In this document: in pieces, positions 1-64,000 of the stretch
Numbering within the stretch: position 1 is the first letter of the stretch
How the letters are laid out: every line of letters begins with the position of its first letter
Origin: Peptococcaceae bacterium
GTDB lineage: Bacteria; Bacillota; Desulfotomaculia; Desulfotomaculales; JACDOK01
Direction: 5' to 3'
Assembly (NCBI GenBank): GCA_017656185.1
Contig: JACDOK010000009.1
Location: forward strand, 1,227-65,226
DNA length: 64,000 nt
Made by a program: the position numbers and the translations under genes
The notes under the pieces: generated by a model
What the model was told of the DNA's origin: nothing
The model's database searches: none
The model's input: the letters and a program-made list of their open reading frames with translations, nothing else

Positions 1-485
1 CGCAGGCGGGACTTTACCATCACTACGGCATTCCCAAATATCCCCTTAGTGCCAAAATGTTTGGCGTTTTTGCCCATACCGCGAGCAGACAAAACGTGAA
101 ACTGCTGCAGGGTTTTGATGATGAGTTTTTTGTTCCCCATTCACGCCATGCGGAGGTAAAAAAGGCGGATATAGAAAAAATAAATGAGCTTGAAATTCTT
201 TCCGAATCAAAAGAGGCGGGAGTTTATATCGTCGCAGCAAAAAACGGGCGTCAGATTTTTGTAACCGGCCACCCGGAATATGACCCGCTTACTTTAAAGT
301 CGGAATATGAACGGGATATTGGGAGAGGTATGGACATAACCGTACCAAAAAATTATTTTCCCAATAATGATCCCCAAAAATACCCTTTGGTAAAATGGAG
401 GGGACATGCCAATTTGTTGTTTTCAAATTGGTTGAATTATTATGTTTATCAAGAAACACCATATGACTTGAATGAAATAAAGTAG
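1..485 (+). CDS. metA: Homoserine O-acyltransferase MetA, C-terminal part (5' end outside the window)
   Basis: The frame is open from the window start (..[29 protein letters not shown]..), which is MetA-like. metY follows directly. Confidence 0.85.
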
Positions 486-509
486 TTTTTAACCGCTTAG
501 GCTTCTTAA

Positions 510-1814
<1,305 letters not shown>

Positions 1815-1835
1815 TAAGGAACGGAGGTATGAAAA

Positions 1836-2039
1836 ATGAGTGAGATCGCGTTAAAAATCGAGGGGATGACCTGCGATCATTGTAAAATGGCTGTCGAAAA
1901 AGCTCTCAAAGGCGTCCCCGGGGTGGAGAGCGTCAAGGTAGACCTGGACAAAAAGGAAGCGGCCGTAACCGGTTCCGCTGGCCGGGATGCTCTGGTAAAG
2001 GCCGTGGAAGACGCCGGTTATAACGTGGTAGGTGCATAG
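1836..2039 (+). CDS. copZ: Heavy-metal-associated (HMA) domain metallochaperone, CopZ-like
   Basis: 67 aa with a GMTCDHC metal-binding motif and the typical ferredoxin-like HMA length. RBS GGAGG. Confidence 0.8.
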   Translation: MSEIALKIEGMTCDHCKMAVEKALKGVPGVESVKVDLDKKEAAVTGSAGRDALVKAVEDAGYNVVGA

Positions 2040-2072
2040 CAAGCCAAAATTATTATAGAAGGATGGTGTTGC

Positions 2073-2873
2073 TTGATTGCGAGTAACATTGAAAACGTAA
2101 GACGTAAAAAACCTTTGATTCACTGCATAACAAACGTGGTTGTAACGAATTTTACCGCCAATGGTTTGCTGGCGATTGGTGCGTCACCTGTGATGGCGTA
2201 TGCAAAAGAAGAAGTTAAAGACATGGTTCGGATGGCGGATGCACTGCTTTTAAATATTGGAACACCAGATCAGATGCTGGTCGAGGCAATGATTTTAGCC
2301 GGTAAAGCTGCCAATAAAGCTGGTGTTCCTGTTGTTTTTGATCCCGTGGGGGCGGGAGCGACCCCGTATCGAACGGGCATATCAAAGAGAATCTTGGATG
2401 AAGTCAACATTACTGTTCTTAGAGGGAACAGCGGCGAAATTGCCTCTCTGCTCGGTGAAACCGCCGACGTAAGAGGAGTTGACGGTACTACGGCACTTGA
2501 TCCTGCTGCTCTCGCTCAAAAGGCTGCCCGGGCGTTTTCAACAGTCGCTGCCGTCACGGGTGAGGTTGACGTCGTTAGTGACGGGAACCGAATAAAGATG
2601 GTTCAAAACGGTCACCCGTGGATGGCAAAAGTGGTAGGGACGGGGTGTTTGCTGGGAGCGGTAATAAGCGCTTTTGTGGCTGTTGGTGACAATGTAATCA
2701 ACGACGCAGCCAATGCTTTAGCGACATATGGCGTGGTGGGAGAAATTGCTTATGAAAGTTCGTCGGCTAAAGGTATCGGCAGCTTTCAGGAAGCATTTTT
2801 AAACGGGTTGAGTACCGTTTCTGACGCTGACGTTAAAAAAATGGCCAAGATCAGTTCTGTTGAACCTCGCTAA
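2073..2873 (+). CDS. thiM: Hydroxyethylthiazole kinase
   Basis: 266 aa. IHCITNVVVTNFTANGLLAIGASPVMA and the VVGTGC motif are typical of ThiM. TTG start. Confidence 0.85.
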   Translation: MIASNIENVRRKKPLIHCITNVVVTNFTANGLLAIGASPVMAYAKEEVKDMVRMADALLLNIGTPDQMLVEAMILAGKAANKAGVPVVFDPVGAGATPYRTGISKRILDEVNITVLRGNSGEIASLLGETADVRGVDGTTALDPAALAQKAARAFSTVAAVTGEVDVVSDGNRIKMVQNGHPWMAKVVGTGCLLGAVISAFVAVGDNVINDAANALATYGVVGEIAYESSSAKGIGSFQEAFLNGLSTVSDADVKKMAKISSVEPR

Positions 2874-2893
2874 CCACCTAATAGCCAAAGCCG

Positions 2894-4072
2894 CTATGAG
2901 GTCTGTTTGAAACTCCGTTCGATGGTACCGCCTCCCACCACCAGGTCGCCGCGGTAGAATACCGCGGCCTGGCCGGGGGTAACCGCCATCTGCGGATCGG
3001 AAAGCCTGACCAGTACGCGCCCGTCTTCCAGAGGCGCTATAATCCCTTTTACGGCAGGGGTGGTATATCTGATCTTAACTTCTACTTCTGCGGGGCCGGT
3101 CAACCTGTCAAAAAGGATGAAATTATTTTCGGTAGTCGTGAAGGTGCTGACCTGCAGGTCCTCCTTGTCACCCACGACCACGGTGTTTTCAGCGGGATCC
3201 AGCGCCACTACGTAAACGGGCCGGCCCAAGGCCAACCCCAGCCCGCGGCGCTGGCCGATGGTGTAGTGATGCACACCTGAGTGTTCACCCAAAACTTTGC
3301 CTTCGGTATCGACAATGGGACCGGGTCGCGCCGCGCCGGGTCTTCTTTCATTAACAAAGTTTCTGTAATCTCCGTCAGGAATAAAGCATATTTCTTGACT
3401 TTCCGGTTTGGCGGCCACTTTTAATCCCACCTTGCGGGCTATGTCCCGTACCTGGCTTTTCTTAAGTCCTCCCAGCGGAAACAGGATGCGTGACAGTTGA
3501 TCCTGCGTGAGCATGTAAAGGAAATAGCTTTGGTCCTTCTGATCGTCAATGCCCCGCAGCATAAGGTACCGGTTGTGTTCCAGCGAGTAGAAGACCCGCA
3601 CGTAATGGCCGGTGACCAGCCACCTTGCGCCCAGTTCCGCGGTGCGCCGCAGGAGAAGATCGAACTTGATGTATTTGTTGCATGCAACGCACGGGTTTGG
3701 CGTGCGCCCGGCCAGGTATTCGGATATGAAAGGATCGACAACCATCCGCTCGAAGGGTTCGCGAAAATTAAGGACGTAATGAGGAAAACCCAGGGACCAC
3801 GCTATGTTCCTGGCGTCATTAATCGCACCCAGGGAACAACAAGTCCGCGGCAGGGAAGGTCCTTCGTCGATCACGGGCCATACCTGCATAGTAATGCCGA
3901 TGACATCGAAACCGGAGTTTTTGAGCAGGTATGCCGCGACGGAGCTGTCAACTCCGCCGCTCATGGCAACCACTGCTTTCTCCGGATTGCCGTACCGGTT
4001 CTGGCTTCGTTGCCAATCCAGTTCGTGGTTAACAGTGTCCTCATTGAGCCGGGGAAATACCCCCTGCCGCAT
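2894..4072 (-). CDS. mnmA: tRNA 2-thiouridine(34) synthase
   Basis: 392 aa. PP-loop AMSGGVDSSV, then CCSLG..NPCVACN. Sits downstream of iscU/nifS as in many Firmicutes. Confidence 0.9.
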   Translation of the reverse strand: MRQGVFPRLNEDTVNHELDWQRSQNRYGNPEKAVVAMSGGVDSSVAAYLLKNSGFDVIGITMQVWPVIDEGPSLPRTCCSLGAINDARNIAWSLGFPHYVLNFREPFERMVVDPFISEYLAGRTPNPCVACNKYIKFDLLLRRTAELGARWLVTGHYVRVFYSLEHNRYLMLRGIDDQKDQSYFLYMLTQDQLSRILFPLGGLKKSQVRDIARKVGLKVAAKPESQEICFIPDGDYRNFVNERRPGAARPGPIVDTEGKVLGEHSGVHHYTIGQRRGLGLALGRPVYVVALDPAENTVVVGDKEDLQVSTFTTTENNFILFDRLTGPAEVEVKIRYTTPAVKGIIAPLEDGRVLVRLSDPQMAVTPGQAAVFYRGDLVVGGGTIERSFKQTS

Positions 4073-4093
4073 ATGCTTTTATGCCTCCCCGTT

Positions 4094-4489
4094 TTATTCT
4101 ACAGCCCGGTCAGTTTCAGCCTGTTTGGACCGGGAAAGGTAGTCGTTAATGGCTTTGTGCAGGGCGTCGGCCGCCAGATTTGAGCAGTGCAGCTTGTTTC
4201 GCGGCAGCCCGTCCAGAGCCTCTGCCACGGCGCGGTTAGTAATCTGTTTCGCCTCTTCAACGGTTTTCCCTTTAACCATTTCGGTCACCATGGAGCTCGT
4301 GGCAATCGCCGCCGCGCAGCCGAAGGTTTTGAACTTGATGTCCGTTATCCTGTTGTTGTCAACTTTGATGCTGATCTGCATAATATCACCACATGCCGGG
4401 TTTCCGACCCGGCCCACGCCGTCCGCGTTCTCGATTTTCCCTACGTTGCGGGGGTTTGTGAAGTGATCCATTACTTTTTCTGAATACAT
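4094..4489 (-). CDS. iscU: Fe-S cluster assembly scaffold (NifU/IscU N-terminal type)
   Basis: 131 aa. MYSEKVMDHFTNPRNVG..GNPACGD..FKTFGCAAAIA..LHCS motifs. Confidence 0.9.
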   Translation of the reverse strand: MYSEKVMDHFTNPRNVGKIENADGVGRVGNPACGDIMQISIKVDNNRITDIKFKTFGCAAAIATSSMVTEMVKGKTVEEAKQITNRAVAEALDGLPRNKLHCSNLAADALHKAINDYLSRSKQAETDRAVE

Positions 4490-4490
4490 C

Positions 4491-5657
4491 TTAACACCTC
4501 CCGGGAGACGCGAGCGGGGACATCGCCCTCAGTTTCTTTACGGTTTCTTCCAGAACGTCGACGACGTAATCGATATCATCTTCGGTATTGGACGTACCCA
4601 GAGTCATTCTTAAAGAGCCGTGGGCCACCTCGCGGGGTATTCCCATAGCCAGCAGCACGTGGGACGGTTCGAGAGTCCCGGACATACACGCCGAGCCGCT
4701 GGAAGCGGCAATACCCTTCAAGTCGAGGTTCAAAAGTATGGATTCACCTTCTACATACTTGATGCTGACGTTGACGTTGCCCGGCAGGCGGCGCCGGCGG
4801 TGGCCGTTAAGTTTAACGTCTTCGATGCGCCTAAATATCTCTTCTATGAGCTTTTCCCGCAGGCGGGTCAGCTTTTCCCGGTGTTCGTTCAATTCTGCCG
4901 CTGCCAGCTCCGCGGCCTTGCCAAACCCGGCGATTCCCGGGACGTTTTCCGTACCCGGCCGTCTCCCGCGCTCTTGAGCCCCACCGTACAATATAGGGGC
5001 GATCTTAACTCCTTTACGGACATAGAGGGCCCCGATACCTTTGGGCCCGTACAGCTTGTGGGCGGACATGCTCAACAAATCCACCCCGAGCTTTTTGACA
5101 TCCACTGGGATCTGGCCTACGGCCTGAACGGCGTCGGTGTGGAACAAAACACCGTGCTCACGGCATATGCGCGCGATTTCCGCTACCGGTTCTACCGTGC
5201 CGACTTCGTTATTGGCAAGCATCACGCTTACTAACGCCGTGTCTTTGCGGATGGCGCGGCGTACATCGTCCGGGTCCACCAGCCCGTCGCTGTCCACGTC
5301 AAGATAAGTAACGGCATGGCCCTCCTTTTCTAACGCTTCCGCGCAGTGAAGGACGGCGTGATGCTCTATCTTCGTGGTTATAAAATGCTGCTTCTTGTCT
5401 CTGGTATAGGTCACGCCTTTGAGGGCAAAATTATCGGCTTCGGTGCCTCCGCTGGTGAAAATTATTTCTTCCGGAGAAGCATTAATTAGATTGGCGATGT
5501 ATTTTCTTGCATCATCCATGCCCTTCCTGGCTTCTTGGCCGGTTGAATGAGGACTGGAGGGATTGCCCCAATTGGCAGTCAAATATCTCGTCATTACCTC
5601 GGCAACCTCAGACCTTACGGGGGTCGTAGCCGCGTGGTCAAGATAAATCCGCCTCAT
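4491..5657 (-). CDS. nifS: Cysteine desulfurase (NifS/IscS class)
   Basis: 388 aa. IYLDHAATTP, SAHKLYGPKG (PLP lysine) and SSGSAC (active-site Cys). Confidence 0.9.
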   Translation of the reverse strand: MRRIYLDHAATTPVRSEVAEVMTRYLTANWGNPSSPHSTGQEARKGMDDARKYIANLINASPEEIIFTSGGTEADNFALKGVTYTRDKKQHFITTKIEHHAVLHCAEALEKEGHAVTYLDVDSDGLVDPDDVRRAIRKDTALVSVMLANNEVGTVEPVAEIARICREHGVLFHTDAVQAVGQIPVDVKKLGVDLLSMSAHKLYGPKGIGALYVRKGVKIAPILYGGAQERGRRPGTENVPGIAGFGKAAELAAAELNEHREKLTRLREKLIEEIFRRIEDVKLNGHRRRRLPGNVNVSIKYVEGESILLNLDLKGIAASSGSACMSGTLEPSHVLLAMGIPREVAHGSLRMTLGTSNTEDDIDYVVDVLEETVKKLRAMSPLASPGRC

Positions 5658-5907
5658 TCCTGATCACCTCTAGATTCGATATTGGATATATCTCCCCTAG
5701 CAATAGGTATCTCCTTTAGTAATTTCAAATATATCATAAGTATGCCGACTGTTTTAGTCAATTTTGGTCTATGATTTATTTATTTCGCGGATAAGGATAT
5801 TGCCAACTGCATAGAGGTTGAAGGGTGACATAAAAAGGGGATGATCTATCTGTTGGTCCGGCCAACGGCGGTCACCGGAAGATGGCATTCCATGATCTTG
5901 CATTAAA

Positions 5908-8040
5908 CTAAGAGGAAACTCGTGCGTACCGCAAGGTTCTGGTAGCATTGAAAATAGCTATTAATGCCACGCCCACGTCCGCAAAGACGGCTTCCCACAG
6001 GGTAGCTAAGCCCAGTACTCCCAGTGCAACGAACAGGCCTTTAACCCCGAGTGCGAATACGATATTTTGGGTCACGATCTTTCTGGTGTAGCGGGCTATT
6101 TGAATGGCTTTGGCCAGTTTGCTCGGGCTATCGTCCATCAGCACCACATCGGCGGCTTCAATCGCCGCATCCGACCCCAGGGCTCCCATGGCTACGCCGA
6201 TATCGGCGCGGGTAATGACAGGAGCATCGTTAATTCCGTCACCCACGAAAACTAATTTGGCATCATTATTGGTACGCAGGTCTTTTTCTATTTCTTCGAC
6301 CTTAGAGACCTTATCCTGGGGCAGCAGTTCGGCGAAATAGGTATCCACGCCTACTGCTTGCGCGACCCTGGCGGCGACGTTTTTATCATCTCCGGTCAGC
6401 ATTACCGTTTGCTTTACTCCCAGTTTCTTCAACTGCGCCAAAGCTTGGGCCGTGTCTTCCTTGATTTCGTCCGCGATGATAAGATAGCCGGCAAAAACAC
6501 CGTCAACAGCAACATAAACTACCGTTCCCGCCACGTCACAATCGTCATGCTTCACCCCTTCTACGTGCAGCAGCCGGTCGTTTCCGGCCAGAATCGTCTT
6601 TCCCCCGACAGTCGCTTTGACGCCGTGGCCCTTAATCTCCTGGTACTCTTTCACTTTCCCGGGGTCGACCTCACCTTTATAAGCTTCCAGCACGGATTTG
6701 GCAATGGGATGGCTGGAGTGCACCTCGGCCATTGCCGCCCAGCGCAGAACCTCGTCTTCCGTGAAGCCGTTCTTGGTCACCACACGGGAAACCTTGAAAA
6801 CTCCCTTGGTAAGGGTCCCCGTCTTGTCGAAAACGGCCGTGTGTACCCGGGTCAGGGCGTCCAGGAAGTTGGCACCCTTGACCAATATACCGGCACGTGA
6901 TGCCCCTCCAACGCCCCCGAAGTATCCTAACGGTATGGAAATAACCAGGGCACAGGGGCAGGAGATCACCAAAAGGATCAGCGCCCGGTAAATCCATTCG
7001 GCAAAAGTAGCCTGCGGAATTACCAGCGGCGGTACAATCGCCACCGCCACAGCACCAAAGACTACAGCCGGGGTATACCAGCCGGCAAACCTGGTGATAA
7101 ACTTTTCCGTGGGGGCTTTTCTGCTGGCAGCGTTTTCTACCAGTTCGAGAATCTTAGAAACGGACGATTCTTTAAATTTCCTGGTGACTTTGACTTTTAA
7201 AAGACCGCTCCCATTGATTACGCCCGAAAGAATTTCTTCTCCCGGTTCCACTCTGCGGGGTATCGATTCCCCGGTCAGTGCGGAAGTATCTACAAAAGAG
7301 CTTCCTTCCACCACTACACCATCCAGTGGTACCTTCTCTCCCGGTTTGACTTCGATGAGCTGTCCAACGGTTACCTCTTCAGGAGATACTTTCCGGCTTT
7401 TTCCGTCTATGACCAGGTTGGCGCAATCGGGACGTACGTCCATTAAAGCAGAAATAGAACGGCGAGAACAGTTGACTGCCAGGTCCTGGAAGAACTCACC
7501 CACGGCGAAGAACAGCATTACACCTACGGCTTCCGGTATCTGGTGAATGGCTATAGCCCCTGCCGTAGCAACGGTCAGTAAAAAGTTTTCATCAAAGACC
7601 TGACCGCGGCGGATATTCTTAACGGCCTTCCATACCACCGGGCCTCCTACGAGAAGATAGGCTGACATAAATACCATGTATTCTCCGAAAGCATAAGGTG
7701 TATTGTGCAGAACCTGCTTAAAAATCATACCCCCTATAAACAATAAAGTGGTAGCAATAATTCTAATCAGATGGCGCTTGGAATTTTCATTTTCTTCCTC
7801 TATACTGGGCCGGTTCCCTGGCTTGCCGGCTTCTTCAGCAGGAAGCAGCTTCACACCCGGTTCAATTCTATTAATGATCTCTTGCGCCTTTGCTTCAAAT
7901 TCAGGGTCGAGCGTGGCAGCCCGGGTAGCAAAATTCACACTGGCGTTGCTTAAGCCCTCAACCTTATTCAATTCTCGCTCTATCTTTGCTGCGCAATTGG
8001 CACAATCGAGCCCCTCCAGAATATACTTCATATATGGCAC
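5908..8040 (-). CDS. cadA: Heavy-metal translocating P1B-type ATPase (Cd/Zn/Pb type)
   Basis: 710 aa. N-terminal HMA GLDCANC, transmembrane CPC motif (VISCPCAL), DKTGTLT phosphorylation site, GDGINDAP. Confidence 0.85.
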   Translation of the reverse strand: MPYMKYILEGLDCANCAAKIERELNKVEGLSNASVNFATRAATLDPEFEAKAQEIINRIEPGVKLLPAEEAGKPGNRPSIEEENENSKRHLIRIIATTLLFIGGMIFKQVLHNTPYAFGEYMVFMSAYLLVGGPVVWKAVKNIRRGQVFDENFLLTVATAGAIAIHQIPEAVGVMLFFAVGEFFQDLAVNCSRRSISALMDVRPDCANLVIDGKSRKVSPEEVTVGQLIEVKPGEKVPLDGVVVEGSSFVDTSALTGESIPRRVEPGEEILSGVINGSGLLKVKVTRKFKESSVSKILELVENAASRKAPTEKFITRFAGWYTPAVVFGAVAVAIVPPLVIPQATFAEWIYRALILLVISCPCALVISIPLGYFGGVGGASRAGILVKGANFLDALTRVHTAVFDKTGTLTKGVFKVSRVVTKNGFTEDEVLRWAAMAEVHSSHPIAKSVLEAYKGEVDPGKVKEYQEIKGHGVKATVGGKTILAGNDRLLHVEGVKHDDCDVAGTVVYVAVDGVFAGYLIIADEIKEDTAQALAQLKKLGVKQTVMLTGDDKNVAARVAQAVGVDTYFAELLPQDKVSKVEEIEKDLRTNNDAKLVFVGDGINDAPVITRADIGVAMGALGSDAAIEAADVVLMDDSPSKLAKAIQIARYTRKIVTQNIVFALGVKGLFVALGVLGLATLWEAVFADVGVALIAIFNATRTLRYARVSS

Positions 8041-8096
8041 CTCTTAATCTATAAATCTTTGCGCTTAACAGGGTAGAGTCCGAGGGTATATATTGC

Positions 8097-8456
8097 CTAT
8101 CCGTGTCGAACATGATCCAACATTTGTTCAAAAAGCAAAATTATGTGTTCATCGTCTATGGAATAATAGACATTCTTCCCTTCTTTACGGTATTTGACCA
8201 ATCTGGCACCTCTTAGTACACGCAATTGGTGAGAAATGGCGGAAATGCTCTGGCCAACTACTGCTGACAATTCACAAACGCATAATTCTTTTTGCAGTAA
8301 AGCGTAAAGGATCTTGATCCTGGTCCGGTCACCGAGAACCTTAAAGGTCTCTGCCATGCGTACCGCTTCACCGTCGGGCAGCATCTTTTCTTTGACTTGT
8401 TTTACGGTTTCACCGTCAACACAAAAGGCCTGGCAGGTATCATTTCTTGTCTTCAA
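8097..8456 (-). CDS. cadC: ArsR/SmtB-family metal-sensing repressor (CadC-like)
   Basis: 119 aa. ELCVCEL plus HTH ISHQLRVLR. Immediately upstream of the P-type ATPase on the same strand. Confidence 0.7.
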   Translation of the reverse strand: MKTRNDTCQAFCVDGETVKQVKEKMLPDGEAVRMAETFKVLGDRTRIKILYALLQKELCVCELSAVVGQSISAISHQLRVLRGARLVKYRKEGKNVYYSIDDEHIILLFEQMLDHVRHG

Positions 8457-8483
8457 GATAAACCTCCTTACATATCCATATCA

Positions 8484-8505
8484 TGAATATTTGAATAGAT
8501 ATTCA
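8484..8505. promoter_or_regulatory. Candidate ArsR/SmtB operator (TGAATAT-N8-ATATTCA inverted repeat)
   Basis: A 7-bp perfect inverted repeat ~30 bp upstream of the cadC start. It resembles the TGAA/TTCA-type operators of this family (from memory). Confidence 0.35.
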
Positions 8506-8746
8506 ATTGTTTGATGATAATTCTAATGGCTTAATGACATTAAGTCAATGATGAATAAAAAAAATTTCCATACTTTGGGTAAAAAGGGCTTGACTCCTTA
8601 TTCCCCTACCACCGGGACAAGTGATGGCGTTTTCTTTGTGAAATTTCTGGATACTAACGTGGAGGTCATAAAAGATTACAGTTGGTAAGCTGGTACGGGC
8701 CACTCTTAAAGAGGGATGGTAAAAATTTTAGGCCCTGCCAAAATGG

Positions 8747-9511
8747 TTATCCCACGCGCCAGTGGCCGGTATAAACGTTGAGGCGGTTGGCGCGGGCAAA
8801 ACTAACAATCGTAAGCCCGGTTTCTTCTCCAATGGTTAAGGCCATACAGGTCGGCGCTGAGCGGGATACCACGAAGGGAATACCGCAGTGCGCCGCCTTG
8901 GACGCCAGGTCGGAGGAAATACGCCCACTGGTGATTAAAATCTTGTCGTGTAAGGTGTTTTCTTTTAAAACCGCTTCCCCAATGACCTTATCGACGGCGT
9001 TGTGGCGCCCGATATCTTCTTTATGTATTACCGCCCCGTGCTCAGTGCACAGGGCGGCGCTGTGTACCCCTCCGGTATCCCGAAAAAGCCGTGATTGTTT
9101 TTGAAATACCTCTACCAGGGCCAGCAGTTGGTTACAGGTGATGCGGGGTCCCATATCCGGCGGCAGGACACGTACCGGTTGTTGAGATGTATTTCCACCG
9201 CAGCCTGAAGGGATCACATTCGGTGTGGCTTCAAATATTTTTGACGTGCCGATGCTAACATGGACAACCGTTTTATCTCTATTAAATGTCCAGCTTCGTA
9301 TTTCTTTGAGGCTTTGGACGATGCCTGTTGACAACAGATAGCCTACGGCAAGGTAATCCAGATCGTCCGGGGTACAGGCGAGGGATGCCGCCCGGCGATT
9401 GTTTACGTAGATGGTAAGCCAGGACTCCCGTACCACATCATCATGCAATTCTATACATTGTCCATCTTTGGAGCAGCGTTTCACCGGTACGGTAACGGCT
9501 TTGACACTCAT
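8747..9511 (-). CDS. fdhD: Formate dehydrogenase accessory sulfurtransferase FdhD
   Basis: 254 aa. GGVHSAAL, GRHNAVDK and SGRISSD motifs are typical of FdhD. Confidence 0.85.
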   Translation of the reverse strand: MSVKAVTVPVKRCSKDGQCIELHDDVVRESWLTIYVNNRRAASLACTPDDLDYLAVGYLLSTGIVQSLKEIRSWTFNRDKTVVHVSIGTSKIFEATPNVIPSGCGGNTSQQPVRVLPPDMGPRITCNQLLALVEVFQKQSRLFRDTGGVHSAALCTEHGAVIHKEDIGRHNAVDKVIGEAVLKENTLHDKILITSGRISSDLASKAAHCGIPFVVSRSAPTCMALTIGEETGLTIVSFARANRLNVYTGHWRVG

Positions 9512-9541
9512 CTAAAAATCCTCCGTTTGGCGTAAAGTAAA

Positions 9542-10696
9542 CTAGGCGCCCTGTTCACGGGTGGCGGATACAGCGCGGTCGATTTCGTCCCTTAGGGCGG
9601 GCGGCAGTCCCGGGATGTCCACGTTCAGGAAACCGCGGACGATGGTGGAAACAGCATCTTCTTCGGAAAGGCCCCGGGCCATAAGGTACTCGATTTCCTC
9701 ATGGGCAATTTTGCCTACGGCGGCCTCGTGTGACAGTTCGACGCCCTCCGCCCGGGCTTCCAGTTCGGGAATGGCATGAATCAAACCTTGGGGTGCGAGC
9801 ATCAGGCCGCGGCACTCGAGGTGGGCTTTGACTCCGGGGACTTGGCCTACCGGGTGCCCCCTGCTGATGATTTTTCCGCCGGTAGTAACGGTACGGGTGA
9901 TGATTTCGGATTTGGTGGCGGGGGCATCCAGCACGACGCGTGACCCCACGTCCATTTTGGACCCGGGGGGAGCGACCAGGATGCTCTGGTAGCGGGCTAC
10001 GGCCCCTTCGCCCCGCAGATAAGAAACGGGGTACATCTGCAGAAGCCGCACCGGGTGGGTGCAGATATAATTGGATATGAAGGTTCCGCCTTCTTCCACG
10101 ACTGTTCCGGTGCGGGGGCGTACTTCAACGTCCTCAGCCCAGCTGTGGATCATGGTGAAGTTGAGTTTGGCACCCTTACGTACGTAAAACTCGGAAATCC
10201 CGATGTGGGCACCGGACTTTGCTTTGGTACCGCTGGCACAACCGGTAATAATGTTTAGCTCGGCGCCCTCTTCCACAATGACGATGTTGTGGACGCACTG
10301 GGTTAGTCCTTCTCGGGCCAAGTAGAGACATGCCTGGAGCGGGTAATTGATCTTGGCTCCCGGCAAGGCCCTAATAAAGTAACCATTATGGGTATGGTCT
10401 TGGGCATACTTTGTAAATTCATCTTTGCCGGCGGGAACTATTTGCCACCAGTAGTCTTTCAACCAGTCATAACGCTTCAGGGCTTCCGGCGTGCTGAGAA
10501 CCTCCAGGCCCGGTTCCGCCGCACCGGCGTGCAGTACCTGGTGGTCTACCTGGACAAAAGAACCCGAGCGTTCGCGGCAGTGCGCGTCTACTCCCACACT
10601 CAACAAGCGGTCCAGGTCGCTGTTGTCCATCAACGGCGAGTTCAGAACCAGTGACGGCAGCGCAATGTCTGTCAATGTTGTAATATGATCACGCAT
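9542..10696 (-). CDS. sufB: SufB/SufD-family Fe-S cluster assembly protein
   Basis: The ORF track extends to 10846, but that overlaps sufC. An ATG (MRDHITT) at 10696 has RBS AAAGGAG. The C-terminus is SufBD-like. Confidence 0.8.
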   Translation of the reverse strand: MRDHITTLTDIALPSLVLNSPLMDNSDLDRLLSVGVDAHCRERSGSFVQVDHQVLHAGAAEPGLEVLSTPEALKRYDWLKDYWWQIVPAGKDEFTKYAQDHTHNGYFIRALPGAKINYPLQACLYLAREGLTQCVHNIVIVEEGAELNIITGCASGTKAKSGAHIGISEFYVRKGAKLNFTMIHSWAEDVEVRPRTGTVVEEGGTFISNYICTHPVRLLQMYPVSYLRGEGAVARYQSILVAPPGSKMDVGSRVVLDAPATKSEIITRTVTTGGKIISRGHPVGQVPGVKAHLECRGLMLAPQGLIHAIPELEARAEGVELSHEAAVGKIAHEEIEYLMARGLSEEDAVSTIVRGFLNVDIPGLPPALRDEIDRAVSATREQGA

Positions 10697-10721
10697 CACA
10701 GATGCTCCTTTCGTTCTAATA

Positions 10722-11471
10722 TTAAACCAGGCAGCGGACACACTCGCTGTAACCTTTCTGTTGGATAAACGCCAAGATTTCACGGGGATGGCCGGTACAG
10801 GCCAGTCTTCCTTCATACAACACGTGGCCGACGTCGGCCTCCACAAAGTTCAGGATGTGCCCGGTGTGCGTGATGATGAGGCCTGCCTTGTGCCGTGAAT
10901 GCTTCAGCTGGCAATCGGAACCCTGGTATCTTGGTTTCTCTTTCTCTAAGAGCAGGTTAAGGGCACTGCCGATTAAACCGATATTTTCCAGGTCAACGCC
11001 TGACTCGGGTTCATCAATAAGGGCTAGGTCAGGCTGCTGGGTCAGGAGCTGTAGTAACTCGGAGCGCTTAAGCTCGCCGCCGGAAAAACCGTCGTTGACG
11101 TCGCGCTCAAGAAAGGTACGGAGTTTAAGCTGGCTGGCAAGGGTATCGATGTCAATATCGTTACGGGCACAGATTTTTAAAATGTTGCGTAGTGAAAGGC
11201 CGCGGATGGTAGGAGGACGCTGGAACATAAGCCCGATACCGAGGCGTGCGCGTTCGTCAACGGACAAAGAGGTGATGTCCTGCCCCTTGAAGCAGCAGCG
11301 GCCGGAAACCCGGTATCTCGGGAGACCCATTATGGCGTTCAGCAGGGTGGATTTGCCGTGCCCGTTGGGACCGAACAAGACGTGGGTTTCACCGGCCTTA
11401 ATTGTGAGGTTGATGTTATGCAGAATATGCTTGCCATCAAGGGTGACGTTAAAATTCTCCAAAACAAGCAT
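10722..11471 (-). CDS. sufC: Fe-S cluster assembly ATPase SufC
   Basis: 249 aa. Walker A GPNGHGKST, ABC signature FSGGE, Walker B LALIDEP. Confidence 0.85.
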   Translation of the reverse strand: MLVLENFNVTLDGKHILHNINLTIKAGETHVLFGPNGHGKSTLLNAIMGLPRYRVSGRCCFKGQDITSLSVDERARLGIGLMFQRPPTIRGLSLRNILKICARNDIDIDTLASQLKLRTFLERDVNDGFSGGELKRSELLQLLTQQPDLALIDEPESGVDLENIGLIGSALNLLLEKEKPRYQGSDCQLKHSRHKAGLIITHTGHILNFVEADVGHVLYEGRLACTGHPREILAFIQQKGYSECVRCLV

Positions 11472-11609
11472 CGTATCACCTGCCTATCAATAAGTATTCA
11501 AATGGATTTACTAACATTTAAACTTGTACCTTAATTCGTAAGGCAAACTTAGAAATCCTCCCGTGCTCCCGAAAATTTTTCAAGTTGGGGACGGTTTTTG
11601 ACTTGAATT

Positions 11610-12332
11610 CTAAGCCGTGCCCAGGCGGATTTTTTCGGCAAACTCATTCGGCAGAACAGGGTCCCGCTCAATCAGGCGGGCCGTGGCCTCTACGTCGTAT
11701 GGAACCTCAATAAAACTCACGCCAAGCCTGTTCTGGTCAAAATCGAGGACAGCGTAGACGGCGTTGGGGTTGCCTTGTTTGGGTTTACCCACGCTTCCCA
11801 CATTGACGACATGCTTGTCACCGATCTGCCGGTGGTAGGGTAGGTGGGTATGGCCGCAGACCAGGACGTCGGCCTGGACTTCCGCAAGACATTCTTTAAA
11901 GACGTCCTCCGGTGTATCCGCGTAAAGGTACTCGTTCAGGCGGCGCGGGCTGCCGTGCACGACGGTGACCCGGCGGCCCTGGACGGTAAACCTAATTTCG
12001 AAGGGAAGTTCCCGCAGGTAGGCCTTGTTGTCCTTGCTGGTGGTACGGGAAGTAAATTCTATCGAACGCTCCGCGAGTTTCATTTCTTTTTCGTCCTTGT
12101 AGTCGCAACCGCAGATCAGACGATCATTGCCGATGGCATCATCATAGTTGCCCATCACGGTGGGGATTTTTGTTTTCCGCAGGAGGTCGATTACCTCATC
12201 GGGGTGCGGCCCGTAGCCCACCAGGTCGCCGGCGCAGTAGACGCCATTAACGTCTTGGTAAGCGATATGGTCCAGAACGGCCTGCAGGGCATAGTAGTTA
12301 CTGTGTACGTCGGCGAATACAGCTATTCTCAT
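11610..12332 (-). CDS. Metallophosphoesterase (YfcE/MJ0936-like)
   Basis: 240 aa. Calcineurin-like motifs: MRIAVFADVHSN, GDLVGYGP, GNYD, GHTH. Confidence 0.75.
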   Translation of the reverse strand: MRIAVFADVHSNYYALQAVLDHIAYQDVNGVYCAGDLVGYGPHPDEVIDLLRKTKIPTVMGNYDDAIGNDRLICGCDYKDEKEMKLAERSIEFTSRTTSKDNKAYLRELPFEIRFTVQGRRVTVVHGSPRRLNEYLYADTPEDVFKECLAEVQADVLVCGHTHLPYHRQIGDKHVVNVGSVGKPKQGNPNAVYAVLDFDQNRLGVSFIEVPYDVEATARLIERDPVLPNEFAEKIRLGTA

Positions 12333-12356
12333 AATTAGTTATCCGCCTTATTTTAC

Positions 12357-12440
12357 GAGACAGGATGAACAGGATTTTTTAAATTACAGGGTTTTAGAAA
12401 GCGTAACGAACGTATCACAGACCGGCCGAAGGGAGCGAGC
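12357..12440. repeat. Intergenic mosaic repeat copy (GACAGGATGAACAGGATT word + GTATCACAG..GGGAGCGA tail)
   Basis: Shares words with the loci at 32474, 33733 and 38341, and its tail with 54704-54731 (GTATCACA..CCGG.GGGAGCGA). Confidence 0.6.
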
Positions 12441-12449
12441 CATAGACGT

Positions 12450-13271
12450 TTAGGGTTTAACGGCACTAATAAACGTACTTGTAATCGCCCCGTTGTATTC
12501 CCTGCGGGCGGCCTCTGAGATACCGGGCATCAAGGACTGGCCCTCCGGTGTGTCCAAGTCATAAACGCGCACGGTTTTAAGATCTATATCGACAAAGCCT
12601 GCCTGCTTCAGCAGGTCCTTGCACTCCTCCTCCAGGAGTGCCCCGGCCACTCACCCGGCCCAAGCTTCAGGGTCGTCCTTAACTTTTGCGGGGAGAGGAC
12701 GTTTCAGGACCACGTCGCTGACGGCGATACGACCGCCGGGCCGAAGGACGCGGAAGACTTCTTCGAAAACTTTCTTTTTGTCGGGTGCCAGGTTAACGAC
12801 GCAGTTGGAGATTACAACATCGACAGAGTTATCCGGTAGGGGGATGTCGGCCAGGTCTCCTTTTAGGAAGGTAACGTTGCCAAGGCCGGACTCGGCTAAG
12901 TTTTTCTTGGCCAGTGCCAGCATTTCGTCGGTCATGTCCAGGCCGTATACATACCCCTCCGGTCCTACAGACTGCGCGGCGAGAAAGCAGTCAATACCCC
13001 CGCCGCTCCCGAGATCCAGGACGATTTCACCCTCCTTTAAGGCTGCCAAAGCGGTAGGATTGCCGCAGCCAAGAGACGCGAAAGCAGATTTGCCTGGCAG
13101 CAGTCTGACTTGTTCACTACTGTAATGCCCTATGCCAAATAAGTCATTGCTGCCGGTACAGCAATCAGGACTACAGCCGCAGGAAGACGGTCCCTTATCG
13201 GCCTGCAAGGCGGCACGGGCATAGTGCTCACGGACAATGCGGGTGATGTCCTTTTTAGTGTCATGCGGCAT
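12450..13271 (-). CDS. arsM: Arsenite S-adenosylmethionine methyltransferase ArsM, probable selenoprotein (in-frame TGA at 12651-12653 read as Sec)
   Basis: ORFs 12651-13304 and 12450-12650 are one reading frame split only by a TGA. The sequence reads ..DPEAWAG-TGA-VAGALLEEE.. The SAM motif LDLGSGGG, ISNCVVNL and N-terminal CGCSPDCC are present. Likely ATG at 13271 with RBS AAGGAAGGGG. Confidence 0.75.
12621..12641 (-). promoter_or_regulatory. SECIS-like hairpin (GCACUCCU-GGAGG-AGGAGUGC)
   Basis: A perfect 8-bp stem with a G-rich 5-nt loop. The stem begins 12 nt after the U of the in-frame UGA and the apical loop lies ~20 nt downstream. Confidence 0.6.
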
Positions 13272-13300
13272 TCGGTGAACCCCTTCCTTAAAGAAAATGT

Positions 13301-13678
13301 TCAATTGTTTTCATCTGTCCGGCAGGCCTTCCGGCACCGCGCAACCACCTCGGAATCTGGCAGTTTTTCAAATCTGGCCGCTTCTTCGGAAAACCCGGGG
13401 ATTTTTTCGAGGGGAGTCTGCATCACTTGCTGCAATGAGGCAAATAAGCCGTCTATGGCACCAGACACGAGGGAATAAAAACTCCAGAGTTTGACCTTGC
13501 GTTCCCGGATGAACCCGGCGAGGCGGAGCACCTTTAAGTGCTGTGACACACGGGGCTGGCTCATCCGCAAAATTTCGGCGATTTCACACACACAAAGTTC
13601 TTTTTTATGCAGCAGGCGTAGGATTTTCAGGCGGGTCGGCTCCGCGAGAGCTTTGAACCTGTCGGCAATGTCCTTCAT
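13301..13678 (-). CDS. arsR: ArsR-family arsenic-responsive repressor
   Basis: 125 aa. ELCVCEIAEIL (As(III)-binding Cys pair) plus HTH VSQHLKVLR. Directly upstream of arsM. Confidence 0.85.
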   Translation of the reverse strand: MKDIADRFKALAEPTRLKILRLLHKKELCVCEIAEILRMSQPRVSQHLKVLRLAGFIRERKVKLWSFYSLVSGAIDGLFASLQQVMQTPLEKIPGFSEEAARFEKLPDSEVVARCRKACRTDENN

Positions 13679-13853
13679 TTACCTGTGACCATCCTTATTA
13701 TTTAAATATATTCTTAATTACTTATATCTTACTGAGAAGAGGACCCCCTAGCAAGCAGATAATGATAACTTATCTAAAAATCTTTTGATCAAGCTTATAG
13801 TTTTTTCTTGACAGAATCCACGGTCAGGTATATCATTACAGTAAATTCATTAG

Positions 13854-13880
13854 TATTAGCTAATATAATAATATTATTAT
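13854..13880. promoter_or_regulatory. Two adjacent perfect palindromes (TATTAGCTAATA; ATAATAATATTATTAT), candidate operator in the divergent ars promoter region
   Basis: Seen between arsR (-) and the permease (+). A TTGACA-N17-TATCAT promoter-like pair lies just upstream at ~13809-13837. Confidence 0.3.
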
Positions 13881-13959
13881 ATGATAGTGAACAAGCAGCA
13901 CCGGAACACATCTGACAAACATTTTTTGATGCAATTAATATAACACAGGAGGGAAACGG

Positions 13960-15024
13960 ATGGATTATCTTTTCAAAGTACTGCTGAGCGGGTATCACGA
14001 AATCCTGGAGTACCTGTCGGCCCACGTTCTGACTTGTTTGGTACCGGCATTCTTTATTGCCGGGGGCATCGCGGTCGTGGTTTCCACGGGTGCGGTTTTA
14101 AAGTATTTCGGTCCCACCACCAAAAAGTACATTTCTTACGGGGTGGCCTCGGTTTCGGGGACCGTCCTGGCGGTGTGCTCCTGCACGGTGCTGCCCCTTT
14201 TCGCGGGCATATACCGTAAAGGAGCCGGGCTCGGTCCCGCCGTAACCTTCCTGTTTGCCGGGCCGGCCATTAACCTTCTTGCCATCGTTCTCACGGCCCG
14301 TAAACTCGGGTTTGATCTGGGTGCCGGGCGGGCCATCGGCGCCGTCTTGTTTTCAATTATCATCGGCTTAATTATGGCCGCTGTTTTTCGCAAAGAAGAA
14401 CAAGCAAAGGCACAGGCGGCGGAAAGTGCTTCCGGTTTTGCAGCCGGTATTGATGATGAGGGTAAGCCTGCCGGCCAATTGCTGGCCTTTTTCGGTATCC
14501 AGGTGGCCATCCTGGTGATCGGCACTGCCCAGGTAACTCTTGTTACCAAGCTGGGGGTTATCGTAGCTCTGTTGGTAGCACTGGGTGTGGTCCTGGTCAA
14601 GTGGTTCAGTAAGGAAGAAGTAAAGGACTGGTTGATAGAAACCTTCAAGCTTGTCAAGCTCATTTTCCCCATCCTATTGGTAGGTGTATTTGTGGCCGGT
14701 GCCTTAAAGGTAATCATCCCCGAACAGTGGATCGCGGCCTCGGTGGGCGGCAACGGCATCCTGGCCAACCTTATAGCGTCCGTGGTAGGGGCCTTGATGT
14801 ACTTTTCGACCCTTACCGAGGTGCCCATTGTCAAAATGCTTGTTGACCTGGGCATGGGGCGGGGCCCCGCGCTGGCGCTCTTGCTAGCCGGCCCGGCTCT
14901 GAGCCTGCCCAACATGCTCGTAGTGCGGAACGTAATAGGCACGAAAAAGACCCTGGTATACGTCGGCACTGTAGTGTTAACGGCTACTGTTGTCGGTTAT
15001 CTTTTCGGTTGGTTGGTAGGTTAA
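13960..15024 (+). CDS. DUF318/ArsP-type permease (putative organoarsenical or related efflux permease)
   Basis: 354 aa polytopic membrane protein with a VCSCTVLP vicinal-Cys motif. It has the usual partner, a small thioredoxin-like protein, downstream. Confidence 0.8.
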   Translation: MDYLFKVLLSGYHEILEYLSAHVLTCLVPAFFIAGGIAVVVSTGAVLKYFGPTTKKYISYGVASVSGTVLAVCSCTVLPLFAGIYRKGAGLGPAVTFLFAGPAINLLAIVLTARKLGFDLGAGRAIGAVLFSIIIGLIMAAVFRKEEQAKAQAAESASGFAAGIDDEGKPAGQLLAFFGIQVAILVIGTAQVTLVTKLGVIVALLVALGVVLVKWFSKEEVKDWLIETFKLVKLIFPILLVGVFVAGALKVIIPEQWIAASVGGNGILANLIASVVGALMYFSTLTEVPIVKMLVDLGMGRGPALALLLAGPALSLPNMLVVRNVIGTKKTLVYVGTVVLTATVVGYLFGWLVG

Positions 15025-15187
15025 TCCATCTTAAGTCTTAGTAGTTTTTGAAATATGTTAGATTGGAGTTTTTGCTAAGGGAATTTTTATCAATAATTTT
15101 TATTATACTCTGGTTTAAATAAGCGGTATTCCTTGTAAATATTTGGATAGACACTCATCCGAAATTGGTTCAGGGAGGTGATATCTT

Positions 15188-15427
15188 ATGGATATAAAGA
15201 TCCTAGGTCCCGGGTGCAGAAAGTGCAAGGCCCTTGAAAAAGAAGTTCGGGAAGTTGTCAGCGAGATGGGCATTGAGGCGAACATTGAAAAAGTTACCGA
15301 TGTCAACGAAATCACCAGCTACAACGTTTTTATGACCCCCGGCTTGGTGGTTAACGGCAAAGTGCTGGTGTCCGGGCGTGTACCCAAGCGTGACGAAATC
15401 AAGAAATGGCTCCAGGAGGAAGCTTAA
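15188..15427 (+). CDS. Thioredoxin-family small redox-active disulfide protein
   Basis: 79 aa. MDIKILGPGCRKCK (CxxC). This family typically follows DUF318 permeases in ars loci. Confidence 0.8.
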   Translation: MDIKILGPGCRKCKALEKEVREVVSEMGIEANIEKVTDVNEITSYNVFMTPGLVVNGKVLVSGRVPKRDEIKKWLQEEA

Positions 15428-15508
15428 GCCACCAAAAGGGCACTGGCTCATTACGTCTTAAAGATAATAATTACCTAATTAACCTGTCTCTAAAGTGGAG
15501 GTGCACGT

Positions 15509-15753
15509 GTGTGTCTCGGCATTCCCGGCAAGGTGATCAGGGTGAACCCGGCGGATAAATTGGCGGTGATCGAAGTGTTCGGGGTAAAACGCCGGGTAAA
15601 TACGGCCCTGCTCGACGAAGTAGCACTGGGTGACTATCTCAGGTGCATACCGGCTACGCTATCGAGAAACTGGACCTGGATGAGGCCAAGGAACGCCTTA
15701 AACTGTGGCACGAGATTCTCAGCCAAGAAACGGCACTGCCACAAGAAGGATAG
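15509..15753 (+). pseudogene. hypC: hypC/hupF-family [NiFe]-hydrogenase maturation chaperone with a frameshift near 15641-15643
   Basis: The N-terminus (M)CLGIPGKV..GDYL is in frame 1. The continuation VHTGYAIEKLDLDEAKERLKLWHEIL..* is in the +1 frame, with 2 nt (ag) between the segments where one codon is expected. Confidence 0.7.
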
Positions 15754-15913
15754 CAAAAGCTTGGACTGCTGAAGACGGTGAATGTAGCCATACCTCAAGC
15801 GGGGTGTGGGTGAGGCTAGGTATGGCATGATCTAAGCATTTTGGGGACTGGTCCTTTTTACTAAGAGTTGGTAATGATGGTGATGGTTGTGTTTTTAGTA
15901 GGAGGGATAAATC

Positions 15914-16987
15914 GTGGGGGAATCAGTTACTCGCAAACTATCTTTTCTTGACCGGTATTTAACTCTTTGGATTATTCTGGCCATGGTCGCCGGCCTGGGC
16001 TGGGGGTACGTGTACCCGCAAATTGCCGATTTCTGGGGCCGGTTTCAGGTGGGCACGACCAACATTTCTATTGCCATCGGCCTCATCCTGATGATGTACC
16101 CGCCGCTGGCCAAAGTTCACTATGAAGAACTGCCTACCGTCTTCAACGATAAAAGACTGTTAGGTTTTTCCTTGGTTCAAAACTGGATCGTGGGCCCGAT
16201 AGTGATGTTTATCCTTGCCGTACTGCTTTTAGCGGATAAGCCGGATTTAATGACCGGGGTAATCCTGGTGGGTCTAGCCCGCTGCATTGCCATGGTACTG
16301 GTATGGAACGACCTGGCCGGCGGCAGCCCGGAATACGTGACCGGCCTGGTGGCTTTTAACGCTATTTTCCAGGTGCTTACCTATTCTATTTATGCCTATA
16401 TCTTCCTGACAGTTGTTCCCGCCTGGTTCGGTTTGTCCAGCGTCATCGTCGATGTCTCCATGGGCGAAATTGCCAAGAGCGTTTTCATTTACCTTGGCAT
16501 ACCCTTTATAGCTGCTTATATTACCCGTGCCGTGTTGGTCAAGTCAAGGGGACGCGACTGGTACGAGCAGAACTTTACCCCCAGGATCAGCCGCATTACG
16601 TTGATAGCTTTGCTGTTTACCGTTTTAGTAATGTTCTCCCTTAAGGGCGAAATGATTTTAACGGTGCCGCTTGATGTAGTTCGCGTGGTTATTCCGCTGA
16701 CGATATACTTTGTTTTTATGTGGCTGGTCACCTTTTTCCTGGGCAAGTGGATCGGTGCCGATTACCCCAGGAACACCACGATTTCTTTTACCGCCGCCAG
16801 CAACGACTTCGAGCTGGCGATCGCCGTAGCAGTGGCGGTTTTCGGTATCCATTCTGCGCAGGCGTTTGCCACTGTTATCGGTCCCCTCGTGGAAGTGCCT
16901 GTCCTCCTGGCCCTGGTAAACGTGGCCCTGTATTTCAAGAGGAAATATTACGGAGGCGATATCCAACGTGCCGACAAAATAGCATAA
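15914..16987 (+). CDS. acr3: Arsenite efflux transporter, ACR3 family
   Basis: 357 aa. [12 protein letters not shown].. and a 10-TM profile typical of ACR3. GTG start with RBS GGAGGG. Confidence 0.9.
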
Positions 16988-16994
16988 TCCGAAA

Positions 16995-17046
16995 AGAAAG
17001 CACTCTCTTTGCTGCTCTTGCCGGCAGGAGGTGCTTTCTTTATTTT
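16995..17046 (+). terminator. Rho-independent terminator after acr3
   Basis: AGAAAGCAC...GTGCTTTCT outer stem with inner pairing, followed by TTATTTT. Confidence 0.6.
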
Positions 17047-17108
17047 AACTCCCTTAATCATCATACTTTTAATCAGGATTAGCTGTTTGGCACAGGTTGA
17101 ACATGATT

Positions 17109-17123
17109 TATCAAAACTTGATA
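17109..17123. promoter_or_regulatory. Palindrome TATCAA-AAC-TTGATA upstream of the Crp/Fnr gene
   Basis: A perfect 6-bp inverted repeat ~35 bp upstream of the 17157 start. Function unknown. Confidence 0.2.
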
Positions 17124-17156
17124 GGAATATGAAGATAATTTGAGGAAAATAAAAGT

Positions 17157-17840
17157 ATGGATAAGATTGTCGCACAGCTTGCCAAAATCCCTTTGTTCGC
17201 TGACCTCGATGCGCCGTTCCTTGAAGAAATTGCTGCGCTGACATTTAAGCGGCAGTATCGAAAGGGGCGTATTCTTTTTGTCGAAGACGAACCCGGGAAC
17301 ACCGTATACTTGTTGCGGACAGGGGTGGTTAAACTTACTAAGCAGACGGAAGACGGGCGGGAACACATTCTGCATTACGTAAACCCCGGGGAGGTTTTTG
17401 CTGAGGTTGTTCTTTTCGACGGCGGTACCTATCCAGCGACCGCCGAGGTGGTGGAGGAGGCCGAGGTTCATCTTATCCGCAACAGCGACTTAAGAAAGTT
17501 CTTGTTAAACCACCCGCAGGTGGCCTATCAAATGTTGAGTATTATGGCCAGGCGTTTGCGTGCCGTACAGGAGAAGATTATGATGCTGGCCCTGCACGAT
17601 ACTACCCGGCGTGTCGCGGTAACTCTTCTCAATCTTGCCGAGGAATACGGGCTGCGCGAGGATGCCGGTATCCGCATTAACTTTTCCCTTACCAACCAGG
17701 AACTTGCCAAATTCAGCGGCACAACCCGCGAGACGGTGAACAGAATTCTTAATGACCTGCGCCGGATGGATGTGCTTGCGGTTGACAAGCAGCAGATCAT
17801 CATCAAAAACCGCCGTAAACTGCTGTCAATGCTGAGTTGA
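17157..17840 (+). CDS. Crp/Fnr-family transcriptional regulator
   Basis: 227 aa. cNMP-binding-like N-terminal domain plus a C-terminal HTH (TRETVNRILNDL). Convergent with cooS. Confidence 0.85.
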   Translation: MDKIVAQLAKIPLFADLDAPFLEEIAALTFKRQYRKGRILFVEDEPGNTVYLLRTGVVKLTKQTEDGREHILHYVNPGEVFAEVVLFDGGTYPATAEVVEEAEVHLIRNSDLRKFLLNHPQVAYQMLSIMARRLRAVQEKIMMLALHDTTRRVAVTLLNLAEEYGLREDAGIRINFSLTNQELAKFSGTTRETVNRILNDLRRMDVLAVDKQQIIIKNRRKLLSMLS

Positions 17841-17889
17841 GTAAAGAAGCGCCGGGCGGCCAACCACCCGGCGCTTTGCTGTCTATGGC

Positions 17890-19770
17890 CTACAGTCCTA
17901 ACCCGGCCCGTTTCTTATTGATATGCTCCAGAATACCGTCCGCTATTGTTTCGGGGTCATCACCTACGGCGATTTTGCCTCCTACCAGGCCGGCCACATC
18001 TTCCGTCAAGAGTTTCACTACCTCCGGTGCTCCGGTTACCGGCGGCACCGGGGAGACGTGGGTATAAAGCCCGGAGGCGACGGCCGCAAAGGCGTCTACC
18101 GTCGCCTTCTGTTCCATATATTCGGGTGCCGTCACTGCTACTGGCAGCTGCGCCGGGTCAACTCCCAGAGCGTCGGCTACCGCGTTAACGAGCATTACCA
18201 ACCGGCCCGTGTCGGTGCAGGTCCCGAAGGAAAGCACCGGCGGGATGCCCAACTGCCTGCAGACGGCCTTCAGGCCTTCCCCGGCCAGTTCCTGGGCCTC
18301 AATGGTATTTAACCCGGCCACCTGGCAGGCGGCGTTGCCGCACCCGGCGGTCAATACCAGGATATCGCGCTTGATCAGCTCCTTGGCTACCTGCACGTTC
18401 AAGGAATCGTGGGGGCCGTTTTTGAGGCTGGTGCAGCTCACCAGGGCGACCACGCCCTTAATGTGACCTTGCTTGATAACATCTAATAAGAGATTTAAAC
18501 TTCCGCCAAGTGCATTTAAAACGGCTTCGTTGGAGAACCCCGTAACAATACGTGTCTTTTTCAGGCCCCGCTGCACCGGGTTGCCCTTGCGGCGCTTAAA
18601 GTTGGCAATGGCCAGGTCAATAAGTTCCAAAGCCTGCTCCTCGGCCTTAACAGGGTCGTAATCGATATGAAGGTCGACACCGGTAATGTTGACCAGTTTG
18701 GAAACGGAAACCAGCGTGGTGCCGTATCGCGCGGCGTATTCCGGCAGCGTGGGCAGGGAGCAGTTCATATCCATCGCAAAGAGATCCACCCCACCGGTAG
18801 TCAAAGCAAATTCCTGGGAAATCCAGTTGCCGGTCAATCCTACAAAGACGTCGTCGCAGTCAAACCGCTGCATCAGTTCCTGGCCCGTTTCGATCGATCC
18901 TACGATACGTACACCTTTGGCCCCGGCCCGGCGGGCCTTTTCCTGGACGTCCGGGCGGCGTGCCGCCTGGATTAAGGCTACCCCCATAAAGGGCTCGTGA
19001 CCGTTAGGCATGATGTTCACGTAATTCGGGTCAATGATGCCCAGGTCAACGTCGGCTTCGTGGGGTGTAGGAGTGCCGAACAGGATGTCCTGGATCAGCT
19101 CCAGAGGTATGAGGGCTCCGTATGTGCTCGCAATGCCCAGACGCAATCCCAGTTTGGCCAGGGAGACCCAGTCGGTATCGATGTTGGTCATTATGCGGGC
19201 GCTGGCATCGACCAGTTCGGAGGCCGGTCCCCCGGGTAGAATTCCCAGTTCGCGCCATACCTTTTTACGGCTTTCGGGAGCAAATTTTTCCACCAGCAGG
19301 GAAGGTGATGCGCTGTCTTCGGAAAGAGCGCTGATAATGACATCGGCTACGCCAATGGCCTTTTCGTTGGTATCGGCACCGGTAACATCAAGGGTTTCCG
19401 CCAACTGGTCAAGTTTGGCGGTGTCAGTAATAAAAAAGGGAGACTGTCCCAGTGCGGTAGCCTTCAGCGTCTTGGCCGCTTCACGGCAATGGTGGGTATA
19501 AGCAGCCAGACCCAGGGTGACTTTATGAATGAGGTTGCGCATCACCATTCCGCTGGCATCTATGCCGCATACGCCCCGCTCTATCTTTCCCGGTACAATC
19601 CGGCACGGTCCATTGCTGCACAGCTGACAGCTTAAGCCCTTGTCACAGAAGTTTCTGCACCTTATTTTTTCCTGTGCTTCATAACGGTCGGCCACATTAG
19701 TGGTGCCGTCGCTGTTTACCTTCTGGTAAACGCTGTTGATGGTTTCGTGAATGCTAACCTGGTTTGCCAA
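17890..19770 (-). CDS. cooS: Anaerobic Ni-dependent carbon monoxide dehydrogenase catalytic subunit
   Basis: 626 aa. N-terminal Cys cluster CRNFCDKGLSCQLCSNGPCRI. TTG start with RBS AAGGAGG. Confidence 0.92.
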   Translation of the reverse strand: MANQVSIHETINSVYQKVNSDGTTNVADRYEAQEKIRCRNFCDKGLSCQLCSNGPCRIVPGKIERGVCGIDASGMVMRNLIHKVTLGLAAYTHHCREAAKTLKATALGQSPFFITDTAKLDQLAETLDVTGADTNEKAIGVADVIISALSEDSASPSLLVEKFAPESRKKVWRELGILPGGPASELVDASARIMTNIDTDWVSLAKLGLRLGIASTYGALIPLELIQDILFGTPTPHEADVDLGIIDPNYVNIMPNGHEPFMGVALIQAARRPDVQEKARRAGAKGVRIVGSIETGQELMQRFDCDDVFVGLTGNWISQEFALTTGGVDLFAMDMNCSLPTLPEYAARYGTTLVSVSKLVNITGVDLHIDYDPVKAEEQALELIDLAIANFKRRKGNPVQRGLKKTRIVTGFSNEAVLNALGGSLNLLLDVIKQGHIKGVVALVSCTSLKNGPHDSLNVQVAKELIKRDILVLTAGCGNAACQVAGLNTIEAQELAGEGLKAVCRQLGIPPVLSFGTCTDTGRLVMLVNAVADALGVDPAQLPVAVTAPEYMEQKATVDAFAAVASGLYTHVSPVPPVTGAPEVVKLLTEDVAGLVGGKIAVGDDPETIADGILEHINKKRAGLGL

Positions 19771-19949
19771 TTTAATTACCTCCTTAGTTTATTTTGATAA
19801 ATGTAAATTTCTTACCGTTTAATTAACTCAATGAAACGCCCGATTTGGGTATGCGCCGGCACATACCTAAGGCATGTTTTTTAGGGGGCATTAGATATGC
19901 TGTTTGTTTAGAATCTTATAGAAAAATAACGGCAAAGATTGTGAGCTGG

Positions 19950-19983
19950 AACAAAAAAGCGGTGTGACTTTCATCACACCGCT
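19950..19983 (-). promoter_or_regulatory. Hairpin AGCGGTGTGA-N6-TCACACCGCT containing a perfect TGTGA-N6-TCACA site. Either a CRP-family operator for cooS or a minus-strand terminator.
   Basis: A 10-bp perfect inverted repeat, followed on the minus strand by TTTTTTGT. It lies ~200 nt upstream of the cooS start codon. Confidence 0.4.
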
Positions 19984-20157
19984 GGGAGACGGTATCATTG
20001 AAGGCACGGAGATCCCGCGGTACATCGACTTCGGCCAGGGTAGTAATTCTGTTTCCGCCGTCAGGATTGCCGGGGTTCCGGCCGCGTGGGGCAGATCGAC
20101 AAACGACCTGCCGCTCGTACCGTGCTGTCCTGGTTTAAGCAAAAAAATTTCCCTGTA

Positions 20158-20185
20158 AACAAAAAAATGGGCCGTAAAGGCCCAT
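20158..20185 (-). terminator. Rho-independent terminator after the DUF296 gene
   Basis: ATGGGCC-N5-GGCCCAT, followed on the minus strand by a T7 run. Confidence 0.65.
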
Positions 20186-20193
20186 CTCGATTT

Positions 20194-20634
20194 TTATTTC
20201 CCGTCTTCCCACAATGCCAGTCCGGTTTTCTCATTATAAACGCGGTTCAGCCCCTGATCGCCGGTGTGATATTCCTGAATGATATACTCGCAGGCAAATA
20301 CCTCGGTACCGGGGGCTAGATGCCCACCATAGCTATGGCCCTCTTCGTCCATTAAGGTGATATGGGCGTGTACGAAAGGTTCTTTGTCTTTGAGCGAGAT
20401 GTTCCCCACCAGCGAAATAATTTCTAGGGGTTCGGCAAAACTGATATAGGTATATTCCCGTTTTTGCTGTTTGTAATATCCTACCCTGGCTTTAGTGACT
20501 GCTCCGATGGCCCGTACTTCACCCGCCGTAATACTATTCTTAACGCAGATTTCTGTAAGGGCCGAAAGAAGGTCATCGCCCTTTTTAAGCCTGCCCATAA
20601 TAACCCGTCCCGGCGTGACTATTTTTTCAACCAA
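20194..20634 (-). CDS. PPC (DUF296) domain protein
   Basis: The core GRVIMGRLKKGDDLLSAL..GAVTKARVGYY.. is DUF296-like. Start chosen at a TTG preceded by AAAGGGGTG; the ORF track start of 20682 is less likely. Confidence 0.7.
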   Translation of the reverse strand: MVEKIVTPGRVIMGRLKKGDDLLSALTEICVKNSITAGEVRAIGAVTKARVGYYKQQKREYTYISFAEPLEIISLVGNISLKDKEPFVHAHITLMDEEGHSYGGHLAPGTEVFACEYIIQEYHTGDQGLNRVYNEKTGLALWEDGK

Positions 20635-20736
20635 TATCAGCACCCCTTTTTTAAGATACCATGACCAGTTCACCCTTGTCATTAAAGGTATTTATTCTTA
20701 AGAAGCATCAACTTACTTTTGCCGTTAAATTTATAT

Positions 20737-21021
20737 TTATATTTTAATTTCCCATACGGGCTCTACTTTGAAGGTTTCGATGTTGTTTAACGGCTTCCTG
20801 GTTACCTGCCAATCCGCCGGCAGCGCGAAAACGAGGCGTACGCCTAAAATTTCACAGGCTACGTGATCCGGGTCAAGGCGCACGACATGTAAAAGCTTCA
20901 CAGGTTTTTCCGGGGCTACAATGCTGTTAAAGTGGATTAAACAAATGTGTGTTCCCCAGGCGATGCCCATTATACAGCAGGCTAATAGGAGTGCCATTAA
21001 AAAGCGATATTTATGAGACAC
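20737..21021 (-). CDS. Hypothetical small membrane-anchored protein
   Basis: 94 aa with an N-terminal hydrophobic segment. Co-directional between spoIIP and the DUF296 gene. No recognisable motif. Confidence 0.4.
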   Translation of the reverse strand: MSHKYRFLMALLLACCIMGIAWGTHICLIHFNSIVAPEKPVKLLHVVRLDPDHVACEILGVRLVFALPADWQVTRKPLNNIETFKVEPVWEIKI

Positions 21022-21053
21022 ATGACTTCACTCTCCGTAACAGGCTGCTATTC

Positions 21054-22112
21054 TTAGTATGTTCCCGCGACCGTTTCCTCAGACAGGACGGCGGCAAGAA
21101 CATCCGCGAAGAGCCTGGCGGCCCGTAAAGCTTCTTCTTCCGTATTGTTTACGCTGCCTATTTCCACCAGAACCGCCCGAGGGTGCAGAAACTGGTTGTA
21201 ACGCCCCTGCAGCACTCTCACACCCAGGCATAAACCTGGATACATCTCGTCGGCTTTTTCTGCCAAGCGATTGGCAAAGGCCAAATTTTTGTGCCATTCC
21301 GGAAAAGGCTGACGGGCATCTGACCCCACTATGAGAAGTATCGTCGCTACCTTAACCCCGTTGAGTTCCACTACCCGGTAATCGGTACCTTTTTTACTGT
21401 CCCGGTGGATATCGAGGAGGGCTTTTAAACCAGGGTTAGCCTCAATGATACTGCGGGCCGTTTCATAGGAGGCAAAATATGACCTGTTGTACGGTACATC
21501 GTGAATTTTTTCGGAACGCACCACGCTGATGCCGTATTTTTTTACCAGCGTTTCTCCTATTACCTGCGCTGCTTTAACTACGCCGCCCGGCCGACCGTCA
21601 AAGCGTGTCACGCCGTCGGTAGGGAGATAGGTTTCCCCGGTATGAGTATTGTAGATACCAACTACGGCTGATTTTGATGCTGCATCTGTGATGGTCGCGG
21701 GTTTCACATGATCCCATATTGTTGGCACGCGGGTTGCTGCATGCTTTTCTCGGGCGGGCTTTTTTATTATTTCTTTATTATCCCCCGTTTCAGAAGTAAT
21801 TTTGGTATCCTTTGATGTTGGGGAATATGACGGTATGGCGGCGTAACCCATTTGGGAAATAATGATCTCCCCGGGTCCCTCCAGATTGACCCCGGTTATA
21901 TTGTTAAGAGTGTTAAAAATGGCCGTACGCAGGCTGGGGGAATTATCATCTGCAAAATAGGCCGGCCAAGCCATTTTCATAAGCTGGTGAGGGCGGCTGA
22001 TGTTCCACGACAGGACCTTGCCATTCCCGTTGAGTATAGTAAGTCCGGGCAGTTGAACCCATACGGTCACAAAAAAGACAAGTATTCCGCCAAACAAGGT
22101 GAGCCAGCGCAA
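21054..22112 (-). CDS. spoIIP: Stage II sporulation protein P
   Basis: 352 aa. N-terminal TM segment and IYNTHTGETY..DIHRD.. amidase-like motifs typical of SpoIIP. Confidence 0.85.
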   Translation of the reverse strand: MRWLTLFGGILVFFVTVWVQLPGLTILNGNGKVLSWNISRPHQLMKMAWPAYFADDNSPSLRTAIFNTLNNITGVNLEGPGEIIISQMGYAAIPSYSPTSKDTKITSETGDNKEIIKKPAREKHAATRVPTIWDHVKPATITDAASKSAVVGIYNTHTGETYLPTDGVTRFDGRPGGVVKAAQVIGETLVKKYGISVVRSEKIHDVPYNRSYFASYETARSIIEANPGLKALLDIHRDSKKGTDYRVVELNGVKVATILLIVGSDARQPFPEWHKNLAFANRLAEKADEMYPGLCLGVRVLQGRYNQFLHPRAVLVEIGSVNNTEEEALRAARLFADVLAAVLSEETVAGTY

Positions 22113-22117
22113 AATAA

Positions 22118-22158
22118 ATCCCCCCTTTGGCTATATACGCCTGAAAAGGGGGGTGTAT
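22118..22158 (-). terminator. Terminator-like hairpin (CCCCCCTTT..AAAGGGGGG)
   Basis: A G/C-rich inverted repeat downstream of the DUF360 gene, followed on the minus strand by ATTTATTTT. Confidence 0.5.
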
Positions 22159-22161
22159 ACC

Positions 22162-22521
22162 CTAGCGCAGCAGAGTCGGCACAAAGGCATCGATAAGACC
22201 AATCACAAAAGCGGCGATAAGAGCACCGATAATACTGACATTTAGTAAACCGGGAATAATAAACTGCGCCAGGTAGATGACCACGGCGGCGACAATAAAG
22301 CCAACCAAACCGCGGCTCTGGGGCGTAATCTTATCCCCCAGAAGCACCTCAGCCAGGTACCCCAGGATGGCGATAACGGCCGCAGCGATCAGGGCACCGA
22401 CAAACCCGCCTGATACGACGAAACCCGGGGCCGCCCAGCTTACGATCATTAAAACCAGTGCCGATACTACAAAGCGAATAATGACGCCAAGCCAGTTTTG
22501 ACGGACATTTTCTTCAGCCAT
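22162..22521 (-). CDS. DUF360/YvlD-type 4-TM membrane protein (phage-holin-IV superfamily)
   Basis: 119 aa with four hydrophobic helices and the family-typical size. Confidence 0.75.
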   Translation of the reverse strand: MAEENVRQNWLGVIIRFVVSALVLMIVSWAAPGFVVSGGFVGALIAAAVIAILGYLAEVLLGDKITPQSRGLVGFIVAAVVIYLAQFIIPGLLNVSIIGALIAAFVIGLIDAFVPTLLR

Positions 22522-22724
22522 TATTTCACCTCCTTTTATGAAACTCTATAAATAGCATTACCAAAAAAGGATAAGCTATACCTTAGTCGGGTGCGGGTAA
22601 AATTACCCGGGTTTTGATGGAAAGTTTTGCAAGCGTGTTATTTGGCAATCTTCTTATGGGACATCAACAGGTAGATATACCCGGTAACACATATTTCTTT
22701 TAGTTGCGGAGAAGATGATTCTAG

Positions 22725-23861
22725 GTGTTAAAAATGATTAGTAGGAATAAATTTTCCCGGGTTTTTCAAAAGCATGGTTCGCATTCCGGCGTTACTGCAA
22801 GGTTAGGTACAAGTTTGCTGTCAAAAGGGAAAAGAAACCGCCTCCCCGTTATCTGGCTGGGTACCAATACCTGCGCCGGGGACAGCATTTCTCTTCTAAA
22901 TTCTCTTGACCCGGGCTACCGGGCTATAATTTCAGATTTGATTGATTTGCGCTATTATCACTTTGGCATGCCCGCAGAGGGGGATAAATCCACCGGGGTA
23001 CTGGAGGATACTTTAGCTGAACGCCCCGGGGAATATGTTTTAATTGTGGAGGGCACCATTCCTACTCGCTCCAACGGCCTGTACTGCGTCATCGGTAACC
23101 GCCGCGGGAAACCTTTCACCGCCCTGGATGCAGTGCAGGAACTGGGCGCAGCGGCGCGTTACGTGGTGGCGGTGGGGACCTGCGCTTCTTTTGGAGGTCC
23201 TTATGCTGCTCACCCCAACCCTTCTGACGGCAAAGCCGTCCATAAAGTACTGGACAGGCAGGTAATCAACGTGCCGGGTTGCCCGGCGCACCCCGATTGG
23301 ATTGTGGGCACACTGGCGCATTTGGTGTGGTACGGGGAACCCGAGCTGGACGAATATAACCGTCCCACTTTGTTTTACGGGGAGACTATCCATAACTTGT
23401 GCCAGCGCAGGCATTATTTTGACAGCGGTATCTTTTCCGCCCATCCTGGGGAGCCCTGGTGCATGTATAAAGCAGGCTGCAAGGGGCCGGTAACCTTTGC
23501 CGATTGCCCTTACCGCCAGTGGAACGGGGAGCATCTGAACTGGCCCGTCAAGGCCAATACGCCCTGCATAGGCTGCGTCAGCCCGGAATTTCCCGACCAT
23601 ACCGAACCCTTTTTTGAACACCTGCCGGATATCCATTTACCCCAGGTAACTGTCAATGCCAATCGCGTGGGCGCTGTAACGGGTGTTTTAACCGCCATAG
23701 GTATCGGCGGGCATTTGGTGGCCAGTATTATCAAGGGTAGATTACCCAAGACTCTCAAGAAAGGTTTCTCCCCGGCCAAACCGGGGATAGAGATACTTCA
23801 AACCACCCCCGCCCAAATTTTAGTAGATAGTATTAAGAAAATGTTGAAGAAGAAACGTTAA
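22725..23861 (+). CDS. [NiFe] hydrogenase small subunit (divergent; C-terminal TM anchor, no RR signal seen)
   Basis: 378 aa. VIWLGTNTCAGDSISLL, GTCASFGG, PGCPAHPD, CIGC. C-terminal hydrophobic helix VTGVLTAIGIGGHLVASII. Confidence 0.85.
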   Translation: MLKMISRNKFSRVFQKHGSHSGVTARLGTSLLSKGKRNRLPVIWLGTNTCAGDSISLLNSLDPGYRAIISDLIDLRYYHFGMPAEGDKSTGVLEDTLAERPGEYVLIVEGTIPTRSNGLYCVIGNRRGKPFTALDAVQELGAAARYVVAVGTCASFGGPYAAHPNPSDGKAVHKVLDRQVINVPGCPAHPDWIVGTLAHLVWYGEPELDEYNRPTLFYGETIHNLCQRRHYFDSGIFSAHPGEPWCMYKAGCKGPVTFADCPYRQWNGEHLNWPVKANTPCIGCVSPEFPDHTEPFFEHLPDIHLPQVTVNANRVGAVTGVLTAIGIGGHLVASIIKGRLPKTLKKGFSPAKPGIEILQTTPAQILVDSIKKMLKKKR

Positions 23862-23874
23862 AGGACTGGCTGGT

Positions 23875-25284
23875 ATGAAGAAGATCATCATCAACCCGGT
23901 TACACGTTCAAACAGCCCTTTTGTGGTGGAGGTAACGGTTTCAGAGGGAAAAGTGGTGGATACCAAATGTAGCTGCCAGTTTTTCCGGGGTTTTGAATTA
24001 ATATTGCAAAATCGGGATCCCCGGGATGCCTGTTACCTCACCGAACGTGTTTGCGGTATCTGCTCCTCGGCTCACGGTATGGCGGCAGCCTTTGCCCTGG
24101 AGAATGCCGCGGGCGTACGACCTCCGTACAACGGAAATATATTGCGCAATCTAATTTTGGGTGCCGACCTGTTACAGAACCACATCCGGCATTTTTACTT
24201 TTTAAGCCTGTCTGACTATGTGAAGGGTCCCGACTTGCCCCCCTTTGTTCCCAGCTATAAAAAAGACTTTCGGCTATCCAAGAAGGCTAACGAGGCCATG
24301 CTGCAAAACTATTATGAGGCTTTGGAAATAGGCAGGTTGGCCCATGAACTGATGGCTCTACTGGGGGCTAAGGCACCCTTTCCGCATAGCATCCTGGCCG
24401 GGGGCAGTACTGTGGCTCCAACTGTCGATGTGATCATAGATTTTTATTATAAGTTAAAAAAAATCAATGACTTTATTCAAAACAAGATGATTCCCGATGT
24501 ACATACCCTGGCCGAGACCTATGCCGATTATTTTGAAATCGGTAATAGGAATGCCAATATGCTGGACTTCGGCCTGTTTCCTAAAGATGAACATGACCGG
24601 GAACGATATTTTCCTGCAGGCCTGGCGCTGGAAGGGCGGGTGCAGGAGGTTGACCTAAAGCCTATTAAGGAAGATTTAAGTTACTCCTGGTATGCTGATA
24701 AAGGTGTTCCTCAAGATCCATATACGGAAGAAACTGTACCTGACCGGGAGAAGGATGGGGCTTATTCCTGGGTTAAGGCCCCTCGTTATAACGGGAAGGC
24801 TGTAGAGGGGGGGCCCTTAGCCCGGTCCTGGATCAGGGGGGACTACCGCCGGGGTGTTTCTGTCATGGACCGGATCATGGCCCGGGTGCTGGAAACGGAA
24901 CTGGTGGGGCGGTTGATGGAGGGCTGGCTGGAAGAACTGCGTCCTGGTGAACCCGTATTCAAGCCTTTTGCCATCCCCCAGGAAGCGGAAGGGGCAGGCC
25001 TTACCGGCGCCATGCGCGGGCCCCTGGGGCACTGGCTGCGCATTGAAAAGGGGAAAATCGCCCACTACCAGATAATTACTCCGACCGCGTGGAATATGTC
25101 CCCCCAGGACGCTACAGGTCAGCCCGGACCAATGGAAGAAGCCTTGCTGGGTACCCCCGTGGCCGATGCAAACGAGCCCGTGGAGATCAGCCGGTTGGTC
25201 CGGTCTTTCGACCCTTGCTCTGCCTGTGCCACCCATATAATAATACCCGGCGCGCCGGTACGGGAATTTATTATTTGTGTTTAA
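23875..25284 (+). CDS. [NiFe] hydrogenase large subunit (divergent, 469 aa)
   Basis: L1 motif RVCGICSSAH and C-terminal DPCSACATH. The N-terminus reads NPVTRSNSPF where RIEGH is usual. Confidence 0.9.
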   Translation: MKKIIINPVTRSNSPFVVEVTVSEGKVVDTKCSCQFFRGFELILQNRDPRDACYLTERVCGICSSAHGMAAAFALENAAGVRPPYNGNILRNLILGADLLQNHIRHFYFLSLSDYVKGPDLPPFVPSYKKDFRLSKKANEAMLQNYYEALEIGRLAHELMALLGAKAPFPHSILAGGSTVAPTVDVIIDFYYKLKKINDFIQNKMIPDVHTLAETYADYFEIGNRNANMLDFGLFPKDEHDRERYFPAGLALEGRVQEVDLKPIKEDLSYSWYADKGVPQDPYTEETVPDREKDGAYSWVKAPRYNGKAVEGGPLARSWIRGDYRRGVSVMDRIMARVLETELVGRLMEGWLEELRPGEPVFKPFAIPQEAEGAGLTGAMRGPLGHWLRIEKGKIAHYQIITPTAWNMSPQDATGQPGPMEEALLGTPVADANEPVEISRLVRSFDPCSACATHIIIPGAPVREFIICV

Positions 25285-25305
25285 CTACATTGGGGTGTTA
25301 ATTCG

Positions 25306-25926
25306 TTGAAATTCAAGAATAATTTGCTGGGCATAAGGCTAAAAGGGGTAAAAACTTTCCGCCATTCCTGGCCTATCAGGGTGTTGCATTGGGTGCTGGC
25401 ACCGTCTTTTCTGATACTCGTGGCCAGTGGGTTATATATACATAAACCCTCACGGGTCTGGGGTTTTCGCAGTATGGATTCGGCACGAAAAGCCCATTTT
25501 ATTGCCCAGTATTTTTTTGGCTTTTATTTCTTAGCCCGGGCTTATTATGCCGTGGTAACCAGGGATTACCGTAAAATTTTCCCTGGGGTAAAGGATATTA
25601 TTGCTTTGCCAAAATTCGTGGCCTACGAGTTGTTTTTGAAAAAGAAAAAGCCCAAATATCCCAGGTATAATCCCGGGCAGAAGTTACTGTATTCCCAGAT
25701 GGCATTGCTTTTTCCCCTGCAGATAATTACCGGGGCAGTCCTGTATTTAACCGGCAAGTTGCAAAAACTAAGCCGCTTTTTCGGTGGTCTGAATAATGTT
25801 CGCTTGGCACATTATCTAACTACGGTTGGATTGTCAAGTATGGTGGCAGGGCATATCTATTTTGCTTTAACAGACAGTGTGGAAAAACTCAAGTCAATTT
25901 TCACCGGTTATTTTAAACCAAAGTAA
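25306..25926 (+). CDS. Ni/Fe-hydrogenase b-type cytochrome subunit
   Basis: 206 aa, 4 TM segments, His-containing helices (IRVLHWV.., AHYLT..GHIYF). TTG start. Confidence 0.8.
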   Translation: MKFKNNLLGIRLKGVKTFRHSWPIRVLHWVLAPSFLILVASGLYIHKPSRVWGFRSMDSARKAHFIAQYFFGFYFLARAYYAVVTRDYRKIFPGVKDIIALPKFVAYELFLKKKKPKYPRYNPGQKLLYSQMALLFPLQIITGAVLYLTGKLQKLSRFFGGLNNVRLAHYLTTVGLSSMVAGHIYFALTDSVEKLKSIFTGYFKPK

Positions 25927-25979
25927 ATAAGGATAAGAGAAGGTCATCCCCATATAACTACATACGGGAAGGGATAATC

Positions 25980-26474
25980 GTGACAAAAATTGCCGTAATC
26001 GGCCTGGGTAATCCTCTGCTCAAGGACGACGGTATCGGCCCTCGGGTTATTCGGGAATTACAAAAAAGTGACTTGCCTCCCTGGGTGAAGGCTGTTGAAG
26101 CGGGAGGTTCTTTTTATTACTACTGGGATCTACTGCTGAATTGCCGTTATGTTATTGCCGTTGATAGCATGCTGGGGGGCGGCTTACCGGGATCCGTTTA
26201 CCTGGTTACTCCTGAGCAAATAGCGGGGTCGGAACCGGTCCCGGGGCTGCGGCACGAAGTACATTTTCTGGACGTCCTGAAAATGGTGTCTTTTTACGGC
26301 GCCAGGCCACAAGTTACTATAATCGGTGTGGAACCTAAAGAGATTACCTATTCTACCGAACTTTCCATGGAAATCGCTGAGAAAATCCCGGCGATTACCG
26401 GGATTGTCCGCCAACTATGCCAGTCATTTAATCCTTCACCGATGGCTATTATCAACAAAACAGTGGTAAGATAG
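25980..26474 (+). CDS. Hydrogenase maturation endopeptidase (HyaD/HybD family)
   Basis: 164 aa. VIGLGNPLLKDDGIGPRV is the signature N-terminus. Confidence 0.85.
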   Translation: MTKIAVIGLGNPLLKDDGIGPRVIRELQKSDLPPWVKAVEAGGSFYYYWDLLLNCRYVIAVDSMLGGGLPGSVYLVTPEQIAGSEPVPGLRHEVHFLDVLKMVSFYGARPQVTIIGVEPKEITYSTELSMEIAEKIPAITGIVRQLCQSFNPSPMAIINKTVVR

Positions 26475-26548
26475 TAAAATTTAAAATAGCGACTTAGAAT
26501 AATAAACCTCGGGTTCAAGGTTTATACTAGTACCGGAGGTGAAGAAGA

Positions 26549-26840
26549 TTGGAAACAGGTATTTCCTGGGATAACTGGAAAAAAAGTCTTAAGAACGGGA
26601 ATAAATGCTGCGGAGTTCGTAGGACTGTCCGAGGATAGGATCAAGGATGCGGCTTATCGTTTGGGGGGATTTTTGGCCGGCCATATCGACTCGGGTAACC
26701 GGGAACAGCGCTTACTTCAAGAGTTGTGGTTGGAGGGAACGGAAGATGAAAGAAGGGCGCTGACTTCGATGCTTGTGAAAGTGTTAGAACGGGATGATAA
26801 ACGGGATAAGGAAATAGTGGACCGGGATTGGAACCATTAA
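26549..26840 (+). pseudogene. DUF3243/YmfJ-like small protein gene split by a frameshift at an A7 run (26559-26580 region)
   Basis: Frame A reads (TTG)ETGISWDNWKK. The +1 frame continues ..GINAAEFVGLSEDRIKDAAYRLGGFLAGHIDSGNREQRLLQELW..SMLVKVLE..*. No start codon exists in the long frame. Confidence 0.45.
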
Positions 26841-26874
26841 TTAACTACAAGTTATCGTTATCGGCGTACGGTCC

Positions 26875-26952
26875 TAAGCAGGATTAGGGCTACGTGGGTT
26901 ACTGTTTATTGCCTCCCAGCGATTGCGTAATGTAGTGGTTGTGTAGTGGTAA
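26875..26952. repeat. Degenerate word repeats (TAAGCAGGATTAGGG; TGTAGTGGTTG/TGTAGTGGTAA 11-nt doublet)
   Basis: Seen directly. The words resemble those of the mosaic repeat family. Confidence 0.4.
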
Positions 26953-26969
26953 TAGCCCAGAAACAGTGC

Positions 26970-26998
26970 TTGCAATTTCCAATAGCACGTGATAAAAT
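26970..26998 (+). promoter_or_regulatory. SigA-type promoter for rpsT (TTGCAA-N17-TAAAAT)
   Basis: Hexamers with 17-nt spacing, ~22 nt upstream of the rpsT start codon. Confidence 0.45.
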
Positions 26999-27019
26999 CA
27001 CCCATTGGGAGGTGAAAAA

Positions 27020-27286
27020 GTGGCCAACACCAAGACGGCTATCAAGCGTACCAAGTATATCCGCAAGCGCACCCTGCGCAACAAGCAGTTAAAATCCCAA
27101 CTTAAAACGGCCATCAAGCGTTTTGAACAAGCCCTTCAGAACGGCAACAAGGAAGAGGCTCAGGAGAAGCTGCGGGCGGCGCTTGTTAGAATTGATAAAT
27201 CGGTGACCAAAGGTATTTTGCATAAAAACACGGCGGCACGGAAGAAATCCCAGCTTACCAGAATGTACAACAACGCGGTTTCCTAA
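27020..27286 (+). CDS. rpsT: 30S ribosomal protein S20
   Basis: (V)ANTKTAIKRTKYIRKRTLRN.. GTG start at 27020 with RBS GGGAGGTG; the TTG at 27005 in the ORF track is less likely. Confidence 0.9.
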   Translation: MANTKTAIKRTKYIRKRTLRNKQLKSQLKTAIKRFEQALQNGNKEEAQEKLRAALVRIDKSVTKGILHKNTAARKKSQLTRMYNNAVS

Positions 27287-27305
27287 AACCGCGTTTTTGA
27301 TTTTT
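27273..27305 (+). terminator. Rho-independent terminator of rpsT
   Basis: ACGCGGTTT-CCTA-AAACCGCGT followed by TTTTGATTTTT. It overlaps the stop codon. Confidence 0.65.
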
Positions 27306-27347
27306 AGACGGAATTAACAGGATCGATAGTAATCCTGCCTATAAGAC

Positions 27348-28382
27348 TTAACTGCCGGTTGATGCTTTAATAATGAAATCGGCCATAGCCGGGCGGAAGT
27401 CCTGCCGCCCGCTTTTAATGCCGGCGTCAATTTCCGTAATTTCTTCCAATAGTGCTATCAAGCGGCGGCGTTCAAATTTACGCCCCTGGTCGAGCGCTTT
27501 ACGTACTGAAAAAGGATGGACTTTTAACCGCGCGGCCATTTCTTGAGGGGTCAACCCGGCTTGTCTTAACTCTTTGACCGCCAGCATAATCCGCAAATGG
27601 CGGGCCAACAGGCTTAAAAAGCCAAAGGGTGATTCTTTGGCTTCCAAAAGCAAGTCGATGCCCTCTAAAGCCTGTGTGCCTTTTCCGGCCACGATGGCGT
27701 CAATGACCTGAAAAACCGTTGTTTCCACCGAGGGAACGACCACCGCGGATACATCATTGTGATCAATGGTGTCTTTTTCGGCTGCATAAGCCAGTACCTT
27801 TTGGAGATCATTCTGCAATCCCTGCAGACCACCCCGCGCGGATTGTACCAGCGTATGTAAGGCCGTATCGGTAAACCGCTTTCCTGCCTTTTTGCCTTCC
27901 CTGGCCACCCATTTGGCGGCGTCTGCCGCGCGCAAAGGTTGACAGTCCATTACCTTTCCTACCTTTGATACCAGCTGGTAGGCCTTTTTCCTTTTGTCCA
28001 CGGCGCCGTTTTTCAAGAACACCAGGCTGGTGGATTCTACGGGATGTTCCAGGTAGCGGAGAAGCGATTTTTCTCCTGAACGGGCCAACTTTTCCCCGTC
28101 CTTGTTGTTGGGATGACCGAAATAAGGGGCATGTTTTACCACGACCAGTCGTCGTTCGGCCATTACGGGATGCGTTTGGGCCGCCTGGACAATATGTTCC
28201 GCCGTTATCTCGTCACCGTCCAGCTGCTGGTAGTTGAAAGCTTCCATTCCGGGGGGCAGTAAGGCTTCTTTAAGGCGTTCCACAGCTTTGCGGTGCAAAA
28301 ACACTTCCTCCCCGTGCAGCAGGTACACGGGATAGAATTGGCCTTGTTCTATTTCCTTGACAAAAAGGCGGAAATATTCCAC
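27348..28382 (-). CDS. holA: DNA polymerase III delta subunit
   Basis: 344 aa. N-terminus ..YPVYLLHGEE.FL.. and the conserved position opposite rpsT as in Bacillus. GTG start with RBS GGAGGT. Confidence 0.85.
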   Translation of the reverse strand: MEYFRLFVKEIEQGQFYPVYLLHGEEVFLHRKAVERLKEALLPPGMEAFNYQQLDGDEITAEHIVQAAQTHPVMAERRLVVVKHAPYFGHPNNKDGEKLARSGEKSLLRYLEHPVESTSLVFLKNGAVDKRKKAYQLVSKVGKVMDCQPLRAADAAKWVAREGKKAGKRFTDTALHTLVQSARGGLQGLQNDLQKVLAYAAEKDTIDHNDVSAVVVPSVETTVFQVIDAIVAGKGTQALEGIDLLLEAKESPFGFLSLLARHLRIMLAVKELRQAGLTPQEMAARLKVHPFSVRKALDQGRKFERRRLIALLEEITEIDAGIKSGRQDFRPAMADFIIKASTGS

Positions 28383-28460
28383 GACGTTACCTCCATCTAT
28401 CTTGTTGGTACTTTTTTACCATAATATATCGTGGAACGGGACAGGCGCAAAGAGAAAACG

Positions 28461-28564
28461 GCCCAGCACTCAGGGTGTAATAAGTATACATAGGAGCATA
28501 AAAGTTAATCACTGGTTAACGAACCCGATATGTGAACTATTGTTACACCTGCTGAGTGCTGGAC
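28461..28564. mobile_element. MITE-like element copy A (104 bp; GCCCAGCACTCAG...CTGAGTGCTGGAC)
   Basis: The inverted-repeat arms extend to ~20 nt (..GGGTGTAA / TTACACC.TG..), with a 78-nt AT-rich interior ending CTATTGTTA. Confidence 0.55.
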
Positions 28565-28604
28565 TGTTCAAGAAATGTATATTAAGGGAATGGGAGAAAG
28601 ACGT

Positions 28605-28662
28605 GCTAAATAAAAAACCACGAACGTCTCACTCCTTCTTGGAGAACCAAGACCTTCGTGGT
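28605..28662 (-). terminator. Orphan terminator-like hairpin on the minus strand
   Basis: ACCACGAA..(inner CTTGG-AGAA-CCAAG)..TTCGTGGT, followed on the minus strand by TTTTTTATTT. No annotated minus-strand gene lies upstream of it. Confidence 0.4.
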
Positions 28663-28907
28663 CTAATTCAAAATTTGCAATTTCTTCTTAGAAAGCTTAT
28701 ACCAAAGAGTTTTGTTGCTCCGGGCCGGCCTTCGGGCCGGTATTGTCCGGTACAAGAAGCATTTAATTATTTAATATATTATCTGTTTGTTTAAAAATTC
28801 CTTCAACAAATCTTGATAAATTTTATCTAATCTTTAACAAAACCATATTCTTCTATCAGCCGTCATAGTCAATAGAGATATATTAAACAAAGGCAAAGGA
28901 GGTCATT

Positions 28908-31157
28908 ATGAGGAAAAGGAGTTTATTGTGGACGGCGGTATTACTGGTTGTATCCCTTTGTTTTGCGGGGGCGGCGGCTGCCGGTACTGTTGTAACTGTT
29001 GTAGAGGAAGCCGTTCCGGTAAAGAAGGCAGCACCGGGCGTGCCGGCGGCCGAACCGGAAGGAGAATTGATGCTGGCCACACCGGAGGACGCCATCGAGC
29101 GGGCCAGTGAGCTTTTCCCGGCAGTGGTGCAGAGTAAGGAAAAGGAACTGGAGGTGCATTTCAGCGACAGCCGCTATGAAGGACGGAGAATGTGGCACGT
29201 GAGTTATCACCCGCACAGGCCCGGTCCGGACTACGGTTATTTCAGTGTTTCCCTGGCCGCAGACACGGGCGAGTTGTTTGGCTATAACTACCGCCCGGAA
29301 CCCGGTGCCTTGGAAGGTAAAAAACGGGTAGTTACCCGCGCGGAGGCACTGCAAATCGCACGGGCCTTTGCCCGCAAGTACCAGTCGGAAAGGCTGGCCA
29401 AGATGCAGCTGGATGCCGATTACAACCGGCATCGCTACGGGGAAGCCCTCGACCTGAGTTACGGTTTCCGCTGGCACCAGGTCATCGATGGAGTACCGTT
29501 TAATGACAACAGCATCTATGTCAGGGTGGATGCTGTGTCCGGGCAGGTTACCGATTTCCGCTGCACGTGGCGGGAAGACGGGGAACTGCCGGAGCAAGGT
29601 GCCAAAATGGACGCTGCAGCGTTCACCAGTCGGGTAGTTGAAAAACTGGGACTTTACCCTTGTTATGTTGTAGATCCGGAGACGGAGCGCACAGGACTGC
29701 CGGACGCCATCCTGGTTTATCGCCTCAACACACCTTACCACCAGTTTGATGCCGTAACAGGTAAAGCTCTGGGTCCCGGTGGCAATATAGTGGATTGGGC
29801 TGATGCCAGGAAATATGATCGGGACTTCACTCCTGTTCCGGCGCCGGAACGGGCAACGGGTTATGATCAGCTCCAAGAGCATCTCAGCCCTGTTCAGGTA
29901 CAGAAAATTGCCGCTGCCTTCTTTAAGAAGCTCGGGCTGGAAGGTCGGGTGGAACGTTCCGGGGGCGGCAGCAGCGTTGGCCCGGGCTACCGCGAGGAAT
30001 ACTGGAGCTACCGCCTGGTGCGCGAAAAACCATATGAACACCGGGAGGTCAGTATCAATGCCCGCACCGGGGAAGTGAGATCGTATCATTCCGAAATTGA
30101 CCGCGGAAAACAGGACCGTAAGGGTGAAGGCATTTCCCTGCAGGAGGCGCAGCAGGCAGCCCGGGAGTTTTTAAAGCTGGTACGGCTGGACAACCTGGAC
30201 GAAATGGTTCTGCAGCAGGAACCCGAAAATTGGAAACTGGAGATGGCCTACCCGGAGGGACCTCCTGAGTACAACTTTACATACGTGCGCTTGGTCAACG
30301 GTATACCTTATGAACAAAGTACTGTAAGTGTTTCGGTCGACCGTTTCACCGGGAAAGTTGTGCGTTTCTACAGCCACGAGCGACCGGTGAAAACTTTTGA
30401 AGCTACTGCAGGCGTATTGCCGGAAGCCAAGGCTGTGGAGGCATTTAAAGAGTACCAACCTTTTACACTGGGTTATGAACGAATGCACGACTGGGAGAAC
30501 GAAACCGAGAAGGTCGTGCTGGCTTACTGTTTAGATTACGGCTACGGCATTGATGCCCATACGGGCGAAGAGGTAAAGCGGGACGGTACCAAAAAAGAAA
30601 CGCTCTCCTATAATACCAAACTGCAGTCCCACTGGGCACGCATACCTTTAACCCTGCTGGCGGACAGTGGATTGCTTCCGCCTCCGGAGGAGTTTAATCC
30701 AAACGGGACCGTAAACCGGCGGGACGGCCTGCGCGTACTGGCAGCTGCTATGATGCGGTACTACTACCCGGAAGGCCCGACTAAGTCTCCCTTCCAGGAC
30801 GTTGCGGATAACGACAAGGATCTAATGGCGATAAAATTAGCCGTAGACCGCGGGGTTATCAAGGCCGGGGGTAAATTACGACCCGACGCTCCCCTGACGC
30901 GAGAAGACCTGGCTGTATGGCTGGTCAATGCCCTCGGTTACAAGAAAATTGCCACCGCGCCTATCGATATGGCTGTAAACTTTAAAGATGCCTCTAAGAT
31001 CGGCGAAGGTAAGAAAAATGCGGTAGCCATTGCATCAGGCCTTAATTACATGAATGGTGATCAAACCGGTAGCTTCCGCCCACGCGATCCCGTTACTTGG
31101 GCCGAGCTTGCCAGCGTAATTGTACGGGCGGCGCCGGATTTAAACTGGCGGTACTAA
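28908..31157 (+). CDS. Secreted cell-wall protein with PepSY-like repeats and C-terminal SLH-like domains
   Basis: 749 aa. Signal peptide (LLVVSLCFAGAAAAG). Repeated PepSY-like segments. The C-terminal ~180 aa has SLH-like F(Q/K)D(V/A)..G..RP...(L/V)TR(E/A)(D/E)LA patterns. RBS AAAGGAGG. Confidence 0.7.
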   Translation: MRKRSLLWTAVLLVVSLCFAGAAAAGTVVTVVEEAVPVKKAAPGVPAAEPEGELMLATPEDAIERASELFPAVVQSKEKELEVHFSDSRYEGRRMWHVSYHPHRPGPDYGYFSVSLAADTGELFGYNYRPEPGALEGKKRVVTRAEALQIARAFARKYQSERLAKMQLDADYNRHRYGEALDLSYGFRWHQVIDGVPFNDNSIYVRVDAVSGQVTDFRCTWREDGELPEQGAKMDAAAFTSRVVEKLGLYPCYVVDPETERTGLPDAILVYRLNTPYHQFDAVTGKALGPGGNIVDWADARKYDRDFTPVPAPERATGYDQLQEHLSPVQVQKIAAAFFKKLGLEGRVERSGGGSSVGPGYREEYWSYRLVREKPYEHREVSINARTGEVRSYHSEIDRGKQDRKGEGISLQEAQQAAREFLKLVRLDNLDEMVLQQEPENWKLEMAYPEGPPEYNFTYVRLVNGIPYEQSTVSVSVDRFTGKVVRFYSHERPVKTFEATAGVLPEAKAVEAFKEYQPFTLGYERMHDWENETEKVVLAYCLDYGYGIDAHTGEEVKRDGTKKETLSYNTKLQSHWARIPLTLLADSGLLPPPEEFNPNGTVNRRDGLRVLAAAMMRYYYPEGPTKSPFQDVADNDKDLMAIKLAVDRGVIKAGGKLRPDAPLTREDLAVWLVNALGYKKIATAPIDMAVNFKDASKIGEGKKNAVAIASGLNYMNGDQTGSFRPRDPVTWAELASVIVRAAPDLNWRY

Positions 31158-31199
31158 GCCCCGATGGTATAGCAACATAAGCAATCTAATGCGTCTTTG

Positions 31200-31241
31200 A
31201 GAGGCACCTGTTTTTTGACAGGTGCCTCTTCCACTTTTTTC
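31200..31241 (+). terminator. Rho-independent terminator
   Basis: AGAGGCACCTGT-TTTTTG-ACAGGTGCCTCT (12-bp perfect stem), followed by TCCACTTTTTT. Confidence 0.8.
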
Positions 31242-31438
31242 AGAAGATTATTGCTATACCCTTATCAGGGCTTTGCAGCAGGAGAGGAGATCAGCCTGAT
31301 CCGGCTGTGGTCTGGGTTATTACAGACCAAAATTGATATCATTATATGCTTATGGTTTTAAAGTACTTTTTGCAGGAAATTGGCCTTGAGAAATAAAAAC
31401 ATAGAAAAATGCAAGGTATTTTCTAACGGTGATAATTA

Positions 31439-31810
31439 ATGAAAATCGTACTAATTGCAGTATCGGGTATGTTGGGGGCTCTGGCACGCTACTTTTTAGC
31501 AGGTTGGGTCTCATCTTTGAATGGCACTGTCTTCCCTTACGGCACTTTGGTTGTTAATGTGGTAGGTAGCTTTCTCATCGGTTTCAGTGCGGTCTTGCTA
31601 TTTGACAAACTAGCGGTTGACCCGTTGTGGCGTGTTTCTATTATGATTGGCTTTCTGGGTTCTTTTACCACCTTTGCAACCTTTGAGCTGGAGACTTTGA
31701 ATCTGATTCAGGAAGGATTAGGATGGTTGGCCTTTGCCAATGTTTTCGGCAGTGTAGCTCTGGGACTGGGCGCTGCTTGGCTGGGCTTTATAACCGCACG
31801 AATGATCTAG
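31439..31810 (+). CDS. crcB: Fluoride ion channel CrcB/FEX
   Basis: 123 aa, 4 TM. GALARY.. and GFLGSFTTFATF motifs. Confidence 0.9.
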   Translation: MKIVLIAVSGMLGALARYFLAGWVSSLNGTVFPYGTLVVNVVGSFLIGFSAVLLFDKLAVDPLWRVSIMIGFLGSFTTFATFELETLNLIQEGLGWLAFANVFGSVALGLGAAWLGFITARMI

Positions 31811-31825
31811 AAAGGATTATCGGGT

Positions 31826-32179
31826 ATGGTCAAAATTAGTGGGAAGGCGAAACTGCTGCAGATCTATATCGGGGAATCCGACCGCTATAAAGGGAAGCCG
31901 TTGTACCGGGCCATAGTCAACCTGGCCAAGAAAGAAGGCCTGGCCGGGGCAACGGTAACCCGGGCTATTCTTGGATTTGGGGCCAACAGCCGCATTCACA
32001 GTGCCAATATTCTGCGTTTGTCGGAAGACCTGCCGGTAATGATAAGTATTGTTGATTCCGAGGAGTACATTAATAAAATCCTCCCCAAATTGGACGAAAT
32101 GGTGCCGGAGGGACTGATTACGGTACAGGATGTAGACATCATTAAATACCGGCCTAATCCGCAAAGTGAAAAACAGTAA
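31826..32179 (+). CDS. DUF190 (PII-like) protein commonly paired with crcB
   Basis: 117 aa. LLQIYIGESDRYKGKPLY..A.VTRAILGFG. Confidence 0.85.
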   Translation: MVKISGKAKLLQIYIGESDRYKGKPLYRAIVNLAKKEGLAGATVTRAILGFGANSRIHSANILRLSEDLPVMISIVDSEEYINKILPKLDEMVPEGLITVQDVDIIKYRPNPQSEKQ

Positions 32180-32207
32180 GTGCCCGGCTTATTCCAACGG
32201 ACTGATG

Positions 32208-32240
32208 ACCTCTACCGTAAGGTAGGGGTTTGTGTTTTAT
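32208..32240 (+). terminator. Rho-independent terminator of crcB-DUF190
   Basis: ACCTCTACC-GTAA-GGTAGGGGT followed by TTGTGTTTTAT. Confidence 0.75.
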
Positions 32241-32304
32241 GGTGGCATTCTTAATGTTCTTGCGCTTGGAGGCTAAAACGTTTTCTATATACTTCTTTAT
32301 CAAA

Positions 32305-32333
32305 TTGCCATCTTTTGGCATATACTGTATAAA
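32305..32333 (+). promoter_or_regulatory. SigA-like promoter (TTGCCA-N17-TATAAA)
   Basis: Hexamers with 17-nt spacing, ~30 nt upstream of a strong RBS (AAAGGAGG) and an 18-codon ORF. Confidence 0.4.
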
Positions 32334-32362
32334 TTAACGTTAAACAACAAAGGAGGATTATA

Positions 32363-32419
32363 ATGCTTAGGAAACGCTTCATGCTGCCGCGGGTGGCGCA
32401 CTGTAAGGGTGGCTGCTGA
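32363..32419 (+). CDS. Candidate 18-aa peptide MLRKRFMLPRVAHCKGGC
   Basis: ATG 7 nt after AAAGGAGG. Followed by a small hairpin CCCGC-TTGC-GCGGG. No homology assessable by eye. Confidence 0.25.
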   Translation: MLRKRFMLPRVAHCKGGC

Positions 32420-32473
32420 CTTTAGTCCTGGGCATGACGTTAAACTGCCCGCTACTTTTGCCCCGCTTGCGCG

Positions 32474-32690
32474 GGATTTAATTAGACAGGATTAACAGGA
32501 TTAACTAGATTAGGGTTGTTCGGGTATTTCTTTGGGGTCCGTATTTTAGACAGGATTAGACAGGATTAACAGGATTGGGGGTTTTGGGATTTTTTGGGAA
32601 TACCCAAAACAAAGAATTTTATATTCTACTGAATCTCTACTGAATTTCTACCGGATCTCTACCGGATACTCTACCGTACATTTTGGACAA
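32474..32690. repeat. Mosaic intergenic repeat locus: CAGGATT word arrays, GGGTATT/GGAATACCC modules, and a 5 x 11-nt tandem array (32624-32678)
   Basis: Five exact CAGGATT heptamers and three GGGA(T/A). 11-nt units TTCTACTGAAT/CTCTACTGAAT/TTCTACCGGAT/CTCTACCGGAT/ACTCTACCGTA. Confidence 0.75.
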
Positions 32691-32760
32691 GGGTAACCGC
32701 CGGGTTGCGGCGAAGGAATATTTATATATCGGTCAATAAATACTGGGAAAGAGTGATAAG

Positions 32761-32940
32761 TTGGTAGGGTTGCTTCTTGCACTTGTTTCTGCGTTTCTTC
32801 TCGTCACGCTGCTGGCGAAGGTGTACGGTTTACAGCGCCGGGTAAATGACTTAGGAAAGAAACTCGACGATATGGAGAAGAGACTTAAGAAAATACGCTA
32901 TGACGGTCCCTTTATTGACGTTGAGGATGAAAAAATTTAG
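32761..32940 (+). CDS. Candidate 59-aa membrane-anchored coiled-coil protein
   Basis: TTG start. VGLLLALVSAFLLVTLLA (TM) then RRVNDLGKKLDDMEKRLKKI. Below the ORF-track length cut-off. Confidence 0.35.
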   Translation: MVGLLLALVSAFLLVTLLAKVYGLQRRVNDLGKKLDDMEKRLKKIRYDGPFIDVEDEKI

Positions 32941-33004
32941 GAAGTGAGAGACTAACCGGTTCTGCGGGAGTGGTTGAAAAAAGATAATGATTAATAGCTG
33001 CAAT

Positions 33005-33628
33005 CTATTTGGCTTTGCTTTGGAAGCCCCAAGACAATATGCATTTGTCTTCTGTGTAGACGTTATTGGTTGCCCCTAGTTCAAATTTATCTGCCGACCA
33101 AGAACTTGAGAGGGAGTGATACCCGCCCTCCGATTGCTGTTCCTCGGTATATTTACCGAAGTATGTCGTATAGAATTCCTGCAGGTGTTGGTACAACTCT
33201 GTTGAGACCGTTTTATCAAGTTCATCCAGCCGAAAGTAATAGCTATACAACCGGTTATCCTTGAAATTGAACTCCAACTTGGCTTCCCTATCAAAAATGT
33301 GGATGTTTAAAAACGCTTCGTAAAGACCCCTTTTACCTAGACTCTCTAGGTCACCTTCCGGCATTAATTCACTAACGGTAGGAAAGAGACTTTTAACTTC
33401 TTCATAGCTGGCACCGAGCGGCAAGTAATTGATGAGAAGTAATTTTTCCTCATCAGTCCGCAAGGTGTAGAGGACGGGTGCGGTGTCATTGTTATCGTCA
33501 GTGTTTTGAGACTGAGAGGCAGCTTTGTACTCACTGTCGGCCTGGTTCTGACATCCTGTAAGCGGGATAGAAATCACTAAGAGCAATAAACAAAGGATTG
33601 CGTACAGGGAATATTTATGACGTGACAT
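33005..33628 (-). CDS. Hypothetical lipoprotein
   Basis: 207 aa. Signal peptide with lipobox (ISIPLTGC). RBS GAGGGGAG. Confidence 0.7.
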   Translation of the reverse strand: MSRHKYSLYAILCLLLLVISIPLTGCQNQADSEYKAASQSQNTDDNNDTAPVLYTLRTDEEKLLLINYLPLGASYEEVKSLFPTVSELMPEGDLESLGKRGLYEAFLNIHIFDREAKLEFNFKDNRLYSYYFRLDELDKTVSTELYQHLQEFYTTYFGKYTEEQQSEGGYHSLSSSWSADKFELGATNNVYTEDKCILSWGFQSKAK

Positions 33629-33732
33629 TACTTTCTCCCCTCTGTAACTAAGATGCTTTATAATCTTTATTATAATATTGACGGGAAACTATTAGAAATG
33701 GTTTTTGCCGAAAACCGTTATTTATATTGCTT

Positions 33733-33830
33733 CTGTCTGAAACAAAGCTATCTGAAACAAAGGCCCCCAAAGGAATACCCAAAACTATACTAATTTTAGT
33801 CCGGTTAATCCTGTGAATCCTGTCTAAAAT
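33733..33830. repeat. Mosaic intergenic repeat locus (reverse orientation): CTGAAACAAAG doublet, GGAATACCCAAAAC, AATCCTGTGAATCCTGTCTAA
   Basis: The reverse complement reads TTAGACAGGATTCACAGGATTAACCGGA..GTTTTGGGTATTCCTTTGGGGGCC, which matches 32483-32540. Confidence 0.7.
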
Positions 33831-33848
33831 CTGAAGGAGGTCAAAATC

Positions 33849-34307
33849 ATGAGCCAAGAGCTGAAAGAATGGTCGATCGCGGGACAAAAACTGCAGTGTC
33901 CCGTCTGCGGTCACCGGGAATTTTGGCACCGCACCACCCTTATGAACACCCGGCTGGCTACATTTGTTGGTTTTGACTGGGCCAACCAGGAAGCGGACAA
34001 CTTTGTTTGCGGCCGCTGCGGTTATGTCTTGTGGTTTATGGAACCTCCCATTGATCGTGAACAGCCGGAGAAAGTTAGTGATCCCAACGATGTTCATCCC
34101 CAGGTGCGTGCTGAAATCCGGGCCCACGTGGCTAAGAAATACAAATTGGCTTTAGGTGATATTGAGGTAAAGGGAACTCCCTTCGAGGACAAATACCTGG
34201 CTAACACCCCGGGCGGAGTGCTGGTGATAGAGTTGGGCGGTTTCAGCCCGGTTATCCGGGAATGGAACGAGGACGAAGAAGTGCGCGCGTGGTTGAAAAA
34301 AGACTAG
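33849..34307 (+). CDS. Hypothetical zinc-ribbon protein
   Basis: 152 aa. CPVCGH...CGRCGY four-Cys ribbon. RBS GAAGGAGG. Confidence 0.65.
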   Translation: MSQELKEWSIAGQKLQCPVCGHREFWHRTTLMNTRLATFVGFDWANQEADNFVCGRCGYVLWFMEPPIDREQPEKVSDPNDVHPQVRAEIRAHVAKKYKLALGDIEVKGTPFEDKYLANTPGGVLVIELGGFSPVIREWNEDEEVRAWLKKD

Positions 34308-36007
34308 GGTCCGGTGCCCATCCCGCTGATGTAGTAGCTGTCTTGGGTTTTGACAACCGTAACGAATTGCACCTTGCCTTTGATCCAGTCTCCCTCCATT
34401 CGGCCGTTGCCTGCGGTCCAGTAAGTGTGGGGCACGGTGGGTTTAACGTCGAAATCAACCGTGAAAACGAACCCGTTTTCTTTAAGTTCAGTAACCTGGA
34501 CGGTATTGATCCTGTATGCCTCAAGCCTGGCCTGATCGGCAAATTCCGGCGCTTGAAACCGTTCAAGGTGCTGCTTAAACAACGACTTGCCTATCTCTTC
34601 CCATGTCCGTCCCCGGGCTTCTTCTTGTGATACTGCTGCCCGGTAGACAGTGTTGGTGATCTGCGCCCGGTCGATCTCAAACGTCCAGGGACCGTCGACC
34701 TGCACGGTAGGTTTCTTAAAGATTAGTTCTACTTCATTACCTTCCGATAGGTTATCCGGGTATATTTTGAAATAGAGTATTTGGCCGGTCTGTTGATCGA
34801 GTTTAGCCATCCATCCCCAGCTTGGGTGATCTGATACCGGATCGACTTTAAACCCGATCAATGTACGTAGGGTGGGCTTTCCGAGGTCGACGTTGACCTG
34901 CAGCACCCTCCCGTTTAGCGTCTGTACTTTCGTAATAGTGAATGTACTGCGACCCAGGCTAACGCTTTTGTTTAAAACGTGCGATGCTCCTTCCTCCGGG
35001 ATGGGCAGCTTCACCCTAGCTTCACCTGGTTCTTCAATGACTAGGGCAGGTATGGCAAGATTAAGCACATCGCTGGCTGCATCGACGGCTGCAAAGCGCA
35101 GGTTTTGCGTATTGTTTTCAAGCAATTCATATACTTTGCCGGTGTCATCTTTCAGTACCGGCAAAGTTTTCTGCCGTGGATAGTCCCCCACGCTAACCAC
35201 CTTTGATTTGGGATGGTCTAACTGAAATACCAGGTTTGTCACCAGCTCAGTGTCCCGCAATTCCGGGACAGCCGTAATGGTAATACCTTGGGCTGACGCC
35301 GAAATCCCCACTTCATCCAGACCGGCAAGGGAGTCCCCCTTTACTAGGTAAATACGCGTGGTTAGTTCTTCGTGGCCTGGAATTACCAGCTGTACATAAC
35401 TGGTGTCTTGCGGCAAAGGGGCAAAGCGGAACCAACCTTCTACGGGTCCGTTACCACCGCTGTAGGTATGACTGCTTTTGGTGAGGAGTTTTGCTCCGTC
35501 TTCATCAATAAGGTATGGTTTTTCAAACCTCGCGTCTATGCGCCATACGTTGGTCGCTCTGATGTGTAAATCCGTCTTCTCGTTATTACCGCAGAGCCCT
35601 AGTATCTCAAGCCTTTTTTTACCGCTTTCGACCACTAAGGGGCTGGCGGCGGCAAGAAATCCCGGCTCTTCACCATCCTCAACACTGATACCGGCAGTAA
35701 AACCAGGCACGTAGCGTAACAGCCCTTCGATCCCGGCAACTACCTTTTGCGGCCCGGCAGCAATCGTGAAGACAACGGCGAGTATCAGGACGGCAGCAGC
35801 AACTCTGATGCTGAATGCATACCAAAACGGCATCCGCTTTTTACAGGATGACCGGGACATGGTGCGTTCTTTAATGCGGTTCAAAGACCCTGCGGGGGGC
35901 ACCGGGCCTTCCTGGTCCAGCCAATCTGCCAGGTCTTCGGGCATCCCTGCCGCGTTCAGCTCTTTGATAAACTCCTGTTCTTCAGGGCTGAATTCCTTTG
36001 TATCCAC
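34304..36007 (-). CDS. Putative anti-sigma factor (single-pass membrane protein with a large extracytoplasmic domain)
   Basis: Follows the ECF sigma gene. A GTG at 36007 overlaps the sigma stop (TAGTG) and is preceded by GGGGTGA. One TM segment (FSIRVAAAVLILAVVFTIAAG). The ORF-track start of 36070 would overlap the sigma gene by 64 nt. Confidence 0.6.
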   Translation of the reverse strand: MDTKEFSPEEQEFIKELNAAGMPEDLADWLDQEGPVPPAGSLNRIKERTMSRSSCKKRMPFWYAFSIRVAAAVLILAVVFTIAAGPQKVVAGIEGLLRYVPGFTAGISVEDGEEPGFLAAASPLVVESGKKRLEILGLCGNNEKTDLHIRATNVWRIDARFEKPYLIDEDGAKLLTKSSHTYSGGNGPVEGWFRFAPLPQDTSYVQLVIPGHEELTTRIYLVKGDSLAGLDEVGISASAQGITITAVPELRDTELVTNLVFQLDHPKSKVVSVGDYPRQKTLPVLKDDTGKVYELLENNTQNLRFAAVDAASDVLNLAIPALVIEEPGEARVKLPIPEEGASHVLNKSVSLGRSTFTITKVQTLNGRVLQVNVDLGKPTLRTLIGFKVDPVSDHPSWGWMAKLDQQTGQILYFKIYPDNLSEGNEVELIFKKPTVQVDGPWTFEIDRAQITNTVYRAAVSQEEARGRTWEEIGKSLFKQHLERFQAPEFADQARLEAYRINTVQVTELKENGFVFTVDFDVKPTVPHTYWTAGNGRMEGDWIKGKVQFVTVVKTQDSYYISGMGTGP

Positions 36008-36567
36008 TATTTCACCCCTGTATTTCCGTTGGTGAGCAGTTGTTCCTTCATCTTTTGGCGGATACGCCACAAACGGTTGTGTACGGCCTGCTGTGTCAAA
36101 CCGTAATCCCGGGCCAGCCGGTCAATGCTCTCAAAACAGTAGTACCGCCGGTATACCATTTCCCGGTCAAAGGCGTCGAGGTCCTGTAGTATTTTGCGCA
36201 GTACCTGCCGGGACTCAACGCAGTTAAATTCGTCTTCAGAGCGGTGGTCCGGCCGGAGGTCGCTAATAACTGCCGCCGTTTCCCTGCTGCGGGACAGGCG
36301 CCGTCTGGCGTCGAGGGCCTGGTATTTGGCCAGCATCAAAAGCCAGGTGCGGAAGGAACCGCGTTCCGACTCGTATTCCCAGATGCGTCCCCAGGCCGCG
36401 AGAAAGACATCGCTGACACATTCCTCGATGTCTTCTTGTCCGCCCTGGCCGGACAGGATGCGGGCGCACAAGGCATAAACAGGTTTACCGTATTTATCGA
36501 TGGCACTGGCCAGACTGCTGCTGTTGCGCTGCAGTATTCCGTCAACAAGTAAACGATCTTCTTCCAC
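36007..36567 (-). CDS. ECF-type RNA polymerase sigma-70 family factor
   Basis: 186 aa. Region 2 (DVFLAAW..ERGSFRTWL) and region 4 (ESIDRLARDYGLTQQAVHNRLWR). Confidence 0.85.
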   Translation of the reverse strand: MEEDRLLVDGILQRNSSSLASAIDKYGKPVYALCARILSGQGGQEDIEECVSDVFLAAWGRIWEYESERGSFRTWLLMLAKYQALDARRRLSRSRETAAVISDLRPDHRSEDEFNCVESRQVLRKILQDLDAFDREMVYRRYYCFESIDRLARDYGLTQQAVHNRLWRIRQKMKEQLLTNGNTGVK

Positions 36568-36796
36568 GGTGCACCTCTGGAATTAAGAATCGATAGAACA
36601 ATGATATGACATTGTACTTCTGCCTTCCTTGGGTCGTCCTAAATCTCTTCACCCTAAAGGCTGCTTTTACTTCTTACTACGTTCCGATACAGGGGATTTT
36701 CCCAAAGAATTTTTATTGGTACACAGAAGGTGTCACGCTTACGTCAAACCATTACCTGCTGTATCGCGTCTTGATAATGAGAATGTGCAAGGGAAG

Positions 36797-37324
36797 ATGA
36801 TACAAGTGAAAATCAGTGCCTTGATAAAGAATATTGGCTGGTGGGGGGCAGTCCCTGCCGTCCTGGCGGCCTTTTTAATCCTCGGTTTTAAAGTGATGGA
36901 GCAGAGCTTCAATGCAACTACGGCGCGTGTTCTGCTCATTATTGCCGTATGGTATACGGTAGGAATAGTAGGGTATGGTTTCGGCCTCAACAAGTATTAC
37001 CGTTTAAAGCTTACGACCCGGCAGGTATCAACCGTACTTTTTGTAACCGGCCTTTTAAGTATCGTCTTTGTTAGTGCTGCAGCGTATCTTTGGCTTTTTC
37101 CAGGTGGGGAGTATCGTAATCCTGGTGGCCCCGGCGGTTTATTCGGGAGTATTCTTCTGGCTCTTTTAAGCCTATGGCTTTCCTTTTCGGCAAGTATCAG
37201 TGTTTTAGCGCGTCTTTCCTGGAAAAGGTTCGGGGTGGTGCTTCTGATTACCGGAGCAATCCTGGGCTTATGGACGTTTCTTTTGTTATTCTTATTTATG
37301 GGTGGGTTTCAACCGGGCATTTAG
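36797..37324 (+). CDS. Hypothetical polytopic membrane protein
   Basis: ~5 hydrophobic helices. Start chosen at the ATG (MIQVKISALIKN); the upstream part of ORF 36629 looks non-coding. Confidence 0.55.
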   Translation: MIQVKISALIKNIGWWGAVPAVLAAFLILGFKVMEQSFNATTARVLLIIAVWYTVGIVGYGFGLNKYYRLKLTTRQVSTVLFVTGLLSIVFVSAAAYLWLFPGGEYRNPGGPGGLFGSILLALLSLWLSFSASISVLARLSWKRFGVVLLITGAILGLWTFLLLFLFMGGFQPGI

Positions 37325-37364
37325 TATGGCCGTTTTAAGTGAGCGGTAAGGTGGGGAAAGGTCT

Positions 37365-38321
37365 ATGATCATAAGTGCCAGCAGGAGAACAGATATACCG
37401 GCGTTTTACAGTGAGTGGTTTATTAACAGGGTAAAAGAGGGTTTTTGCGTTACTGTCAACCCGTTTAACAGGAAGCAGAAGAAACTTGTGAGTTTACGTC
37501 CCGAAGATGTGACGGCTATTGTATTCTGGTCCAAAAACCCTGCTCCTCTCATGAAATATTTGGACTACCTGGATGCAATGGGTTACCGCTACTACTTTGG
37601 ATTTACGCTAAACAACTATCCTTCCGAATTAGAACCCAATGTTCCTGAGGTCAAAACCAGAATAAACACCTTTAAGCGCCTCAGCCAAAGACTGGGTAAG
37701 AAGAGGGTAATATGGAGGTATGACCCGATAGTACTATCAAATAAAACACCTATCGACTTCCATATTGGGAATTTTGAGTTTTTAACAAAAGAGCTCAAGG
37801 ACTATACCTGTAAATGTGTTTTTAGCTTTTTAGAGCTATATCCCAAGGTTCAAAAAAGGATTAATAAAATGCACAAAGAATACGGTTTCGCCGTCCAGGA
37901 CATCCGCAGCGAAAAACATAAGCAGATTCTAAAGAGTTTGGTGATGCAGTTTAAATCTATTGCAGATTCGTATGGGTTAGATCTCCGATCTTGCGCGGAA
38001 AAAATGGATTTAACTCCGTATGGAATCAAGCCGAATTCCTGTATCGACGGTAACTTAATAAATGAGATGCCGGGTACGAATGTACCGTTTAAAAAAGACA
38101 GAAATCAGCGCAGAGAGTGTTTGTGTATCGAAAGTATAGACATCGGCATGTATAACACGTGTCTTAACCAGTGTGTTTATTGCTACGCGAATTACAGCGC
38201 TAAGACCGCGGAAGCAAATAATCGAGCCCATGATAAATTTAGCCCGGTATTGATCGGCAACCTAAACGACATAGACCTAAGTAAATTTAAGAAATATCAT
38301 AGTCAGAGAACATTGTTTTAA
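37365..38321 (+). CDS. DUF1848 domain protein (Cys-rich C-terminus, probable Fe-S)
   Basis: 318 aa. MIISASRRTDIPAFYSEWF is the characteristic N-terminus. C-terminal CLCIES..CLNQCVYCYAN. Confidence 0.8.
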   Translation: MIISASRRTDIPAFYSEWFINRVKEGFCVTVNPFNRKQKKLVSLRPEDVTAIVFWSKNPAPLMKYLDYLDAMGYRYYFGFTLNNYPSELEPNVPEVKTRINTFKRLSQRLGKKRVIWRYDPIVLSNKTPIDFHIGNFEFLTKELKDYTCKCVFSFLELYPKVQKRINKMHKEYGFAVQDIRSEKHKQILKSLVMQFKSIADSYGLDLRSCAEKMDLTPYGIKPNSCIDGNLINEMPGTNVPFKKDRNQRRECLCIESIDIGMYNTCLNQCVYCYANYSAKTAEANNRAHDKFSPVLIGNLNDIDLSKFKKYHSQRTLF

Positions 38322-38340
38322 ACCTTTCCACTAGTGCTTT

Positions 38341-38550
38341 AGTATTCCTGTCTGCCATTGCCGGCCCTGAGTGCTGGACCCCTACATTTTCAGTGAACAG
38401 TAAGCAGTGAACAGGAAACAGGAAACGGTTGAATAGAGTAAAGAAAATTCCTGCTTCCTACTTCCTGGTTAGTCAATTACAGGTATTTTTGACGGGATTG
38501 ACAGGATTAACTGGATTGGATAAGGGTTTTAGGGTATTCCTCTGTGCTGT
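38341..38550. repeat. Mosaic intergenic repeat locus containing all modules
   Basis: Contains TATTCCTGTCTGCC, a solo arm CTGAGTGCTGGAC (38367-38379), and TGAACAGTAAGCAGTGA (38394-38410). Also contains CAGGAAACAGGAAAC, GACGGGATTGACAGGATTAACTGGATTGG and GGGTATTCCTCTG. Confidence 0.75.
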
Positions 38551-38556
38551 GTAAGT

Positions 38557-38633
38557 GGGGTCAGGTCTTGACATTTGACACAATCTTTTATTCGGCTGTG
38601 AAGGCTTATTGTCAAATGTCAAGACCTGACCCC
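38557..38633. repeat. 77-bp perfect palindromic element (24-bp arms, 29-nt spacer)
   Basis: GGGGTCAGGTCTTGACATTTGACA ... TGTCAAATGTCAAGACCTGACCCC with no mismatch. Confidence 0.9.
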
Positions 38634-38651
38634 TTGTTTGTTGGGGAACCT

Positions 38652-38680
38652 TTGCTTTCCCTTTCTTTAGTTGCTATAAT
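38652..38680 (+). promoter_or_regulatory. SigA-type promoter for lepA (TTGCTT-N17-TATAAT, with extended TG)
   Basis: TGCTATAAT extended -10 element, ~40 nt upstream of the lepA GTG start. Confidence 0.45.
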
Positions 38681-38720
38681 TGATTGGATAGTCTGAGATG
38701 TGATGTCGAGGTGTTAGGTC

Positions 38721-40532
38721 GTGCCAAAGGCCCAAGATCATATTCGCAATTTCTGCATCATTGCCCATATCGACCACGGCAAATCAACCCTGGCCGACCG
38801 CCTGCTGCAGTTTACCGGAGCTTTGACCGAGCGGGAAATGCAGGACCAGGTGTTGGATACCATGGACCTGGAGCGGGAGCGCGGTATAACGATCAAACTG
38901 CAGGCTGTACGGCTTATGTACCGGGCCCGTGACGGGCAGGAATACCAGCTGAATCTCATCGACACTCCGGGACACGTGGACTTTTCCTATGAGGTGTCGC
39001 GCAGCCTGGCGGCCTGTGAGGGTGCCCTGCTGGTCATCGACGCCACCCAGGGTATTGAGGCGCAGACCCTGGCTAACGTGTATATGGCCCTTGACCACGA
39101 CTTAACCATTATTCCCGTGATCAACAAGGTGGACCTGCTGAGCGCCGACCCGGACGCGGTCCGGCGGGAAATCGAAGATGTTCTCGGTTTTGACGGCAGT
39201 ACCGCCATTCTGGCTTCGGCAAAGACAGGTGCCGGTGTACCCGAAATTCTCGAGCGCATTGTTGCGGATATCCCGGCCCCAACTGGCGATGCTGGTGACC
39301 CTTTGCGCGCGCTGATCTTCGATTCCCATTACGATTCCTATAAAGGCGTCATTGCCTACGTCCGGGTAATGGACGGTTGTTTGCGTAAGGGAATGCCTAT
39401 TCAGATGATGTCAAGCGGTAAAGAATTTGAAGTTAGCGAGGTGGGCGTTTTCCGCCCGGTACCGGTGGTGGTGGATGAACTGCGTGCTGGCGAGGTCGGT
39501 TTTGTCGCAGCCTCTATCAAAAACGTAAAGGACAGCCGCGTGGGCGACACCATTACCGATGCCCGCCGCCCGGCGTCAGAGCCCTTACCCGGGTACCGCA
39601 AGGCCAAGCCGATGGTCTTTTGCGGTTTATACCCGGTAGAATCCAGCGATTTCGAACGCCTGCGGGACGCGCTGGACAAGCTGGCCCTTAACGATGCCTC
39701 GCTGGTTTATGAACCGGAAACCTCCAAGGCGCTGGGGTTCGGGTTCCGCTGTGGCTTCCTGGGCTTGCTCCACATGGAAATCATCCAGGAACGCCTGGAA
39801 AGAGAGTATGGTCTGGAACTGGTAACGACGGCTCCCAGTGTCGTTTACCGTGTCACCAAAACCAGCGGCGAGGTCGTCGAGGTTCAAAATCCCTATGACT
39901 TGCCCCCGGCCGGTAAGGTTGTCAAAACAGAAGAACCTTTTGTGTTGTGTACTATAATGCAGCCCCAAGATTATATCGGGGCCGTGATGGAAATCTGCCA
40001 GGAGCGGCGCGGTGTGTTCCGCAATATGGAGTATGTCAGCGAAAACAGGGTCATTTTGACTTATGAACTCCCGCTTTCAGAGATTATTTATGACTTTTTC
40101 GATCGCTTGAAGTCCGCTACGCGCGGTTATGCTTCACTTGACTATGAGGTTTTGGGCTACCGCGAGGCCGACCTGGTCCGGTTGGATATCCTGGTAGCCG
40201 GGGAGCCGTTGGATGCCCTGTCCAGTATCGTACACCGTGACAAAGCCTACCACCGCGGTAGGGCCATTGTAGAGAGCCTGTGCAAATTAATCCCGCGCCA
40301 TTATTTTGAGATTCCTGTCCAAGCTGCGATCGGCCAGAAGGTTATCGCCCGGGAAACGATCAAGCCCCTGCGCAAGAACGTGCTGGCCAAGTGTTATGGC
40401 GGTGATGTCACCCGCAAGCGCAAACTCCTGGAAAAACAGAAAGAAGGCAAAAAACGGATGAAGCAGGTCGGCAGAGTGGAAATTCCGCAGGAGGCCTTTA
40501 TGTCCGTGCTGAGTGTTGGTGATAACGAGTGA
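38721..40532 (+). CDS. lepA: Translation elongation factor 4
   Basis: 603 aa. [37 protein letters not shown] start with RBS GAGGTG. Confidence 0.95.
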
Positions 40533-41665
40533 GCGTAGGTATCTACGTCCACGTCCCGTTCTGTGTGCGCAAATGTTATTATTGCGATTTTGTCTCGTAC
40601 CCTTTTGACCGGGTGGATGTCGATCTTTATTTGCGGGCCCTTCCCCTGGAGATAACCATGCGGGTCCCGGAACTTACCGCTTCCCAGCGCGAAGCGGCTA
40701 CGGTGTTTTTCGGCGGGGGTACTCCTAGCACCATTCCCGGCCACCTGCTGGCCAAAGTGCTTGATACCATCAGAGAACATTTCACTTTGTTGCAGGATGC
40801 CGAAATTACCATGGAGGCCAACCCCAAGACCTTGGAAGTTGAAAAAATGGCAGCATTGCGCCGGGCCGGGGTCAACCGCATCAGCCTCGGGTTTCAGGCG
40901 GCACAGGATCATATCCTGGAACGCCTGGGACGGACACACAAACTGCAGGATGTTTATGAAGCCGTTAAGATGGTACGGGATGCCGGTTTCGACAATATGA
41001 ACCTGGACCTTATTTACGGTATTCCGGGCCAGACGATGGATGAATGGCATGTTACCCTGGAGACGGCACTGTCATTTTTCCCCGAGCACGTAGCCTGCTA
41101 CGGCCTGGAAATAGTTCCTAAGACGCCTTTAGGGCAGGCGGTGGCCAAAGGGGACCTTAATCCCTGTCCGGAAGAACTTCAAGTCGAGATGTATTACCTG
41201 GCCCGGAATATACTGCGGGAGGCTGGTTTTGAACATTACGAGCTATCCAATTTCGCACGTCCCGGACGAGCCAGCCGGCATAACCTCGGGTACTGGCACA
41301 ATGAGGAATACTGCGGATTTGGCCCGGCGGCCCATTCTTATTTAAACGGCTGCCGCATGGCCAATGAGAAGGATGTACTGCTCTATGCCGAAAAGCTTTA
41401 TACCGGTAAACTGCCCGTTGTGGAACGGGAGTGTCTTGACCTGCGCACTCAAATGGCCGAGACGATGTTCCTGGGCCTGCGGCTGTTAAAGGGTGTCAGC
41501 AAAAATGATTTTCGCACGCGTTTTGGCGTCGATGTCTACGATATATATAAGGATGAGATTACCCGGCTTCAGGGGGAAGGTCTTCTGGAAGGGACCGGGG
41601 ATTACCTGCGTCTTACCGAAAAGGCGTTACCCATTGCCAATGAGGTTTTTCAAAGGTTTCTCTAA
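40529..41665 (+). CDS. hemW: Radical SAM heme chaperone HemW (HemN-like)
   Basis: 378 aa. [16 protein letters not shown] (CxxxCxxC). A GTGA overlap with the lepA stop. Conserved lepA-hemW order. Confidence 0.88.
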
Positions 41666-41678
41666 CAGATCCCATCTC

Positions 41679-41707
41679 TTGACAATTGCATAAGGCAGTG
41701 CTATTTT
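41679..41707 (+). promoter_or_regulatory. SigA promoter of the hrcA-dnaK operon (TTGACA-N17-TATTTT)
   Basis: Consensus -35 element with 17-nt spacing, immediately upstream of CIRCE. Confidence 0.55.
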
Positions 41708-41719
41708 ATTGCCGGAGGG

Positions 41720-41746
41720 TTAGCACTCGTCAGGGGAGAGTGCTAA
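41720..41746. promoter_or_regulatory. CIRCE operator (HrcA binding site)
   Basis: TTAGCACTC-N9-GAGTGCTAA, a perfect match to the CIRCE consensus, between the promoter and hrcA. Confidence 0.9.
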
Positions 41747-41763
41747 TAAAGGGGTGTGGAAAT

Positions 41764-42810
41764 ATGGATTTGGATGAACGAAAAAAGAAGATCTTGCGGG
41801 CTATCGTGCAGGATTTTATTATGACCGCTGAACCTGTAGGTTCGCGTACTATTGCCCGCAAGTACAACTTCGGAGTCAGCCCAGCCACCATTCGGAATGA
41901 AATGGCCGATCTCGAAGAAATGGGCTATCTTGAACAACCACACACCTCATCCGGTAGAATACCTTCCAACCAGGGTTATCGTTATTATGTCGATCACCTC
42001 ATGGAACCGGCTTCCCTGGACGAGGCGGAGAAACAACTGATTCGCGTCAGTTACCGTGATAAGGTTAAAGAAATCAGTGAGGTTATCCGGAATACCGGCA
42101 AGCTGCTCGCACAATTGACCAATTACGCCGCGCTGGTGGTAACACCTCACATAGACAGGAATATTGTACGATTCATACAACTTATACCCTTGCATAAAGG
42201 GCAGGCGATAGTCCTGGTTGTTATGGAGCCGGGCGCAGTGTATCACAAGATAATGGATTTGCCCGAGAATATTACGGCTTGTGATTTGGAAACTATCTCC
42301 AAGGTTTTCAATGCTAAGATCCAGGGCCACCAGATGAGTGAGATTAAGCTGACTTTGATCCGCGAGATTTATCTGGAATTACTGCGTTACAAATACCTGG
42401 TACAGAGTATTATGGAACTCATTGATGAAAGCAGTGACGCCAAAGAAGAGAAAATATACCTCGGCGGCGTGTTCAATATGTTGAACCAGCCCGAGTTTCA
42501 TAATATTGAGCGCGTCAAGACCCTGTTGAGCCTTTTGGAACAGGAAGCTTTACTGCGCGAACTCTTGGAGACGGGCGAAGACGATAAGGGTGTAACGGTG
42601 CGTATCGGTAAGGAATTAAAGCATGCCGATATGCAGGACTGCAGTGTGGTCAGCGCCCGCTATCAATTATATGGTGATCCTTTAGGGACCATTGCCGTGC
42701 TGGGGCCGACCCGCATGCAGTATGACAAGGTGGTTAGTGTGGTAGAGTACCTGACAAACAACCTTTCCAGGATTTTGGATGAACTGTACGGACCCCGCTC
42801 AGGTAAATAA
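41764..42810 (+). CDS. hrcA: Heat-inducible transcription repressor HrcA
   Basis: MDLDERKKKILRAIVQDFIMTAEPVGSRTIA.. The ATG at 41764 is downstream of CIRCE; the ORF-track start of 41686 would include the operator. Confidence 0.92.
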   Translation: MDLDERKKKILRAIVQDFIMTAEPVGSRTIARKYNFGVSPATIRNEMADLEEMGYLEQPHTSSGRIPSNQGYRYYVDHLMEPASLDEAEKQLIRVSYRDKVKEISEVIRNTGKLLAQLTNYAALVVTPHIDRNIVRFIQLIPLHKGQAIVLVVMEPGAVYHKIMDLPENITACDLETISKVFNAKIQGHQMSEIKLTLIREIYLELLRYKYLVQSIMELIDESSDAKEEKIYLGGVFNMLNQPEFHNIERVKTLLSLLEQEALLRELLETGEDDKGVTVRIGKELKHADMQDCSVVSARYQLYGDPLGTIAVLGPTRMQYDKVVSVVEYLTNNLSRILDELYGPRSGK

Positions 42811-42824
42811 AGGAGGCTTTTATT

Positions 42825-44385
42825 TTGAGCTTAAAGCAGCAGGCCAGCCAGGGCTCAGAGATAAACGAGCGCCTGGCGGCCTTAATGACCAATGCCAATG
42901 CCATCCGGGCCATTGCCTCCGCGGTGGAAGGTACCCTTGGGCCTAAGGGGCTGGACACAATGCTTGTGGACCAGTTCGGTGATGTAGTTATCACCAATGA
43001 CGGGGTAACCATTCTTACCCGCATGGAGGCCACCCACCCGGCGGCGCGTATGATGATCAACATTGCGCGGGCCCAGGAAGAGGAAGTGGGCGACGGTACC
43101 ACTACGGCTACGGTCATGACCGGGCAAATGGTGCAGACTGGTGTTGACCTTGTGGCTAAGGGGGTTCCTGTAGCCCGTGTCATCGAAGGTTTGCGTCTGG
43201 GGTTGAAGCATGCCCTTGATTTGATGGAACGGGAAGCGCAGGCCGTAAACGGGCTCGACGATCCCCGTGTACGCCAGGTAGCTTTGGTGGCCGGGCGTGA
43301 GCACGGGGATATTGCCGATTTGGTAGTACAGGCGGCCAAGTTGGTAGGAGAGGAAAAACTACGGGACTCCTTTTTTAAATTGTCTGATACGGTAGAGGCG
43401 CGGGAAAACGCCCAAAACGTCGTATTTGAGGGTGTAATTATTAACAAGACACCGGTAAACCGGCAGATGCCCCGCCGGGTTGAAAATACAGCCGTGCTGG
43501 TCCTGGACGATGCCCTGGAACCCGAAGAGATCGAAGACGAGGCCCTGGCGACAGAAGCCGGGTTCAGCCGTTACCTGCAACTCCAGAAAGAATTTAAAAG
43601 CAACTTGCATAAATTGGTCGAACTGGGCGTAGGATTGGTGCTGGTGGACCGTAGCGTAGCGGACAGTGCCGAGGAGATTCTTACCGATGCCGGCATAATG
43701 GTGGTCCAACGGGTATTAAATAAGGAACTGCGCAAAGCAGCGGAGCACACCGGAGCGCGCATGTTAAAACGTACGGGTTTGAAGAAAAATAAGGAAGAAC
43801 TGGCCCGTTATCTCGGGCGCGCGCGTTTCGTGGTGTACGACGAAAAGCTGGAACAGGTTTGGATCCGGGAAGGTGCCGGCAAGCCTATGGCCACGATACT
43901 GGTAGGAGCCGCTACCGAAGAGGTGGTCGGTGAGAGGGAGCGTATTGCCAGAGATGCCGCCGGTGCGGTACAGGCCGCCGTGAAAGGTGGTGTGGTGCCG
44001 GGAGGCGGTTCACTCGAGCTTTGGATAGCCCGTGAAGTGGAAAAAATACGTGAAAACGTCCGAGGCATGTCCGGGCACGGTGTGGCCTGCGTAGTGGAAG
44101 CCCTGAAACGCCCGCTGGCACAGATTGTGGAGAATGCGGGATTTAACGCCTTGGAGAAAATCGGTGATGTTATCGCCGCCCAATCCGAAAGCGGCAATAA
44201 GGCCCTGGGCATAGACTGTGACAGCGGTGAAGTGCGTGACATGTTGGAGGCCGGCGTGGTGGATCCCGCACCGGTCAAGATTTACGCCTTGAGAGCGGCG
44301 GGGGAAATCGCCGAAGCTATTCTGCGGATTGACACCATTATCAAAAAGCGGGATGAAAGACACGAGAGTAAGGGGGCAACAGGTG

Positions 44386-44393
<8 letters not shown>
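42825..44393 (+). CDS. Thermosome/TCP-1-type (archaeal-like) chaperonin encoded inside the dnaK operon
   Basis: 522 aa. GTLGPKGLDTMLV, ITNDGVTIL, EVGDGTTTATV (group II chaperonin signatures). TTG start with RBS AAGGAGG. Confidence 0.88.
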
Positions 44394-46912
<2,519 letters not shown>

Positions 46913-46963
46913 GATAGGGCAGGGGGTTGTTCCCCTGCATATTATCGTTAACGGGTGATTGGC

Positions 46964-48091
46964 ATGAGCAAGCGTGACTATTATGAGGTCCTGGGGGTCA
47001 GCCGTGATGCCTCCCAGGAAGAAATAAAAAAGGCGTACCGCAAGCTGGCGCGCAAGTATCACCCGGACGCCAATAAAGATGACCCGGATGCCGAGGCCAA
47101 GTTCAAGGAAATATCCGAGGCTTATGCCGTGTTGAGTGATCCTGACCGGCGGCGGCAGTACGACCAGTTCGGCCACGCCGGTCCGACGGGTCAGGGCTTT
47201 GGATTTGAGGACTTTAACTGGCAGGACTTTGCCAATTTCTCCGGTTTCGGTGATATCTTTGATATGATCTTTGGCACCGGGGGGCGTTACCGCACCGGCC
47301 CGCAGCGCGGGCGGGATCTCCGCGTGGAAATGGAAATTGCCTTCGAAGAGGCCGCTTTCGGCGTGGAAAAGGAGATTACCATCCCGCGCGTAGAAACTTG
47401 TGATACGTGCGGGGGCAGCGGGGCGGCACCCGGTACCAGTCCCAAGACCTGTCCGGAATGCGGGGGACGCGGGCAGGTCAGCTTTGCACAGCAGACGTCA
47501 TTCGGGCGCTTTGTGCAAACCCGGCCCTGTCACCGCTGCGGCGGGCGGGGGCAGATTGTAGAGGTACTCTGTCATACCTGCCACGGCAGCGGGAGAGTTG
47601 AAAAACGCCGCCGCATTAAGGTTCGTATTCCGGCCGGTGTTGACGACGGTTCACGTTTGCGCCTGGCAGGGGAAGGTGAGGCCGGCAGCAGAGGTGGTCC
47701 TCCCGGGGACCTTTATGTCTATATCAGGGTCCGGCCGCACAAGATTTTTGAACGTGAGGGCAATAACGTTGTGATGGAACTGCCCATAACCTTTGCCCAG
47801 GCGGCCCTGGGAGATGAGGTCGAAGTTCCTACCCTGGACGGCAAATCAAAATTTAGAATCCCGGAAGGTACTCAAACCGGAACCGTTTTCCGTTTGCGCG
47901 GCCGGGGTATTCCCTATCTTAACGGTCACGGGCGCGGCGACCAGCACGTCAGAGTGCGGGTGGTTACGCCGCGGAAATTGAGCGACAAGCAAAAGAAACT
48001 GCTGCTGGAGTTTGCCAAGCTTAGCGGCGAGCAGCTTTCCTCTCAGGAGAAAAGTTTCTTTAAGAAAATGAAGGATGCTTTCGGTGGATAA
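46964..48091 (+). CDS. dnaJ: Co-chaperone DnaJ
   Basis: [26 protein letters not shown] (J domain), four CxxCxGxG zinc-finger repeats. Confidence 0.95.
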
Positions 48092-48095
48092 AAAT

Positions 48096-48968
48096 ATGGC
48101 GTTTACAGACATCAGCTGGCTGGAAATCAAGGTTAAAGTACCGCCCGAGCATGTCGATGCGGTAGCCAATCTCTTTCACGAAGAGGGGAGCGGGGTAGCT
48201 TTAGAAGAACCCGCTTCCCGCTCTTTTGTCGTCATTTCCGGCTACCTGCCGGTCACGGAAAGTGTGCAGGAACGCTTGGAGAAATTACGAGCGGCCATTA
48301 CCAAGGTTTTGGATAACGAAGGACCTGTTATCACCGTATCCGAATTGGCGGTTGAAGACTGGGCCGAGTCGTGGCGGCGTTATTACCGTCCTTTCCGCGT
48401 GGGCCGGCGCCTGGTGATCAAACAGAGCTGGAACGATTATGACGCCCGGGACGATGACCTTGTAATGGTAGTCGATCCCGGTCTGGCTTTTGGCTGCGGG
48501 TGTCATCCTACTACCTGCCTGTGCCTGGAATTGCTGGAACGTTATCTTTTTCCCGGTGCTGCGGTCTGTGATATCGGTACCGGTACCGGGGTACTGGCTA
48601 TGGCTGCCGCCCTGCTGGGAGCGAAAGAGGTGGTGGCGGTCGATAATGATCCCGTTGCGGTGCGGGTTGCCAGGGAGACTATTGCCGCCAACGGCTTGTC
48701 GGGCCGCATTACGGTGGAACAAGGTCATCTCCTGGACAAGATCAAGGGGGTTTATGATATTGTGGTGGCCAATATTTTGGCTGATGCCGTGATGGAAGCG
48801 GCACCACGGGTTTTACGCCTGCTGCAGCACGGGGGTACATATATTACCGGCGGAATTCCCGAAGAACGAGGCGAAGAAGTGGCCCGCTTGCTGGAGAATA
48901 CGGGTTTCCGGGTGTCCCAAACCGCAACACGTGACGGCTGGACCAGCGTGGTAGGTTTAAAACGATGA
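48096..48968 (+). CDS. prmA: Ribosomal protein L11 methyltransferase
   Basis: W.EI.V..P.E..D... N-terminus, GTGTGVLA SAM motif. Conserved position after dnaJ. Confidence 0.9.
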   Translation: MAFTDISWLEIKVKVPPEHVDAVANLFHEEGSGVALEEPASRSFVVISGYLPVTESVQERLEKLRAAITKVLDNEGPVITVSELAVEDWAESWRRYYRPFRVGRRLVIKQSWNDYDARDDDLVMVVDPGLAFGCGCHPTTCLCLELLERYLFPGAAVCDIGTGTGVLAMAAALLGAKEVVAVDNDPVAVRVARETIAANGLSGRITVEQGHLLDKIKGVYDIVVANILADAVMEAAPRVLRLLQHGGTYITGGIPEERGEEVARLLENTGFRVSQTATRDGWTSVVGLKR

Positions 48969-49711
48969 GTATTCCGCGCTTTTTTTTGTTCTCCGGAAAA
49001 ATTGGCCGTACCGTCTATCTAGATGGGAGCGATGCCCATCACATTACCCGGGTATTGCGGATGCGGCCCGGGGCTAAGATATCGGTAGTGGATAGCCGGG
49101 GAAAAGCTTATCTGGCCAAGATAACAGGGATAGACCCCGGAAGAGTGTCGGCCCGCCTGATCCGGGAAGACCCTGCCGGAGGCGAACCGGATTTGTCCGT
49201 GGTACTGGTGCAGGGACTGGCCAAAGGAGACAAAATGGATCTGGTGGTGCAGAAGGCGACCGAAGTGGGCGTGAAGGGTATTGTACCTTTGGTAACGGAG
49301 CGTGCTGTGGTAAAACTTTCCGAGACCAAGGCCCGACAACGGCGGGACCGGTGGCAGAAGATTGCCGTCGAGGCGGCCCGGCAGAGTAAGCGCCGCGTGG
49401 TACCGCAAGTGGCACCGGTACAGCGCCTGGATGAGTTTTTGGGGTCTTTGCCCTGTGAAACAGCAGTGTTCTTTTTATGGGAAGAAGAGCATAGCAGAAT
49501 CTTCAAGGAAGAACTTCGTTCCCGGGAGAAACCCGGTGAGGTGTATCTTTTGGTCGGCCCGGAGGGCGGTTTTACGCCCGGTGAGGCCGCGGCGGCGCAG
49601 GCGGCAGGGGCAGTACCGGTTTCTCTCGGACCGCGCATTCTGCGCACCGAAACGGCCGGTGTGGTAGCCGCGGCCCTCGTATTGTATGAGTGGGGGGACT
49701 TAGGAGGATAA
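48965..49711 (+). CDS. rsmE: 16S rRNA (uracil1498-N3)-methyltransferase
   Basis: 248 aa. HHITRVLRMR N-terminus, C-terminal GPEGGF..E and LGPRILRTETA. Confidence 0.88.
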   Translation: MSIPRFFLFSGKIGRTVYLDGSDAHHITRVLRMRPGAKISVVDSRGKAYLAKITGIDPGRVSARLIREDPAGGEPDLSVVLVQGLAKGDKMDLVVQKATEVGVKGIVPLVTERAVVKLSETKARQRRDRWQKIAVEAARQSKRRVVPQVAPVQRLDEFLGSLPCETAVFFLWEEEHSRIFKEELRSREKPGEVYLLVGPEGGFTPGEAAAAQAAGAVPVSLGPRILRTETAGVVAAALVLYEWGDLGG

Positions 49712-49800
49712 GCAGGAAGCAGGAATTAAGGAATTTGTTGCGTTTTAAGGTTCCTGTATTTGCTACTTAATTACTGACCCTGATGGGGATGTGTTTAACT

Positions 49801-51120
49801 ATGAAAACCGTCGCCTTCCACACTCTCGGCTGCAAGGTCAACCAGTATGAGTCGCAGGGACTGGCGGAGATGTTTGCCCGGCGGGGATACCGGGTGGTGC
49901 CTTTCGATGCCGGTGCCGATGTTTATGTTATTAATACTTGCACGGTTACTCATATCGGGGATCGTAAATCCCGCCAGCTCATTCGCCGCGCCAAGAGGGC
50001 CAACCCGGACAGTATTGTGGTTGTTACGGGTTGCTATGCCCAGGTGGCCCCGGACGAGGTCGGAGCCATCGAAGGGGTAGACCTGGTGATCGGTCTTGGT
50101 GGCCGCGCCAATCTGGTTGATTTGGTCGAACAGGCAGCCGGGGAAGGTAAAACGGTATGTACCGTAAATGATATTGAAAAGGTTACTTGTTTTGAGGAAC
50201 TTCCCATCTCGGGTGCCGAGCGGCGCACGCGGGCCTTTGTCAAGGTGCAGGAGGGTTGTCGTGACTTCTGCACCTACTGCATTATCCCTTATGCACGCGG
50301 CCCCCTGCGTTCAAGGGATCCGGACAGGGTTCGGGATGAAGTACGTACTTTGGTGGACAAGGGACACCGTGAGATTGTACTCACCGGGACCCACCTGGGT
50401 TTATACGGTCACGGGCTCGACGGGGATTGGGATCTTGCGGCCCTGGTGCGTTATGTGGTCAAGGTACCGGGGTTGTGGCGGCTCCGTTTGAGCTCGGTGG
50501 AACCGACCGACATTACCGGCGAACTGCTGGAGATTATCGCTTCGGAGCCCGCTTGCTGTCCCCACCTGCATATACCCCTGCAGAGTGGTGACGACGAGGT
50601 GTTGCGCCGCATGGGCCGGCGTTACGATACTTCTTTTTACGCCGGTTTGCTGGATAAAGCGCGTGCTTTAATTCCGGATCTTGCGGTAACGACTGATATT
50701 ATGGTGGGGTTTCCGGGCGAGAGCCGGGATCAATTTGAACGCAGCCTGCATTTTGTCCGCCAAATGGGTTTCAGCCGGCTGCACGTGTTCAAGTACTCCC
50801 CGCGCCGGGGTACGCCCGCTGCCCGCTACCCCGGGCAGGTACCCGCCCGGGAGAAGGACCGGCGCAGTAAGGAGATGCTGGCACTGGGCGAAGAATTGCA
50901 GCACCGCTTTGCTTCCCGGTATGTAGGAAGAACCATGGATGTCCTGGTTGAACAGGAATATGACAGAGAACACTATGAAGGTTATACGGGTAATTACCTC
51001 CGGGTAATTCTCCCCAAAGATTCCCTGCATATTGGTGATTTGGCAAAAGTTTTTATTAAAACAGTAGAAAAAGGTTACCTGCGGGGAATAATCTATACGA
51101 AGGAAGGATTTCCAGATTAA
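49801..51120 (+). CDS. mtaB: tRNA methylthiotransferase, MiaB-like (MtaB)
   Basis: MKTVAFHTLGCKVNQYES, radical SAM CRDFCTYC, TRAM-like C-terminus. Confidence 0.88.
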   Translation: MKTVAFHTLGCKVNQYESQGLAEMFARRGYRVVPFDAGADVYVINTCTVTHIGDRKSRQLIRRAKRANPDSIVVVTGCYAQVAPDEVGAIEGVDLVIGLGGRANLVDLVEQAAGEGKTVCTVNDIEKVTCFEELPISGAERRTRAFVKVQEGCRDFCTYCIIPYARGPLRSRDPDRVRDEVRTLVDKGHREIVLTGTHLGLYGHGLDGDWDLAALVRYVVKVPGLWRLRLSSVEPTDITGELLEIIASEPACCPHLHIPLQSGDDEVLRRMGRRYDTSFYAGLLDKARALIPDLAVTTDIMVGFPGESRDQFERSLHFVRQMGFSRLHVFKYSPRRGTPAARYPGQVPAREKDRRSKEMLALGEELQHRFASRYVGRTMDVLVEQEYDREHYEGYTGNYLRVILPKDSLHIGDLAKVFIKTVEKGYLRGIIYTKEGFPD

Positions 51121-51167
51121 GTGTCAAACTAATGCTAGAGTCTTTTAGAGAAGGAGGTGGTTTCTGG

Positions 51168-51512
51168 TTGCAGGAGTGCATTTTTTGCAAGATCGTACGC
51201 AGGGAAATACCGGCCGATGTTGTTTATGAGGATGACGACATCCTGGCGTTCAAGGATATTAATCCTGTAGCGCCGGTACATATTTTGTTAATTCCCAAAA
51301 AACACGTGGCCACCTTCTTCGATATTGCCGCAGAAGATCAACCGGTATTCGGCAAAATTCAGGCAGTTGCTGCTCAGGTAGCGAAAGAACAGGGATTGGA
51401 AGAAAAGGGTTTTCGCCTGGTAGCCAACTGCCTTGAAGGGGCAGGACAGGTAGTCTTTCATATCCATTATCACCTGGTGGGTGGACGGGAATTAACCTGG
51501 CCTCCAGGCTAA
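51168..51512 (+). CDS. HIT-family (histidine triad) protein
   Basis: CIFCKI.., HILLIPKKH, HIHYHLVGG (HxHxHxx). A TTG at 51168 is preceded by AGGAGGTG. Confidence 0.85.
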   Translation: MQECIFCKIVRREIPADVVYEDDDILAFKDINPVAPVHILLIPKKHVATFFDIAAEDQPVFGKIQAVAAQVAKEQGLEEKGFRLVANCLEGAGQVVFHIHYHLVGGRELTWPPG

Positions 51513-51593
51513 AATTAACGATTGATTTTATTGTAGAGGAGTGCTATACTCACGCTATGCGTGTTCTGTGTATGTGGTTGGCGGAGGGGAGGG

Positions 51594-51791
51594 ATGACAG
51601 AGGTGGCCGAAGTTAGAGTTGGTAAGAATGAGAGTCTTGACAGTGCCCTGCGGCGTTTCAAGAGGACCTGCCAGAAAGCAGGGGTTTTTGCTGAAGCCAG
51701 GAAACACGAGCATTATGAAAAGCCCAGCGTTAAACGCAAAAAAAAGGCTGAGGCTGCACGCCGGAGGATGAAAAGACGCCGTCCCTTCTAA
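51594..51791 (+). CDS. rpsU: 30S ribosomal protein S21
   Basis: ..[31 protein letters not shown]. The start is either the ATG at 51594 or the GTG at 51603. Confidence 0.9.
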
Positions 51792-51817
51792 TCCGCAAAG
51801 AGTAAGATAAGACTGAT

Positions 51818-51847
51818 AGCGCCACCCTTTCGGGTGGCGCTGTTTTA
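51818..51847 (+). terminator. Rho-independent terminator of rpsU
   Basis: AGCGCCACCC-TTTC-GGGTGGCGCT followed by GTTTTAT. Confidence 0.8.
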
Positions 51848-51861
51848 TGAGCAGCAGGGTA

Positions 51862-52083
51862 TTACTGTTGGACCTGTTGCTGCTGCTGGTACATCGGGTT
51901 GTTCTTTTCCAGGTAACTCAAGCGGTTGTTAAGGTGGTCGATATGCCTCTGCATATCCTGGGAAAGCTCTTGGAACATTTTTTGGGCCATTTGGTCCTGG
52001 GTATTCGAGGCAGCAACCTGGTAAGTTCCGAGAAGGGATTGGCATTGAGCGACGGCCTTCTGAAGATCCTGCTGTACCGTCAT
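51862..52083 (-). CDS. DUF1657 small sporulation-associated protein
   Basis: 73 aa helical protein (..QCQSLLGTY..Q...MFQ..) downstream of spoVA genes, as commonly seen. Confidence 0.7.
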   Translation of the reverse strand: MTVQQDLQKAVAQCQSLLGTYQVAASNTQDQMAQKMFQELSQDMQRHIDHLNNRLSYLEKNNPMYQQQQQVQQ

Positions 52084-52115
52084 TGACGATCCACCTCCTT
52101 TTTTAATTAAGCTTT

Positions 52116-52475
52116 TTAACCTTTTGGATTGAAAACAACCGCCACCAGAAAACCAAAAACGATGGCAGCCGTAATACCTGTACTTGTCAGCTCAAACATG
52201 CCTGTCAGAACACCTATGACTCCGGTACGTTCTGCTTCGGATATAGCTCCCTGGACCAGGGCGTTGCCGAAACTTGATATGGGCATGGTGGCACCGGCTC
52301 CCGCAAATTCCACCAACTTGTCATAGAGACCCAATCCACCCAGGATGCCCCCCGCGACGACAAACCCTGACAGGACATGGCCCGGTGTGAAATTGGTGAA
52401 GTCCAGGATTAACTGCCCGAGCATGCTGAGAGCTCCCCCGACCAAAAAGGCCCAAATGTATGTTTGCCAATCCAT
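52116..52475 (-). CDS. spoVAE: Stage V sporulation protein AE
   Basis: 119 aa. ..AFLVGG..C..GQ..D.T..TPGH..SSFGN.. Confidence 0.85.
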   Translation of the reverse strand: MDWQTYIWAFLVGGALSMLGQLILDFTNFTPGHVLSGFVVAGGILGGLGLYDKLVEFAGAGATMPISSFGNALVQGAISEAERTGVIGVLTGMFELTSTGITAAIVFGFLVAVVFNPKG

Positions 52476-52495
52476 TATATAACCCAGCCCCCTTG

Positions 52496-53509
52496 CTAGA
52501 TCATTTCAATGCTTACGGCGTGGGCAATGCCCGGGATGCTGTTACCCTGATAACAGGATACGGGACTGTGCAGGGCCCCTGTAGCTACAAGCAGAATGCG
52601 CTTGAATGTGCCGTCCATCAGCTTTTTGTAAAGGTACCCATATGTTACCACCGCCGAGCAGGCACACCCGCTGCCCCCGGCATGGACGTCCTGGGTTTCG
52701 GTATCGTAGATCATCAACCCGCAATCCCGGTAATTTTGCGAAAGATCAAAACCACCGTTGGAAGCGGCCATCTTCACGGTGAGTTGATGGCCGAACTTAC
52801 CCAGGTCGCCGGTTACGATCAAGTCGTAATACTCCGGCCCGTGACCGGTATCGGCGAAGTGGCGCACGATGGTATCGGCAGCGGCGGGGGCCATAGCTGC
52901 CCCCAGGTTTAGAGGGTCCTTAATTCCGAGATCTTTGACCTTGCCGATAGTCATATGGGTAATCCGGGGGCCTTCTCCCTCAGCGGCTATCAAAGCGGCT
53001 CCGGCACCGGTTACGGTCCATTGGACTTGAGGTTTCCTGGGAAAGCCGTATTCGGTAGGGTACCGGTACTGTCTTTCTGCCGATGCATTGTGGCTGCTCG
53101 TGCCTGGCAGTGCCAAGGACGCAAAACCCCCGTCTACCAGCATTGCGGCTAAAGCCAGTCCTTCTGCCGAAGTGGAACAGGCACCGTAAAGCCCAAAGTA
53201 AGGGATGCGTAGTTCCAGGGCCGAAAAACTCGAGGTAATTGTCTGGTTCAGCAAATCTCCCGCGAGAAAGAAATCCACGTCCTGCGGTGTTTTACCAGCC
53301 TTATTTAAACAGGTAAAACAGGCGTTGAGCAGCATTTCTCTCTCGGCGGCCTCAAAGGTACGCTCGCCGGCATTAAGATCAGTATAGATATGGTCAAAAT
53401 ATTCTTTTAACGGGCCCTGTCCTTCAAACGGGCCGACCACCGCTGCCGTGCTGATGATTACGGGAGGATTGTTAGGTTTATAGGTTTGCTTGCCGATCTT
53501 CTTGACCAA
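52496..53509 (-). CDS. spoVAD: Stage V sporulation protein AD
   Basis: 337 aa, thiolase-like fold protein. GACST..GSGCACS motifs. Confidence 0.9.
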   Translation of the reverse strand: MVKKIGKQTYKPNNPPVIISTAAVVGPFEGQGPLKEYFDHIYTDLNAGERTFEAAEREMLLNACFTCLNKAGKTPQDVDFFLAGDLLNQTITSSFSALELRIPYFGLYGACSTSAEGLALAAMLVDGGFASLALPGTSSHNASAERQYRYPTEYGFPRKPQVQWTVTGAGAALIAAEGEGPRITHMTIGKVKDLGIKDPLNLGAAMAPAAADTIVRHFADTGHGPEYYDLIVTGDLGKFGHQLTVKMAASNGGFDLSQNYRDCGLMIYDTETQDVHAGGSGCACSAVVTYGYLYKKLMDGTFKRILLVATGALHSPVSCYQGNSIPGIAHAVSIEMI

Positions 53510-53524
53510 TGTCCTACCCCATTT

Positions 53525-53995
53525 CTAGAAGACAAATAATGCATAGATTAACCCGACCACAAACGCGGTCACTACGCCGAAAGTTATCGGTGAGCCCGCC
53601 AGAAGAAACATTTTGCTGCCGACTCCGAAAACTAAACCTTCTTTTTTAAACTCTAAAGCTGAGGCTACGATAGAATTGGCGAAACCAGTGACGGGTACCG
53701 CCAGGCCGGCTCCCGCATACCGGGCAATTTTATCAAACACTCCCAAGCCGGTAAGCAAGGCTCCGATAAAGATCATGGTTGCCACAGCGGGATTACCGGC
53801 TTCCTTACTTGACATATGAAAGGTTATCCTGTACACATCGGTGAAAAACTGGCCGAAGACACAAACTAACCCCCCAAAAATAAAAGCCAGAACGGCATTC
53901 CTAAAGTAAGGGGGTTTGGGGACCAGGTCGCGGACCATCTCGGTATAGCGTTTTTGGTCTACCGTTAAAGGTTTCTTTTTGGGGTCTCGTACCAC
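53525..53995 (-). CDS. spoVAC: Stage V sporulation protein AC
   Basis: 156 aa. ..AFIFGGLVCVFGQ..AGAGLAVPVTGFANS.. Confidence 0.88.
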   Translation of the reverse strand: MVRDPKKKPLTVDQKRYTEMVRDLVPKPPYFRNAVLAFIFGGLVCVFGQFFTDVYRITFHMSSKEAGNPAVATMIFIGALLTGLGVFDKIARYAGAGLAVPVTGFANSIVASALEFKKEGLVFGVGSKMFLLAGSPITFGVVTAFVVGLIYALFVF

Positions 53996-54168
53996 GTGCT
54001 TTAACCTCCCGGTTAACGTTATAGCGTTATAGTGTTATTTTGGAAAAGTATCGTTCGGAATTATACGGGAGTTTCATAACATTTTCTGCTATTCGGGTAT
54101 GCCAAAACTACCACAAGCATGTCTTTTATGAACCCTTTCCTGCATAGATTTTACGGGGGAGGGTTCTT

Positions 54169-54450
54169 ATGTCTTGGCGAGATATACGCAGGAAAATACG
54201 CAAAGGCATGGCTGACATACTGGAAATCCCGGGTGAAGTGGCTTTAGACCTGCCTAAAATCATTTTGGTAGGTAATGTTCAGGTAATTATTGAGAACCAC
54301 CGCGGGATTGTCGAGTATACGGACACGTTAGTACGTGTACTCGTCGAATCCGGTGAAGTTGCCGTTCATGGGCAGGACCTGTCCCTGCGCAACATAATGC
54401 AGGACGAAATATGCGTGGAGGGGGTTATTAAGGGTGTGAGTTTTAATTAG
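54169..54450 (+). CDS. yqfC: Sporulation protein YqfC
   Basis: 93 aa. LPKIILVGNVQVIIENHRGIVEY....V. Confidence 0.85.
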   Translation: MSWRDIRRKIRKGMADILEIPGEVALDLPKIILVGNVQVIIENHRGIVEYTDTLVRVLVESGEVAVHGQDLSLRNIMQDEICVEGVIKGVSFN

Positions 54451-54517
54451 TAAGCAGTTGGTAAGCAGTAAGTAGTAAAAAGTGAGGAGTGAGGCAGAGG
54501 GTAATTGGTAATTAAGA
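54448..54517. repeat. GTAAGCAGT / GTGAGGAGTGAGG word module starting at the yqfC stop codon
   Basis: TAGTAAGCAGTTGGTAAGCAGTAAGTAGTAAAAAGTGAGGAGTGAGGCAGAGGGTAATTGGTAATTAAG, with stops in all three frames. Confidence 0.7.
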
Positions 54518-54581
54518 TGATCTTAACTTTCTTTAGATATGACCTCAAAGGAATGCTTTTAAGTCCTACCGTAGTATCACA

Positions 54582-54682
54582 GCCCAGCACTCAGTGAATA
54601 ATAGAAGTTTTCCGTGATCTTTATGGTTTTTCAACGTTACTTTGATGCGCTATCTATCAGTAATTACCCCTGAGTGCTGGGC
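54582..54682. mobile_element. MITE-like element copy C (101 bp) between yqfC and yqfD
   Basis: GCCCAGCACTCAG - 75 nt AT-rich interior - CTGAGTGCTGGGC. The interior aligns to copies A and D in reverse orientation. Confidence 0.6.
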
Positions 54683-54731
54683 GAATCACAGTGAGCGAAG
54701 CGGACGTATCACACCGACCGGAGGGAGCGAA

Positions 54732-55964
54732 ATGTTTGTTCTACGCATTCTGGCCTATCTTTTCGGCTGCGTATCTTTAATTGTCAGCGGTCGTACACTG
54801 GAACGCTTTATTAATATGGCAAACAGCCGGGGCATTCACCTTTGGGATATAAAACGCCTCGGGCCGGACAGGATCCTTATCAAGACGCGGCTGAGCGGTG
54901 TAAAACCCCTCCGGCATATCGCCAGGCGTACCGGAAGCAGGTTTTCCGTGCAGGAGCGCATGGGTTTTCCGTTTTTAATATCCCGGCTGCGCCGCCGGCG
55001 GATGTTGGTTTTGGGAGCGGTAATGTTTCTGGCCGCATTATATACGCTTTCATCCTTTGTGTGGTTCATAGAGGTAACCGGTAATACTAAACTTAGCGAC
55101 CATAAGATAATCGAGGCGGTACGTGAAGCGGGTCTGTATCCGGGGGTGCCCAAGTGGCGCTTTGAAGTTGCCCGTATCGAGGACGAGGTATTGAAAAAAC
55201 TGCCGTCCCTCTCGTGGGTAGGAATCCAGATTAGGGGTACCAAGGCATATATTGAGGTGGCTGAAAAGAAACTTCCCGATGTTACCGAAGAGAAAAGGCC
55301 GACCCACATTGTGGCTGCCAAGGCGGGATTAATAGAGGAAATACTGGTCTTGAGCGGCCAGGCGGTGGTGAAAGAAGGGGACACCGTTTTGCCCGGTCAG
55401 GTTCTGATCTCCGGTGAAATATGGCCTCCCGACGCTTTGCAAGAAGGGGACGAGGCAACCGTACTGCCTGAAGGGCCGCGCTACGTCCAAGCTAAAGGAA
55501 TAGTGCGGGCGCGGGTTTGGTATGAGGAGTACGGCGAAATGCCCCTGGTGGAAGAAGGTTGCCGTTTTACGGGGACCGAAGTACAGAGAATTTGCCTTAA
55601 GGTTGCCGGGCACCGGATAAAGATACGCGGCCCGAGAGAAGCCCCATTTAAGGATTATGAAAGTGAGACCAAAGTGTGGCAGGCCCCTCAATGGAGGAGT
55701 TTGCCCCTCCCTGTAGAAATCATAAGCACTACCTTTCGTGAAATAAGACCTTACCGGGTGGAACATAGTCGTGAAAGAGCTTTGGCTCTGGCACGAGAAG
55801 AAGCGGAAAAGCGGATTCGGAAAGTTATTCCTGACGGCAGTAAAATACTGAACCGCAAAATTAACGTTATTTACACCGGCAAAAAGGAACCTTTGGTGCG
55901 TGTAAAACTTGAGGTTGAAACTATGGAAGACATCGGTCGCCTTAAACCTTTTAAACCCAGTTAA
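54732..55964 (+). CDS. yqfD: Sporulation protein YqfD
   Basis: MFVLRILAYLFGCV.. ATG at 54732 with RBS GGAGGGAG. The ORF-track start of 54642 lies inside the repeat element. Confidence 0.85.
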   Translation: MFVLRILAYLFGCVSLIVSGRTLERFINMANSRGIHLWDIKRLGPDRILIKTRLSGVKPLRHIARRTGSRFSVQERMGFPFLISRLRRRRMLVLGAVMFLAALYTLSSFVWFIEVTGNTKLSDHKIIEAVREAGLYPGVPKWRFEVARIEDEVLKKLPSLSWVGIQIRGTKAYIEVAEKKLPDVTEEKRPTHIVAAKAGLIEEILVLSGQAVVKEGDTVLPGQVLISGEIWPPDALQEGDEATVLPEGPRYVQAKGIVRARVWYEEYGEMPLVEEGCRFTGTEVQRICLKVAGHRIKIRGPREAPFKDYESETKVWQAPQWRSLPLPVEIISTTFREIRPYRVEHSRERALALAREEAEKRIRKVIPDGSKILNRKINVIYTGKKEPLVRVKLEVETMEDIGRLKPFKPS

Positions 55965-55979
55965 GGAGGTTTTGCCTGT

Positions 55980-56951
55980 TTGACATCATACGAGGAAAAT
56001 AGAATTACCATTGATGATCCCGACGTAGTAAAAGCAATTTGCGGCAGTTATGACGAACATCTTAATGCTTTAGAAGAAGCCTTGGGAGTAAAGGTAGTTT
56101 TCCGCAACGGCGACCTGTTGTTATTCGGTACCGAGGAACAGGTGGCCGGCGCGCGTAAAGTTATTGAGCAGGCGCAGGCTTTCTACCGGGAAAGAGACAA
56201 CTTGACTTTACAGGATGTCAATTATATCATCAACACTGTGATTAAGGGGCAACAAGAAGGCTTGACCGACCTTGCTAAAGATGTCATCCTGGTGACACCG
56301 CGGGGTAAGAAAGTGCGCCCTAAAACATTAGGGCAGAAACGTTACGTGGAGGCCGTTAAAAAGGAGGATATCGTTTTTGGCATCGGACCGGCGGGTACTG
56401 GGAAAACCTACCTGGCAGTAGTGATGGCTGTTGATGCATTACGCAAAAAGTATGTTAATAGGGTGGTTTTAACGCGCCCGGCGGTTGAGGCGGGTGAGAA
56501 ACTGGGTTTCCTCCCCGGTGATTTGCAGGAAAAAGTGGACCCTTACTTGCGACCTTTATATGACAGTTTGTATGATGTATTGGGCCCGGAGAATACCCGG
56601 CGCTATATTGACCGGCATATTATCGAGATTGCGCCGCTGGCTTATATGCGGGGGCGGACACTGGAAGATTCTTTCATTATCCTTGACGAGGCCCAGAATA
56701 CTACGCCCGAGCAGATGAAAATGTTTTTAACCCGGTTGGGGTTTAACTCCAAAGCCGTAGTGACGGGTGATGTTACGCAGGTTGACCTTCCCAAGGGGCA
56801 GAATTCGGGATTGGTAGAAGCTACACGGGTCTTGGCTGACGTCCCCGGTATTAGTTTTATCTATTTTACGGGTGCTGATACCATCCGCCACCCGCTGGTA
56901 ATGAAGATTGTAGAAGCCTATGAAAGGGCATTAGGTTCGAAAGAGGAGTGA
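55980..56951 (+). CDS. phoH: PhoH-family ATPase
   Basis: 323 aa. Walker A GPAGTGKTYLAV, ILDEAQN. Confidence 0.9.
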   Translation: MTSYEENRITIDDPDVVKAICGSYDEHLNALEEALGVKVVFRNGDLLLFGTEEQVAGARKVIEQAQAFYRERDNLTLQDVNYIINTVIKGQQEGLTDLAKDVILVTPRGKKVRPKTLGQKRYVEAVKKEDIVFGIGPAGTGKTYLAVVMAVDALRKKYVNRVVLTRPAVEAGEKLGFLPGDLQEKVDPYLRPLYDSLYDVLGPENTRRYIDRHIIEIAPLAYMRGRTLEDSFIILDEAQNTTPEQMKMFLTRLGFNSKAVVTGDVTQVDLPKGQNSGLVEATRVLADVPGISFIYFTGADTIRHPLVMKIVEAYERALGSKEE

Positions 56952-59104
56952 CGGTAGTGGGTCTACCGCATTTGTTGGTTAAAATAGGACAAGTCTTCTC
57001 GTTTTTTGTACGCAGTGAAAGGGCCCGGCGTGTTTGGGCTTTCTTATTTTTTTATATTTCTCTCGCCCTTATTATTTCTGTACGCTATGTGCCGGCTCAG
57101 TTTGACCTGCAGGTAGGAGACGTAGCTCCTCGGGATATTCCTGCTCCGAAAACGGTAACTTTTATTGACGAGACTAAGACCGAAGAAGCCCGGCGTTTGG
57201 CGGAACAGAAGGTGGAGCCGCAGTATACGGTCGACCCTCAAGTAAGCGAGACCATAATAAAAGAAATTGACCGAATTATCACTGAGGTGCGGAATATCCA
57301 ATCTGCTGAGGTAGCTGAGGTAGAGAAAGGACAGCAGTTGGAGTCTGTTCTGCCTTTTGAATTACCGACAGATGTTATTGTTTCTTTGGCTTCCGGTAAC
57401 CCTGATGACACTGAACTGGTGGGAAAAGAGGTCAAGCGCCTGGTAAATTTGGTTCTGGGAACGGACGGCGGGGTGCGGCAGGAAGAACTGGATGCGGTTA
57501 AGCGTGATCTTACCAATCAAATTAATGACCTGGGCTTCAGTCGTCCTTATGAATTGCTGGCGCGAAATTTAATACAGTACCACTTGCGCCCCAATGCCTT
57601 TTTCGATGCCGAGGCAACCGCGAAACTACGTAAAGAAGCGCGTGCTACGGTGACTCCGGTACGTGTCACCGTCCAAAAAAATGAGTATATTATTCGGCAG
57701 GGTGAAGTCGTAACCGCCGAACACCTGTCTAAGTTGGAAGCGTTCGGATTGCTCCGGCCTCCGGTACCTTTCAAAATTCTTCTCGGGACGGTATTACTGA
57801 CGGCCCTCTTAATGGGAGTAGTGTTTCTGTATATTTACCAGCAAAAACGGAAACAATTTTCCGTCAGTTATTTATATCTTCTCGGCATTATAGTGGTAAC
57901 CGTTATGGCCATAGGGAAGGTACTGATCGCTGTTAATGTGGGGCCGTGGCCCGAATACGCCGATTTGTTGGGCTATAGTGTGCCGGTGGCGGCTGCCGGG
58001 ATGTTAATTGCCATTCTTATTGATGCCCGGTTGGCGATCATCGTAGTAGCTGCTATGGCGATAATGCTGGGGGTTATGACCGGTAACGACTTCAGGTTCG
58101 CCCTGGTAGGCTTTTTGGGAGGTATTGCCGGTGTTTACAGCGTATCCAAACTGAGCCAGCGTTCCGATTTAGCCCGGGCTGGCATTTATGTCTTCTTGGC
58201 GAATACGGCGGCTATTTTTACCGCAGGGCTTTTGAGTGATACTTCCTGGGGTCTTCTGTTGGCTTCCAGTACGACTTTGGGGTTGGCCAACGGTATCTTA
58301 TCGTCGATTCTAGCCAACGGTGCGTTGCCTTTTCTTGAAAACACCTTCGGCATTACTTCCAGTGTCAAACTCTTGGAATTATCCAACCCCGGTCACCCCT
58401 TACTCAGGCGGCTGCTGATGGAAGCGCCGGGTACTTATCACCACAGTATTATTGTGGGAAACCTGGCCGAGGCGGCTGCTCAAGAGGTCGGGGCCGATTC
58501 AGTTTTAGTACGGGTAGGTGCTTATTACCATGATATCGGCAAGGTGCGGCGACCTTACTTTTTTATCGAAAACCAAATGACCAATGAAAACCCGCACGAT
58601 AAAATCGCACCGTCATTATCAACCCTGATTTTGACGTCGCATGTCAAGGACGGCGTGGAAGCGGCTCGGGAGCATAAACTGCCTGAAAGGCTTATTGATA
58701 TTATCGAGCAGCACCACGGAACAAGCCTTATTAGTTTCTTCTATCATAAGGCGTTAGAGCAGGACGATAAGGGTACGGTACAGGAAACGGACTTCCGTTA
58801 CGACGGACCGAAGCCGCAAACCCGGGAAGCCGGTATCGTAATGCTGGCCGACTCGGTGGAAGCCGCGGTACGTTCCATGTCCAACCCGACGCCGGGCCAG
58901 ATCGAGGGTCTTGTCAGGAAGATCATAAAGGATAAACAGGCCGACGGGCAGCTGGATGAGTGTGATCTGAACTTCCGCGACTTGGATCTTATTGCGGGCG
59001 TATTTGTACGTATCCTGACGGGTATTTTCCATAACAGGGTTGAGTACCCTGACATCAAAGAAGTTGAAGGGAGAAAACCGAAAAATGGCTATCATCGTAA
59101 GTAA
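56948..59104 (+). CDS. pgpH: 7TM-receptor/HD-domain phosphohydrolase (YqfF/PgpH-like, c-di-AMP phosphodiesterase family)
   Basis: 718 aa. Extracellular N-terminus, 7 TM segments, HD domain (HHSIIVGNLAE..YHDIGK). Confidence 0.85.
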   Translation: MTVVGLPHLLVKIGQVFSFFVRSERARRVWAFLFFYISLALIISVRYVPAQFDLQVGDVAPRDIPAPKTVTFIDETKTEEARRLAEQKVEPQYTVDPQVSETIIKEIDRIITEVRNIQSAEVAEVEKGQQLESVLPFELPTDVIVSLASGNPDDTELVGKEVKRLVNLVLGTDGGVRQEELDAVKRDLTNQINDLGFSRPYELLARNLIQYHLRPNAFFDAEATAKLRKEARATVTPVRVTVQKNEYIIRQGEVVTAEHLSKLEAFGLLRPPVPFKILLGTVLLTALLMGVVFLYIYQQKRKQFSVSYLYLLGIIVVTVMAIGKVLIAVNVGPWPEYADLLGYSVPVAAAGMLIAILIDARLAIIVVAAMAIMLGVMTGNDFRFALVGFLGGIAGVYSVSKLSQRSDLARAGIYVFLANTAAIFTAGLLSDTSWGLLLASSTTLGLANGILSSILANGALPFLENTFGITSSVKLLELSNPGHPLLRRLLMEAPGTYHHSIIVGNLAEAAAQEVGADSVLVRVGAYYHDIGKVRRPYFFIENQMTNENPHDKIAPSLSTLILTSHVKDGVEAAREHKLPERLIDIIEQHHGTSLISFFYHKALEQDDKGTVQETDFRYDGPKPQTREAGIVMLADSVEAAVRSMSNPTPGQIEGLVRKIIKDKQADGQLDECDLNFRDLDLIAGVFVRILTGIFHNRVEYPDIKEVEGRKPKNGYHRK

Positions 59105-59549
59105 TTTTCAAGAGGATACCCTGTTGGATGACGCCCTCGAATCTCTGGCGGAACGGGCTGTAGAGGAAACGCTGGCTGCCGAAGGTCGCGGGGATGTTGT
59201 TGAAGTAAGCGTGGCATTCGTCGATGACGAATACATGCACCGTCTCAATAAGAATTACCGGGGTATTGACCGCACGACGGATGTTCTGGCTTTTCCAATG
59301 AATGAGGAGGACCCTGGTGCTCCCGGCGAGGAACCGCATTTGATGCTCGGGGACATTGTTATTTCCCTGCCGGCAGCGCAGCGGCAGGCTGCAGAGTACG
59401 GGGTTTCTTTGGAACAGGAAGTGGCCCGCCTAGCGGTCCACGGTGCTCTGCACCTGTTAGGTTACGATCACGAAAAGGGCGGAGAAGAGGCCGAGCGGAT
59501 GCGAGAGAGGGAGAATGAGATTCTTGAACGGGTAATCGGTAAGCAGTAA
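59085..59549 (+). CDS. ybeY: rRNA maturation endoribonuclease YbeY
   Basis: TDVLAFP..., HGALHLLGYDH metal-binding motif. ATG at 59085. Confidence 0.9.
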   Translation: MAIIVSNFQEDTLLDDALESLAERAVEETLAAEGRGDVVEVSVAFVDDEYMHRLNKNYRGIDRTTDVLAFPMNEEDPGAPGEEPHLMLGDIVISLPAAQRQAAEYGVSLEQEVARLAVHGALHLLGYDHEKGGEEAERMRERENEILERVIGKQ

Positions 59550-59580
59550 GCAATGAACAGTAAGCAGTGAGGAGTGAGCG
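59538..59580. repeat. GTAAGCAGT / TGAACAGTAAGCAGTGA / GGAGTGAG word module overlapping the ybeY stop codon
   Basis: GGTAAGCAGTAAGCAATGAACAGTAAGCAGTGAGGAGTGAGCG. The 17-mer TGAACAGTAAGCAGTGA is identical to 38394-38410. Confidence 0.75.
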
Positions 59581-59605
59581 TAACTTATGTAGAACGTAGG
59601 GCGGT

Positions 59606-59708
59606 GCCCAGCACTCAGGGCTGATTACCATAAGTAAGAGCGTTAAGAGTCGAGTTATATGAACAAGAAGGGACATTTGAATGCTCTATTGTTGACTGAG
59701 TGCTGGGC
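59606..59708. mobile_element. MITE-like element copy D (103 bp) between ybeY and cdd
   Basis: GCCCAGCACTCAG - 77 nt - CTGAGTGCTGGGC, followed by GTATCACAG and the cdd RBS. Confidence 0.6.
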
Positions 59709-59740
59709 GTATCACAGCGACCATAAGGGAGTGAAGTTTT

Positions 59741-60133
59741 ATGTCACCTATGTCCGATAAAGCTCTAATTGAAGCCGCCCTTAATGCCCGCGAACAGGCC
59801 TACGCCCCTTATTCGCGTTTTCGGGTGGGTGCGGCCCTGCTGACTGCAGATGACAAGGTTTATACAGGTTGTAATGTGGAAAACGCCTCCTTCAGCATGA
59901 CCATATGTGCGGAACGCGTAGCTGTTTTTAAGGCCGTCTCAGACGGGAAGTTTGATTTCAAAACTATTGCCGTGGCGGCGGACGGTGAGCATTTCTGTCG
60001 TCCCTGCGGGGCCTGCCTGCAGGTTTTGGCCGAATTTGGCTTGGATACGCGGGTGTTAATGGCGAATGAAAAGGGATTGTTTGAAGAACGTACACTTGCA
60101 GAATTGCTCCCGGCGGCTTTTCAGTTGATCTGA
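59741..60133 (+). CDS. cdd: Cytidine deaminase
   Basis: 130 aa. CAER (zinc/catalytic) and CRPCGACLQ motifs. Confidence 0.92.
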   Translation: MSPMSDKALIEAALNAREQAYAPYSRFRVGAALLTADDKVYTGCNVENASFSMTICAERVAVFKAVSDGKFDFKTIAVAADGEHFCRPCGACLQVLAEFGLDTRVLMANEKGLFEERTLAELLPAAFQLI

Positions 60134-60149
60134 TTACAATGGAATATCC

Positions 60150-60248
60150 GGTAGAGATCCAATAGAGATCCGGTTGAGATCCGGTAGAAACACAGTGGAA
60201 ACACAATAGAGACACGGTGGAGACACAGTAAAGATCCGGTAGAAATCC
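60150..60248. repeat. Tandem array of nine exact-phase 11-nt units (consensus RGTAGAGAYCC)
   Basis: Units: GGTAGAGATCC AATAGAGATCC GGTTGAGATCC GGTAGAAACAC AGTGGAAACAC AATAGAGACAC GGTGGAGACAC AGTAAAGATCC GGTAGAAATCC. Followed by GGAATACCCGAAA. Confidence 0.9.
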
Positions 60249-60358
60249 GGAATACCCGAAATCTATGTTTGGATTCCTTTGAGATTACGGGAGGGTTACA
60301 AACCTCCCCTGCGTTCTATAGTAGTTACTTAGGAATAGGAAGGTAGTCCAATAACGTC

Positions 60359-60685
60359 TTACTTTGATAAGGTTTGTAGTTTCTCTTCCTGGTTAGTTAA
60401 ACGGTTGTCAAGCTTTTTAATGTCATCCCAAATATAGCACAGCTCTTTGCGAATCTTTTTCTGGCCGTTTTCCAGGCGAATTAAGCGTTCTTCAAGCGCC
60501 GCCTGGCCCTTTTCAAGCGTTGCCTGGCCTTTTTCAAGTACCGCCTGGCCCTTTTCAAGCGCCGCCTGGCCCTTTTCCAGGCGTTCAAGGCGCTGGCCCT
60601 GGGCTATTTGCTCACGACGCAATTCATCTTGCCCTTGACGCAGTTCCTTGAGCTCTGCCAGGATTTGTTCCAAAACTTTTTCCAT
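60359..60685 (-). CDS. Hypothetical coiled-coil protein with four LEKGQAx heptad repeats
   Basis: 108 aa. ..RLERLEKGQAALEKGQAVLEKGQATLEKGQAALEERLIRLENGQ.. No recognisable catalytic or DNA-binding motif. Confidence 0.6.
   Translation of the reverse strand: MEKVLEQILAELKELRQGQDELRREQIAQGQRLERLEKGQAALEKGQAVLEKGQATLEKGQAALEERLIRLENGQKKIRKELCYIWDDIKKLDNRLTNQEEKLQTLSK
60492..60575. repeat. 4 x 21-nt tandem repeat inside the coiled-coil gene
   Basis: TCAAGCGCCGCCTGGCCCTTT x4 with 1-3 substitutions per unit. Encodes the heptads. Confidence 0.9.
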
Positions 60686-61051
60686 GGTACTGGCTTTTTC
60701 CTCCCAAGCGCCCCTATAATAAATCTATACTACCATAAATAAGAGAGAAGTGGAAGGACTTTCCTCTTATATCCTGTATCCCACATCCCAATTGCCCGCT
60801 TTAATGTAACTTAATATTTAGAAATATTAACAATATAAACAATTCAACCTAAAGAAAGTAGACAGTATCTCAATTACTAATTACCCACGCCGACTGTATC
60901 GTCATAGGGATAAAACTATTAGTCGAAACATAGTGAATCTAAAGATCGTAACAAGTTTCTTAATTGCCTGGTTCAATTTCAGTTGATAAAACTGTTCCCA
61001 AATGGTAACTTATAGTAATGCCATATCTTATTTACGATATGAGAAGGTGAT

Positions 61052-61963
61052 TTGGTGTCCGAAACGGGTAGTACGTACAAATCGGGCTTTGTAGCGGTTA
61101 TTGGACGACCCAACGTCGGCAAATCAACCCTTGTTAATAATCTCGTAAGACATAAGGTGGCCATCACCTCCAATAAGCCTCAGACCACCCGCCACCGTAT
61201 TCGTGCCGTGCTGACACGTGAAAACGCTCAAGTTATTTTTGTAGATACCCCCGGTATCCACAAGCCGAAGCACCGGTTGGGCCGGAGGATGGTAGATGCC
61301 GCGTTGGATACCCTGAATGATGTGGATCTGATCCTGTTTTTGATGGAAGCGCACAGAGAACCCGGACCAGGAGACGATTTCATTCTTTCTTACCTTGAGA
61401 AGGTCCATACGCCGGTGTTTCTGGTGATCAATAAGATTGATCTGGTAGCTAAAGACAGGTTATTACCTTTCATAGACGACATGACTCGTCGTTTCAATTT
61501 CGCCGAAGTAGTTCCCGTTTCAGCTTTAAACAACGATAACTTGCAGCGGTTGGAGAATTTGATTATATCTTACCTGCCGCCCGGTCCCCAATATTATCCC
61601 GCGGATATTGTGACCGACCGTCCGGACCGGTTTATCATTGCCGAATTGGTGAGAGAAAAAGTGCTTAAGCTGACGACCCAGGAAGTCCCCCACAGTGTGG
61701 CCGTAGTGATAGAACAAATGGATACCAAACCCAACAATGTGGTGGTTATCAATGCTACAATCTATGTGGAAAGGGAATCGCAAAAGGCCATTCTTATCGG
61801 TCGCGGGGGCAGAATGCTTAAAGAGATCGGACGTTTGGCACGGGAAGAAATAGAAAGCCTGTTGGGAGTCAAAGTGTATCTTGAACTATGGGTGAAGGTA
61901 AAACCCCGGTGGCGCGAGAAGGAGGGCGCCTTACAGGAGTTTGGGCTTGGCAAAGATTTGTAA
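61052..61963 (+). CDS. era: GTPase Era
   Basis: 303 aa. GRPNVGKSTL (G1), DTPG (G3), NKID (G4), C-terminal KH domain. TTG start with RBS GAAGGTGA. Confidence 0.93.
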   Translation: MVSETGSTYKSGFVAVIGRPNVGKSTLVNNLVRHKVAITSNKPQTTRHRIRAVLTRENAQVIFVDTPGIHKPKHRLGRRMVDAALDTLNDVDLILFLMEAHREPGPGDDFILSYLEKVHTPVFLVINKIDLVAKDRLLPFIDDMTRRFNFAEVVPVSALNNDNLQRLENLIISYLPPGPQYYPADIVTDRPDRFIIAELVREKVLKLTTQEVPHSVAVVIEQMDTKPNNVVVINATIYVERESQKAILIGRGGRMLKEIGRLAREEIESLLGVKVYLELWVKVKPRWREKEGALQEFGLGKDL

Positions 61964-62177
61964 ATTTATACTTCTTTTAGCAATTTTGGAAGGATTATTA
62001 TATAATAGTATAGAATAAAAAATTACAATGCCGCGCAGCGTACCGGTAGTGCTGGGCCGCAGGTTACCGGGTTCCAATCGGAAAGGCTGACCGGGAGAAG
62101 CCCTGCCCGGGGTTTACCGGGTGCCAAGTGCGTTCCGACTCATGGTTGTGGAGTATGGTTTTAAAGCAAAGGCCAGT

Positions 62178-62387
62178 TTACTCCCGGGTTGCCTTGATGG
62201 GAATGGCCGGTTTTAAGAAGGTGCGCTGCGCTTTTTTTAATGAGCAGCCATAGTTATTTCTAAACCTCGTTGTTGAACCTGTGTACCGCGGCCGGCGATT
62301 GGTTAGGGTATTTATGGCATGCTCTTTCATAATTCTGAGCCAAAAACGGTTTAACCGCAAAGATTCCCTTACAAAATGATCAGGCAT
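62178..62387 (-). CDS. Hypothetical very basic 69-aa ORF downstream of adhE
   Basis: ATG preceded by GGAAGGAGAG. No motif recognised and it may be non-coding. Confidence 0.2.
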   Translation of the reverse strand: MPDHFVRESLRLNRFWLRIMKEHAINTLTNRRPRYTGSTTRFRNNYGCSLKKAQRTFLKPAIPIKATRE

Positions 62388-62445
62388 TCCATTAACTCTC
62401 CTTCCAATTATTAGTAGTATATGAGGGTTAATGGCAGCAGGTTCC

Positions 62446-64000
62446 TCAGTGCGTTAAGCCTGATTCCGGCTGGTGTGTAATCTGATCCGCCTCCGGTATA
62501 AAGATTTTATCCGGTCGGGCTTCATCCGGTAAAACTTTGGTTAACCCGGGACCGTAAGCTTGCTTGAGGATTTCTTCCAGCTCGCTTACCAGCGGGGTAC
62601 GGGGATTGGTTACTGTGGTCTGGTCCTCGTAGGATTTCTCGGCTATTAATCTAAGCTTCCGCAAATACTCCCGGGCGTCAACACCGCATTCCTCTACTGT
62701 TTCGGGCATATCTATTTCGCGCATTAGTTTCTTAATGGCATCAATCAGGCTGGTGATTCCTTCCTCCGGGGTTGATGCGGGCAGCCCCAGGTAATGTGCA
62801 ATTTCTTGGTACCGTTGGGGTGCCTGGTAATATTCGTATTTGGGCCAGGCTGTTAGTTTGGTGGGCCGTGAAGCGTTATAAGCGATCACGTGTGGCAGGA
62901 GGATGGCGTTGGCCCTGCCGTGGGGGATATCAAATTCCCCGCCGAGTTTGTGGGCTAAAGCGTGATTGACCCCCAGGAAAGCGTTAGTAAAAGCCATGCC
63001 TGCAAGGGTGGCGGCGTTATGCATCTTTTCCCTGGCCTTGCGGTCACCAGGGTCATGATAGGCTCGCGGCAGATAACGAAATACCAGTTCGATAGCTTTC
63101 AACGCTAACCCGTCGGTATAGTCGGAGGCCATTACCGAAACGTAGGCTTCGATGGCGTGTGTCAAAACGTCCATCCCGGTGTCGGCCGTCAGCCCCTTTG
63201 GCAGCGTCATCACGAGATCCGGGTCGATAATGGCCACATTGGGGGTTAGTTCGTAATCTGCCAGCGAGTACTTTATATCATTGCCTTTATCGGTTATGAC
63301 GGCGAAAGCTGAAACTTCCGACCCGCTGCCGCTTGTGGTGGGGATGGCGACCAACCTGGTTTTGCGTTTAACCTGCGGGTACTTGTAAGTGCGCTTGCGG
63401 ATGTCGAGAAACTTTAACTTCATAAATTCGAATTTTACTTCCGGGTGCTCGTAGAAAAGCCACATTCCCTTAGCGGTGTCAATGGCTGAACCTCCGCCGA
63501 GAGCGATAATAGTGTCCGGTTTGAATTCCTGCATAAGAGCGCAGCCTTTCTGCACCGTGCTTAGCGAAGGGTTGGGCTCGACATCGTCAAATACTTCAAT
63601 GTTGACCCGGTTCTGCCGTTTGGACAGGTAATATTCCACCTTATCGACGTAGCCCATTTCTCGGAGGATATGGTCGGTGACGATAAACACTCGTTCGATG
63701 CCGGGCATCTTGGACAAATACCGCAGGGCCCCGGTTTCAAAGTATATTTTGGGGGGTACTTTAAACCACTGCATATTGACCCTGCGCTTTGCTACCCTTT
63801 TAATGTTGATCAGATTGACGGCGCTGATATTGGCGGTAGTAGTATTATGCCCGGCGTAACCGCAGCCGAGCGTTAGGGAGGGGGTCAGTATGTTGTAGAG
63901 ATCGCCGATGGCTCCGTGAGTGGCAGGCGCATTTATAATGATGCGCCCGGCCTGCACCTGGTTGGAAAAGCGCTCGATAATTTTCTTATCTTCCGAATGG
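62446..64000 (-). CDS. adhE: Bifunctional aldehyde/alcohol dehydrogenase AdhE, C-terminal iron-ADH part (5' end outside the window)
   Basis: The frame is open to the window end (..IIERFSNQVQAGRIIINAPATHGAIGDLYN..). Fe-ADH motifs GGGSAIDTAK and HAL.H.L. Confidence 0.9.
   Translation of the reverse strand, partial: HSEDKKIIERFSNQVQAGRIIINAPATHGAIGDLYNILTPSLTLGCGYAGHNTTTANISAVNLINIKRVAKRRVNMQWFKVPPKIYFETGALRYLSKMPGIERVFIVTDHILREMGYVDKVEYYLSKRQNRVNIEVFDDVEPNPSLSTVQKGCALMQEFKPDTIIALGGGSAIDTAKGMWLFYEHPEVKFEFMKLKFLDIRKRTYKYPQVKRKTRLVAIPTTSGSGSEVSAFAVITDKGNDIKYSLADYELTPNVAIIDPDLVMTLPKGLTADTGMDVLTHAIEAYVSVMASDYTDGLALKAIELVFRYLPRAYHDPGDRKAREKMHNAATLAGMAFTNAFLGVNHALAHKLGGEFDIPHGRANAILLPHVIAYNASRPTKLTAWPKYEYYQAPQRYQEIAHYLGLPASTPEEGITSLIDAIKKLMREIDMPETVEECGVDAREYLRKLRLIAEKSYEDQTTVTNPRTPLVSELEEILKQAYGPGLTKVLPDEARPDKIFIPEADQITHQPESGLTH

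Follow-up and report, generated by a model that had tools for sequence, protein, structure and literature searches.

The question raised by this locus is whether a TGA codon that interrupts an arsenite methyltransferase gene (arsM) ends translation, results from an error, or specifies selenocysteine (Sec). The window, by which we mean the whole stretch of 64,000 nucleotides (64 kb) that was analysed, belongs to a Peptococcaceae MAG, and the host is an anaerobe that forms spores and possesses CODH and a NiFe hydrogenase. Two ORFs on the minus strand (12651..13304 and 12450..12650) abut in the same frame, and the TGA at 12653-12651 is the sole separator between them. Read through this codon, they give an arsM coding sequence (12450..13271, minus strand) of 273 codons plus a TAA stop, in which codon 207 is the single in-frame UGA; counted from the ATG at 13271, the layout is 206 codons, TGA, 66 codons and TAA. 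This ATG, with the upstream ribosome-binding site AAGGAAGGGG, is most likely the start of the gene, and a TTG at 13304 is a less likely alternative. In automated gene calls the locus appears in two pieces, a truncated product of 206 aa (P0001) and an orphan ORF of 66 aa.

The read-through protein, with Cys put at the position of the TGA, was compared with the NCBIfam and Pfam models. It matched the arsenite methyltransferase model NF008823 with 333.5 bits (cutoff 263), and as this match spans residues 5-273, both halves are parts of one protein. Pfam placed it in the class I SAM methyltransferases (Methyltransf_31, 5.3e-40; Methyltransf_11 and Methyltransf_25, both approximately 2e-24). The glycine-rich motif LDLGSGGG and the segment ISNCVVNL are both present, and the N-terminal Cys cluster, in which a counterpart of CmArsM Cys44 may lie, consists of C31, C33, C37 and C38; the alignment to solved structures covers residues 67-251. 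The first-pass annotation had described two abutting ORFs in one frame that are split by a TGA alone, and a complete ArsM with a Cys cluster, the two motifs above and the junction DPEAWAG-(TGA)-VAGALLEEE. The ORF coordinates and the translation bore out the first description, and all of the elements named in the second were found in the 273-aa product.

The position of the TGA within the protein was determined by alignment to solved relatives, the best of which are the CmArsM structures 4kw7 and 4fr0 (1.4e-33, residues 67-251). In the phmmer alignment the TGA codon pairs exactly with Cys224 of CmArsM (GEC-LGGAL), Cys174 (NCVCNL) pairs with Cys157 of the window protein (ISNCV), and Cys72 (GCG) pairs with Cys69 (LGCGNP). 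The first reading of the sequence had placed the TGA at a conserved As(III)-binding Cys, and the check agrees with it, the column being that of the As(III) ligand Cys224 of CmArsM. The in-frame UGA (12651..12653, minus strand), predicted to encode Sec207, lies in the motif AWAG-U-VAG, which has the form UxxG. TGA is the terminator of 7 of the 36 confident genes in the window, indicating that the standard code is used and that TGA has no general sense meaning in this organism.

A codon of this kind could also arise if a Cys codon, TGC or TGT, had mutated to TGA in a decaying gene, or had been misread as TGA during sequencing or assembly. The window does come from a metagenome-assembled genome, the automated call for the gene is the truncated 206-aa product, and no Sec machinery is visible within the 64 kb. 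Such an error would nevertheless have had to fall exactly on the catalytic Cys column, and to recur in the relatives of the window. Closest to the window protein in the protein collection were four distinct orthologues (P0002, P0012, P0064 and P0121, from loci L085, L081, L084 and L206, respectively), all of them truncated and ending in ...AW(A/T/S)G, with 65-74% identity to the window protein as measured over the part before the TGA. The truncated entries for the window gene and for three of these four orthologues are without a name in the collection. These four and the window make up the clade discussed below, for which DNA was taken from loci L081-L085 and L206. TGA was found at the same column in all four orthologues, from independent samples and assemblies, and P0012 was identical in three independent samples. 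The frame behind the TGA was open and conserved in each of the four (66-78 aa, ending in ...A(R/V/T)KP), and the TGA is followed by a hairpin with strongly non-random codon choice. That the TGA is conserved already goes most of the way to refuting an error or a pseudogene, and we consider either to be extremely unlikely.

Cys-form homologues were used as a control set. Eighty of these were obtained by a scan of reference-genome contigs with the TGA-clade alignment as query, a scan that returned nothing but Cys forms, because tblastn ranking favours uninterrupted matches. The column was found in 72 of the 80 fetched sequences, as TGC in 60 and as TGT in 12. The first-pass annotation had proposed a check on relatives, and its outcome was favourable: the four orthologues keep the TGA, the open conserved frame and the hairpin, and the distant homologues have TGC or TGT without the hairpin.

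The codon after the TGA bears on a further explanation, namely a split gene in which translation does end at the TGA, with a 206-aa fragment followed by a 66-aa piece that is translated by re-initiation at GTG (UGAGUG). In the window and L085 the TGA is indeed immediately followed by GTG, and the ORF finder lists the 66-aa ORF there; however, the codon at this place is ATT or ATC, unusual as starts, in L081, L084 and L206, and a ribosome-binding site ahead of the GTG is absent. A split would deprive the protein of an As(III) ligand and break it midway through a helix that runs uninterrupted in CmArsM, and it leaves unexplained both the conserved hairpin and the fact that the break always falls at the Cys224 codon. 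We therefore give a split gene very little probability.

The hairpin itself was then compared with known bacterial SECIS (bSECIS) elements. The segment GCACTCCT-GGAGG-AGGAGTGC at 12641..12621 can form a stem that begins 9 nt past the TGA, with the apical loop 17 nt past it; this SECIS-like hairpin, GCACUCCU-GGAGG-AGGAGUGC (12621..12641, minus strand), has an 8-bp stem and a 5-nt loop. The first-pass annotation was right about the 8-bp stem and the GGAGG loop, but not about their distance from the UGA, having placed the stem at 12 nt and the loop at approximately 20 nt. The 54 nt from the UGA onwards fold at -24.4 kcal/mol (z = -2.3), and 4 of 200 dinucleotide shuffles were as stable. According to the published rules, a bSECIS has a loop of 3-9 nt, a stem of 4-16 bp, a G in the first two loop positions, a loop that begins 16-37 nt past the UGA, and an MFE of -7.5 kcal/mol or lower (2026 review, PMC13188914). 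The window hairpin, with its GGAGG loop (GG first), 8 bp, 17 nt and -14.8 kcal/mol, lies within every one of these constraints, so that the geometry does fit a bacterial SECIS as had been supposed.

A hairpin was found on the same codons (A-L-L ... E-C/Y) in all five members of the clade, with a local MFE of -14.8 kcal/mol in the window, -12.1 in L085, -13.1 in L206, -6.1 in L084 and -5.7 in L081. In the 72 Cys forms, the corresponding 27 nt had a mean of -4.0 kcal/mol (sd 2.6, minimum -12.0), with one of the 72 reaching -12, and the window hairpin was more stable than the matching segment in all 72. In two members, L081 and L084, the hairpin does not reach the limit of -7.5 kcal/mol and falls inside the range of the Cys forms, which is a weakness of the SECIS reading. 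When synonymous codons were resampled for the peptide of each clade member, using the codon usage of the window, the recodings that reached the observed stability amounted to 0.3% for the window and to 1.0%, 0.1%, 3% and 19% for the others. That few synonymous recodings are as stable indicates a codon choice biased towards structure. A Cys-form arsM from a Desulfosporosinus sp. MAG (L009) is a natural control for the hairpin: it encodes the near-identical peptide C-VGGALLEEEY with AU-rich codons, and it has no hairpin at this place (-2.8 kcal/mol).

Compensatory covariation was sought in the stem core CUCC/GGAG and none was found, the core being invariant within the clade. Rfam searches at gathering and permissive thresholds returned nothing relevant, and so did not lend the hairpin independent support. 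A second small hairpin adjoins the SECIS-like one on its 3' side, CCUGC-UGAA-GCAGG (12602..12615, minus strand), which is part of the MFE fold. Among the four members folded that far (the window, L081, L084 and L085), it is formed by the window and L085 only, and is thus an element of uncertain role that the clade does not conserve.

The window was also searched for Sec machinery. ARAGORN detected no tRNA genes in the 64 kb, so there is no tRNA-Sec there, and NCBIfam scans of the long ORFs revealed no selA, selB or selD within the window. That they are missing from the window counts against the Sec reading, and would suit a UGA that is read through without selenium, by a near-cognate tRNA (Trp, Cys or Arg) at low efficiency, perhaps with the aid of the hairpin. 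Downstream hairpins can stimulate the read-through of stop codons, which is a point in favour of this explanation. Against it, Sec/Cys exchange is recognised by just such a UGA at a catalytic Cys, the hairpin conforms to the SECIS rules, among them those for the G that opens the loop and for the spacing from UGA to loop, and ArsM with UxxG is already catalogued as a selenoprotein. Furthermore, a leaky stop at an essential ligand would soon become TGC, and the TGA has been kept among orthologues that are 65-74% identical. Read-through without selenium is accordingly regarded as highly improbable.

We conclude that the gene very probably encodes a Sec-containing ArsM in which the UGA at codon 207 is read as Sec, a reading drawn from comparisons of sequence. 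The hairpin 9 nt past the UGA, with its 8-bp stem and GGAGG loop, would act as a bacterial SECIS as the ribosome nears the UGA. It would recruit SelB-GTP-Sec-tRNA(Sec), and Sec would be inserted in place of termination, as in the standard bacterial pathway. Sec insertion, the binding of SelB, the existence of Sec genes outside the window and the activity of the enzyme are inferred, with the ars locus (arsR, acr3) as supporting context for the methylation of As(III). The predicted Sec207 would replace Cys224 of CmArsM, which corresponds to Cys206 of human AS3MT and Cys207 of mouse AS3MT, and together with Cys157 (Cys174 in CmArsM) it would bind As(III) in the active site. One Se and at least one S would then hold the arsenite, with SAM as the methyl donor. 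Such a naturally occurring Se ligand for As(III) would be of chemical interest.

A Sec-containing ArsM is not new. Arsenite methyltransferase is listed as a bacterial selenoprotein in reviews of 2022 and 2026 (NF008823/PRK11873, WP_011987699.1), and the latter gives the motif UxxG for it and places the family under 'experimentally verified'. Both reviews cite Fomenko et al. (2007, Science 315:387) as their source for selenoprotein ArsM, and Peng et al. (2016) counted 41 'Arsenite S-adenosylmethyltransferase' selenoproteins in 39 organisms. The suggestion in the first-pass annotation that methyltransferase selenoproteins already appear in surveys is therefore correct, and extends to ArsM at the UxxG site. 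By the source that the reviews cite, knowledge of both family and site dates from 2007, and the window gene is of a known kind and no discovery. The catalogued Sec-ArsM proteins share with it the NF008823 family, the U-V-A-G motif, one Sec where the second As(III)-binding Cys would stand, and a SECIS within the coding sequence just after the UGA. Nothing substantive differs between them and the window, which belongs to a small Peptococcaceae-type clade in which the window and two of its four relatives share the order arsR-arsM-metallophosphoesterase.

Compared with the eukaryotic enzymes, the window protein shares the SAM-binding fold of CmArsM and AS3MT, and the As(III)-binding residues Cys72, Cys174 and Cys224 of CmArsM correspond to its Cys69, Cys157 and predicted U207. 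In mouse AS3MT, Cys157 and Cys207 have been proposed as active-site residues. CmArsM and AS3MT differ from the window protein in having Cys at 224, in their length (370-390 aa, as opposed to 273 aa), and in a long C-terminal domain that is absent in the window protein. NCBIfam has models for fusion selenoproteins (Haft and Tolstoy 2025), ArsM/AhpD (NF041537), ArsM/DUF2284 (NF041536) and methyltransferase/UXPK-star (NF047649), with a UxxG Sec listed for all three. Against these models the window ArsM scored 193, 163 and 170 bits (cutoffs 510, 575 and 460, respectively), which reflects the homologous methyltransferase domain. The fusion proteins have a second domain and a second Sec, whereas the window ArsM has a single domain and a single TGA.

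A scan of metagenomes with the DNA pattern around the TGA gave at least 120 loci (L086-L205). The TGA was in frame in all matches listed, and among the matches listed the downstream frames that did not end at a contig edge were all approximately 70 residues or more. With the exception of L132 and L135, these loci (for example, L089:5058-5105 and L093:3198-3245) form a large soil-metagenome family that resembles the window gene in having the TGA at the same column, the motif AWAG-U-(V/I)AGAL, a hairpin a few codons further on, and a downstream frame of 72-78 aa. Unlike the window protein, the four full-length members that were read through do not have the equivalents of Cys72 (GVGNP) and Cys174 (ISNGV), and the N-terminal Cys cluster is absent in the three members with a complete N-terminus. 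Two members scanned against NF008823 scored 251 and 231 bits, under the cutoff of 263. These loci were thus rejected as Sec-ArsM, since, going by the members read and scanned, most are without three of the four cysteines and fall under the family cutoff; the soil-metagenome family probably does not consist of strict arsenite methyltransferases. L132, which scored 343.7 bits on NF008823, is on its sequence a genuine Sec-ArsM of another lineage.

The hairpin of the soil-metagenome family, GNCGGAG-CGUGW-CUUCGNC, lies 5 nt farther from the UGA than the window hairpin and has the loop CGUGW. Among the 72 distinct sequences in the matches listed, it has one fully covarying pair (A-U in 20, G-C in 20, C-G in 18 and G-U in 14). 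This shows that ArsM-type selenoproteins in general have a SECIS at this position.

The genes around arsM belong to arsenic resistance. Directly upstream is arsR, encoding an ArsR/SmtB metalloregulator (13301..13678, minus strand; NF033788, 2.7e-28). The ArsR protein carries ELCVCE, which presumably resembles the As(III)-binding ELCVCDL motif of the R773 ArsR. Divergent from arsM is the gene for a permease (13960..15024, plus strand) of the SaoE / SO_0444-like efflux family, in its Cys form, which matched NF040736 (1.1e-32) and NF033936 (1.3e-31), in both cases under the cutoff; it is the 'permease [Peptococcaceae bacterium]' of GenBank (MBO8128511.1). An ACR3 arsenite efflux transporter follows (15914..16987, plus strand; TIGR00832, 1e-131, 439 bits, cutoff 283), and its presence marks the region as an arsenic-resistance locus. 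Between the permease gene and acr3, two plus-strand genes were identified by eye, one for a thioredoxin-like 79-aa protein in its Cys form (GPGCRKC; 15188-15427) and one a HypC-like ORF that begins MCLGIPGKV (15509-15772). Expression of arsM would probably be from an arsenic-responsive arsR-arsM-phosphoesterase operon beside the permease gene and acr3.

The phosphoesterase gene, directly downstream of arsM, encodes a YfcE-type metallophosphoesterase (11610..12332, minus strand; TIGR00040, 1.1e-17) and is probably part of the arsM operon. The order arsR, TGA-containing arsM, metallophosphoesterase was also found in L081-L084, that is, in two of the four relatives (P0012, in three samples, and P0064), where a 240-aa Metallophos gene lies 3' of the TGA-type arsM (for example, L081:10840-11562 and L084:6857-7579). 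To our knowledge, YfcE-type metallophosphoesterases have no known role in arsenic metabolism. The two genes might form an undescribed arsenic-transforming module, or Sec might shift the substrate range or affinity of the enzyme, but we regard these ideas as unlikely; a module, if real, could for instance couple the hydrolysis of arsenate or methylarsenate esters to Se-assisted methylation.

The main value of the present locus lies in the correction of its annotation, and it also illustrates cleanly how codon choice can maintain a SECIS. Because gene callers split arsM into pieces of 206 and 66 aa, both arsenic methylation and selenium use will be under-counted in MAGs of anaerobic Firmicutes. 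The window adds one small clade with a clear SECIS to a known family, and it opens no new question.

The remainder of the window was inspected for further selenoprotein genes as a proxy for the Sec trait, and no second one was seen, which counts against the Sec reading. Other in-frame-TGA ORF pairs returned by a mechanical scan were set aside; each of them overlaps a confident gene that lies on the opposite strand or in a different frame. Three families with known Sec forms are present as Cys forms, namely the NiFe hydrogenase large subunit, a P-type ATPase and the permease. A gene beside fdhD was considered as a putative FdhA and rejected, as it encodes the P-type ATPase, and no formate dehydrogenase catalytic subunit adjoins fdhD. 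This ATPase is of the CadA/ZntA type (5908-8040, minus strand) with the Cys-form motif GLDCANC, and approximately 700 nt without a long ORF (8040-8745) lie between its gene and fdhD. The hydrogenase operon (22725-26474, plus strand) encodes the small subunit, the large subunit, a cytochrome b and a protease; the large subunit is best matched by NiFeSe-type models (NF033181, 536 bits, cutoff 600) but has Cys (DPCSACATH). A gene for a thermosome-like chaperonin of the archaeal group II type (42825-44393, plus strand; TIGR02339, 3.8e-94, 316 bits, cutoff 671) is located between hrcA and grpE-dnaK-dnaJ, the DnaK of the window being MBO8128543.1.

Follow-up and report, generated by a model that had tools for sequence, protein, structure and literature searches.

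The 399-bp spacer (38322-38720) that lies 3′ of a DUF1848 gene (37365-38321) and 5′ of lepA (38721-40532) is crowded with short repeated sequences, which raises the question of whether these sequences belong to one repeat system or were assembled from several. The spacer is part of a 64-kb stretch of DNA, 64,000 nucleotides in length and referred to here as the window, from a Peptococcaceae MAG. The nearest LepA from another genome is 82% identical, the genes of the window run in the order lepA-hemN-hrcA-grpE-dnaK-dnaJ-prmA with sporulation genes also present, and a Logan contig is identical to the window. The original prediction divided positions 38341-38550 into seven modules (M1-M7) and assigned all of them to a single mosaic, BIME-like family. 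Each of the seven strings is present exactly where it was reported. Our analysis traces the pieces to at least two independent repeat families and not to one mosaic family.

Tandem Repeats Finder and a repeat finder showed that 38341-38550 consists mostly of short tandem arrays. M1 (TATTCCTGTCTGCC, 38343-38356, minus strand) contains one array core, ACAGGAAT, and this short minus-strand core is all of M1 that recurs in the window. M1 is also similar to the right end (..ATCCTGTC) of 9-mer-array elements, and its region pairs with 38534-38547 as a 14-nt direct repeat, of which it is the left copy. The next piece, CTGAGTGCTGGAC (38367-38379, plus strand), is the solo right arm of a 12-nt-armed inverted-repeat element, and it matches the right arm (28552-28564) of a full copy of that element, copy A (28461-28564), at 13 of 13 positions. 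A partner arm was sought about 87 nt upstream and none was found, making this the sole unpaired arm within the window. It carries a GGAC variant and is most likely a decayed or truncated copy. M3 and M4 together are a plus-strand heptamer array (CAGTGAA CAGTAAG CAGTGAA CAGGAAA CAGGAAA C, 38391-38426), in which TGAACAGTAAGCAGTGA (38394-38410) is identical to 59554-59570 over 17 of 17 positions. M5 is an inverse heptamer array (TTCCTGC TTCCTAC TTCCTGG, 38448-38468, minus strand), whose only other match in the window is a 14-nt reverse complement at 49714-49727. The two heptamer arrays can form an imperfect hairpin, with 24-nt arms (38401-38424 and 38448-38471) that are 75% complementary, a 23-nt loop and a predicted DNA folding energy of -10.8 kcal/mol (z -1.9).

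The remaining modules are of a different kind. M6 is a plus-strand 9-mer array (TTGACGGGA TTGACAGGA TTAACTGGA, 38489-38518), and it represents one arm of a ACAGGATT-array palindromic element whose inverse arm is absent at this locus. Directly 3′ of it stands M7, a G-rich box (GGGTTTTAGGGTATTCC, 38524-38540, plus strand), of which only the core GGGTATTCC occurs elsewhere, in variable context. The end of the block, GTATTCCTCTGTGCTG (38534-38549, plus strand), is a degenerate direct repeat of both 38342-38355 and 38366-38376, so that two pairs of direct repeats (38342-38355/38534-38547 and 38366-38376/38539-38549; 86% and 82% identity, respectively) bracket the whole array block. Given this tandem-array anatomy (38391-38540), M3, M4 and M5 form a single object, M6 and M7 form a second one, and the seven modules are arbitrary cuts through fewer objects.

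Immediately beyond the predicted interval, and missed by the prediction, is a perfect 24-nt inverted repeat (38557-38633, plus strand) with a 29-nt loop, a T-rich tail and a z score of -9.5. It occurs once in the window and is the probable transcript-end hairpin of DUF1848. The sequence TTGCTATAAT stands 3′ of this hairpin, and a candidate lepA promoter (TTGCTT-17-TATAAT, with the extended -10 box TGCTATAAT) can be placed at 38653-38670 on the plus strand, though it was not among the matches of a consensus promoter scan. The TGCTATAAT box is also found 5′ of lepA in relatives. On the basis of the hairpin with its T-rich tail and this common box, the array block appears to belong to the DUF1848 3′ untranslated region, with a terminator-like hairpin and then the lepA promoter downstream of it. 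The corresponding lepA upstream regions of relatives (82-314 nt; LepA 80-82% identical) contain none of the window repeats and have only the TGCTATAAT box in common with it; this 210-bp stretch of non-coding spacer is specific to the lineage. Relatives also lack the roughly 10 kb of accessory genes that the window has between holA and lepA, which encode a YcdB/SLH protein, CrcB, an ECF sigma factor and DUF1848, and the joints of this accessory region are occupied by repeat-rich spacers.

An all-vs-all comparison of the 36 intergenic regions of the window resolved its repeats into two networks, which we term family A and family B. The pieces had been reported at seven or more other intergenic sites, and nine such sites indeed carry related pieces (12356, 27304, 28461-28564, 32482-32680, 33772-33827, 49713, 54460-54715, 59537-59720 and 60146-60257), but M1 and M5 themselves have no second copy at 80% identity or above. 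The arrays of family A have units of 9, 10 or 11 nt with the core AC-N-GGA-(T/A), and a G-rich box (GGGTTTT..GGGTATTCC) usually follows the 9/10-mer arrays. Besides 38489-38540, its densest site is 32482-32680 (plus strand), where a 9-mer array with its G box is followed by a 10-mer array with a G box and a GGGAATACCC palindrome, and then by an 11-mer array, TCTACCGGATC. A reversed unit at 33772-33827 (minus strand) is 87% complementary over 31 nt to 32482-32512. Further plus-strand sites are 12356-12420, where an array with GGGTTTTAG is followed by CGTATCACAG, and 27304-27345, a short array between the convergent rpsT and holA genes that ends in a CAGGAT..ATCCTG mini-hairpin. At 60146-60257 (minus strand), 11-mer arrays (ATCCGGTAGAG and GAAACACAGTG) end in GGAATACCC and are the inverse of 32625-32676. 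A related G-rich box lies 3′ of the 9/10-mer array at 12356, 32482, 32546, 33827 (as the reverse complement) and 38489, and next to the 11-mer array, at 60249-60257 (minus strand), GGGTATTCC is found as well. We considered and rejected an autonomous element between the inverted 9-mer arrays at 32482 and 33827, as this 1.28-kb segment encloses a lipoprotein and a small membrane protein and not a transposase.

Family B has a different layout, in which a heptamer array is followed after about 40 nt by the inverted-repeat element and then by GTATCACAG. Two plus-strand composites follow this plan. The first (54460-54715), upstream of yqfD, comprises a heptamer array (54460-54494) and copy B (54582-54682), which is flanked by TATCACAG and AATCACAG. 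The second (59537-59720), between ybeY and cdd, comprises a heptamer array (59537-59583) that overlaps the ybeY stop, copy C (59606-59708) and CGTATCACAG, a motif that flanks both copies B and C. Copy A, between the divergent holA and YcdB/SLH genes, is a bare element outside this array layout. The motif ACNGGAW is about twofold enriched in the intergenic DNA of the window, where it is concentrated in roughly six spacers, and it is common to the 7-, 9-, 10- and 11-mer arrays; as judged from the sequences, this hints at either a common binding motif or a common origin of the two families.

Family B extends far beyond this genome. The element can be written as CCCAGCACTCAG-N~75-CTGAGTGCTGGG, about 98 bp with 12-nt inverted arms, and its arm motif GYCCAGCACTCAGB occurs seven times in the window against 0.00 expected from shuffled sequence. 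A scan of 596 Gb, one genome per species, with the pattern CCCAGCACTCAG-N65-95-CTGAGTGCTGG returned 88 stretches with 97 elements in 18 genomes, the window's own MAG not being among them, to which the three full window copies are added. With 23 fixed bases in the pattern, fewer than one chance match is expected in 596 Gb by our own arithmetic, and the exact conservation of the 12-nt arms among these elements is partly built into the pattern. The hosts are thermophilic or subsurface Bacillota, four Patescibacteria and one Burkholderiales. The Bacillota include several MAGs (one of which, MAG044, has dozens of copies), one Thermoanaerobacteraceae MAG and two Syntrophomonadaceae, as well as Ammonifex, Desulforudis, Desulfofundulus and Desulfovirgula. 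Host GC content ranges from 0.36 to 0.62, and the Patescibacteria loci from 0.36 to 0.46.

Across 100 copies, the total length is 90-107 nt and the arms are about 87 nt apart from start to start. The interiors (67-84 nt) fall into 29 clusters by shared 8-mers, so that length is kept and sequence is not; no relationship links the interiors of the three window copies to one another or to any of the rest, and by eye some of the clusters appear distantly related. All family B copies are intergenic: 98 of the 100 lie outside crude open reading frame calls, and the other two are artefacts of those calls, one involving a spurious open reading frame. When arms with up to one mismatch are counted, 252 of 295 (85%) stand in left-right pairs 70-110 nt apart, an excess subject to ascertainment bias because an exact pair was the criterion by which the loci were chosen. 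Folding gives long hairpins (z -3.8 to -5.0 for the window copies), and some elements can add a 4-bp GCCC/GGGC stem, the 12-nt arm itself being without internal complementarity. A conserved fold inside the ~75-nt interior was sought and rejected, since RNAalifold on 25 cluster-0 copies returned only the arm stem and two tiny helices, and single-sequence interior folds differ between clusters.

The surroundings of the element are equally variable. Where some loci have the element, others with the same outer flanks have a 5-nt filler or a 16-nt hairpin; one interior type is found in both orientations relative to its flanks, and conserved sequence often extends beyond the arms. Longer repeats that contain the element lie upstream of dnaK, rpoC and galU in MAG044-like genomes. 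Heptamer arrays are frequent companions: period 7 accounts for 79 of the 143 intergenic tandem repeats in element-bearing loci, and 27 period-7 arrays lie within 150 nt of an element against 12.5 expected (P=4e-5), a figure computed over copies that are mutually non-independent. This enrichment supports a link between heptamer arrays and the inverted-repeat element. The heptamer units are CAGTGAA, CAGTAAG, CAGGAAA and GTAAGCA in the window, with GTTCAAC and others in related genomes. Target-site duplication is inconsistent. Copy B has its TATCACAG/AATCACAG flanks and the cluster-0 copies lie between similar GTTCAAC-type heptamers, and no duplication was found at the other copies. No gene recurs beside the element in the element-bearing loci, neither a Y1/HUH motif nor a RAYT tblastn match was found in the window or in the 88 element-bearing loci, and the retrieved DNA contains no long-range arm pairs enclosing an open reading frame, as a parent insertion sequence would have.

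Family A is a palindromic element whose arms are about three tandem 9-mers (NACAGGATT); the array can also be given as ACNGGATTN. A metagenome scan with the 17-mer ACRGGATTNACAGGATT matched at least 120 contigs, in a collection where a lone 17-mer may match by chance. Among the matches listed, about 45 contigs carry the array and its inverse 1-125 nt away, spanning 55-100 nt in all, and the typical form is GACAGGATTnACAGGATTnACAGGAT, a loop and ATCCTGTnAATCCTGTnAATCCTGTC. The family A palindrome measures about 65 bp. Host contig GC content among the listed matches is 0.33-0.71, and at these loci no neighbouring gene recurs. The same hairpin, unannotated and intergenic, is present in plasmids of Spirosoma oryzicola (Bacteroidota) and Candidatus Thiodictyon syntrophicum (Gammaproteobacteria), and none was found in a phage collection. 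The family A copies of the window are degenerate, usually a single arm together with the G-rich box that is characteristic of the host genome.

Taken together, it is somewhat probable that the lepA spacer acts as a permissive site in which pieces of small palindromic repeats, selfish or neutral, have gathered, and the spacer would then have no function of its own as a unit. By analogy with REPINs and MITEs, family B may spread as a hairpin-forming mobile unit that is acted upon in trans by a sequence-specific enzyme. No transposase, RAYT or other recurrent gene was found beside either family in the loci covered, so mobility is deduced from architecture. The solo arm at 38367 would be an immobile remnant of such an element, and the arrays at 38391-38468 would be of the heptamer kind that accompanies family B. 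These arrays presumably grow by slippage, and they may have been dispersed together with family B elements or attracted to them. The contribution of family A to the locus would be a single surviving arm fused to the G-rich box typical of this host genome.

Alternatively, the arrays and hairpins could be functional cis-elements, with the ACNGGAW arrays serving as a binding platform for a protein that recognises short iterated units, for example a ribbon-helix-helix DNA binder or a single-strand RNA binder of the Csp or CsrA kind, and the hairpins serving as transcript-end or processing structures that insulate DUF1848 from lepA. The intergenic enrichment of the core in a handful of spacers and the position of the block in the DUF1848 3′ untranslated part, 5′ of a very stable hairpin, are consistent with this reading. 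In addition, in 34 of 49 cases with co-directional flanking genes, the more stable RNA strand of the family B element is the one that runs with those genes, and in other genomes the element stands at a fixed distance 5′ of the dnaK, rpoC and galU ribosome-binding sites. Heptamer arrays elsewhere have also been proposed as binding sites for regulators (PMC4679880). However, the spacing of the units varies (7, 9, 10 and 11), which leaves no constant helical phasing, and the orientation of the arrays relative to transcription is mixed in the window. The 9-mer hairpins among the matches listed occur in convergent, tandem and divergent contexts alike, the repeats are missing upstream of lepA in relatives, the 9-mer array block (38480-38556) folds no better than shuffled sequence (z +0.8), and the GGA cores would be base-paired in the hairpin form. 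We regard this functional reading as rather unlikely. CsrA-type (GGA) and omega-type (WATCACW heptad) readings stay at the level of leads, since neither unit spacing nor orientation is consistent and WATCACW turns up only in single, isolated heptads.

The proposal of one BIME-like mosaic system, in which a single motif repertoire is arranged in varied order by one machinery (a REP-associated Y1 transposase and host factors), fares slightly worse and is in our view improbable. Under this proposal, 38341-38550 would display the whole repertoire. Several observations are in keeping with it: a number of genomes have heptamer arrays beside the inverted-repeat element, flanks and interiors change partners in cassette fashion, and the ACNGGAW core runs through the 7-, 9-, 10- and 11-mers of the window. 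Moreover, 38322-38720 is the only spacer that joins networks A and B by sequence match, and in a second spacer (12333-12650) a family A array stands next to CGTATCACAG, the motif found at the flanks of inverted-repeat copies. With six and four of the 36 spacers occupied, at least one is shared in 54% (uniform) or 75% (length-weighted) of random placements, and the one shared spacer is thus no more than chance within the window (P=0.54-0.75).

The comparison between genomes weighs further against a single system. No ACNGGATNN array was found in 647 kb around the 97 inverted-repeat elements, compared with five in the 64-kb window. Conversely, 626 kb around 120 9-mer arrays among the matches listed contained two arms, each with one mismatch, which is about the chance level by our own estimate. 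Families A and B are independent across genomes, with separate host ranges, and merely coexist in the Peptococcaceae MAG; the assignment of all modules to one family is not supported. The original prediction had set this type of outcome as refuting, and it is obtained here for the window and for loci of other genomes. The closest LepA relative (L090) does encode a 276-aa Y1_Tnp flanked by inverted repeats, but the repeat is a different one; this was the only match of the RAYT/Y1 search and is unrelated, and neither the window nor any element-bearing locus has a Y1/HUH motif.

The comparison with BIMEs can be made at the level of architecture as well. A BIME is built of palindromic units in alternating orientation, with linkers from a small, fixed set of motifs between them, and is bound by IHF, DNA gyrase or DNA polymerase I. 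Family B arms do alternate at fixed spacing, but 38341-38550 contains one arm, and its other modules are tandem arrays and not linkers. The arms are not self-complementary and hence are not REPs, and no module is similar to the enterobacterial REP consensus, which agrees with the original statement that the modules are unrelated to E. coli REP. The description as a BIME-like mosaic is thus accurate for the modular, intergenic character of the pieces, one of which has a REPIN-like architecture; the pieces nevertheless derive from at least two families and are neither BIMEs nor REPs.

The likeness of family B to REPINs is closer. The REPINs of Pseudomonas fluorescens have conserved inverted ends at a fixed distance (71 or 110 bp) and spacers that are kept only in length and hairpin capacity, and their doublets outnumber singlets, which are decayed remnants (PMC3116915). 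Family B likewise has inverted ends at a fixed distance (~87 bp here), a spacer conserved in length and hairpin capacity and otherwise free in sequence, an extragenic location, a great excess of doublets over singlets, and clustered, nested or mosaic arrangements. In contrast to REPINs, its 12-nt arms are not palindromes and have no GTAG-type head, no RAYT was found near any copy in the element-bearing loci, and many unrelated spacer types are found within and between genomes. REPIN populations are, to our knowledge, lineage-specific, whereas identical family B arms are spread over Bacillota, Patescibacteria and one Burkholderiales MAG. This breadth of GC content and phyla is unusual for REPINs, and it could reflect a conserved cellular function instead.

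Other classes of small repeats share some of these features. Bacterial MITEs, of which Correia, ERIC, RUP and Nezha are examples, resemble family B in being about 100 bp, non-coding, multi-copy and intergenic, with terminal inverted repeats and hairpin potential, and family B sits inside operons without disrupting them (ybeY-cdd and yqfC-yqfD). Family B differs from MITEs in that no parent insertion sequence with the same ends was found in the retrieved DNA and target-site duplication is inconsistent, in that conservation often extends beyond its arms, and in an interior that is far more variable than the ends. The arrays in turn recall two groups of heptamer repeats, of which the cyanobacterial STRR heptamers are intergenic tandem repeats. 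The other group, the TAACTGA arrays, is intergenic in Beggiatoaceae, cyanobacteria and Bacteroidetes (MacGregor 2015, PMC4679880). Here too, tandem 7-nt units occur in 2-7 copies between genes, with several heptamers mixed in one spacer and a patchy cross-phylum distribution lacking an evident transfer mechanism. The units are different, however (not TAACTGA, CCCCAGT, TTGGTCA or CAACAGT), and so is the host, a member of the Bacillota; the arrays are often inverted beside a 12-nt-armed hairpin and show no preference for the position just before a start codon. A cyanobacterial HIP1/STRR reading was rejected, as the window contains one GCGATCGC and its gene order, sporulation genes and LepA matches are those of Peptococcaceae. 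Small dispersed repeats of Nostoc (21-27 nt) reportedly insert into one another and into hairpin apices, as described by Elhai and colleagues in 2008. The nested, mosaic intergenic DNA built from very small repeats is comparable, although sequences and hosts differ and the pieces here are arrays and a 98-bp element instead of 21-27-nt elements.

A more far-reaching possibility, which we consider speculative and improbable, is that the 12-nt arms mark a cross-phylum system of thermophilic Bacillota and Patescibacteria, in which ~75-nt cassettes are exchanged or inverted at hairpin apices by a putative sequence-specific enzyme. This would be a new small cassette or mobile system and not an ordinary MITE, and alongside it the ACAGGATT 9-mer-array hairpin would represent another pan-bacterial element new to the literature, served by a partner of its own. 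At the other extreme, the notion that the region is only local low-complexity DNA, made by slippage in a neutral spacer and similar to other loci by coincidence, is very hard to credit; every module except the arm is tandemly repetitive and M1 and M5 lack a good second copy, but identities of 17/17 and 13/13 and a 38-nt match at 89% to distant loci, the seven arm motifs against none expected, and the same arrays and arms in many other genomes all speak against it.

Our analysis suggests that the lepA spacer is most readily seen as a dumping ground for small repeats and that its annotation as a regulatory element is unwarranted. The locus itself is of modest weight; more noteworthy are the retention of the 12-nt arms across phyla and the wide occurrence of the 9-mer hairpin. 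In exposing these two families, we found no Rfam model and no publication that holds their sequences. Rfam 15 gave no match in the whole window at gathering score or at permissive thresholds, the inverted-repeat element and the 9-mer hairpin produced only sub-threshold chance matches, the window contains no tRNA or tmRNA, and an exact-sequence literature search of open-access PMC and bioRxiv returned no relevant paper for either family. Both families present a practical hazard, as they break MAG assemblies and can seed spurious open reading frame calls. Family B keeps the same 12-nt ends across phyla and a GC content of 0.36-0.62 while its interior is free to vary, and family A ranges from Bacteroidota and Gammaproteobacteria to a Peptococcaceae (Bacillota) MAG. 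If a partner enzyme exists, it would either extend the REPIN/RAYT idea outside Proteobacteria or represent a new route of mobilisation, and it would provide a handle on the long-unexplained heptamer arrays of intergenic DNA.

In the window, TATCACA/AATCACA heptads lie on either side of copy B of the inverted-repeat element (54573-54714), while a single heptad lies 3′ of copy C (59708-59717) and another occurs without the element (12411-12420). These heptads could represent a target site or a duplication. In three other genomes carrying the element (MAG044, MAG002 and Yes71-27), it is enclosed in a composite of ~300 nt (L027:4450-4900, L062:2950-3200, L065:4400-4700 and L071:2380-2620). The composites of these genomes have the motif GAAAGAAGTACTATTTTC in common, and they end ~15 nt upstream of the ribosome-binding sites of unrelated genes (dnaK, rpoC and galU). 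On a Burkholderiales MAG contig (L037:1-310) the 12-nt arm sequence is found within inverted heptamer arrays (CAGCACC CAGCACT CAGTACC ...), which hints that the arms may themselves stem from a heptamer array.

The 9-mer of the tandem arrays also builds a palindrome of ~65 nt, in which each arm consists of three tandem 9-mers (NACAGGATT). This palindrome is present on metagenome contigs (L095-L216, e.g., L176:6364-6423 and L215:2507-2577) with a GC content of 0.33-0.71 among the matches listed, as well as on Spirosoma and Thiodictyon plasmids. No Rfam family was found for it, an exact-sequence search of open-access PMC and bioRxiv literature yielded no paper containing it, and none of the genes neighbouring its copies is associated with it. 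Within the window, two 31-nt 9-mer arrays form an inverted pair (32482-33827; 87% complementary) around 1.28 kb, in which an 11-mer array accompanies a minus-strand lipoprotein gene (33005-33628) and an ORF for a 59-aa membrane protein. This segment looks like a transposon in layout, and it contains no transposase. Its 11-mer array (32625-32676) and a second one 27 kb away (60146-60248), composed of TCTACCGGATC / ATCCGGTAGAG plus GAAACACAGTG, are mutual inverse copies (78-81% over 43-55 nt). An 18-codon ORF (MLRKRFMLPRVAHCKGGC; 32364-32420) with a strong ribosome-binding site is followed by a terminator-like hairpin and then immediately by the family A arrays (9-, 10- and 11-mer) that begin this stretch of repeats. 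A further tandem repeat (60491-60577), comprising four 21-nt copies at 84%, lies within a minus-strand 108-aa coiled-coil ORF and encodes repeated EKGQAxL heptads.

Ahead of lepA, a perfect inverted repeat (38557-38633), whose 24-nt arms (GGGGTCAGGTCTTGACATTTGACA and its inverse) enclose a loop of 29 nt, occurs once in the window. It has a T-rich tail, and the lepA promoter box lies directly downstream. Its 13-nt core, AAGACCTGACCCC, was found again in metagenome contig L121.

In the closest LepA relative, L090, the hemN-hrcA interval carries a 276-aa Y1_Tnp (HUH) gene (L090:5186-6016) flanked by inverted AAGTGCCTGGCAC repeats that are unrelated in sequence to the 12-nt arms of the window. Together, this gene and its repeats are a candidate RAYT/REP pair. 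In the dnaK operon of the window, a group II chaperonin gene (thermosome-like, Cpn60_TCP1; 42825-44393) lies between hrcA and grpE, an order shared by the relatives L091 and L093. The holA-lepA interval contains ~10 kb of accessory genes (28383-38720), encoding a YcdB/SLH protein, CrcB, DUF190, an ECF sigma factor and DUF1848, which are replaced by spoIIP and glycosyltransferases in relatives, and the joints of this accessory block are repeat-rich spacers.

Follow-up and report, generated by a model that had tools for sequence, protein, structure and literature searches.

An inverted-repeat unit between yqfC and yqfD

The window analysed here, a 64,000-nt stretch of DNA, comes from a Peptococcaceae metagenome-assembled genome (MAG). 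Within it, the yqfC and yqfD genes of a sporulation operon are separated by a spacer that holds a small unit with inverted-repeat ends, hereafter copy C. The spacer and its borders are organized as follows.

54169–54450, yqfC (YabP family)
54451–54731, yqfC–yqfD gap, 281 nt
54451–54497, forward strand, 7-nt tandem repeat module (GTAAGCA / GTGAGGA), immediately 3′ of the yqfC stop
54499–54536, forward strand, 38-nt module, a further small spacer repeat, with an inverted copy at 60849–60886
54576–54582 and 54685–54691, ATCACAG; the last G of the first occurrence is also the first arm base of copy C
54582–54594, forward strand, left arm of copy C, GCCCAGCACTCAG, by direct reading
54595–54669, reverse strand, interior of copy C, 75 nt, having neither an Rfam match nor a conserved fold; its weak homology to the interiors of copies A and D is found with the opposite strand
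54670–54682, forward strand, right arm of copy C, CTGAGTGCTGGGC, perfect complement of the left arm
54583–54681, no strand assigned, the putative mobile unit proper, 12-bp arms plus the 75-nt interior; linkage analysis of the copies sets its boundary at arm position 12
54683–54696, forward strand, right flank of copy C, 14 nt, GCGAATCACAGTGA, common with the right flank of copy D, GCGTATCACAGCGA, and outside the family-wide unit
54708–54714, a third, variant copy of the flanking heptamer, ATCACAC
54720–54734, forward strand, yqfD RBS and ATG; the RBS itself, GGAGGGAG, is at 54720–54727, 37 nt 3′ of the copy C arm
54732, ATG start of yqfD (Pfam YqfD)

Direct reading bore out the coordinates, the perfect 13-nt arms 75 nt apart and the 281-nt gap that an earlier inspection of the sequence alone (the sequence-only reading) had described. 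Two bases at the outer edges, G54582 and C54682, lengthen the stem of copy C from 12 to 13 bp. The inverted repeat is real and exceeds chance. At up to two mismatches, the arm 13-mer occurs 8 times in the window versus 1.4 ± 1.2 times in shuffled sequences, none of which reached 8. Perfect 13-nt inverted pairs 3–120 nt apart are found at only three sites in the window, two of which are copies C and D and the third a 24-bp inverted repeat at 38557 that is unrelated; first-order Markov simulations predict 0.17 per window.

The sequence-only reading had further proposed that the flank of the element supplies the RBS of yqfD. This part is not supported, as only the 14 nt past the arm (GCGWATCACAGYGA) are common to copy D and the RBS lies well beyond them. 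Moreover, since relatives that are free of the element carry a similar GGAGG directly before yqfD, the RBS is probably native and does not derive from the repeat.

Copies C and D occupy expanded spacers

In four relatives, the yqfC–yqfD spacer is only 16 nt (Desulforudis), 35 nt (a Bacillota MAG), 56 nt (Desulfofundulus salinus) and 14 nt (Pelotomaculum terephthalicicum) long, and in each of them it lacks the arm sequence and ends in a GGAGG-type RBS; the nearest YqfD homologues are only 56–57% identical, and this ‘empty site’ is therefore a family-distance rather than a strain-distance comparison. A similar picture emerges for copy D, which lies between ybeY and cdd. These two genes overlap by 4 nt in both relatives where they are adjacent, whereas here they are separated by a spacer of approximately 190 nt. 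The comparison of spacing in relatives, suggested by the sequence-only reading, thus identifies copy C as extra DNA. Judged from these comparisons, because the corresponding spacers of relatives are so short, copies C and D both lie in expanded spacers and represent extra DNA.

The other features of the same kind in the window are listed below.

28461–28564, forward strand, copy A, 78-nt interior, stem with one C·A mismatch, located between divergent genes
38367–38379, reverse strand, solo arm GTCCAGCACTCAG, adjoining 7-nt repeats
59538–59583, 7-nt module like that after the yqfC stop, directly after the ybeY stop and preceding copy D
59606–59708, forward strand, copy D, 77-nt interior, perfect arms, between ybeY and cdd in the same gene string as copy C

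The arms of these copies are perfect, apart from the C·A mismatch in copy A, while their interiors are only about 50% alike. As the sequence-only reading had maintained, the interior of copy C aligns with those of copies A and D only as its reverse complement (z = 4.3 and 5.2, respectively, versus 1.5 and −0.2 on the same strand). Copies C and D nevertheless have the right flank in common, so that one flank accompanies interiors in opposite orientations. The solo arm is probably a remnant. The spacers bearing copies C and D also hold the other small repeats, namely the 7-nt tandem module and the 38-nt module.

The ATCACAG heptamer is present on both sides of copy C in the same orientation, just as claimed. 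However, copies A and D lack such a pair, and because 129 copies of the family show no target-site duplication (see below), its occurrence at copy C is peculiar to that site. When metagenomes were scanned for the arm together with the ATCACAG flank, there were zero matches; therefore, this flank does not belong to the element in general.

A widespread family with conserved arms and variable interiors

To define the family, we scanned one genome per species with the pattern CCAGCACTCAG-N60-90-CTGAGTGCTGG. Exact arms 60–90 nt apart were found at no fewer than 101 genome loci (at least 101, where by our own estimate about one is expected by chance), and a metagenome scan with the same spacing contributed 58 further loci. 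Approximately 190 copies among the matches listed in the two scans were examined overall. The claim that copy C is a small non-coding unit with inverted-repeat ends, belonging to a dispersed family, is thereby borne out.

Within Bacillota, the hosts include several MAGs with dozens of copies, Desulfofundulus, Moorella/Neomoorella, Desulforudis, Ammonifex, Pelotomaculum and Syntrophomonadaceae. Outside Bacillota, they include several Patescibacteria. Cultured carriers are Desulfofundulus thermosubterraneus DSM 16057, D. australicus DSM 11792, Neomoorella stamsii DSM 26217 and Moorella mulderi DSM 14980, and the genomes rich in the element include JBFLWY01 (MAG044), JBFLVI01 and JASEJH01. Matches in Acidobacteriota and Burkholderiales (L020, L025 and L051) look like heptamer tandem repeats that contain the arm by coincidence, and they were not counted.

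In the conserved unit, an interior of about 75 nt is enclosed by 12-bp inverted arms, CCCAGCACTCAG / CTGAGTGCTGGG. Complete units with 12–13-bp arms span 99–104 nt; the 64 kb studied here contain three of them plus the solo arm, and related MAGs contain dozens. Arm position 12, which was free in the search, is C–G in 96 and T–A in 15 of the 123 unique copies. At position 13, the left arm has a purine and the right arm a pyrimidine, each independently of the other. In 82 of the same 123 copies the interior is unpaired from its very start, and its length has a mode of 75–76 nt, most values lying in the range 64–88 nt. There are also a few short-loop forms, 25–36 nt in total, with loops of 3–14 nt. 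Linkage analysis indicates that the travelling unit ends at arm position 12, with the outer 2–3 nt varying even within the same flanks. The outermost bases are variable and the inner ones fixed.

The arms are near-invariant, although 11 of the 12 arm positions were prescribed by the search pattern and their conservation across genomes is thus partly a matter of ascertainment, while the interiors of different subfamilies are unrelated to one another. By similarity, the interiors form 51 groups. When the four largest subfamilies were made into an nhmmer profile, it missed the interiors from the window, Moorella, Desulfofundulus and CPR bacteria, and at the level of sequence a common ancestry of the interiors is not demonstrable. 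RNAalifold applied to 29 members of the largest subfamily recovered the outer stem only, in which the innermost pair covaries from G–C to A–T (A–U). The interior length of about 75 nt is not explained by pure selfishness and could be a sign of function.

With Rfam 15, no match at the gathering score was obtained in the window, and the sole match at E ≤ 10 was a spurious snoRNA (14 bits). A literature search with the arm sequence matched only unrelated primers. No description of this hairpin family was found in Rfam or in the searchable literature on intervening sequences (IVSs) and helix 6, MITEs and RNase P, P12 repeats or CIRCE repeats. Copy C is a member of a widespread, apparently undescribed family of hairpin repeats of about 100 bases, which might be called ‘clamped-loop’ repeats.

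Landing sites in structured RNAs and at hairpin tips

Rfam placed members of the family within the following structured RNAs.

16S rRNA helix 6 (L053, L006, L152)
16S rRNA V2 hairpin (L006)
23S rRNA helix 9, a hairpin near model position 282, and helix 25 (L144, all three in one gene)
RNase P RNA P12 (L102, L006)
RNase P RNA 3′ linker (L006)
Cobalamin riboswitch, variable hairpin between GCCACUG and GGGAAGG (L016, L035, L038, L014, L048)
Cobalamin riboswitch P2, short form (L033)

RNase P RNA is an instructive case. P12 in the rnpB gene of D. thermosubterraneus contains the arms and an interior of 76 nt. The aligned rnpB of two relatives (TatC 91% and 84% identical) is nearly identical outside the P12 tip, which in them is 15–17 nt long and lies between the arm-like strands GCCCGGCAC / GTGCCGGGC. 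The same arm variant is also found in a bona fide long copy. Since the ‘empty’ tip is itself arm-like, gain and loss at P12 are indistinguishable, and at no site do the comparisons of filled and empty states polarize the direction of change. Paralogous filled and empty sites show the unit standing in place of an apical loop of approximately 14 nt. The replaced loops belong to larger palindromic repeats or to other family members, which results in nested copies.

At the same site in different lineages, as in 16S helix 6 and RNase P P12, identical arms enclose unrelated interiors. More generally, unrelated interiors lie between common flanks in 31 of the 107 copy pairs that share both flanks. 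An interior inverted between unchanged flanks is rarer (3 of 141 pairs); copies C and D of the window, with their common flank and inverted interiors, stand in the same relation as those three pairs. Could the arms then be the boundaries of an inverton, in which a recombinase flips the interior as an on/off switch? The relation between copies C and D and the three further pairs with identical flanks are what such a switch would produce. Public short-read (Logan) contigs of the source sample, SRR13776093, also break inside copy C and at an arm of copy D, and the break points (54629, 54662 and 59619) do not fit a simple inversion bubble. Yet interior orientation relative to the flanks is concordant in the remaining 138 of the 141 pairs, no promoter-like site was predicted in the interior, no recombinase gene was found nearby, and 75 bp is very short for recombinase synapsis. 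We therefore regard a switch of this kind as extremely improbable.

The genomic contexts of the copies are mostly intergenic, with 83 in tandem, 30 in divergent and 13 in convergent arrangements, and copies nest and cluster in long non-coding tracts. Those that appeared to be inside ORFs are actually located 5′ of the real gene starts. One short hairpin form alone (L005) is in frame within an ORF.

How the family may have spread

Mobility of the family is inferred from its distribution and polymorphism, that is, from comparison of sequences. The sequence-only reading had termed copy C MITE-like. A classical MITE would be a deletion derivative of an IS with a DDE transposase, moved in trans through its terminal inverted repeats. 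Known examples include Correia/NEMIS, RUP and Nezha, which are often co-transcribed with their neighbours. The present family resembles MITEs in being small, non-coding and multicopy with inverted-repeat ends, and the ATCACAG pair around copy C at first sight looks like a target-site duplication. In the strict sense, however, the label is not supported. Across 129 copies, a direct repeat of at least 4 nt occurs in at most 7 at any of 25 boundary offsets; for copies A and D there is no duplication either. Searches of 1.28 Mb of loci detected no autonomous IS or other long element with the family ends, and no cognate transposase. Clustering of neighbouring ORFs produced housekeeping families only, with no recurrent transposase or other recurrent non-housekeeping family, and Pfam assignments for ORFs beside or around the copies were DHH, ClpP, MiaA and epimerase. 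Typical IS ends have conserved outermost bases, and the pattern seen here, variable outside and fixed inside, is the reverse. In addition, the copies replace apical loops and do not duplicate their sites, and identical arms enclose unrelated interiors in different subfamilies. On balance, a classical MITE is an improbable explanation.

The lack of duplications fits with REP/REPIN-type repeats, in which an inverted doublet is moved on single-stranded DNA by a RAYT (an IS200-like Y1/HUH enzyme) and leaves no duplication behind. There are further parallels: the family forms hairpin doublets able to fold as one long hairpin with a less conserved spacer, its short-loop forms of 25–36 nt resemble single REPs, its copies are nested and clustered in long non-coding tracts, and each arm fits the consensus independently. 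The differences are nonetheless considerable. REPs are hosted mainly by Proteobacteria, whereas the hosts here are Bacillota and Patescibacteria. REP superfamilies are defined by an imperfect palindrome of 20–40 nt with a GTAG or CGTC tag (PMC3733652), but the single 12–13-nt arm is not self-complementary and has neither tag. In the 1.28 Mb of loci, tblastn with approximate RayT and IS200 TnpA queries detected no RAYT. The sole match, an IS200/IS605 element in L016, is unrelated, with ends unlike the arms. Moreover, copies invade RNA genes, and their distribution shows no preference for 3′ ends, as convergent arrangements are the rarest. A REP-type origin thus seems unlikely.

Interiors compared with phage and plasmid collections by BLAST gave no match, and in scans of viral contigs the long form was absent and the short form turned up once. 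There is thus no support for phage carriage or for the capture of foreign DNA.

The arms contain AGCACTC / GAGTGCT, the core of the CIRCE operator (TTAGCACTC-N9-GAGTGCTAA), in CIRCE polarity. This raises the question of whether they are half-sites for the heat-shock repressor HrcA, so that the copies either bind or titrate it or descend from CIRCE. A perfect CIRCE is present in the window at 41720–41746, and one short form (L033) has the exact 9-9-9 geometry, CCAGCACTC-N9-GAGTGCTGG. CIRCE is conserved across phyla, which could explain the same property of the arms. Nevertheless, each half-site agrees at only 7 of 9 bases, the outer bases being CC rather than TT, and the 7-mers are most often 79–80 nt apart instead of 9. 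Because of this spacing, ordinary HrcA binding to the long forms is ruled out. Nor are the copies located at heat-shock promoters or chaperone genes, and the probability of a coincidental 7-mer match, estimated by us a posteriori at about 0.01–0.03, is not negligible. A relationship with CIRCE is accordingly a very remote prospect.

Constraint on DNA or on RNA

We next considered whether the conserved feature is the DNA or the transcript. The stem is the same whichever way the unit is inserted. Arm position 13 shows no selection for pairing, and the sense strand is not richer in G·U pairs (14 versus 17). Interior orientation has no consistent bias with respect to transcription except in subfamily 1, where all 7 scorable copies are opposite, but these copies sit in host repeats of fixed relative orientation and are not independent. 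RNAalifold detected no conserved interior fold among the 29 members. Since the stem is strand-symmetric, position 13 is free of pairing selection, G·U pairs are not in excess, orientation is not consistently biased and the interior has no common fold, copy C appears to be a DNA-level element, and the evidence as a whole points to constraint at the level of DNA rather than RNA. As for the perfect complementarity of the arms, correction of quasi-palindromes by template switching is an established mechanism and could maintain it without selection on RNA.

What might copy C do in the operon? Neither a promoter-like nor a terminator-like site is predicted in the yqfC–yqfD gap. The sequence-only reading had proposed that the arms, if transcribed, would form a stem in the operon mRNA; this is supported by folding, since the structure predicted for the spacer RNA is dominated by the 13-bp stem, its sole robust feature. 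For the element alone, the sense-strand fold has z = −4.1, and none of 200 shuffled sequences folds as well. The whole spacer, by comparison, folds no better than shuffles (z = +1.0). According to these predictions, copy C in the operon mRNA is most likely an inert stem-loop within a lengthened untranslated spacer. By analogy with IVSs of rRNA, cleavage or an exonuclease block at its stem is possible; RNase III cuts IVSs out of rRNA without religation (PMC11270868).

This possibility can be taken further. The stem-loop might be retained as a host-functional RNA element, an RNase III site or a 3′-exonuclease block that sets the ratio of yqfC to yqfD expression. Such a role would be in line with the predicted stability of the sense-strand stem, with two copies at the yqfC/yqfD and ybeY/cdd junctions of one gene string, and with the presence of family members in 23S helices 9 and 25 and 16S helix 6, which are known sites of RNase III-cleaved IVSs (PMC11270868). 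On the other hand, the stem is independent of orientation, and copies C and D are oriented oppositely. The sense strand shows neither a G·U excess nor a consistent orientation bias nor a conserved interior structure, the spacer as a whole is not unusually stable, and relatives manage with spacers of 14–56 nt. We therefore consider a host-functional RNA element unlikely.

Relation to rRNA intervening sequences and to repeats within genes

The closest counterparts that we identified are the IVSs of rRNA. These inserts of about 100 nt occur in 23S helices 9, 25 and 45 and in 16S helix 6, and their complementary ends form a stem at the helix tip; they are distributed sporadically and are suspected of spreading horizontally (PMC11270868). 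An enlarged 16S helix 6 of 80–100 nt is a signature of Desulfotomaculum clusters Ic, Id and others (PMC3339622), and expansion segments have been reported in the 5S rRNA of the same groups (PMC7812874). Members of our family sit exactly at 23S helices 9 and 25 and 16S helix 6 with their ends paired as a stem, and the family also occurs in genomes of that Desulfotomaculum group (Desulfofundulus). There are several differences. The arms of the family are found, dozens per genome, also in RNase P RNA, riboswitches, mRNA spacers and other repeats, whereas IVSs have been described locus by locus and not as a genome-wide repeat family. RNase III excision is established for IVSs, while the present family is known from its sequence alone. 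Copy C itself is in an mRNA spacer.

Selfish repeats are also tolerated inside functional genes elsewhere. Rickettsia palindromic elements (RPEs), according to Ogata et al. in 2000, reportedly occur mostly in protein-coding genes, and Vioque is said to have found in 1997 the heptameric STRR repeats of cyanobacteria in P12 of RNase P RNA. P12 is thus a common landing place, and the window likewise contains 7-nt tandem repeats. The sequences, sizes and hosts are all different, however, and the hairpin family enters the frame of an ORF only as a short form (L005).

A proposed explanation

The family is multicopy in many Bacillota and several Patescibacteria, leaves no target-site duplication and is placed where a self-contained stem-loop is tolerated. 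We propose, with a probability of roughly 0.6, that copy C is a non-autonomous, DNA-level selfish hairpin repeat that belongs to this previously unrecognized family and is akin to the IVSs of rRNA. Under this proposal, a trans-acting activity would recognize each arm as DNA and thereby spread the element. Candidates for such an activity may include an HUH-type enzyme or a site-specific recombinase specific for hairpin tips, template switching mediated by the arms, or cassette exchange, but presumably not a DDE transposase. The element replaces the apical part of existing hairpins or lies in untranslated spacers, and its interior is free to vary. Because the stem would insulate the interior in any transcript, the element could be tolerated in many locations.

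At the yqfC–yqfD locus, copy C would be co-transcribed with the operon, and its GC-rich 13-bp stem would clamp the interior into an inert stem-loop. Translation of yqfD would start from the gene's own Shine–Dalgarno sequence 37 nt downstream. Any effect of copy C would then be expected to resemble that of IVSs or REPs, as an RNase III-type cleavage site or a barrier to 3′-exonucleases, and not that of a dedicated regulator.

A bolder extension, which we put forward tentatively and consider possible rather than probable, is that a single cross-phylum family of cassettes of about 99 nt lies behind the enlarged 16S helix 6, the IVSs of 23S helices 9 and 25, long P12 helices, oversized riboswitch hairpins and operon-spacer repeats of thermophilic Bacillota and Patescibacteria. 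A new, duplication-free mechanism would direct the cassettes to hairpin tips and swap or invert interiors between the fixed 12-bp arms, perhaps by recombinase-mediated cassette exchange, and their arm core might be linked to that of CIRCE. If so, the long helix 6 used as a taxonomic signature, the IVSs and the oversized P12 and riboswitch hairpins would be manifestations of one phenomenon, a selfish hairpin that colonizes helix tips. The family would then offer a sequence-defined system for studying the origin of expansion segments in bacterial RNAs, how structured RNAs tolerate insertions, and the enzyme that moves duplication-free palindromic repeats in Firmicutes and CPR bacteria.

In practical terms, elements of this type break short-read assemblies, inflate 16S lengths and can pass for regulatory RNA. 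The effect on the sporulation operon itself is probably minor and amounts to a long untranslated spacer with a stable predicted stem between yqfC and yqfD.

Family members within genes for structured RNAs

Members of the ~100-nt repeat family also lie inside genes for stable RNAs. A single 23S rRNA gene on the metagenome contig Ga0182240_101605 (locus L144, 1760-2500) carries three of them, all within its first 600 nt, in helix 9, in helix 25 and in a further hairpin around position 282 of the Rfam model. Two of the three have interiors of the same subfamily, and in one member the arms show compensatory changes (CCCGGCAC / GTGCCGGG). A Syntrophomonadaceae MAG (L006, 1-502 and 4062-4611) has a 16S rRNA with two copies, one in helix 6 and the other in a V2 hairpin, and its RNase P RNA, 550 nt in length, likewise contains two family copies.

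Short forms and larger repeated contexts

In L005 (7053-7078), a CobQ-like ORF reads in frame through a short hairpin form (CCAGCACTC-N8-GAGTGCTGG), at what looks like an inter-domain linker. Patescibacteria copies sit within longer sequences that are themselves repeated, such as AAACCTTTAC + unit + GTGCTCAATGTTGT; the loci concerned are L010 (2640-2735 and 4290-4385) and the metagenome loci L110, L121, L130, L133 and others. Short hairpins with family arms and a 14-nt loop also occur in this group, located 3' of a conserved 60-nt sequence.

Contig ends at copies C and D

Independent short-read Logan contigs (L001 and L166) from SRR13776093, the source sample of the window DNA, break off at 54629, 54662 and 59619 of the window. 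These ends fall within copy C, in the yqfC-yqfD spacer, and at the arm of copy D, in the ybeY-cdd spacer, a possible sign that the elements are heterogeneous or were difficult to assemble.

Other repeats in the window

The window holds the following further repeats:
41720-41746, perfect CIRCE, the HrcA operator (TTAGCACTC GTCAGGGGA GAGTGCTAA), within the heat-shock gene region
54499-54536 and 60849-60886, inverted pair of a 38-nt module (GGGTAATTGGTAATTAAGATGATCTTAACTTTCTTTAG), 6.3 kb apart and 82% complementary
38557-38580 / 38610-38633, perfect 24-bp inverted repeat with 29 nt between the halves and TTGACA twice
54451-54497, 59538-59583 and 38390-38430, 7-nt tandem repeats (GTAAGCA / GTGAGGA / CAGGAAA) beginning directly 3' of stop codons
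60146-60248 and 32625-32676, arrays of an 11-nt tandem repeat (ATCCGGTAGAG-like) in two intergenic regions, in opposite orientations
60485-60589, four in-frame 21-nt repeats inside a small minus-strand ORF (60359-60685)

The core of the family arms is identical to the 7-mer core of this CIRCE, and has the same polarity. The 38-nt module is a further small dispersed repeat. The 24-bp inverted repeat, ~90 nt upstream of an ORF starting at 38721, is unrelated to the arm family. One of the 7-nt arrays lies next to the solo arm (38367), and the ybeY stop codon (59547-59549) is contained within the 7-nt tandem repeat itself. The four 21-nt repeats suggest that the small ORF encodes a heptad-like repeat protein.

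Follow-up and report, generated by a model that had tools for sequence, protein, structure and literature searches.

A dispersed hairpin repeat with near-invariant arms and unrelated interiors in anaerobic Bacillota and Patescibacteria, possibly a non-autonomous mobile element

Three elements of about 100 bp in a 64-kb stretch of bacterial DNA, referred to here in its entirety as the window, belong to a genuine repeat family whose ends are a 12-13-bp terminal inverted repeat of the form R-C-CCAGCACTCAG ... CTGAGTGCTGG-G-Y. We think there is an even chance that this family is a non-autonomous mobile hairpin repeat, comparable to a REPIN or a MITE and moved by an enzyme that is encoded elsewhere. 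The genome-wide census that an earlier note on this DNA had proposed was carried out with the exact pattern CCAGCACTCAG-N60-90-CTGAGTGCTGG, which fixes 22 bases, on one genome per species (596 Gb), and at least 101 loci in at least 26 species genomes matched this arm pair, against a chance expectation that by our own estimate is about 2. Literature searches on the arm sequence, on 16S insertions, on MITE, RNase P and riboswitch associations, and on REP/RAYT in Firmicutes returned no description of the family, and this hairpin repeat is apparently undescribed and unannotated.

We scanned the window for the arm GCCCAGCACTCAG with up to 2 mismatches, and obtained 8 matches where 1.4 were expected; none of 100 shuffled sequences reached 8. 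Six of the 8 make up three inverted pairs, which are the three complete copies recorded in the earlier note: copy 1 at 28461-28564 (+ strand; arms 28461-28473 and 28552-28564), copy 2 at 54582-54682 (- strand; arms 54582-54594 and 54670-54682) and copy 3, the copy originally flagged, at 59606-59708 (+ strand; arms 59606-59618 and 59696-59708). The interiors between the 13-nt arms remeasured at 78, 75 and 77 nt, respectively, so that the near-constant arm spacing noted previously holds. One mismatch is present in the right arm of copy 1 (GTCCAG). Of the remaining two, one is the previously reported solo arm (38367-38379; GTCCAGCACTCAG on the - strand), which lacks a recognizable partner and is probably the leftover of a decayed copy; the other, at position 14317, has 2 mismatches and is unrelated. 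A weaker arm that had been suggested at 62047-62056 agrees with the consensus arm at merely 9 of 13 positions (GTAGTGCTGGGC), is partnerless and was not counted. The window copies can be oriented consistently as + for copy 1, - for copy 2 and + for copy 3, and once copy 2 is flipped the three interiors can be aligned weakly over their whole length (GGG.T.ATTA ... CTATT.TT.A), rather than only near their ends as the first reading of these sequences had it. When the copies were folded, the arms closed a stem on either strand in all three, with RNA minimum free energies of -34 to -47 kcal/mol (z -3.5 to -6.6), the most stable being that of copy 1 (-47.2 kcal/mol, z -6.6).

Among the matches listed, 18 of the carrier genomes belong to Bacillota, 5 to Patescibacteria and 3 are atypical. 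Cultured Bacillota carriers include Desulfofundulus australicus, D. thermosubterraneus, D. thermobenzoicus, Neomoorella stamsii, Moorella mulderi and Desulforudis sp. Tu-874, and there are Bacillota MAG carriers in Ammonifex, Pelotomaculum, Syntrophomonadaceae and Thermoanaerobacteraceae. The Patescibacteria carriers comprise Paceibacterota, Parcubacteria, Saccharibacteria and one unclassified genome, while the atypical matches come from two Acidobacteriota and one Burkholderiales genome, in which the arms are part of tandem heptamer arrays. In Patescibacteria the interiors are AT-rich (14-34% GC), which is consistent with native DNA rather than a contaminant, and the copies are flanked by ordinary housekeeping genes. 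Copies can be dense: in the Bacillota genome MAG044, about 0.08 extra copies per kb, or about one per 13 kb, were found around each triggering copy. The spacers that hold copies lie between genes that are co-directional in 62 cases, divergent in 27 and convergent in 17 (among the matches listed). Of the copies that seemed to lie within open reading frames, one in MiaA (L028) is upstream of the true start and one in CobQ (L004), a short form, is in an inter-domain linker. On viral contigs, the long form was absent and short forms were confined to one contig, which makes a phage vehicle unlikely.

What the copies have in common is their arms. Many anaerobic Bacillota share these 12-13-bp sequences, letter for letter, with Patescibacteria, and the interiors of the 142 distinct copies obtained from the matches listed fall into 50 clusters that have no detectable similarity to each other. 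Median lengths of the clusters are mostly 86-100 bp, in a scan that itself admitted only 82-112 bp. Copies that were recovered through homology of the interior alone had near-perfect arms, and interiors that were, by eye, about 75-85% identical. Compensatory changes maintain the pairing of the arms: one whole subfamily has CTCAA...TTGAG in place of CTCAG...CTGAG, and immediately beyond the 11-nt core, 94 copies have a C-G pair and 16 a T-A pair. The next pair outward is usually A·C/G·T or G-C, and the third position beyond the core can form a Watson-Crick pair in only 12 of 124 flank pairs (counts among the matches listed), so that the 12-13-bp helix ends sharply. The same stem is also found as a short hairpin with a loop of 3-18 nt. 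The proposal that stem and length are both under selection is supported insofar as the stem and an approximate length are kept while the interior is free, and is not supported with regard to a conserved RNA fold in that interior.

In other genomes the element occupies helices of structured RNA genes, as we determined by Rfam and Infernal alignment (the window itself contains no rRNA). Helix 6 of 16S rRNA is occupied in Pelotomaculum UBA3102 (L052) and in a Syntrophomonadaceae MAG (L005), the latter having a second copy further into the 16S gene. The P12 helix of RNase P RNA is occupied in D. thermosubterraneus, whose rnpB in strain DSM 16057 is 433 nt long, and again in L005, which here too has a second copy, near the 3' end. 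In three Desulfofundulus and two Moorella/Neomoorella species, the element occupies the cobalamin riboswitch hairpin that follows CCACUG. In the Infernal alignments the arms themselves fill the consensus stem columns, and the host helix has been replaced rather than interrupted; in one cobalamin aptamer (L032), by contrast, the host stem is kept and a short form sits atop it. Among orthologs of the 16S and RNase P genes, the set of filled helices varies. Insertions in the 16S genes of Desulfotomaculum relatives were already known (PMC4817712), and our literature search found no link between them and a genome-wide repeat.

Such locations raise the question of whether the constraint on the arms acts on RNA or on DNA. 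With RNAalifold, 27 copies of the largest interior family gave the arm helix only, on either strand, and no covariation of the interior; the search for RNA-level covariation suggested in the earlier note ended with the arm helix alone. With copies oriented by their co-directional flanking genes, G·U mismatches in and around the arms were no commoner than A·C mismatches on the sense strand (13 vs 17 at position -2 and 3 vs 6 in the core). The orientation of interiors relative to genes was likewise unbiased, with 7 copies in the same and 10 in the opposite direction for family 0, and 3 and 4, respectively, for family 2. Rfam gave no match to the whole window at the gathering threshold, or to the copies plus one foreign copy at E<=10. 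By reason of the arms-only consensus, the unbiased orientation and the lack of a sense-strand G·U excess, a structured RNA with a conserved interior fold was rejected. A strand-symmetric constraint at the level of DNA fits these data better than does a specific functional RNA, though the symmetric helix may yet be recognized at the RNA level.

It is conceivable, though in our judgement doubtful, that selection acts on the 12-13-bp helix in transcripts, where it would signal processing or stability, its conserved arm being recognized by a protein that binds or cleaves RNA. Such a helix might serve as a site for an RNase III-type or other endonuclease, as a block to 5' or 3' exonucleases between cistrons, or as an intervening sequence that is excised from rRNA, RNase P RNA and the leaders of riboswitches. 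This reading accommodates the location of copies 2 and 3 within operons, 32-49 nt before the next start codon, and the placement of arms at the stems of the transcribed RNase P P12, 16S helix 6 and cobalamin riboswitch hairpins; it is also in keeping with the known 16S insertions of Desulfotomaculum relatives, with the sharp end of the helix and with the occurrence of the same stem as a short hairpin, for example in the L032 aptamer. It does not readily accommodate the G·U counts, the random orientation of interiors with regard to transcription, the copies in divergent and convergent spacers, or the lack of interior covariation. Moreover, we know of no precedent for a protein, conserved between Bacillota and Patescibacteria, that recognizes a perfect A-form helix sequence-specifically.

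Several observations suggest that the element or its parts have moved. One interior family is present in at least 6 flank contexts, and similarity between its members stops exactly at the arms. In the Paceibacterota genome STC_102, three long copies about 99% identical to each other lie at unrelated loci (upstream of clpP, between two small genes, and near dnaA), and in Tobar18m-G8 there are seven near-identical copies at unrelated loci. Elements are nested within elements at L035, L093, L021 and L080. In MAG044-like genomes, paralogous flank units carry in the same slot (GGAG/hairpin/TGAG) either the element or a short CGTAC-N6-7-GTACG hairpin. Copies with matching flanks may have inverted interiors, as in L009 vs L087 (99% identical when flipped), L042 vs L001, L044 and L072, and, as read directly from the sequences, L033 vs L068; or they may have unrelated interiors, as in L036 vs L038 and L051. 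In all, 44 pairs with matching flanks were classed as neither same nor inverted, and many of these join different interior families. Presence or absence of the element, nesting, inversion and interior swapping have all been seen at homologous flanks. Target-site duplications, for which the earlier note had proposed a test, are found neither beside the arms of 124 distinct flank pairs from the matches listed nor beside the three window copies. Among the 101 loci listed, no long-range arm pair brackets a gene, and candidates for a mobilizing enzyme were seen neither in the window nor beside copies elsewhere; the genes between neighboring copies in the repeat-rich MAG044 and MAG002 are housekeeping genes.

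The inverted pairs bear on another explanation, in which the arms are sites for a site-specific recombinase that inverts the interior in the manner of an inverton and exchanges segments between copies. We regard this as quite unlikely. Identical flanks that enclose inverted interiors, some of them in copies of a single genome that are about 99% identical, are what it would lead one to expect, as are unrelated interiors between identical flanks and arms and the two orientations seen upstream of window genes (copy 2 vs copy 3). However, insertion in random orientation explains the same data, about 75 bp leaves very little length for a recombinase to form a synapse on double-stranded DNA, and loop inversions between short inverted repeats can occur free of any enzyme, as they do in chloroplast hairpin inversions. 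Neither the window (Pfam, 40 open reading frames) nor the surroundings of copies elsewhere yielded an invertase or recombinase, and a scan of copies 2 and 3 revealed no promoter-like site within them. Inverted repeats do surround a segment that is found in both orientations, and an inverton proper was nonetheless rejected in view of the internal promoter and the recombinase that were not found in these searches.

In the non-autonomous repeat model that we prefer, one arm would base-pair with the other, most plausibly while the DNA is single-stranded in replication, and the arms would form the recognition and cleavage site of the enzyme encoded elsewhere in the genome; our guess is that this enzyme is HUH/RAYT-like or is some other structure-specific nuclease or recombinase. 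The moving unit would be bounded exactly by the arms and would insert without duplication of its target, with a preference for landing on, or in place of, an existing hairpin. The interior, having no information to preserve, would drift, take on the base composition of its host, and might flip between the arms. In transcripts the element would be an additional stable helix closing a loop of about 75 nt, and since it would be merely that, it could be tolerated between cistrons (yqfC/yqfD, ybeY/cdd) and in peripheral RNA helices. We infer enzyme-mediated movement via a DNA hairpin; the element might also affect mRNA stability.

Some observations fit that model less well. Occupancy of the same cobalamin riboswitch in three Desulfofundulus species, and the copies common to Moorella and Neomoorella, point to vertical inheritance and argue against visible mobility. 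Selfish DNA as such accounts neither for the narrow range of lengths among unrelated interiors nor for the frequent replacement of a whole helix instead of its splitting, and the interior swaps between identical flanks could be due to gene conversion of paralogous flank units instead of transposition. Arms that are identical across phyla need an equally conserved, horizontally transferred enzyme, and none is known to us. The enzyme, the shared length and the whole-helix substitution leave room for another reading, hairpin exchange or excision. This would be an undiscovered, structure-specific system in subsurface Bacillota and Patescibacteria for which the invariant arms are the substrate, and we consider it unlikely, with the same low estimate covering its two variants: a DNA enzyme that cuts at the base of hairpins and swaps them, and a protein-dependent excision at the level of RNA. 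If true, it would account for whole-helix replacement in 16S rRNA, RNase P RNA and riboswitches, for the absent target duplication and the end of the helix at a defined unpaired position, and for the fact that identical arms and flanks can enclose interiors which are unrelated and yet similar in length.

Returning to the non-autonomous repeat that we favor, its resemblance to known systems is partial in each case. Like REP elements and REPINs, the family is extragenic, has a high copy number and no target-site duplication, and persists vertically for long periods; as in REPINs, the unit is about 100 nt long, with two conserved inverted ends and a less conserved spacer that together form one hairpin. 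REPINs are also non-autonomous, their enzyme (RAYT) being a single-copy gene elsewhere in the genome, though we saw no RAYT in the window or among the sampled loci. Each REP, however, is a 20-40-nt palindrome with a GTAG or CGTC tag, whereas the arm GCCCAGCACTCAG is non-palindromic and lacks a conserved tag; a GTAG is found about 10 nt upstream of window copies 2 and 3 only. Also, REP families are lineage-specific while the present arms are identical across phyla, and to our knowledge REPINs do not occur inside rRNA or RNase P genes. Membership in the REP class was rejected because the palindromic, tagged unit is missing.

Like the MITEs (Correia/NEMIS, RUP, bcr1, Nezha), which are non-coding repeats of about 100-150 bp with terminal inverted repeats, the family has 12-13-bp terminal repeats on units of 86-110 bp, intergenic and intra-operon sites, and hairpins in mRNA. 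MITEs differ in having target-site duplications, a cognate IS that bears the same terminal repeats, and homology over their whole length. The earlier suggestion of old miniature inverted-repeat elements is not supported in the sense of a classical MITE, in view of the absent target-site duplication, the approximately 50 non-homologous interior families, and a cognate IS that we saw neither in the window nor among the sampled loci.

The intervening sequences of rRNA (23S helices 25 and 45, 16S V1), to which the 16S insertions of Desulfotomaculum relatives belong, are stem-loops of about 90-130 nt that replace the tip of a variable rRNA helix and have a sporadic distribution suggesting horizontal transfer. 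The copies in 16S helix 6 of L052 and L005 are insertions of exactly this kind. In contrast to intervening sequences, which have been described as rRNA-specific, the element is a genome-wide intergenic repeat with an invariant stem, and is found in RNase P RNA and riboswitches as well. Integron attC sites are likewise imperfect palindromes (57-141 bp) with conserved ends and a variable center that function as folded single strands. Their RYYYAAC and GTTRRRY boxes are absent here, the present ends being CCAGCACTCAG and CTGAGTGCTGG, and the elements are dispersed among housekeeping genes in both orientations rather than set in cassette arrays beside intI; an attC site was rejected.

If the family is truly undescribed, it would be a rare case of a repeat whose stem is invariant in sequence across phyla, including the tiny genomes of Patescibacteria. 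It links intergenic repeats of REP or MITE type with the intervening sequences of rRNA and with the expansion hairpins of RNase P RNA and riboswitches, and suggests, in concrete terms, where the 16S insertions long noted in Desulfotomaculum relatives come from. The element causes breaks in assemblies and makes the annotation of RNA genes fail. Its 13-bp arm provides a defined bait with which the moving or processing enzyme might be found, and direct tests are feasible in the cultured carriers of Desulfofundulus, Moorella/Neomoorella and Desulforudis.

The earlier note had also raised a link with the HrcA operator CIRCE, of which one part stands: the 7-mer AGCACTC (GAGTGCT) is indeed common to the core of the arms and the half-site core of CIRCE, in both cases as an inverted repeat, and a perfect CIRCE is present in the window at 41720-41746. 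The spacing and the gene context differ, and it is most improbable, in our view, that the arms are HrcA/CIRCE-related sites tying the adjacent genes to the heat-shock regulon. The 7-mer occurs 14 times in the window vs 4.5 expected, but the arms and CIRCE account for 9 of these occurrences. In CIRCE the spacer is fixed at 9 nt and the ends are TTA/TAA, and the site occurs once or twice per genome upstream of groE or dnaK. In the present element, which has tens to hundreds of copies in unrelated contexts, the half-sites are 79-82 nt apart in the window and 7, 8, 9 or 18 nt apart in short forms (L032 happens to show the N9 spacing), and the core is flanked by CC/GG rather than TT/AA. A search of the window for TTAGCACTC-N9-GAGTGCTAA with up to 3 mismatches returned the true CIRCE at 41720 as its sole match. 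Some copies do lie beside chaperone or protease genes, including grpE-dnaK (L036), htrA-clpB (L017) and clpP (L009), but the contexts are mostly unrelated ones such as rpsF-ssb, infC-rplT, rpmH/dnaA, pilM, holA, yqfD, cdd and the interiors of RNA genes. A heat-shock association was rejected, since the genes adjoining copies in other genomes are not specifically heat-shock genes, and the resemblance of the arms to CIRCE is probably a coincidence.

The genes adjoining the window copies were confirmed with Pfam. Copy 1 lies in a divergent spacer between holA (27348-28382, - strand) and a gene for a PepSY/SLH protein (28908-31157, + strand). Copy 2 follows a yqfC/yabP-family gene (54169-54450) and ends 49 nt upstream of the yqfD ATG (54732); copy 3 follows ybeY (59040-59549) and ends 32 nt upstream of the ATG of cdd (59741-60133). 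The solo arm is located between a DUF1848 gene (37365-38321) and lepA. Neither promoter-like nor terminator-like sites coincided with copies 2 or 3 in our scan of the two, and an intrinsic terminator was rejected, as none of the three window copies is followed by a T run. Pfam found no transposase or recombinase domain in the 40 open reading frames of the window, 4 of which had no Pfam match, in agreement with the earlier statement that a cognate transposase is absent there; no tRNA or tmRNA was found in the window.

The solo arm and copies 2 and 3 are accompanied by tandem arrays of heptamer words, all read on the + strand. The array at 54448-54494 (TAAGCAG/GTGAGGA) precedes copy 2 by about 90 nt and has the stop codon of yqfC (54448-54450) at its start; that at 59537-59583 (GTAAGCA, 6.6 repeats) contains the ybeY stop codon (59547-59549) and ends 22 nt upstream of copy 3; and that at 38391-38426 (CAGTGAA/CAGTAAG/AACAGGA) begins 12 nt from the solo arm. 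CAGTAAG/CAGTGAG arrays occur at exactly these three sites in 64 kb, each about 90 nt or less from an arm. Because their period is 7, the arrays at the ends of yqfC and ybeY close every reading frame, and stops are indeed present in all three frames of both. On the downstream side, the spacer between copy 2 and yqfD (54683-54731, + strand) contains GAATCACAGTGA, GTATCACACCGACC and then the ribosome-binding site GGAGGGAG, and the related spacer between copy 3 and cdd (59709-59740, + strand) contains GTATCACAGCGACC and then the ribosome-binding site AAGGGAG; RTATCACAGYGA / GTATCACAnCGACC, preceding the ribosome-binding site, is common to the two.

In Bacillus, dgkA lies between ybeY and cdd, and the element had been thought to replace dgkA in the window. 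The relatives that we compared do not bear this out. In L104 and L106 (Ammonifex thiophilus) ybeY overlaps cdd, and both dgkA and the element are missing there; the order ybeY-dgkA-cdd is found in only one of the three, Pelotomaculum propionicicum (L105). The MAG from which the window derives has no close relative in the databases, its next Cdd homologue being 67% identical, and the more distant relatives show only that the ybeY-cdd junction is variable. The 191-nt spacer between ybeY and cdd in the window is best described as an inserted composite of heptamer array, hairpin and a short spacer bearing a ribosome-binding site. Possibly, with its stops, hairpin and ribosome-binding site, such a composite could sit between cistrons that formerly overlapped while their expression was kept. 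Heptamer tandems also abut copies of the element in MAG044-like genomes and in Desulforudis. A conserved motif beside the arms, TCACAGYGA, recurs, in few cases, in two other genomes.

In the window, tandem heptamer "word" arrays composed of TAAGCAG and CAGTGAG were found at only three sites, positions 38391-38426, 54448-54494 and 59537-59583, and an arm of the hairpin element lies within about 90 nt of each of them. These arms are, respectively, the solo arm at 38367-38379(-), and those of copy 2 (54582-54682) and copy 3 (59606-59708). All three frames of the window arrays are closed by stop codons, and the stop codons of yqfC and ybeY themselves lie within heptamer arrays. Tandem heptamers that differ in sequence from those of the window (GTTCAAC, CTTCGAA, GAACTGT and CCGAACG) also adjoin hairpins in Desulforudis and in genomes resembling MAG044, one of the repeat-rich genomes.

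A second sequence seen near some arms is the motif TCACAGYGA. Its distance from an arm is 16-47 nt at two sites in the window (54686-54694 and 59712-59720), two in a Burkholderiales MAG (locus L050, positions 54 and 236) and one in a Paceibacterota MAG (locus L009, position 2674). Over ~0.8 Mb of sequence (~1.6 Mb when both strands are counted), the motif occurred 10 times on the two strands together. Six of these 10 occurrences are less than 50 nt from an arm, and 5 of them are distinct, as the one in contig L102 duplicates a window copy. The L009 occurrence forms part of a terminator-like stem.

In genomes like MAG044, MAG002 and MAG163, the hairpin was found nested in a larger repeated unit of ~200-250 nt (L036 4540-4800; L004 4023-4258 and 6134-6281; L022 1827-1979; also L030, L051 and L056). 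This unit has outer inverted ends, GGAACGCGGCGAG..., and a slot of the form GGAG|hairpin|TGAG, and it carries its own ribosome-binding site immediately before the downstream gene, as for example in the grpE/dnaK spacer. The slot of some units is filled instead by a short CGTAC-N6-7-GTACG hairpin. No Rfam match was obtained for the unit.

Four copies are located in essential RNA genes of a single genome, a Syntrophomonadaceae MAG (L005 130-237, 325-432, 4099-4208 and 4386-4491), with 2 in 16S rRNA and 2 in RNase P RNA. At L004 7053-7078, the short form of the element, CCCAGCACTCAC-GTCC-GTGAGTGCTGGG, lies within a cobQ-like ORF, in the linker that joins the CbiA and GATase_3 domains, and its stem shows a compensatory change. 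Three short-loop versions of the arm stem are present in L103, an IMG/VR contig classed as viral (1158-1183, 1833-1858 and 3953-3980).

The exact arm pair belongs to inverted tandem-heptamer arrays (CAGCACT/CAGTACC ...) in L019 and L024, which are from Acidobacteriota, and in L050, from Burkholderiales, where the entire unit of ~182 bp is itself tandemly repeated. The architecture at these 3 loci differs from that of the elements in Bacillota and Patescibacteria.

Logan contig SRR13776093_4634 (L102), in which the window sequence was assembled independently from short reads, ends within the left arm of copy 3, at window position 59613, which suggests that the element breaks assemblies.

The hrcA-grpE-dnaK-dnaJ operon of the window is headed by a perfect CIRCE, the HrcA operator, TTAGCACTC-N9-GAGTGCTAA, at 41720-41746.

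Several window spacers contain other repeats or apparent structure. The spacer between the convergent era and Fe-ADH genes (62030-62240), which includes a 9/13 arm-like match, is GC-rich and apparently structured; Rfam gave no hit there at the gathering threshold. A second intergenic word family, (T)TAGACAGGATTAACAGGATT, has a period of 9-10 nt and both direct and inverted copies (12356-12385, 27304-27333, 32481-32585, 33797-33830 and 38485-38518). Upstream of lepA, in the spacer where the solo arm and the word array of 38391-38426 are located, there is a perfect 24-bp inverted repeat, GGGGTCAGGTCTTGACATTTGACA, at 38557-38580 and 38610-38633, with a spacer of 29 nt. Directly downstream of cdd, at 60141-60256, are ~10 tandem 11-nt units (TAGAGATCCGG/TGGAAACACAG), an array with an inverted counterpart 27 kb away (32624-32678) that is 78-81% complementary to it.
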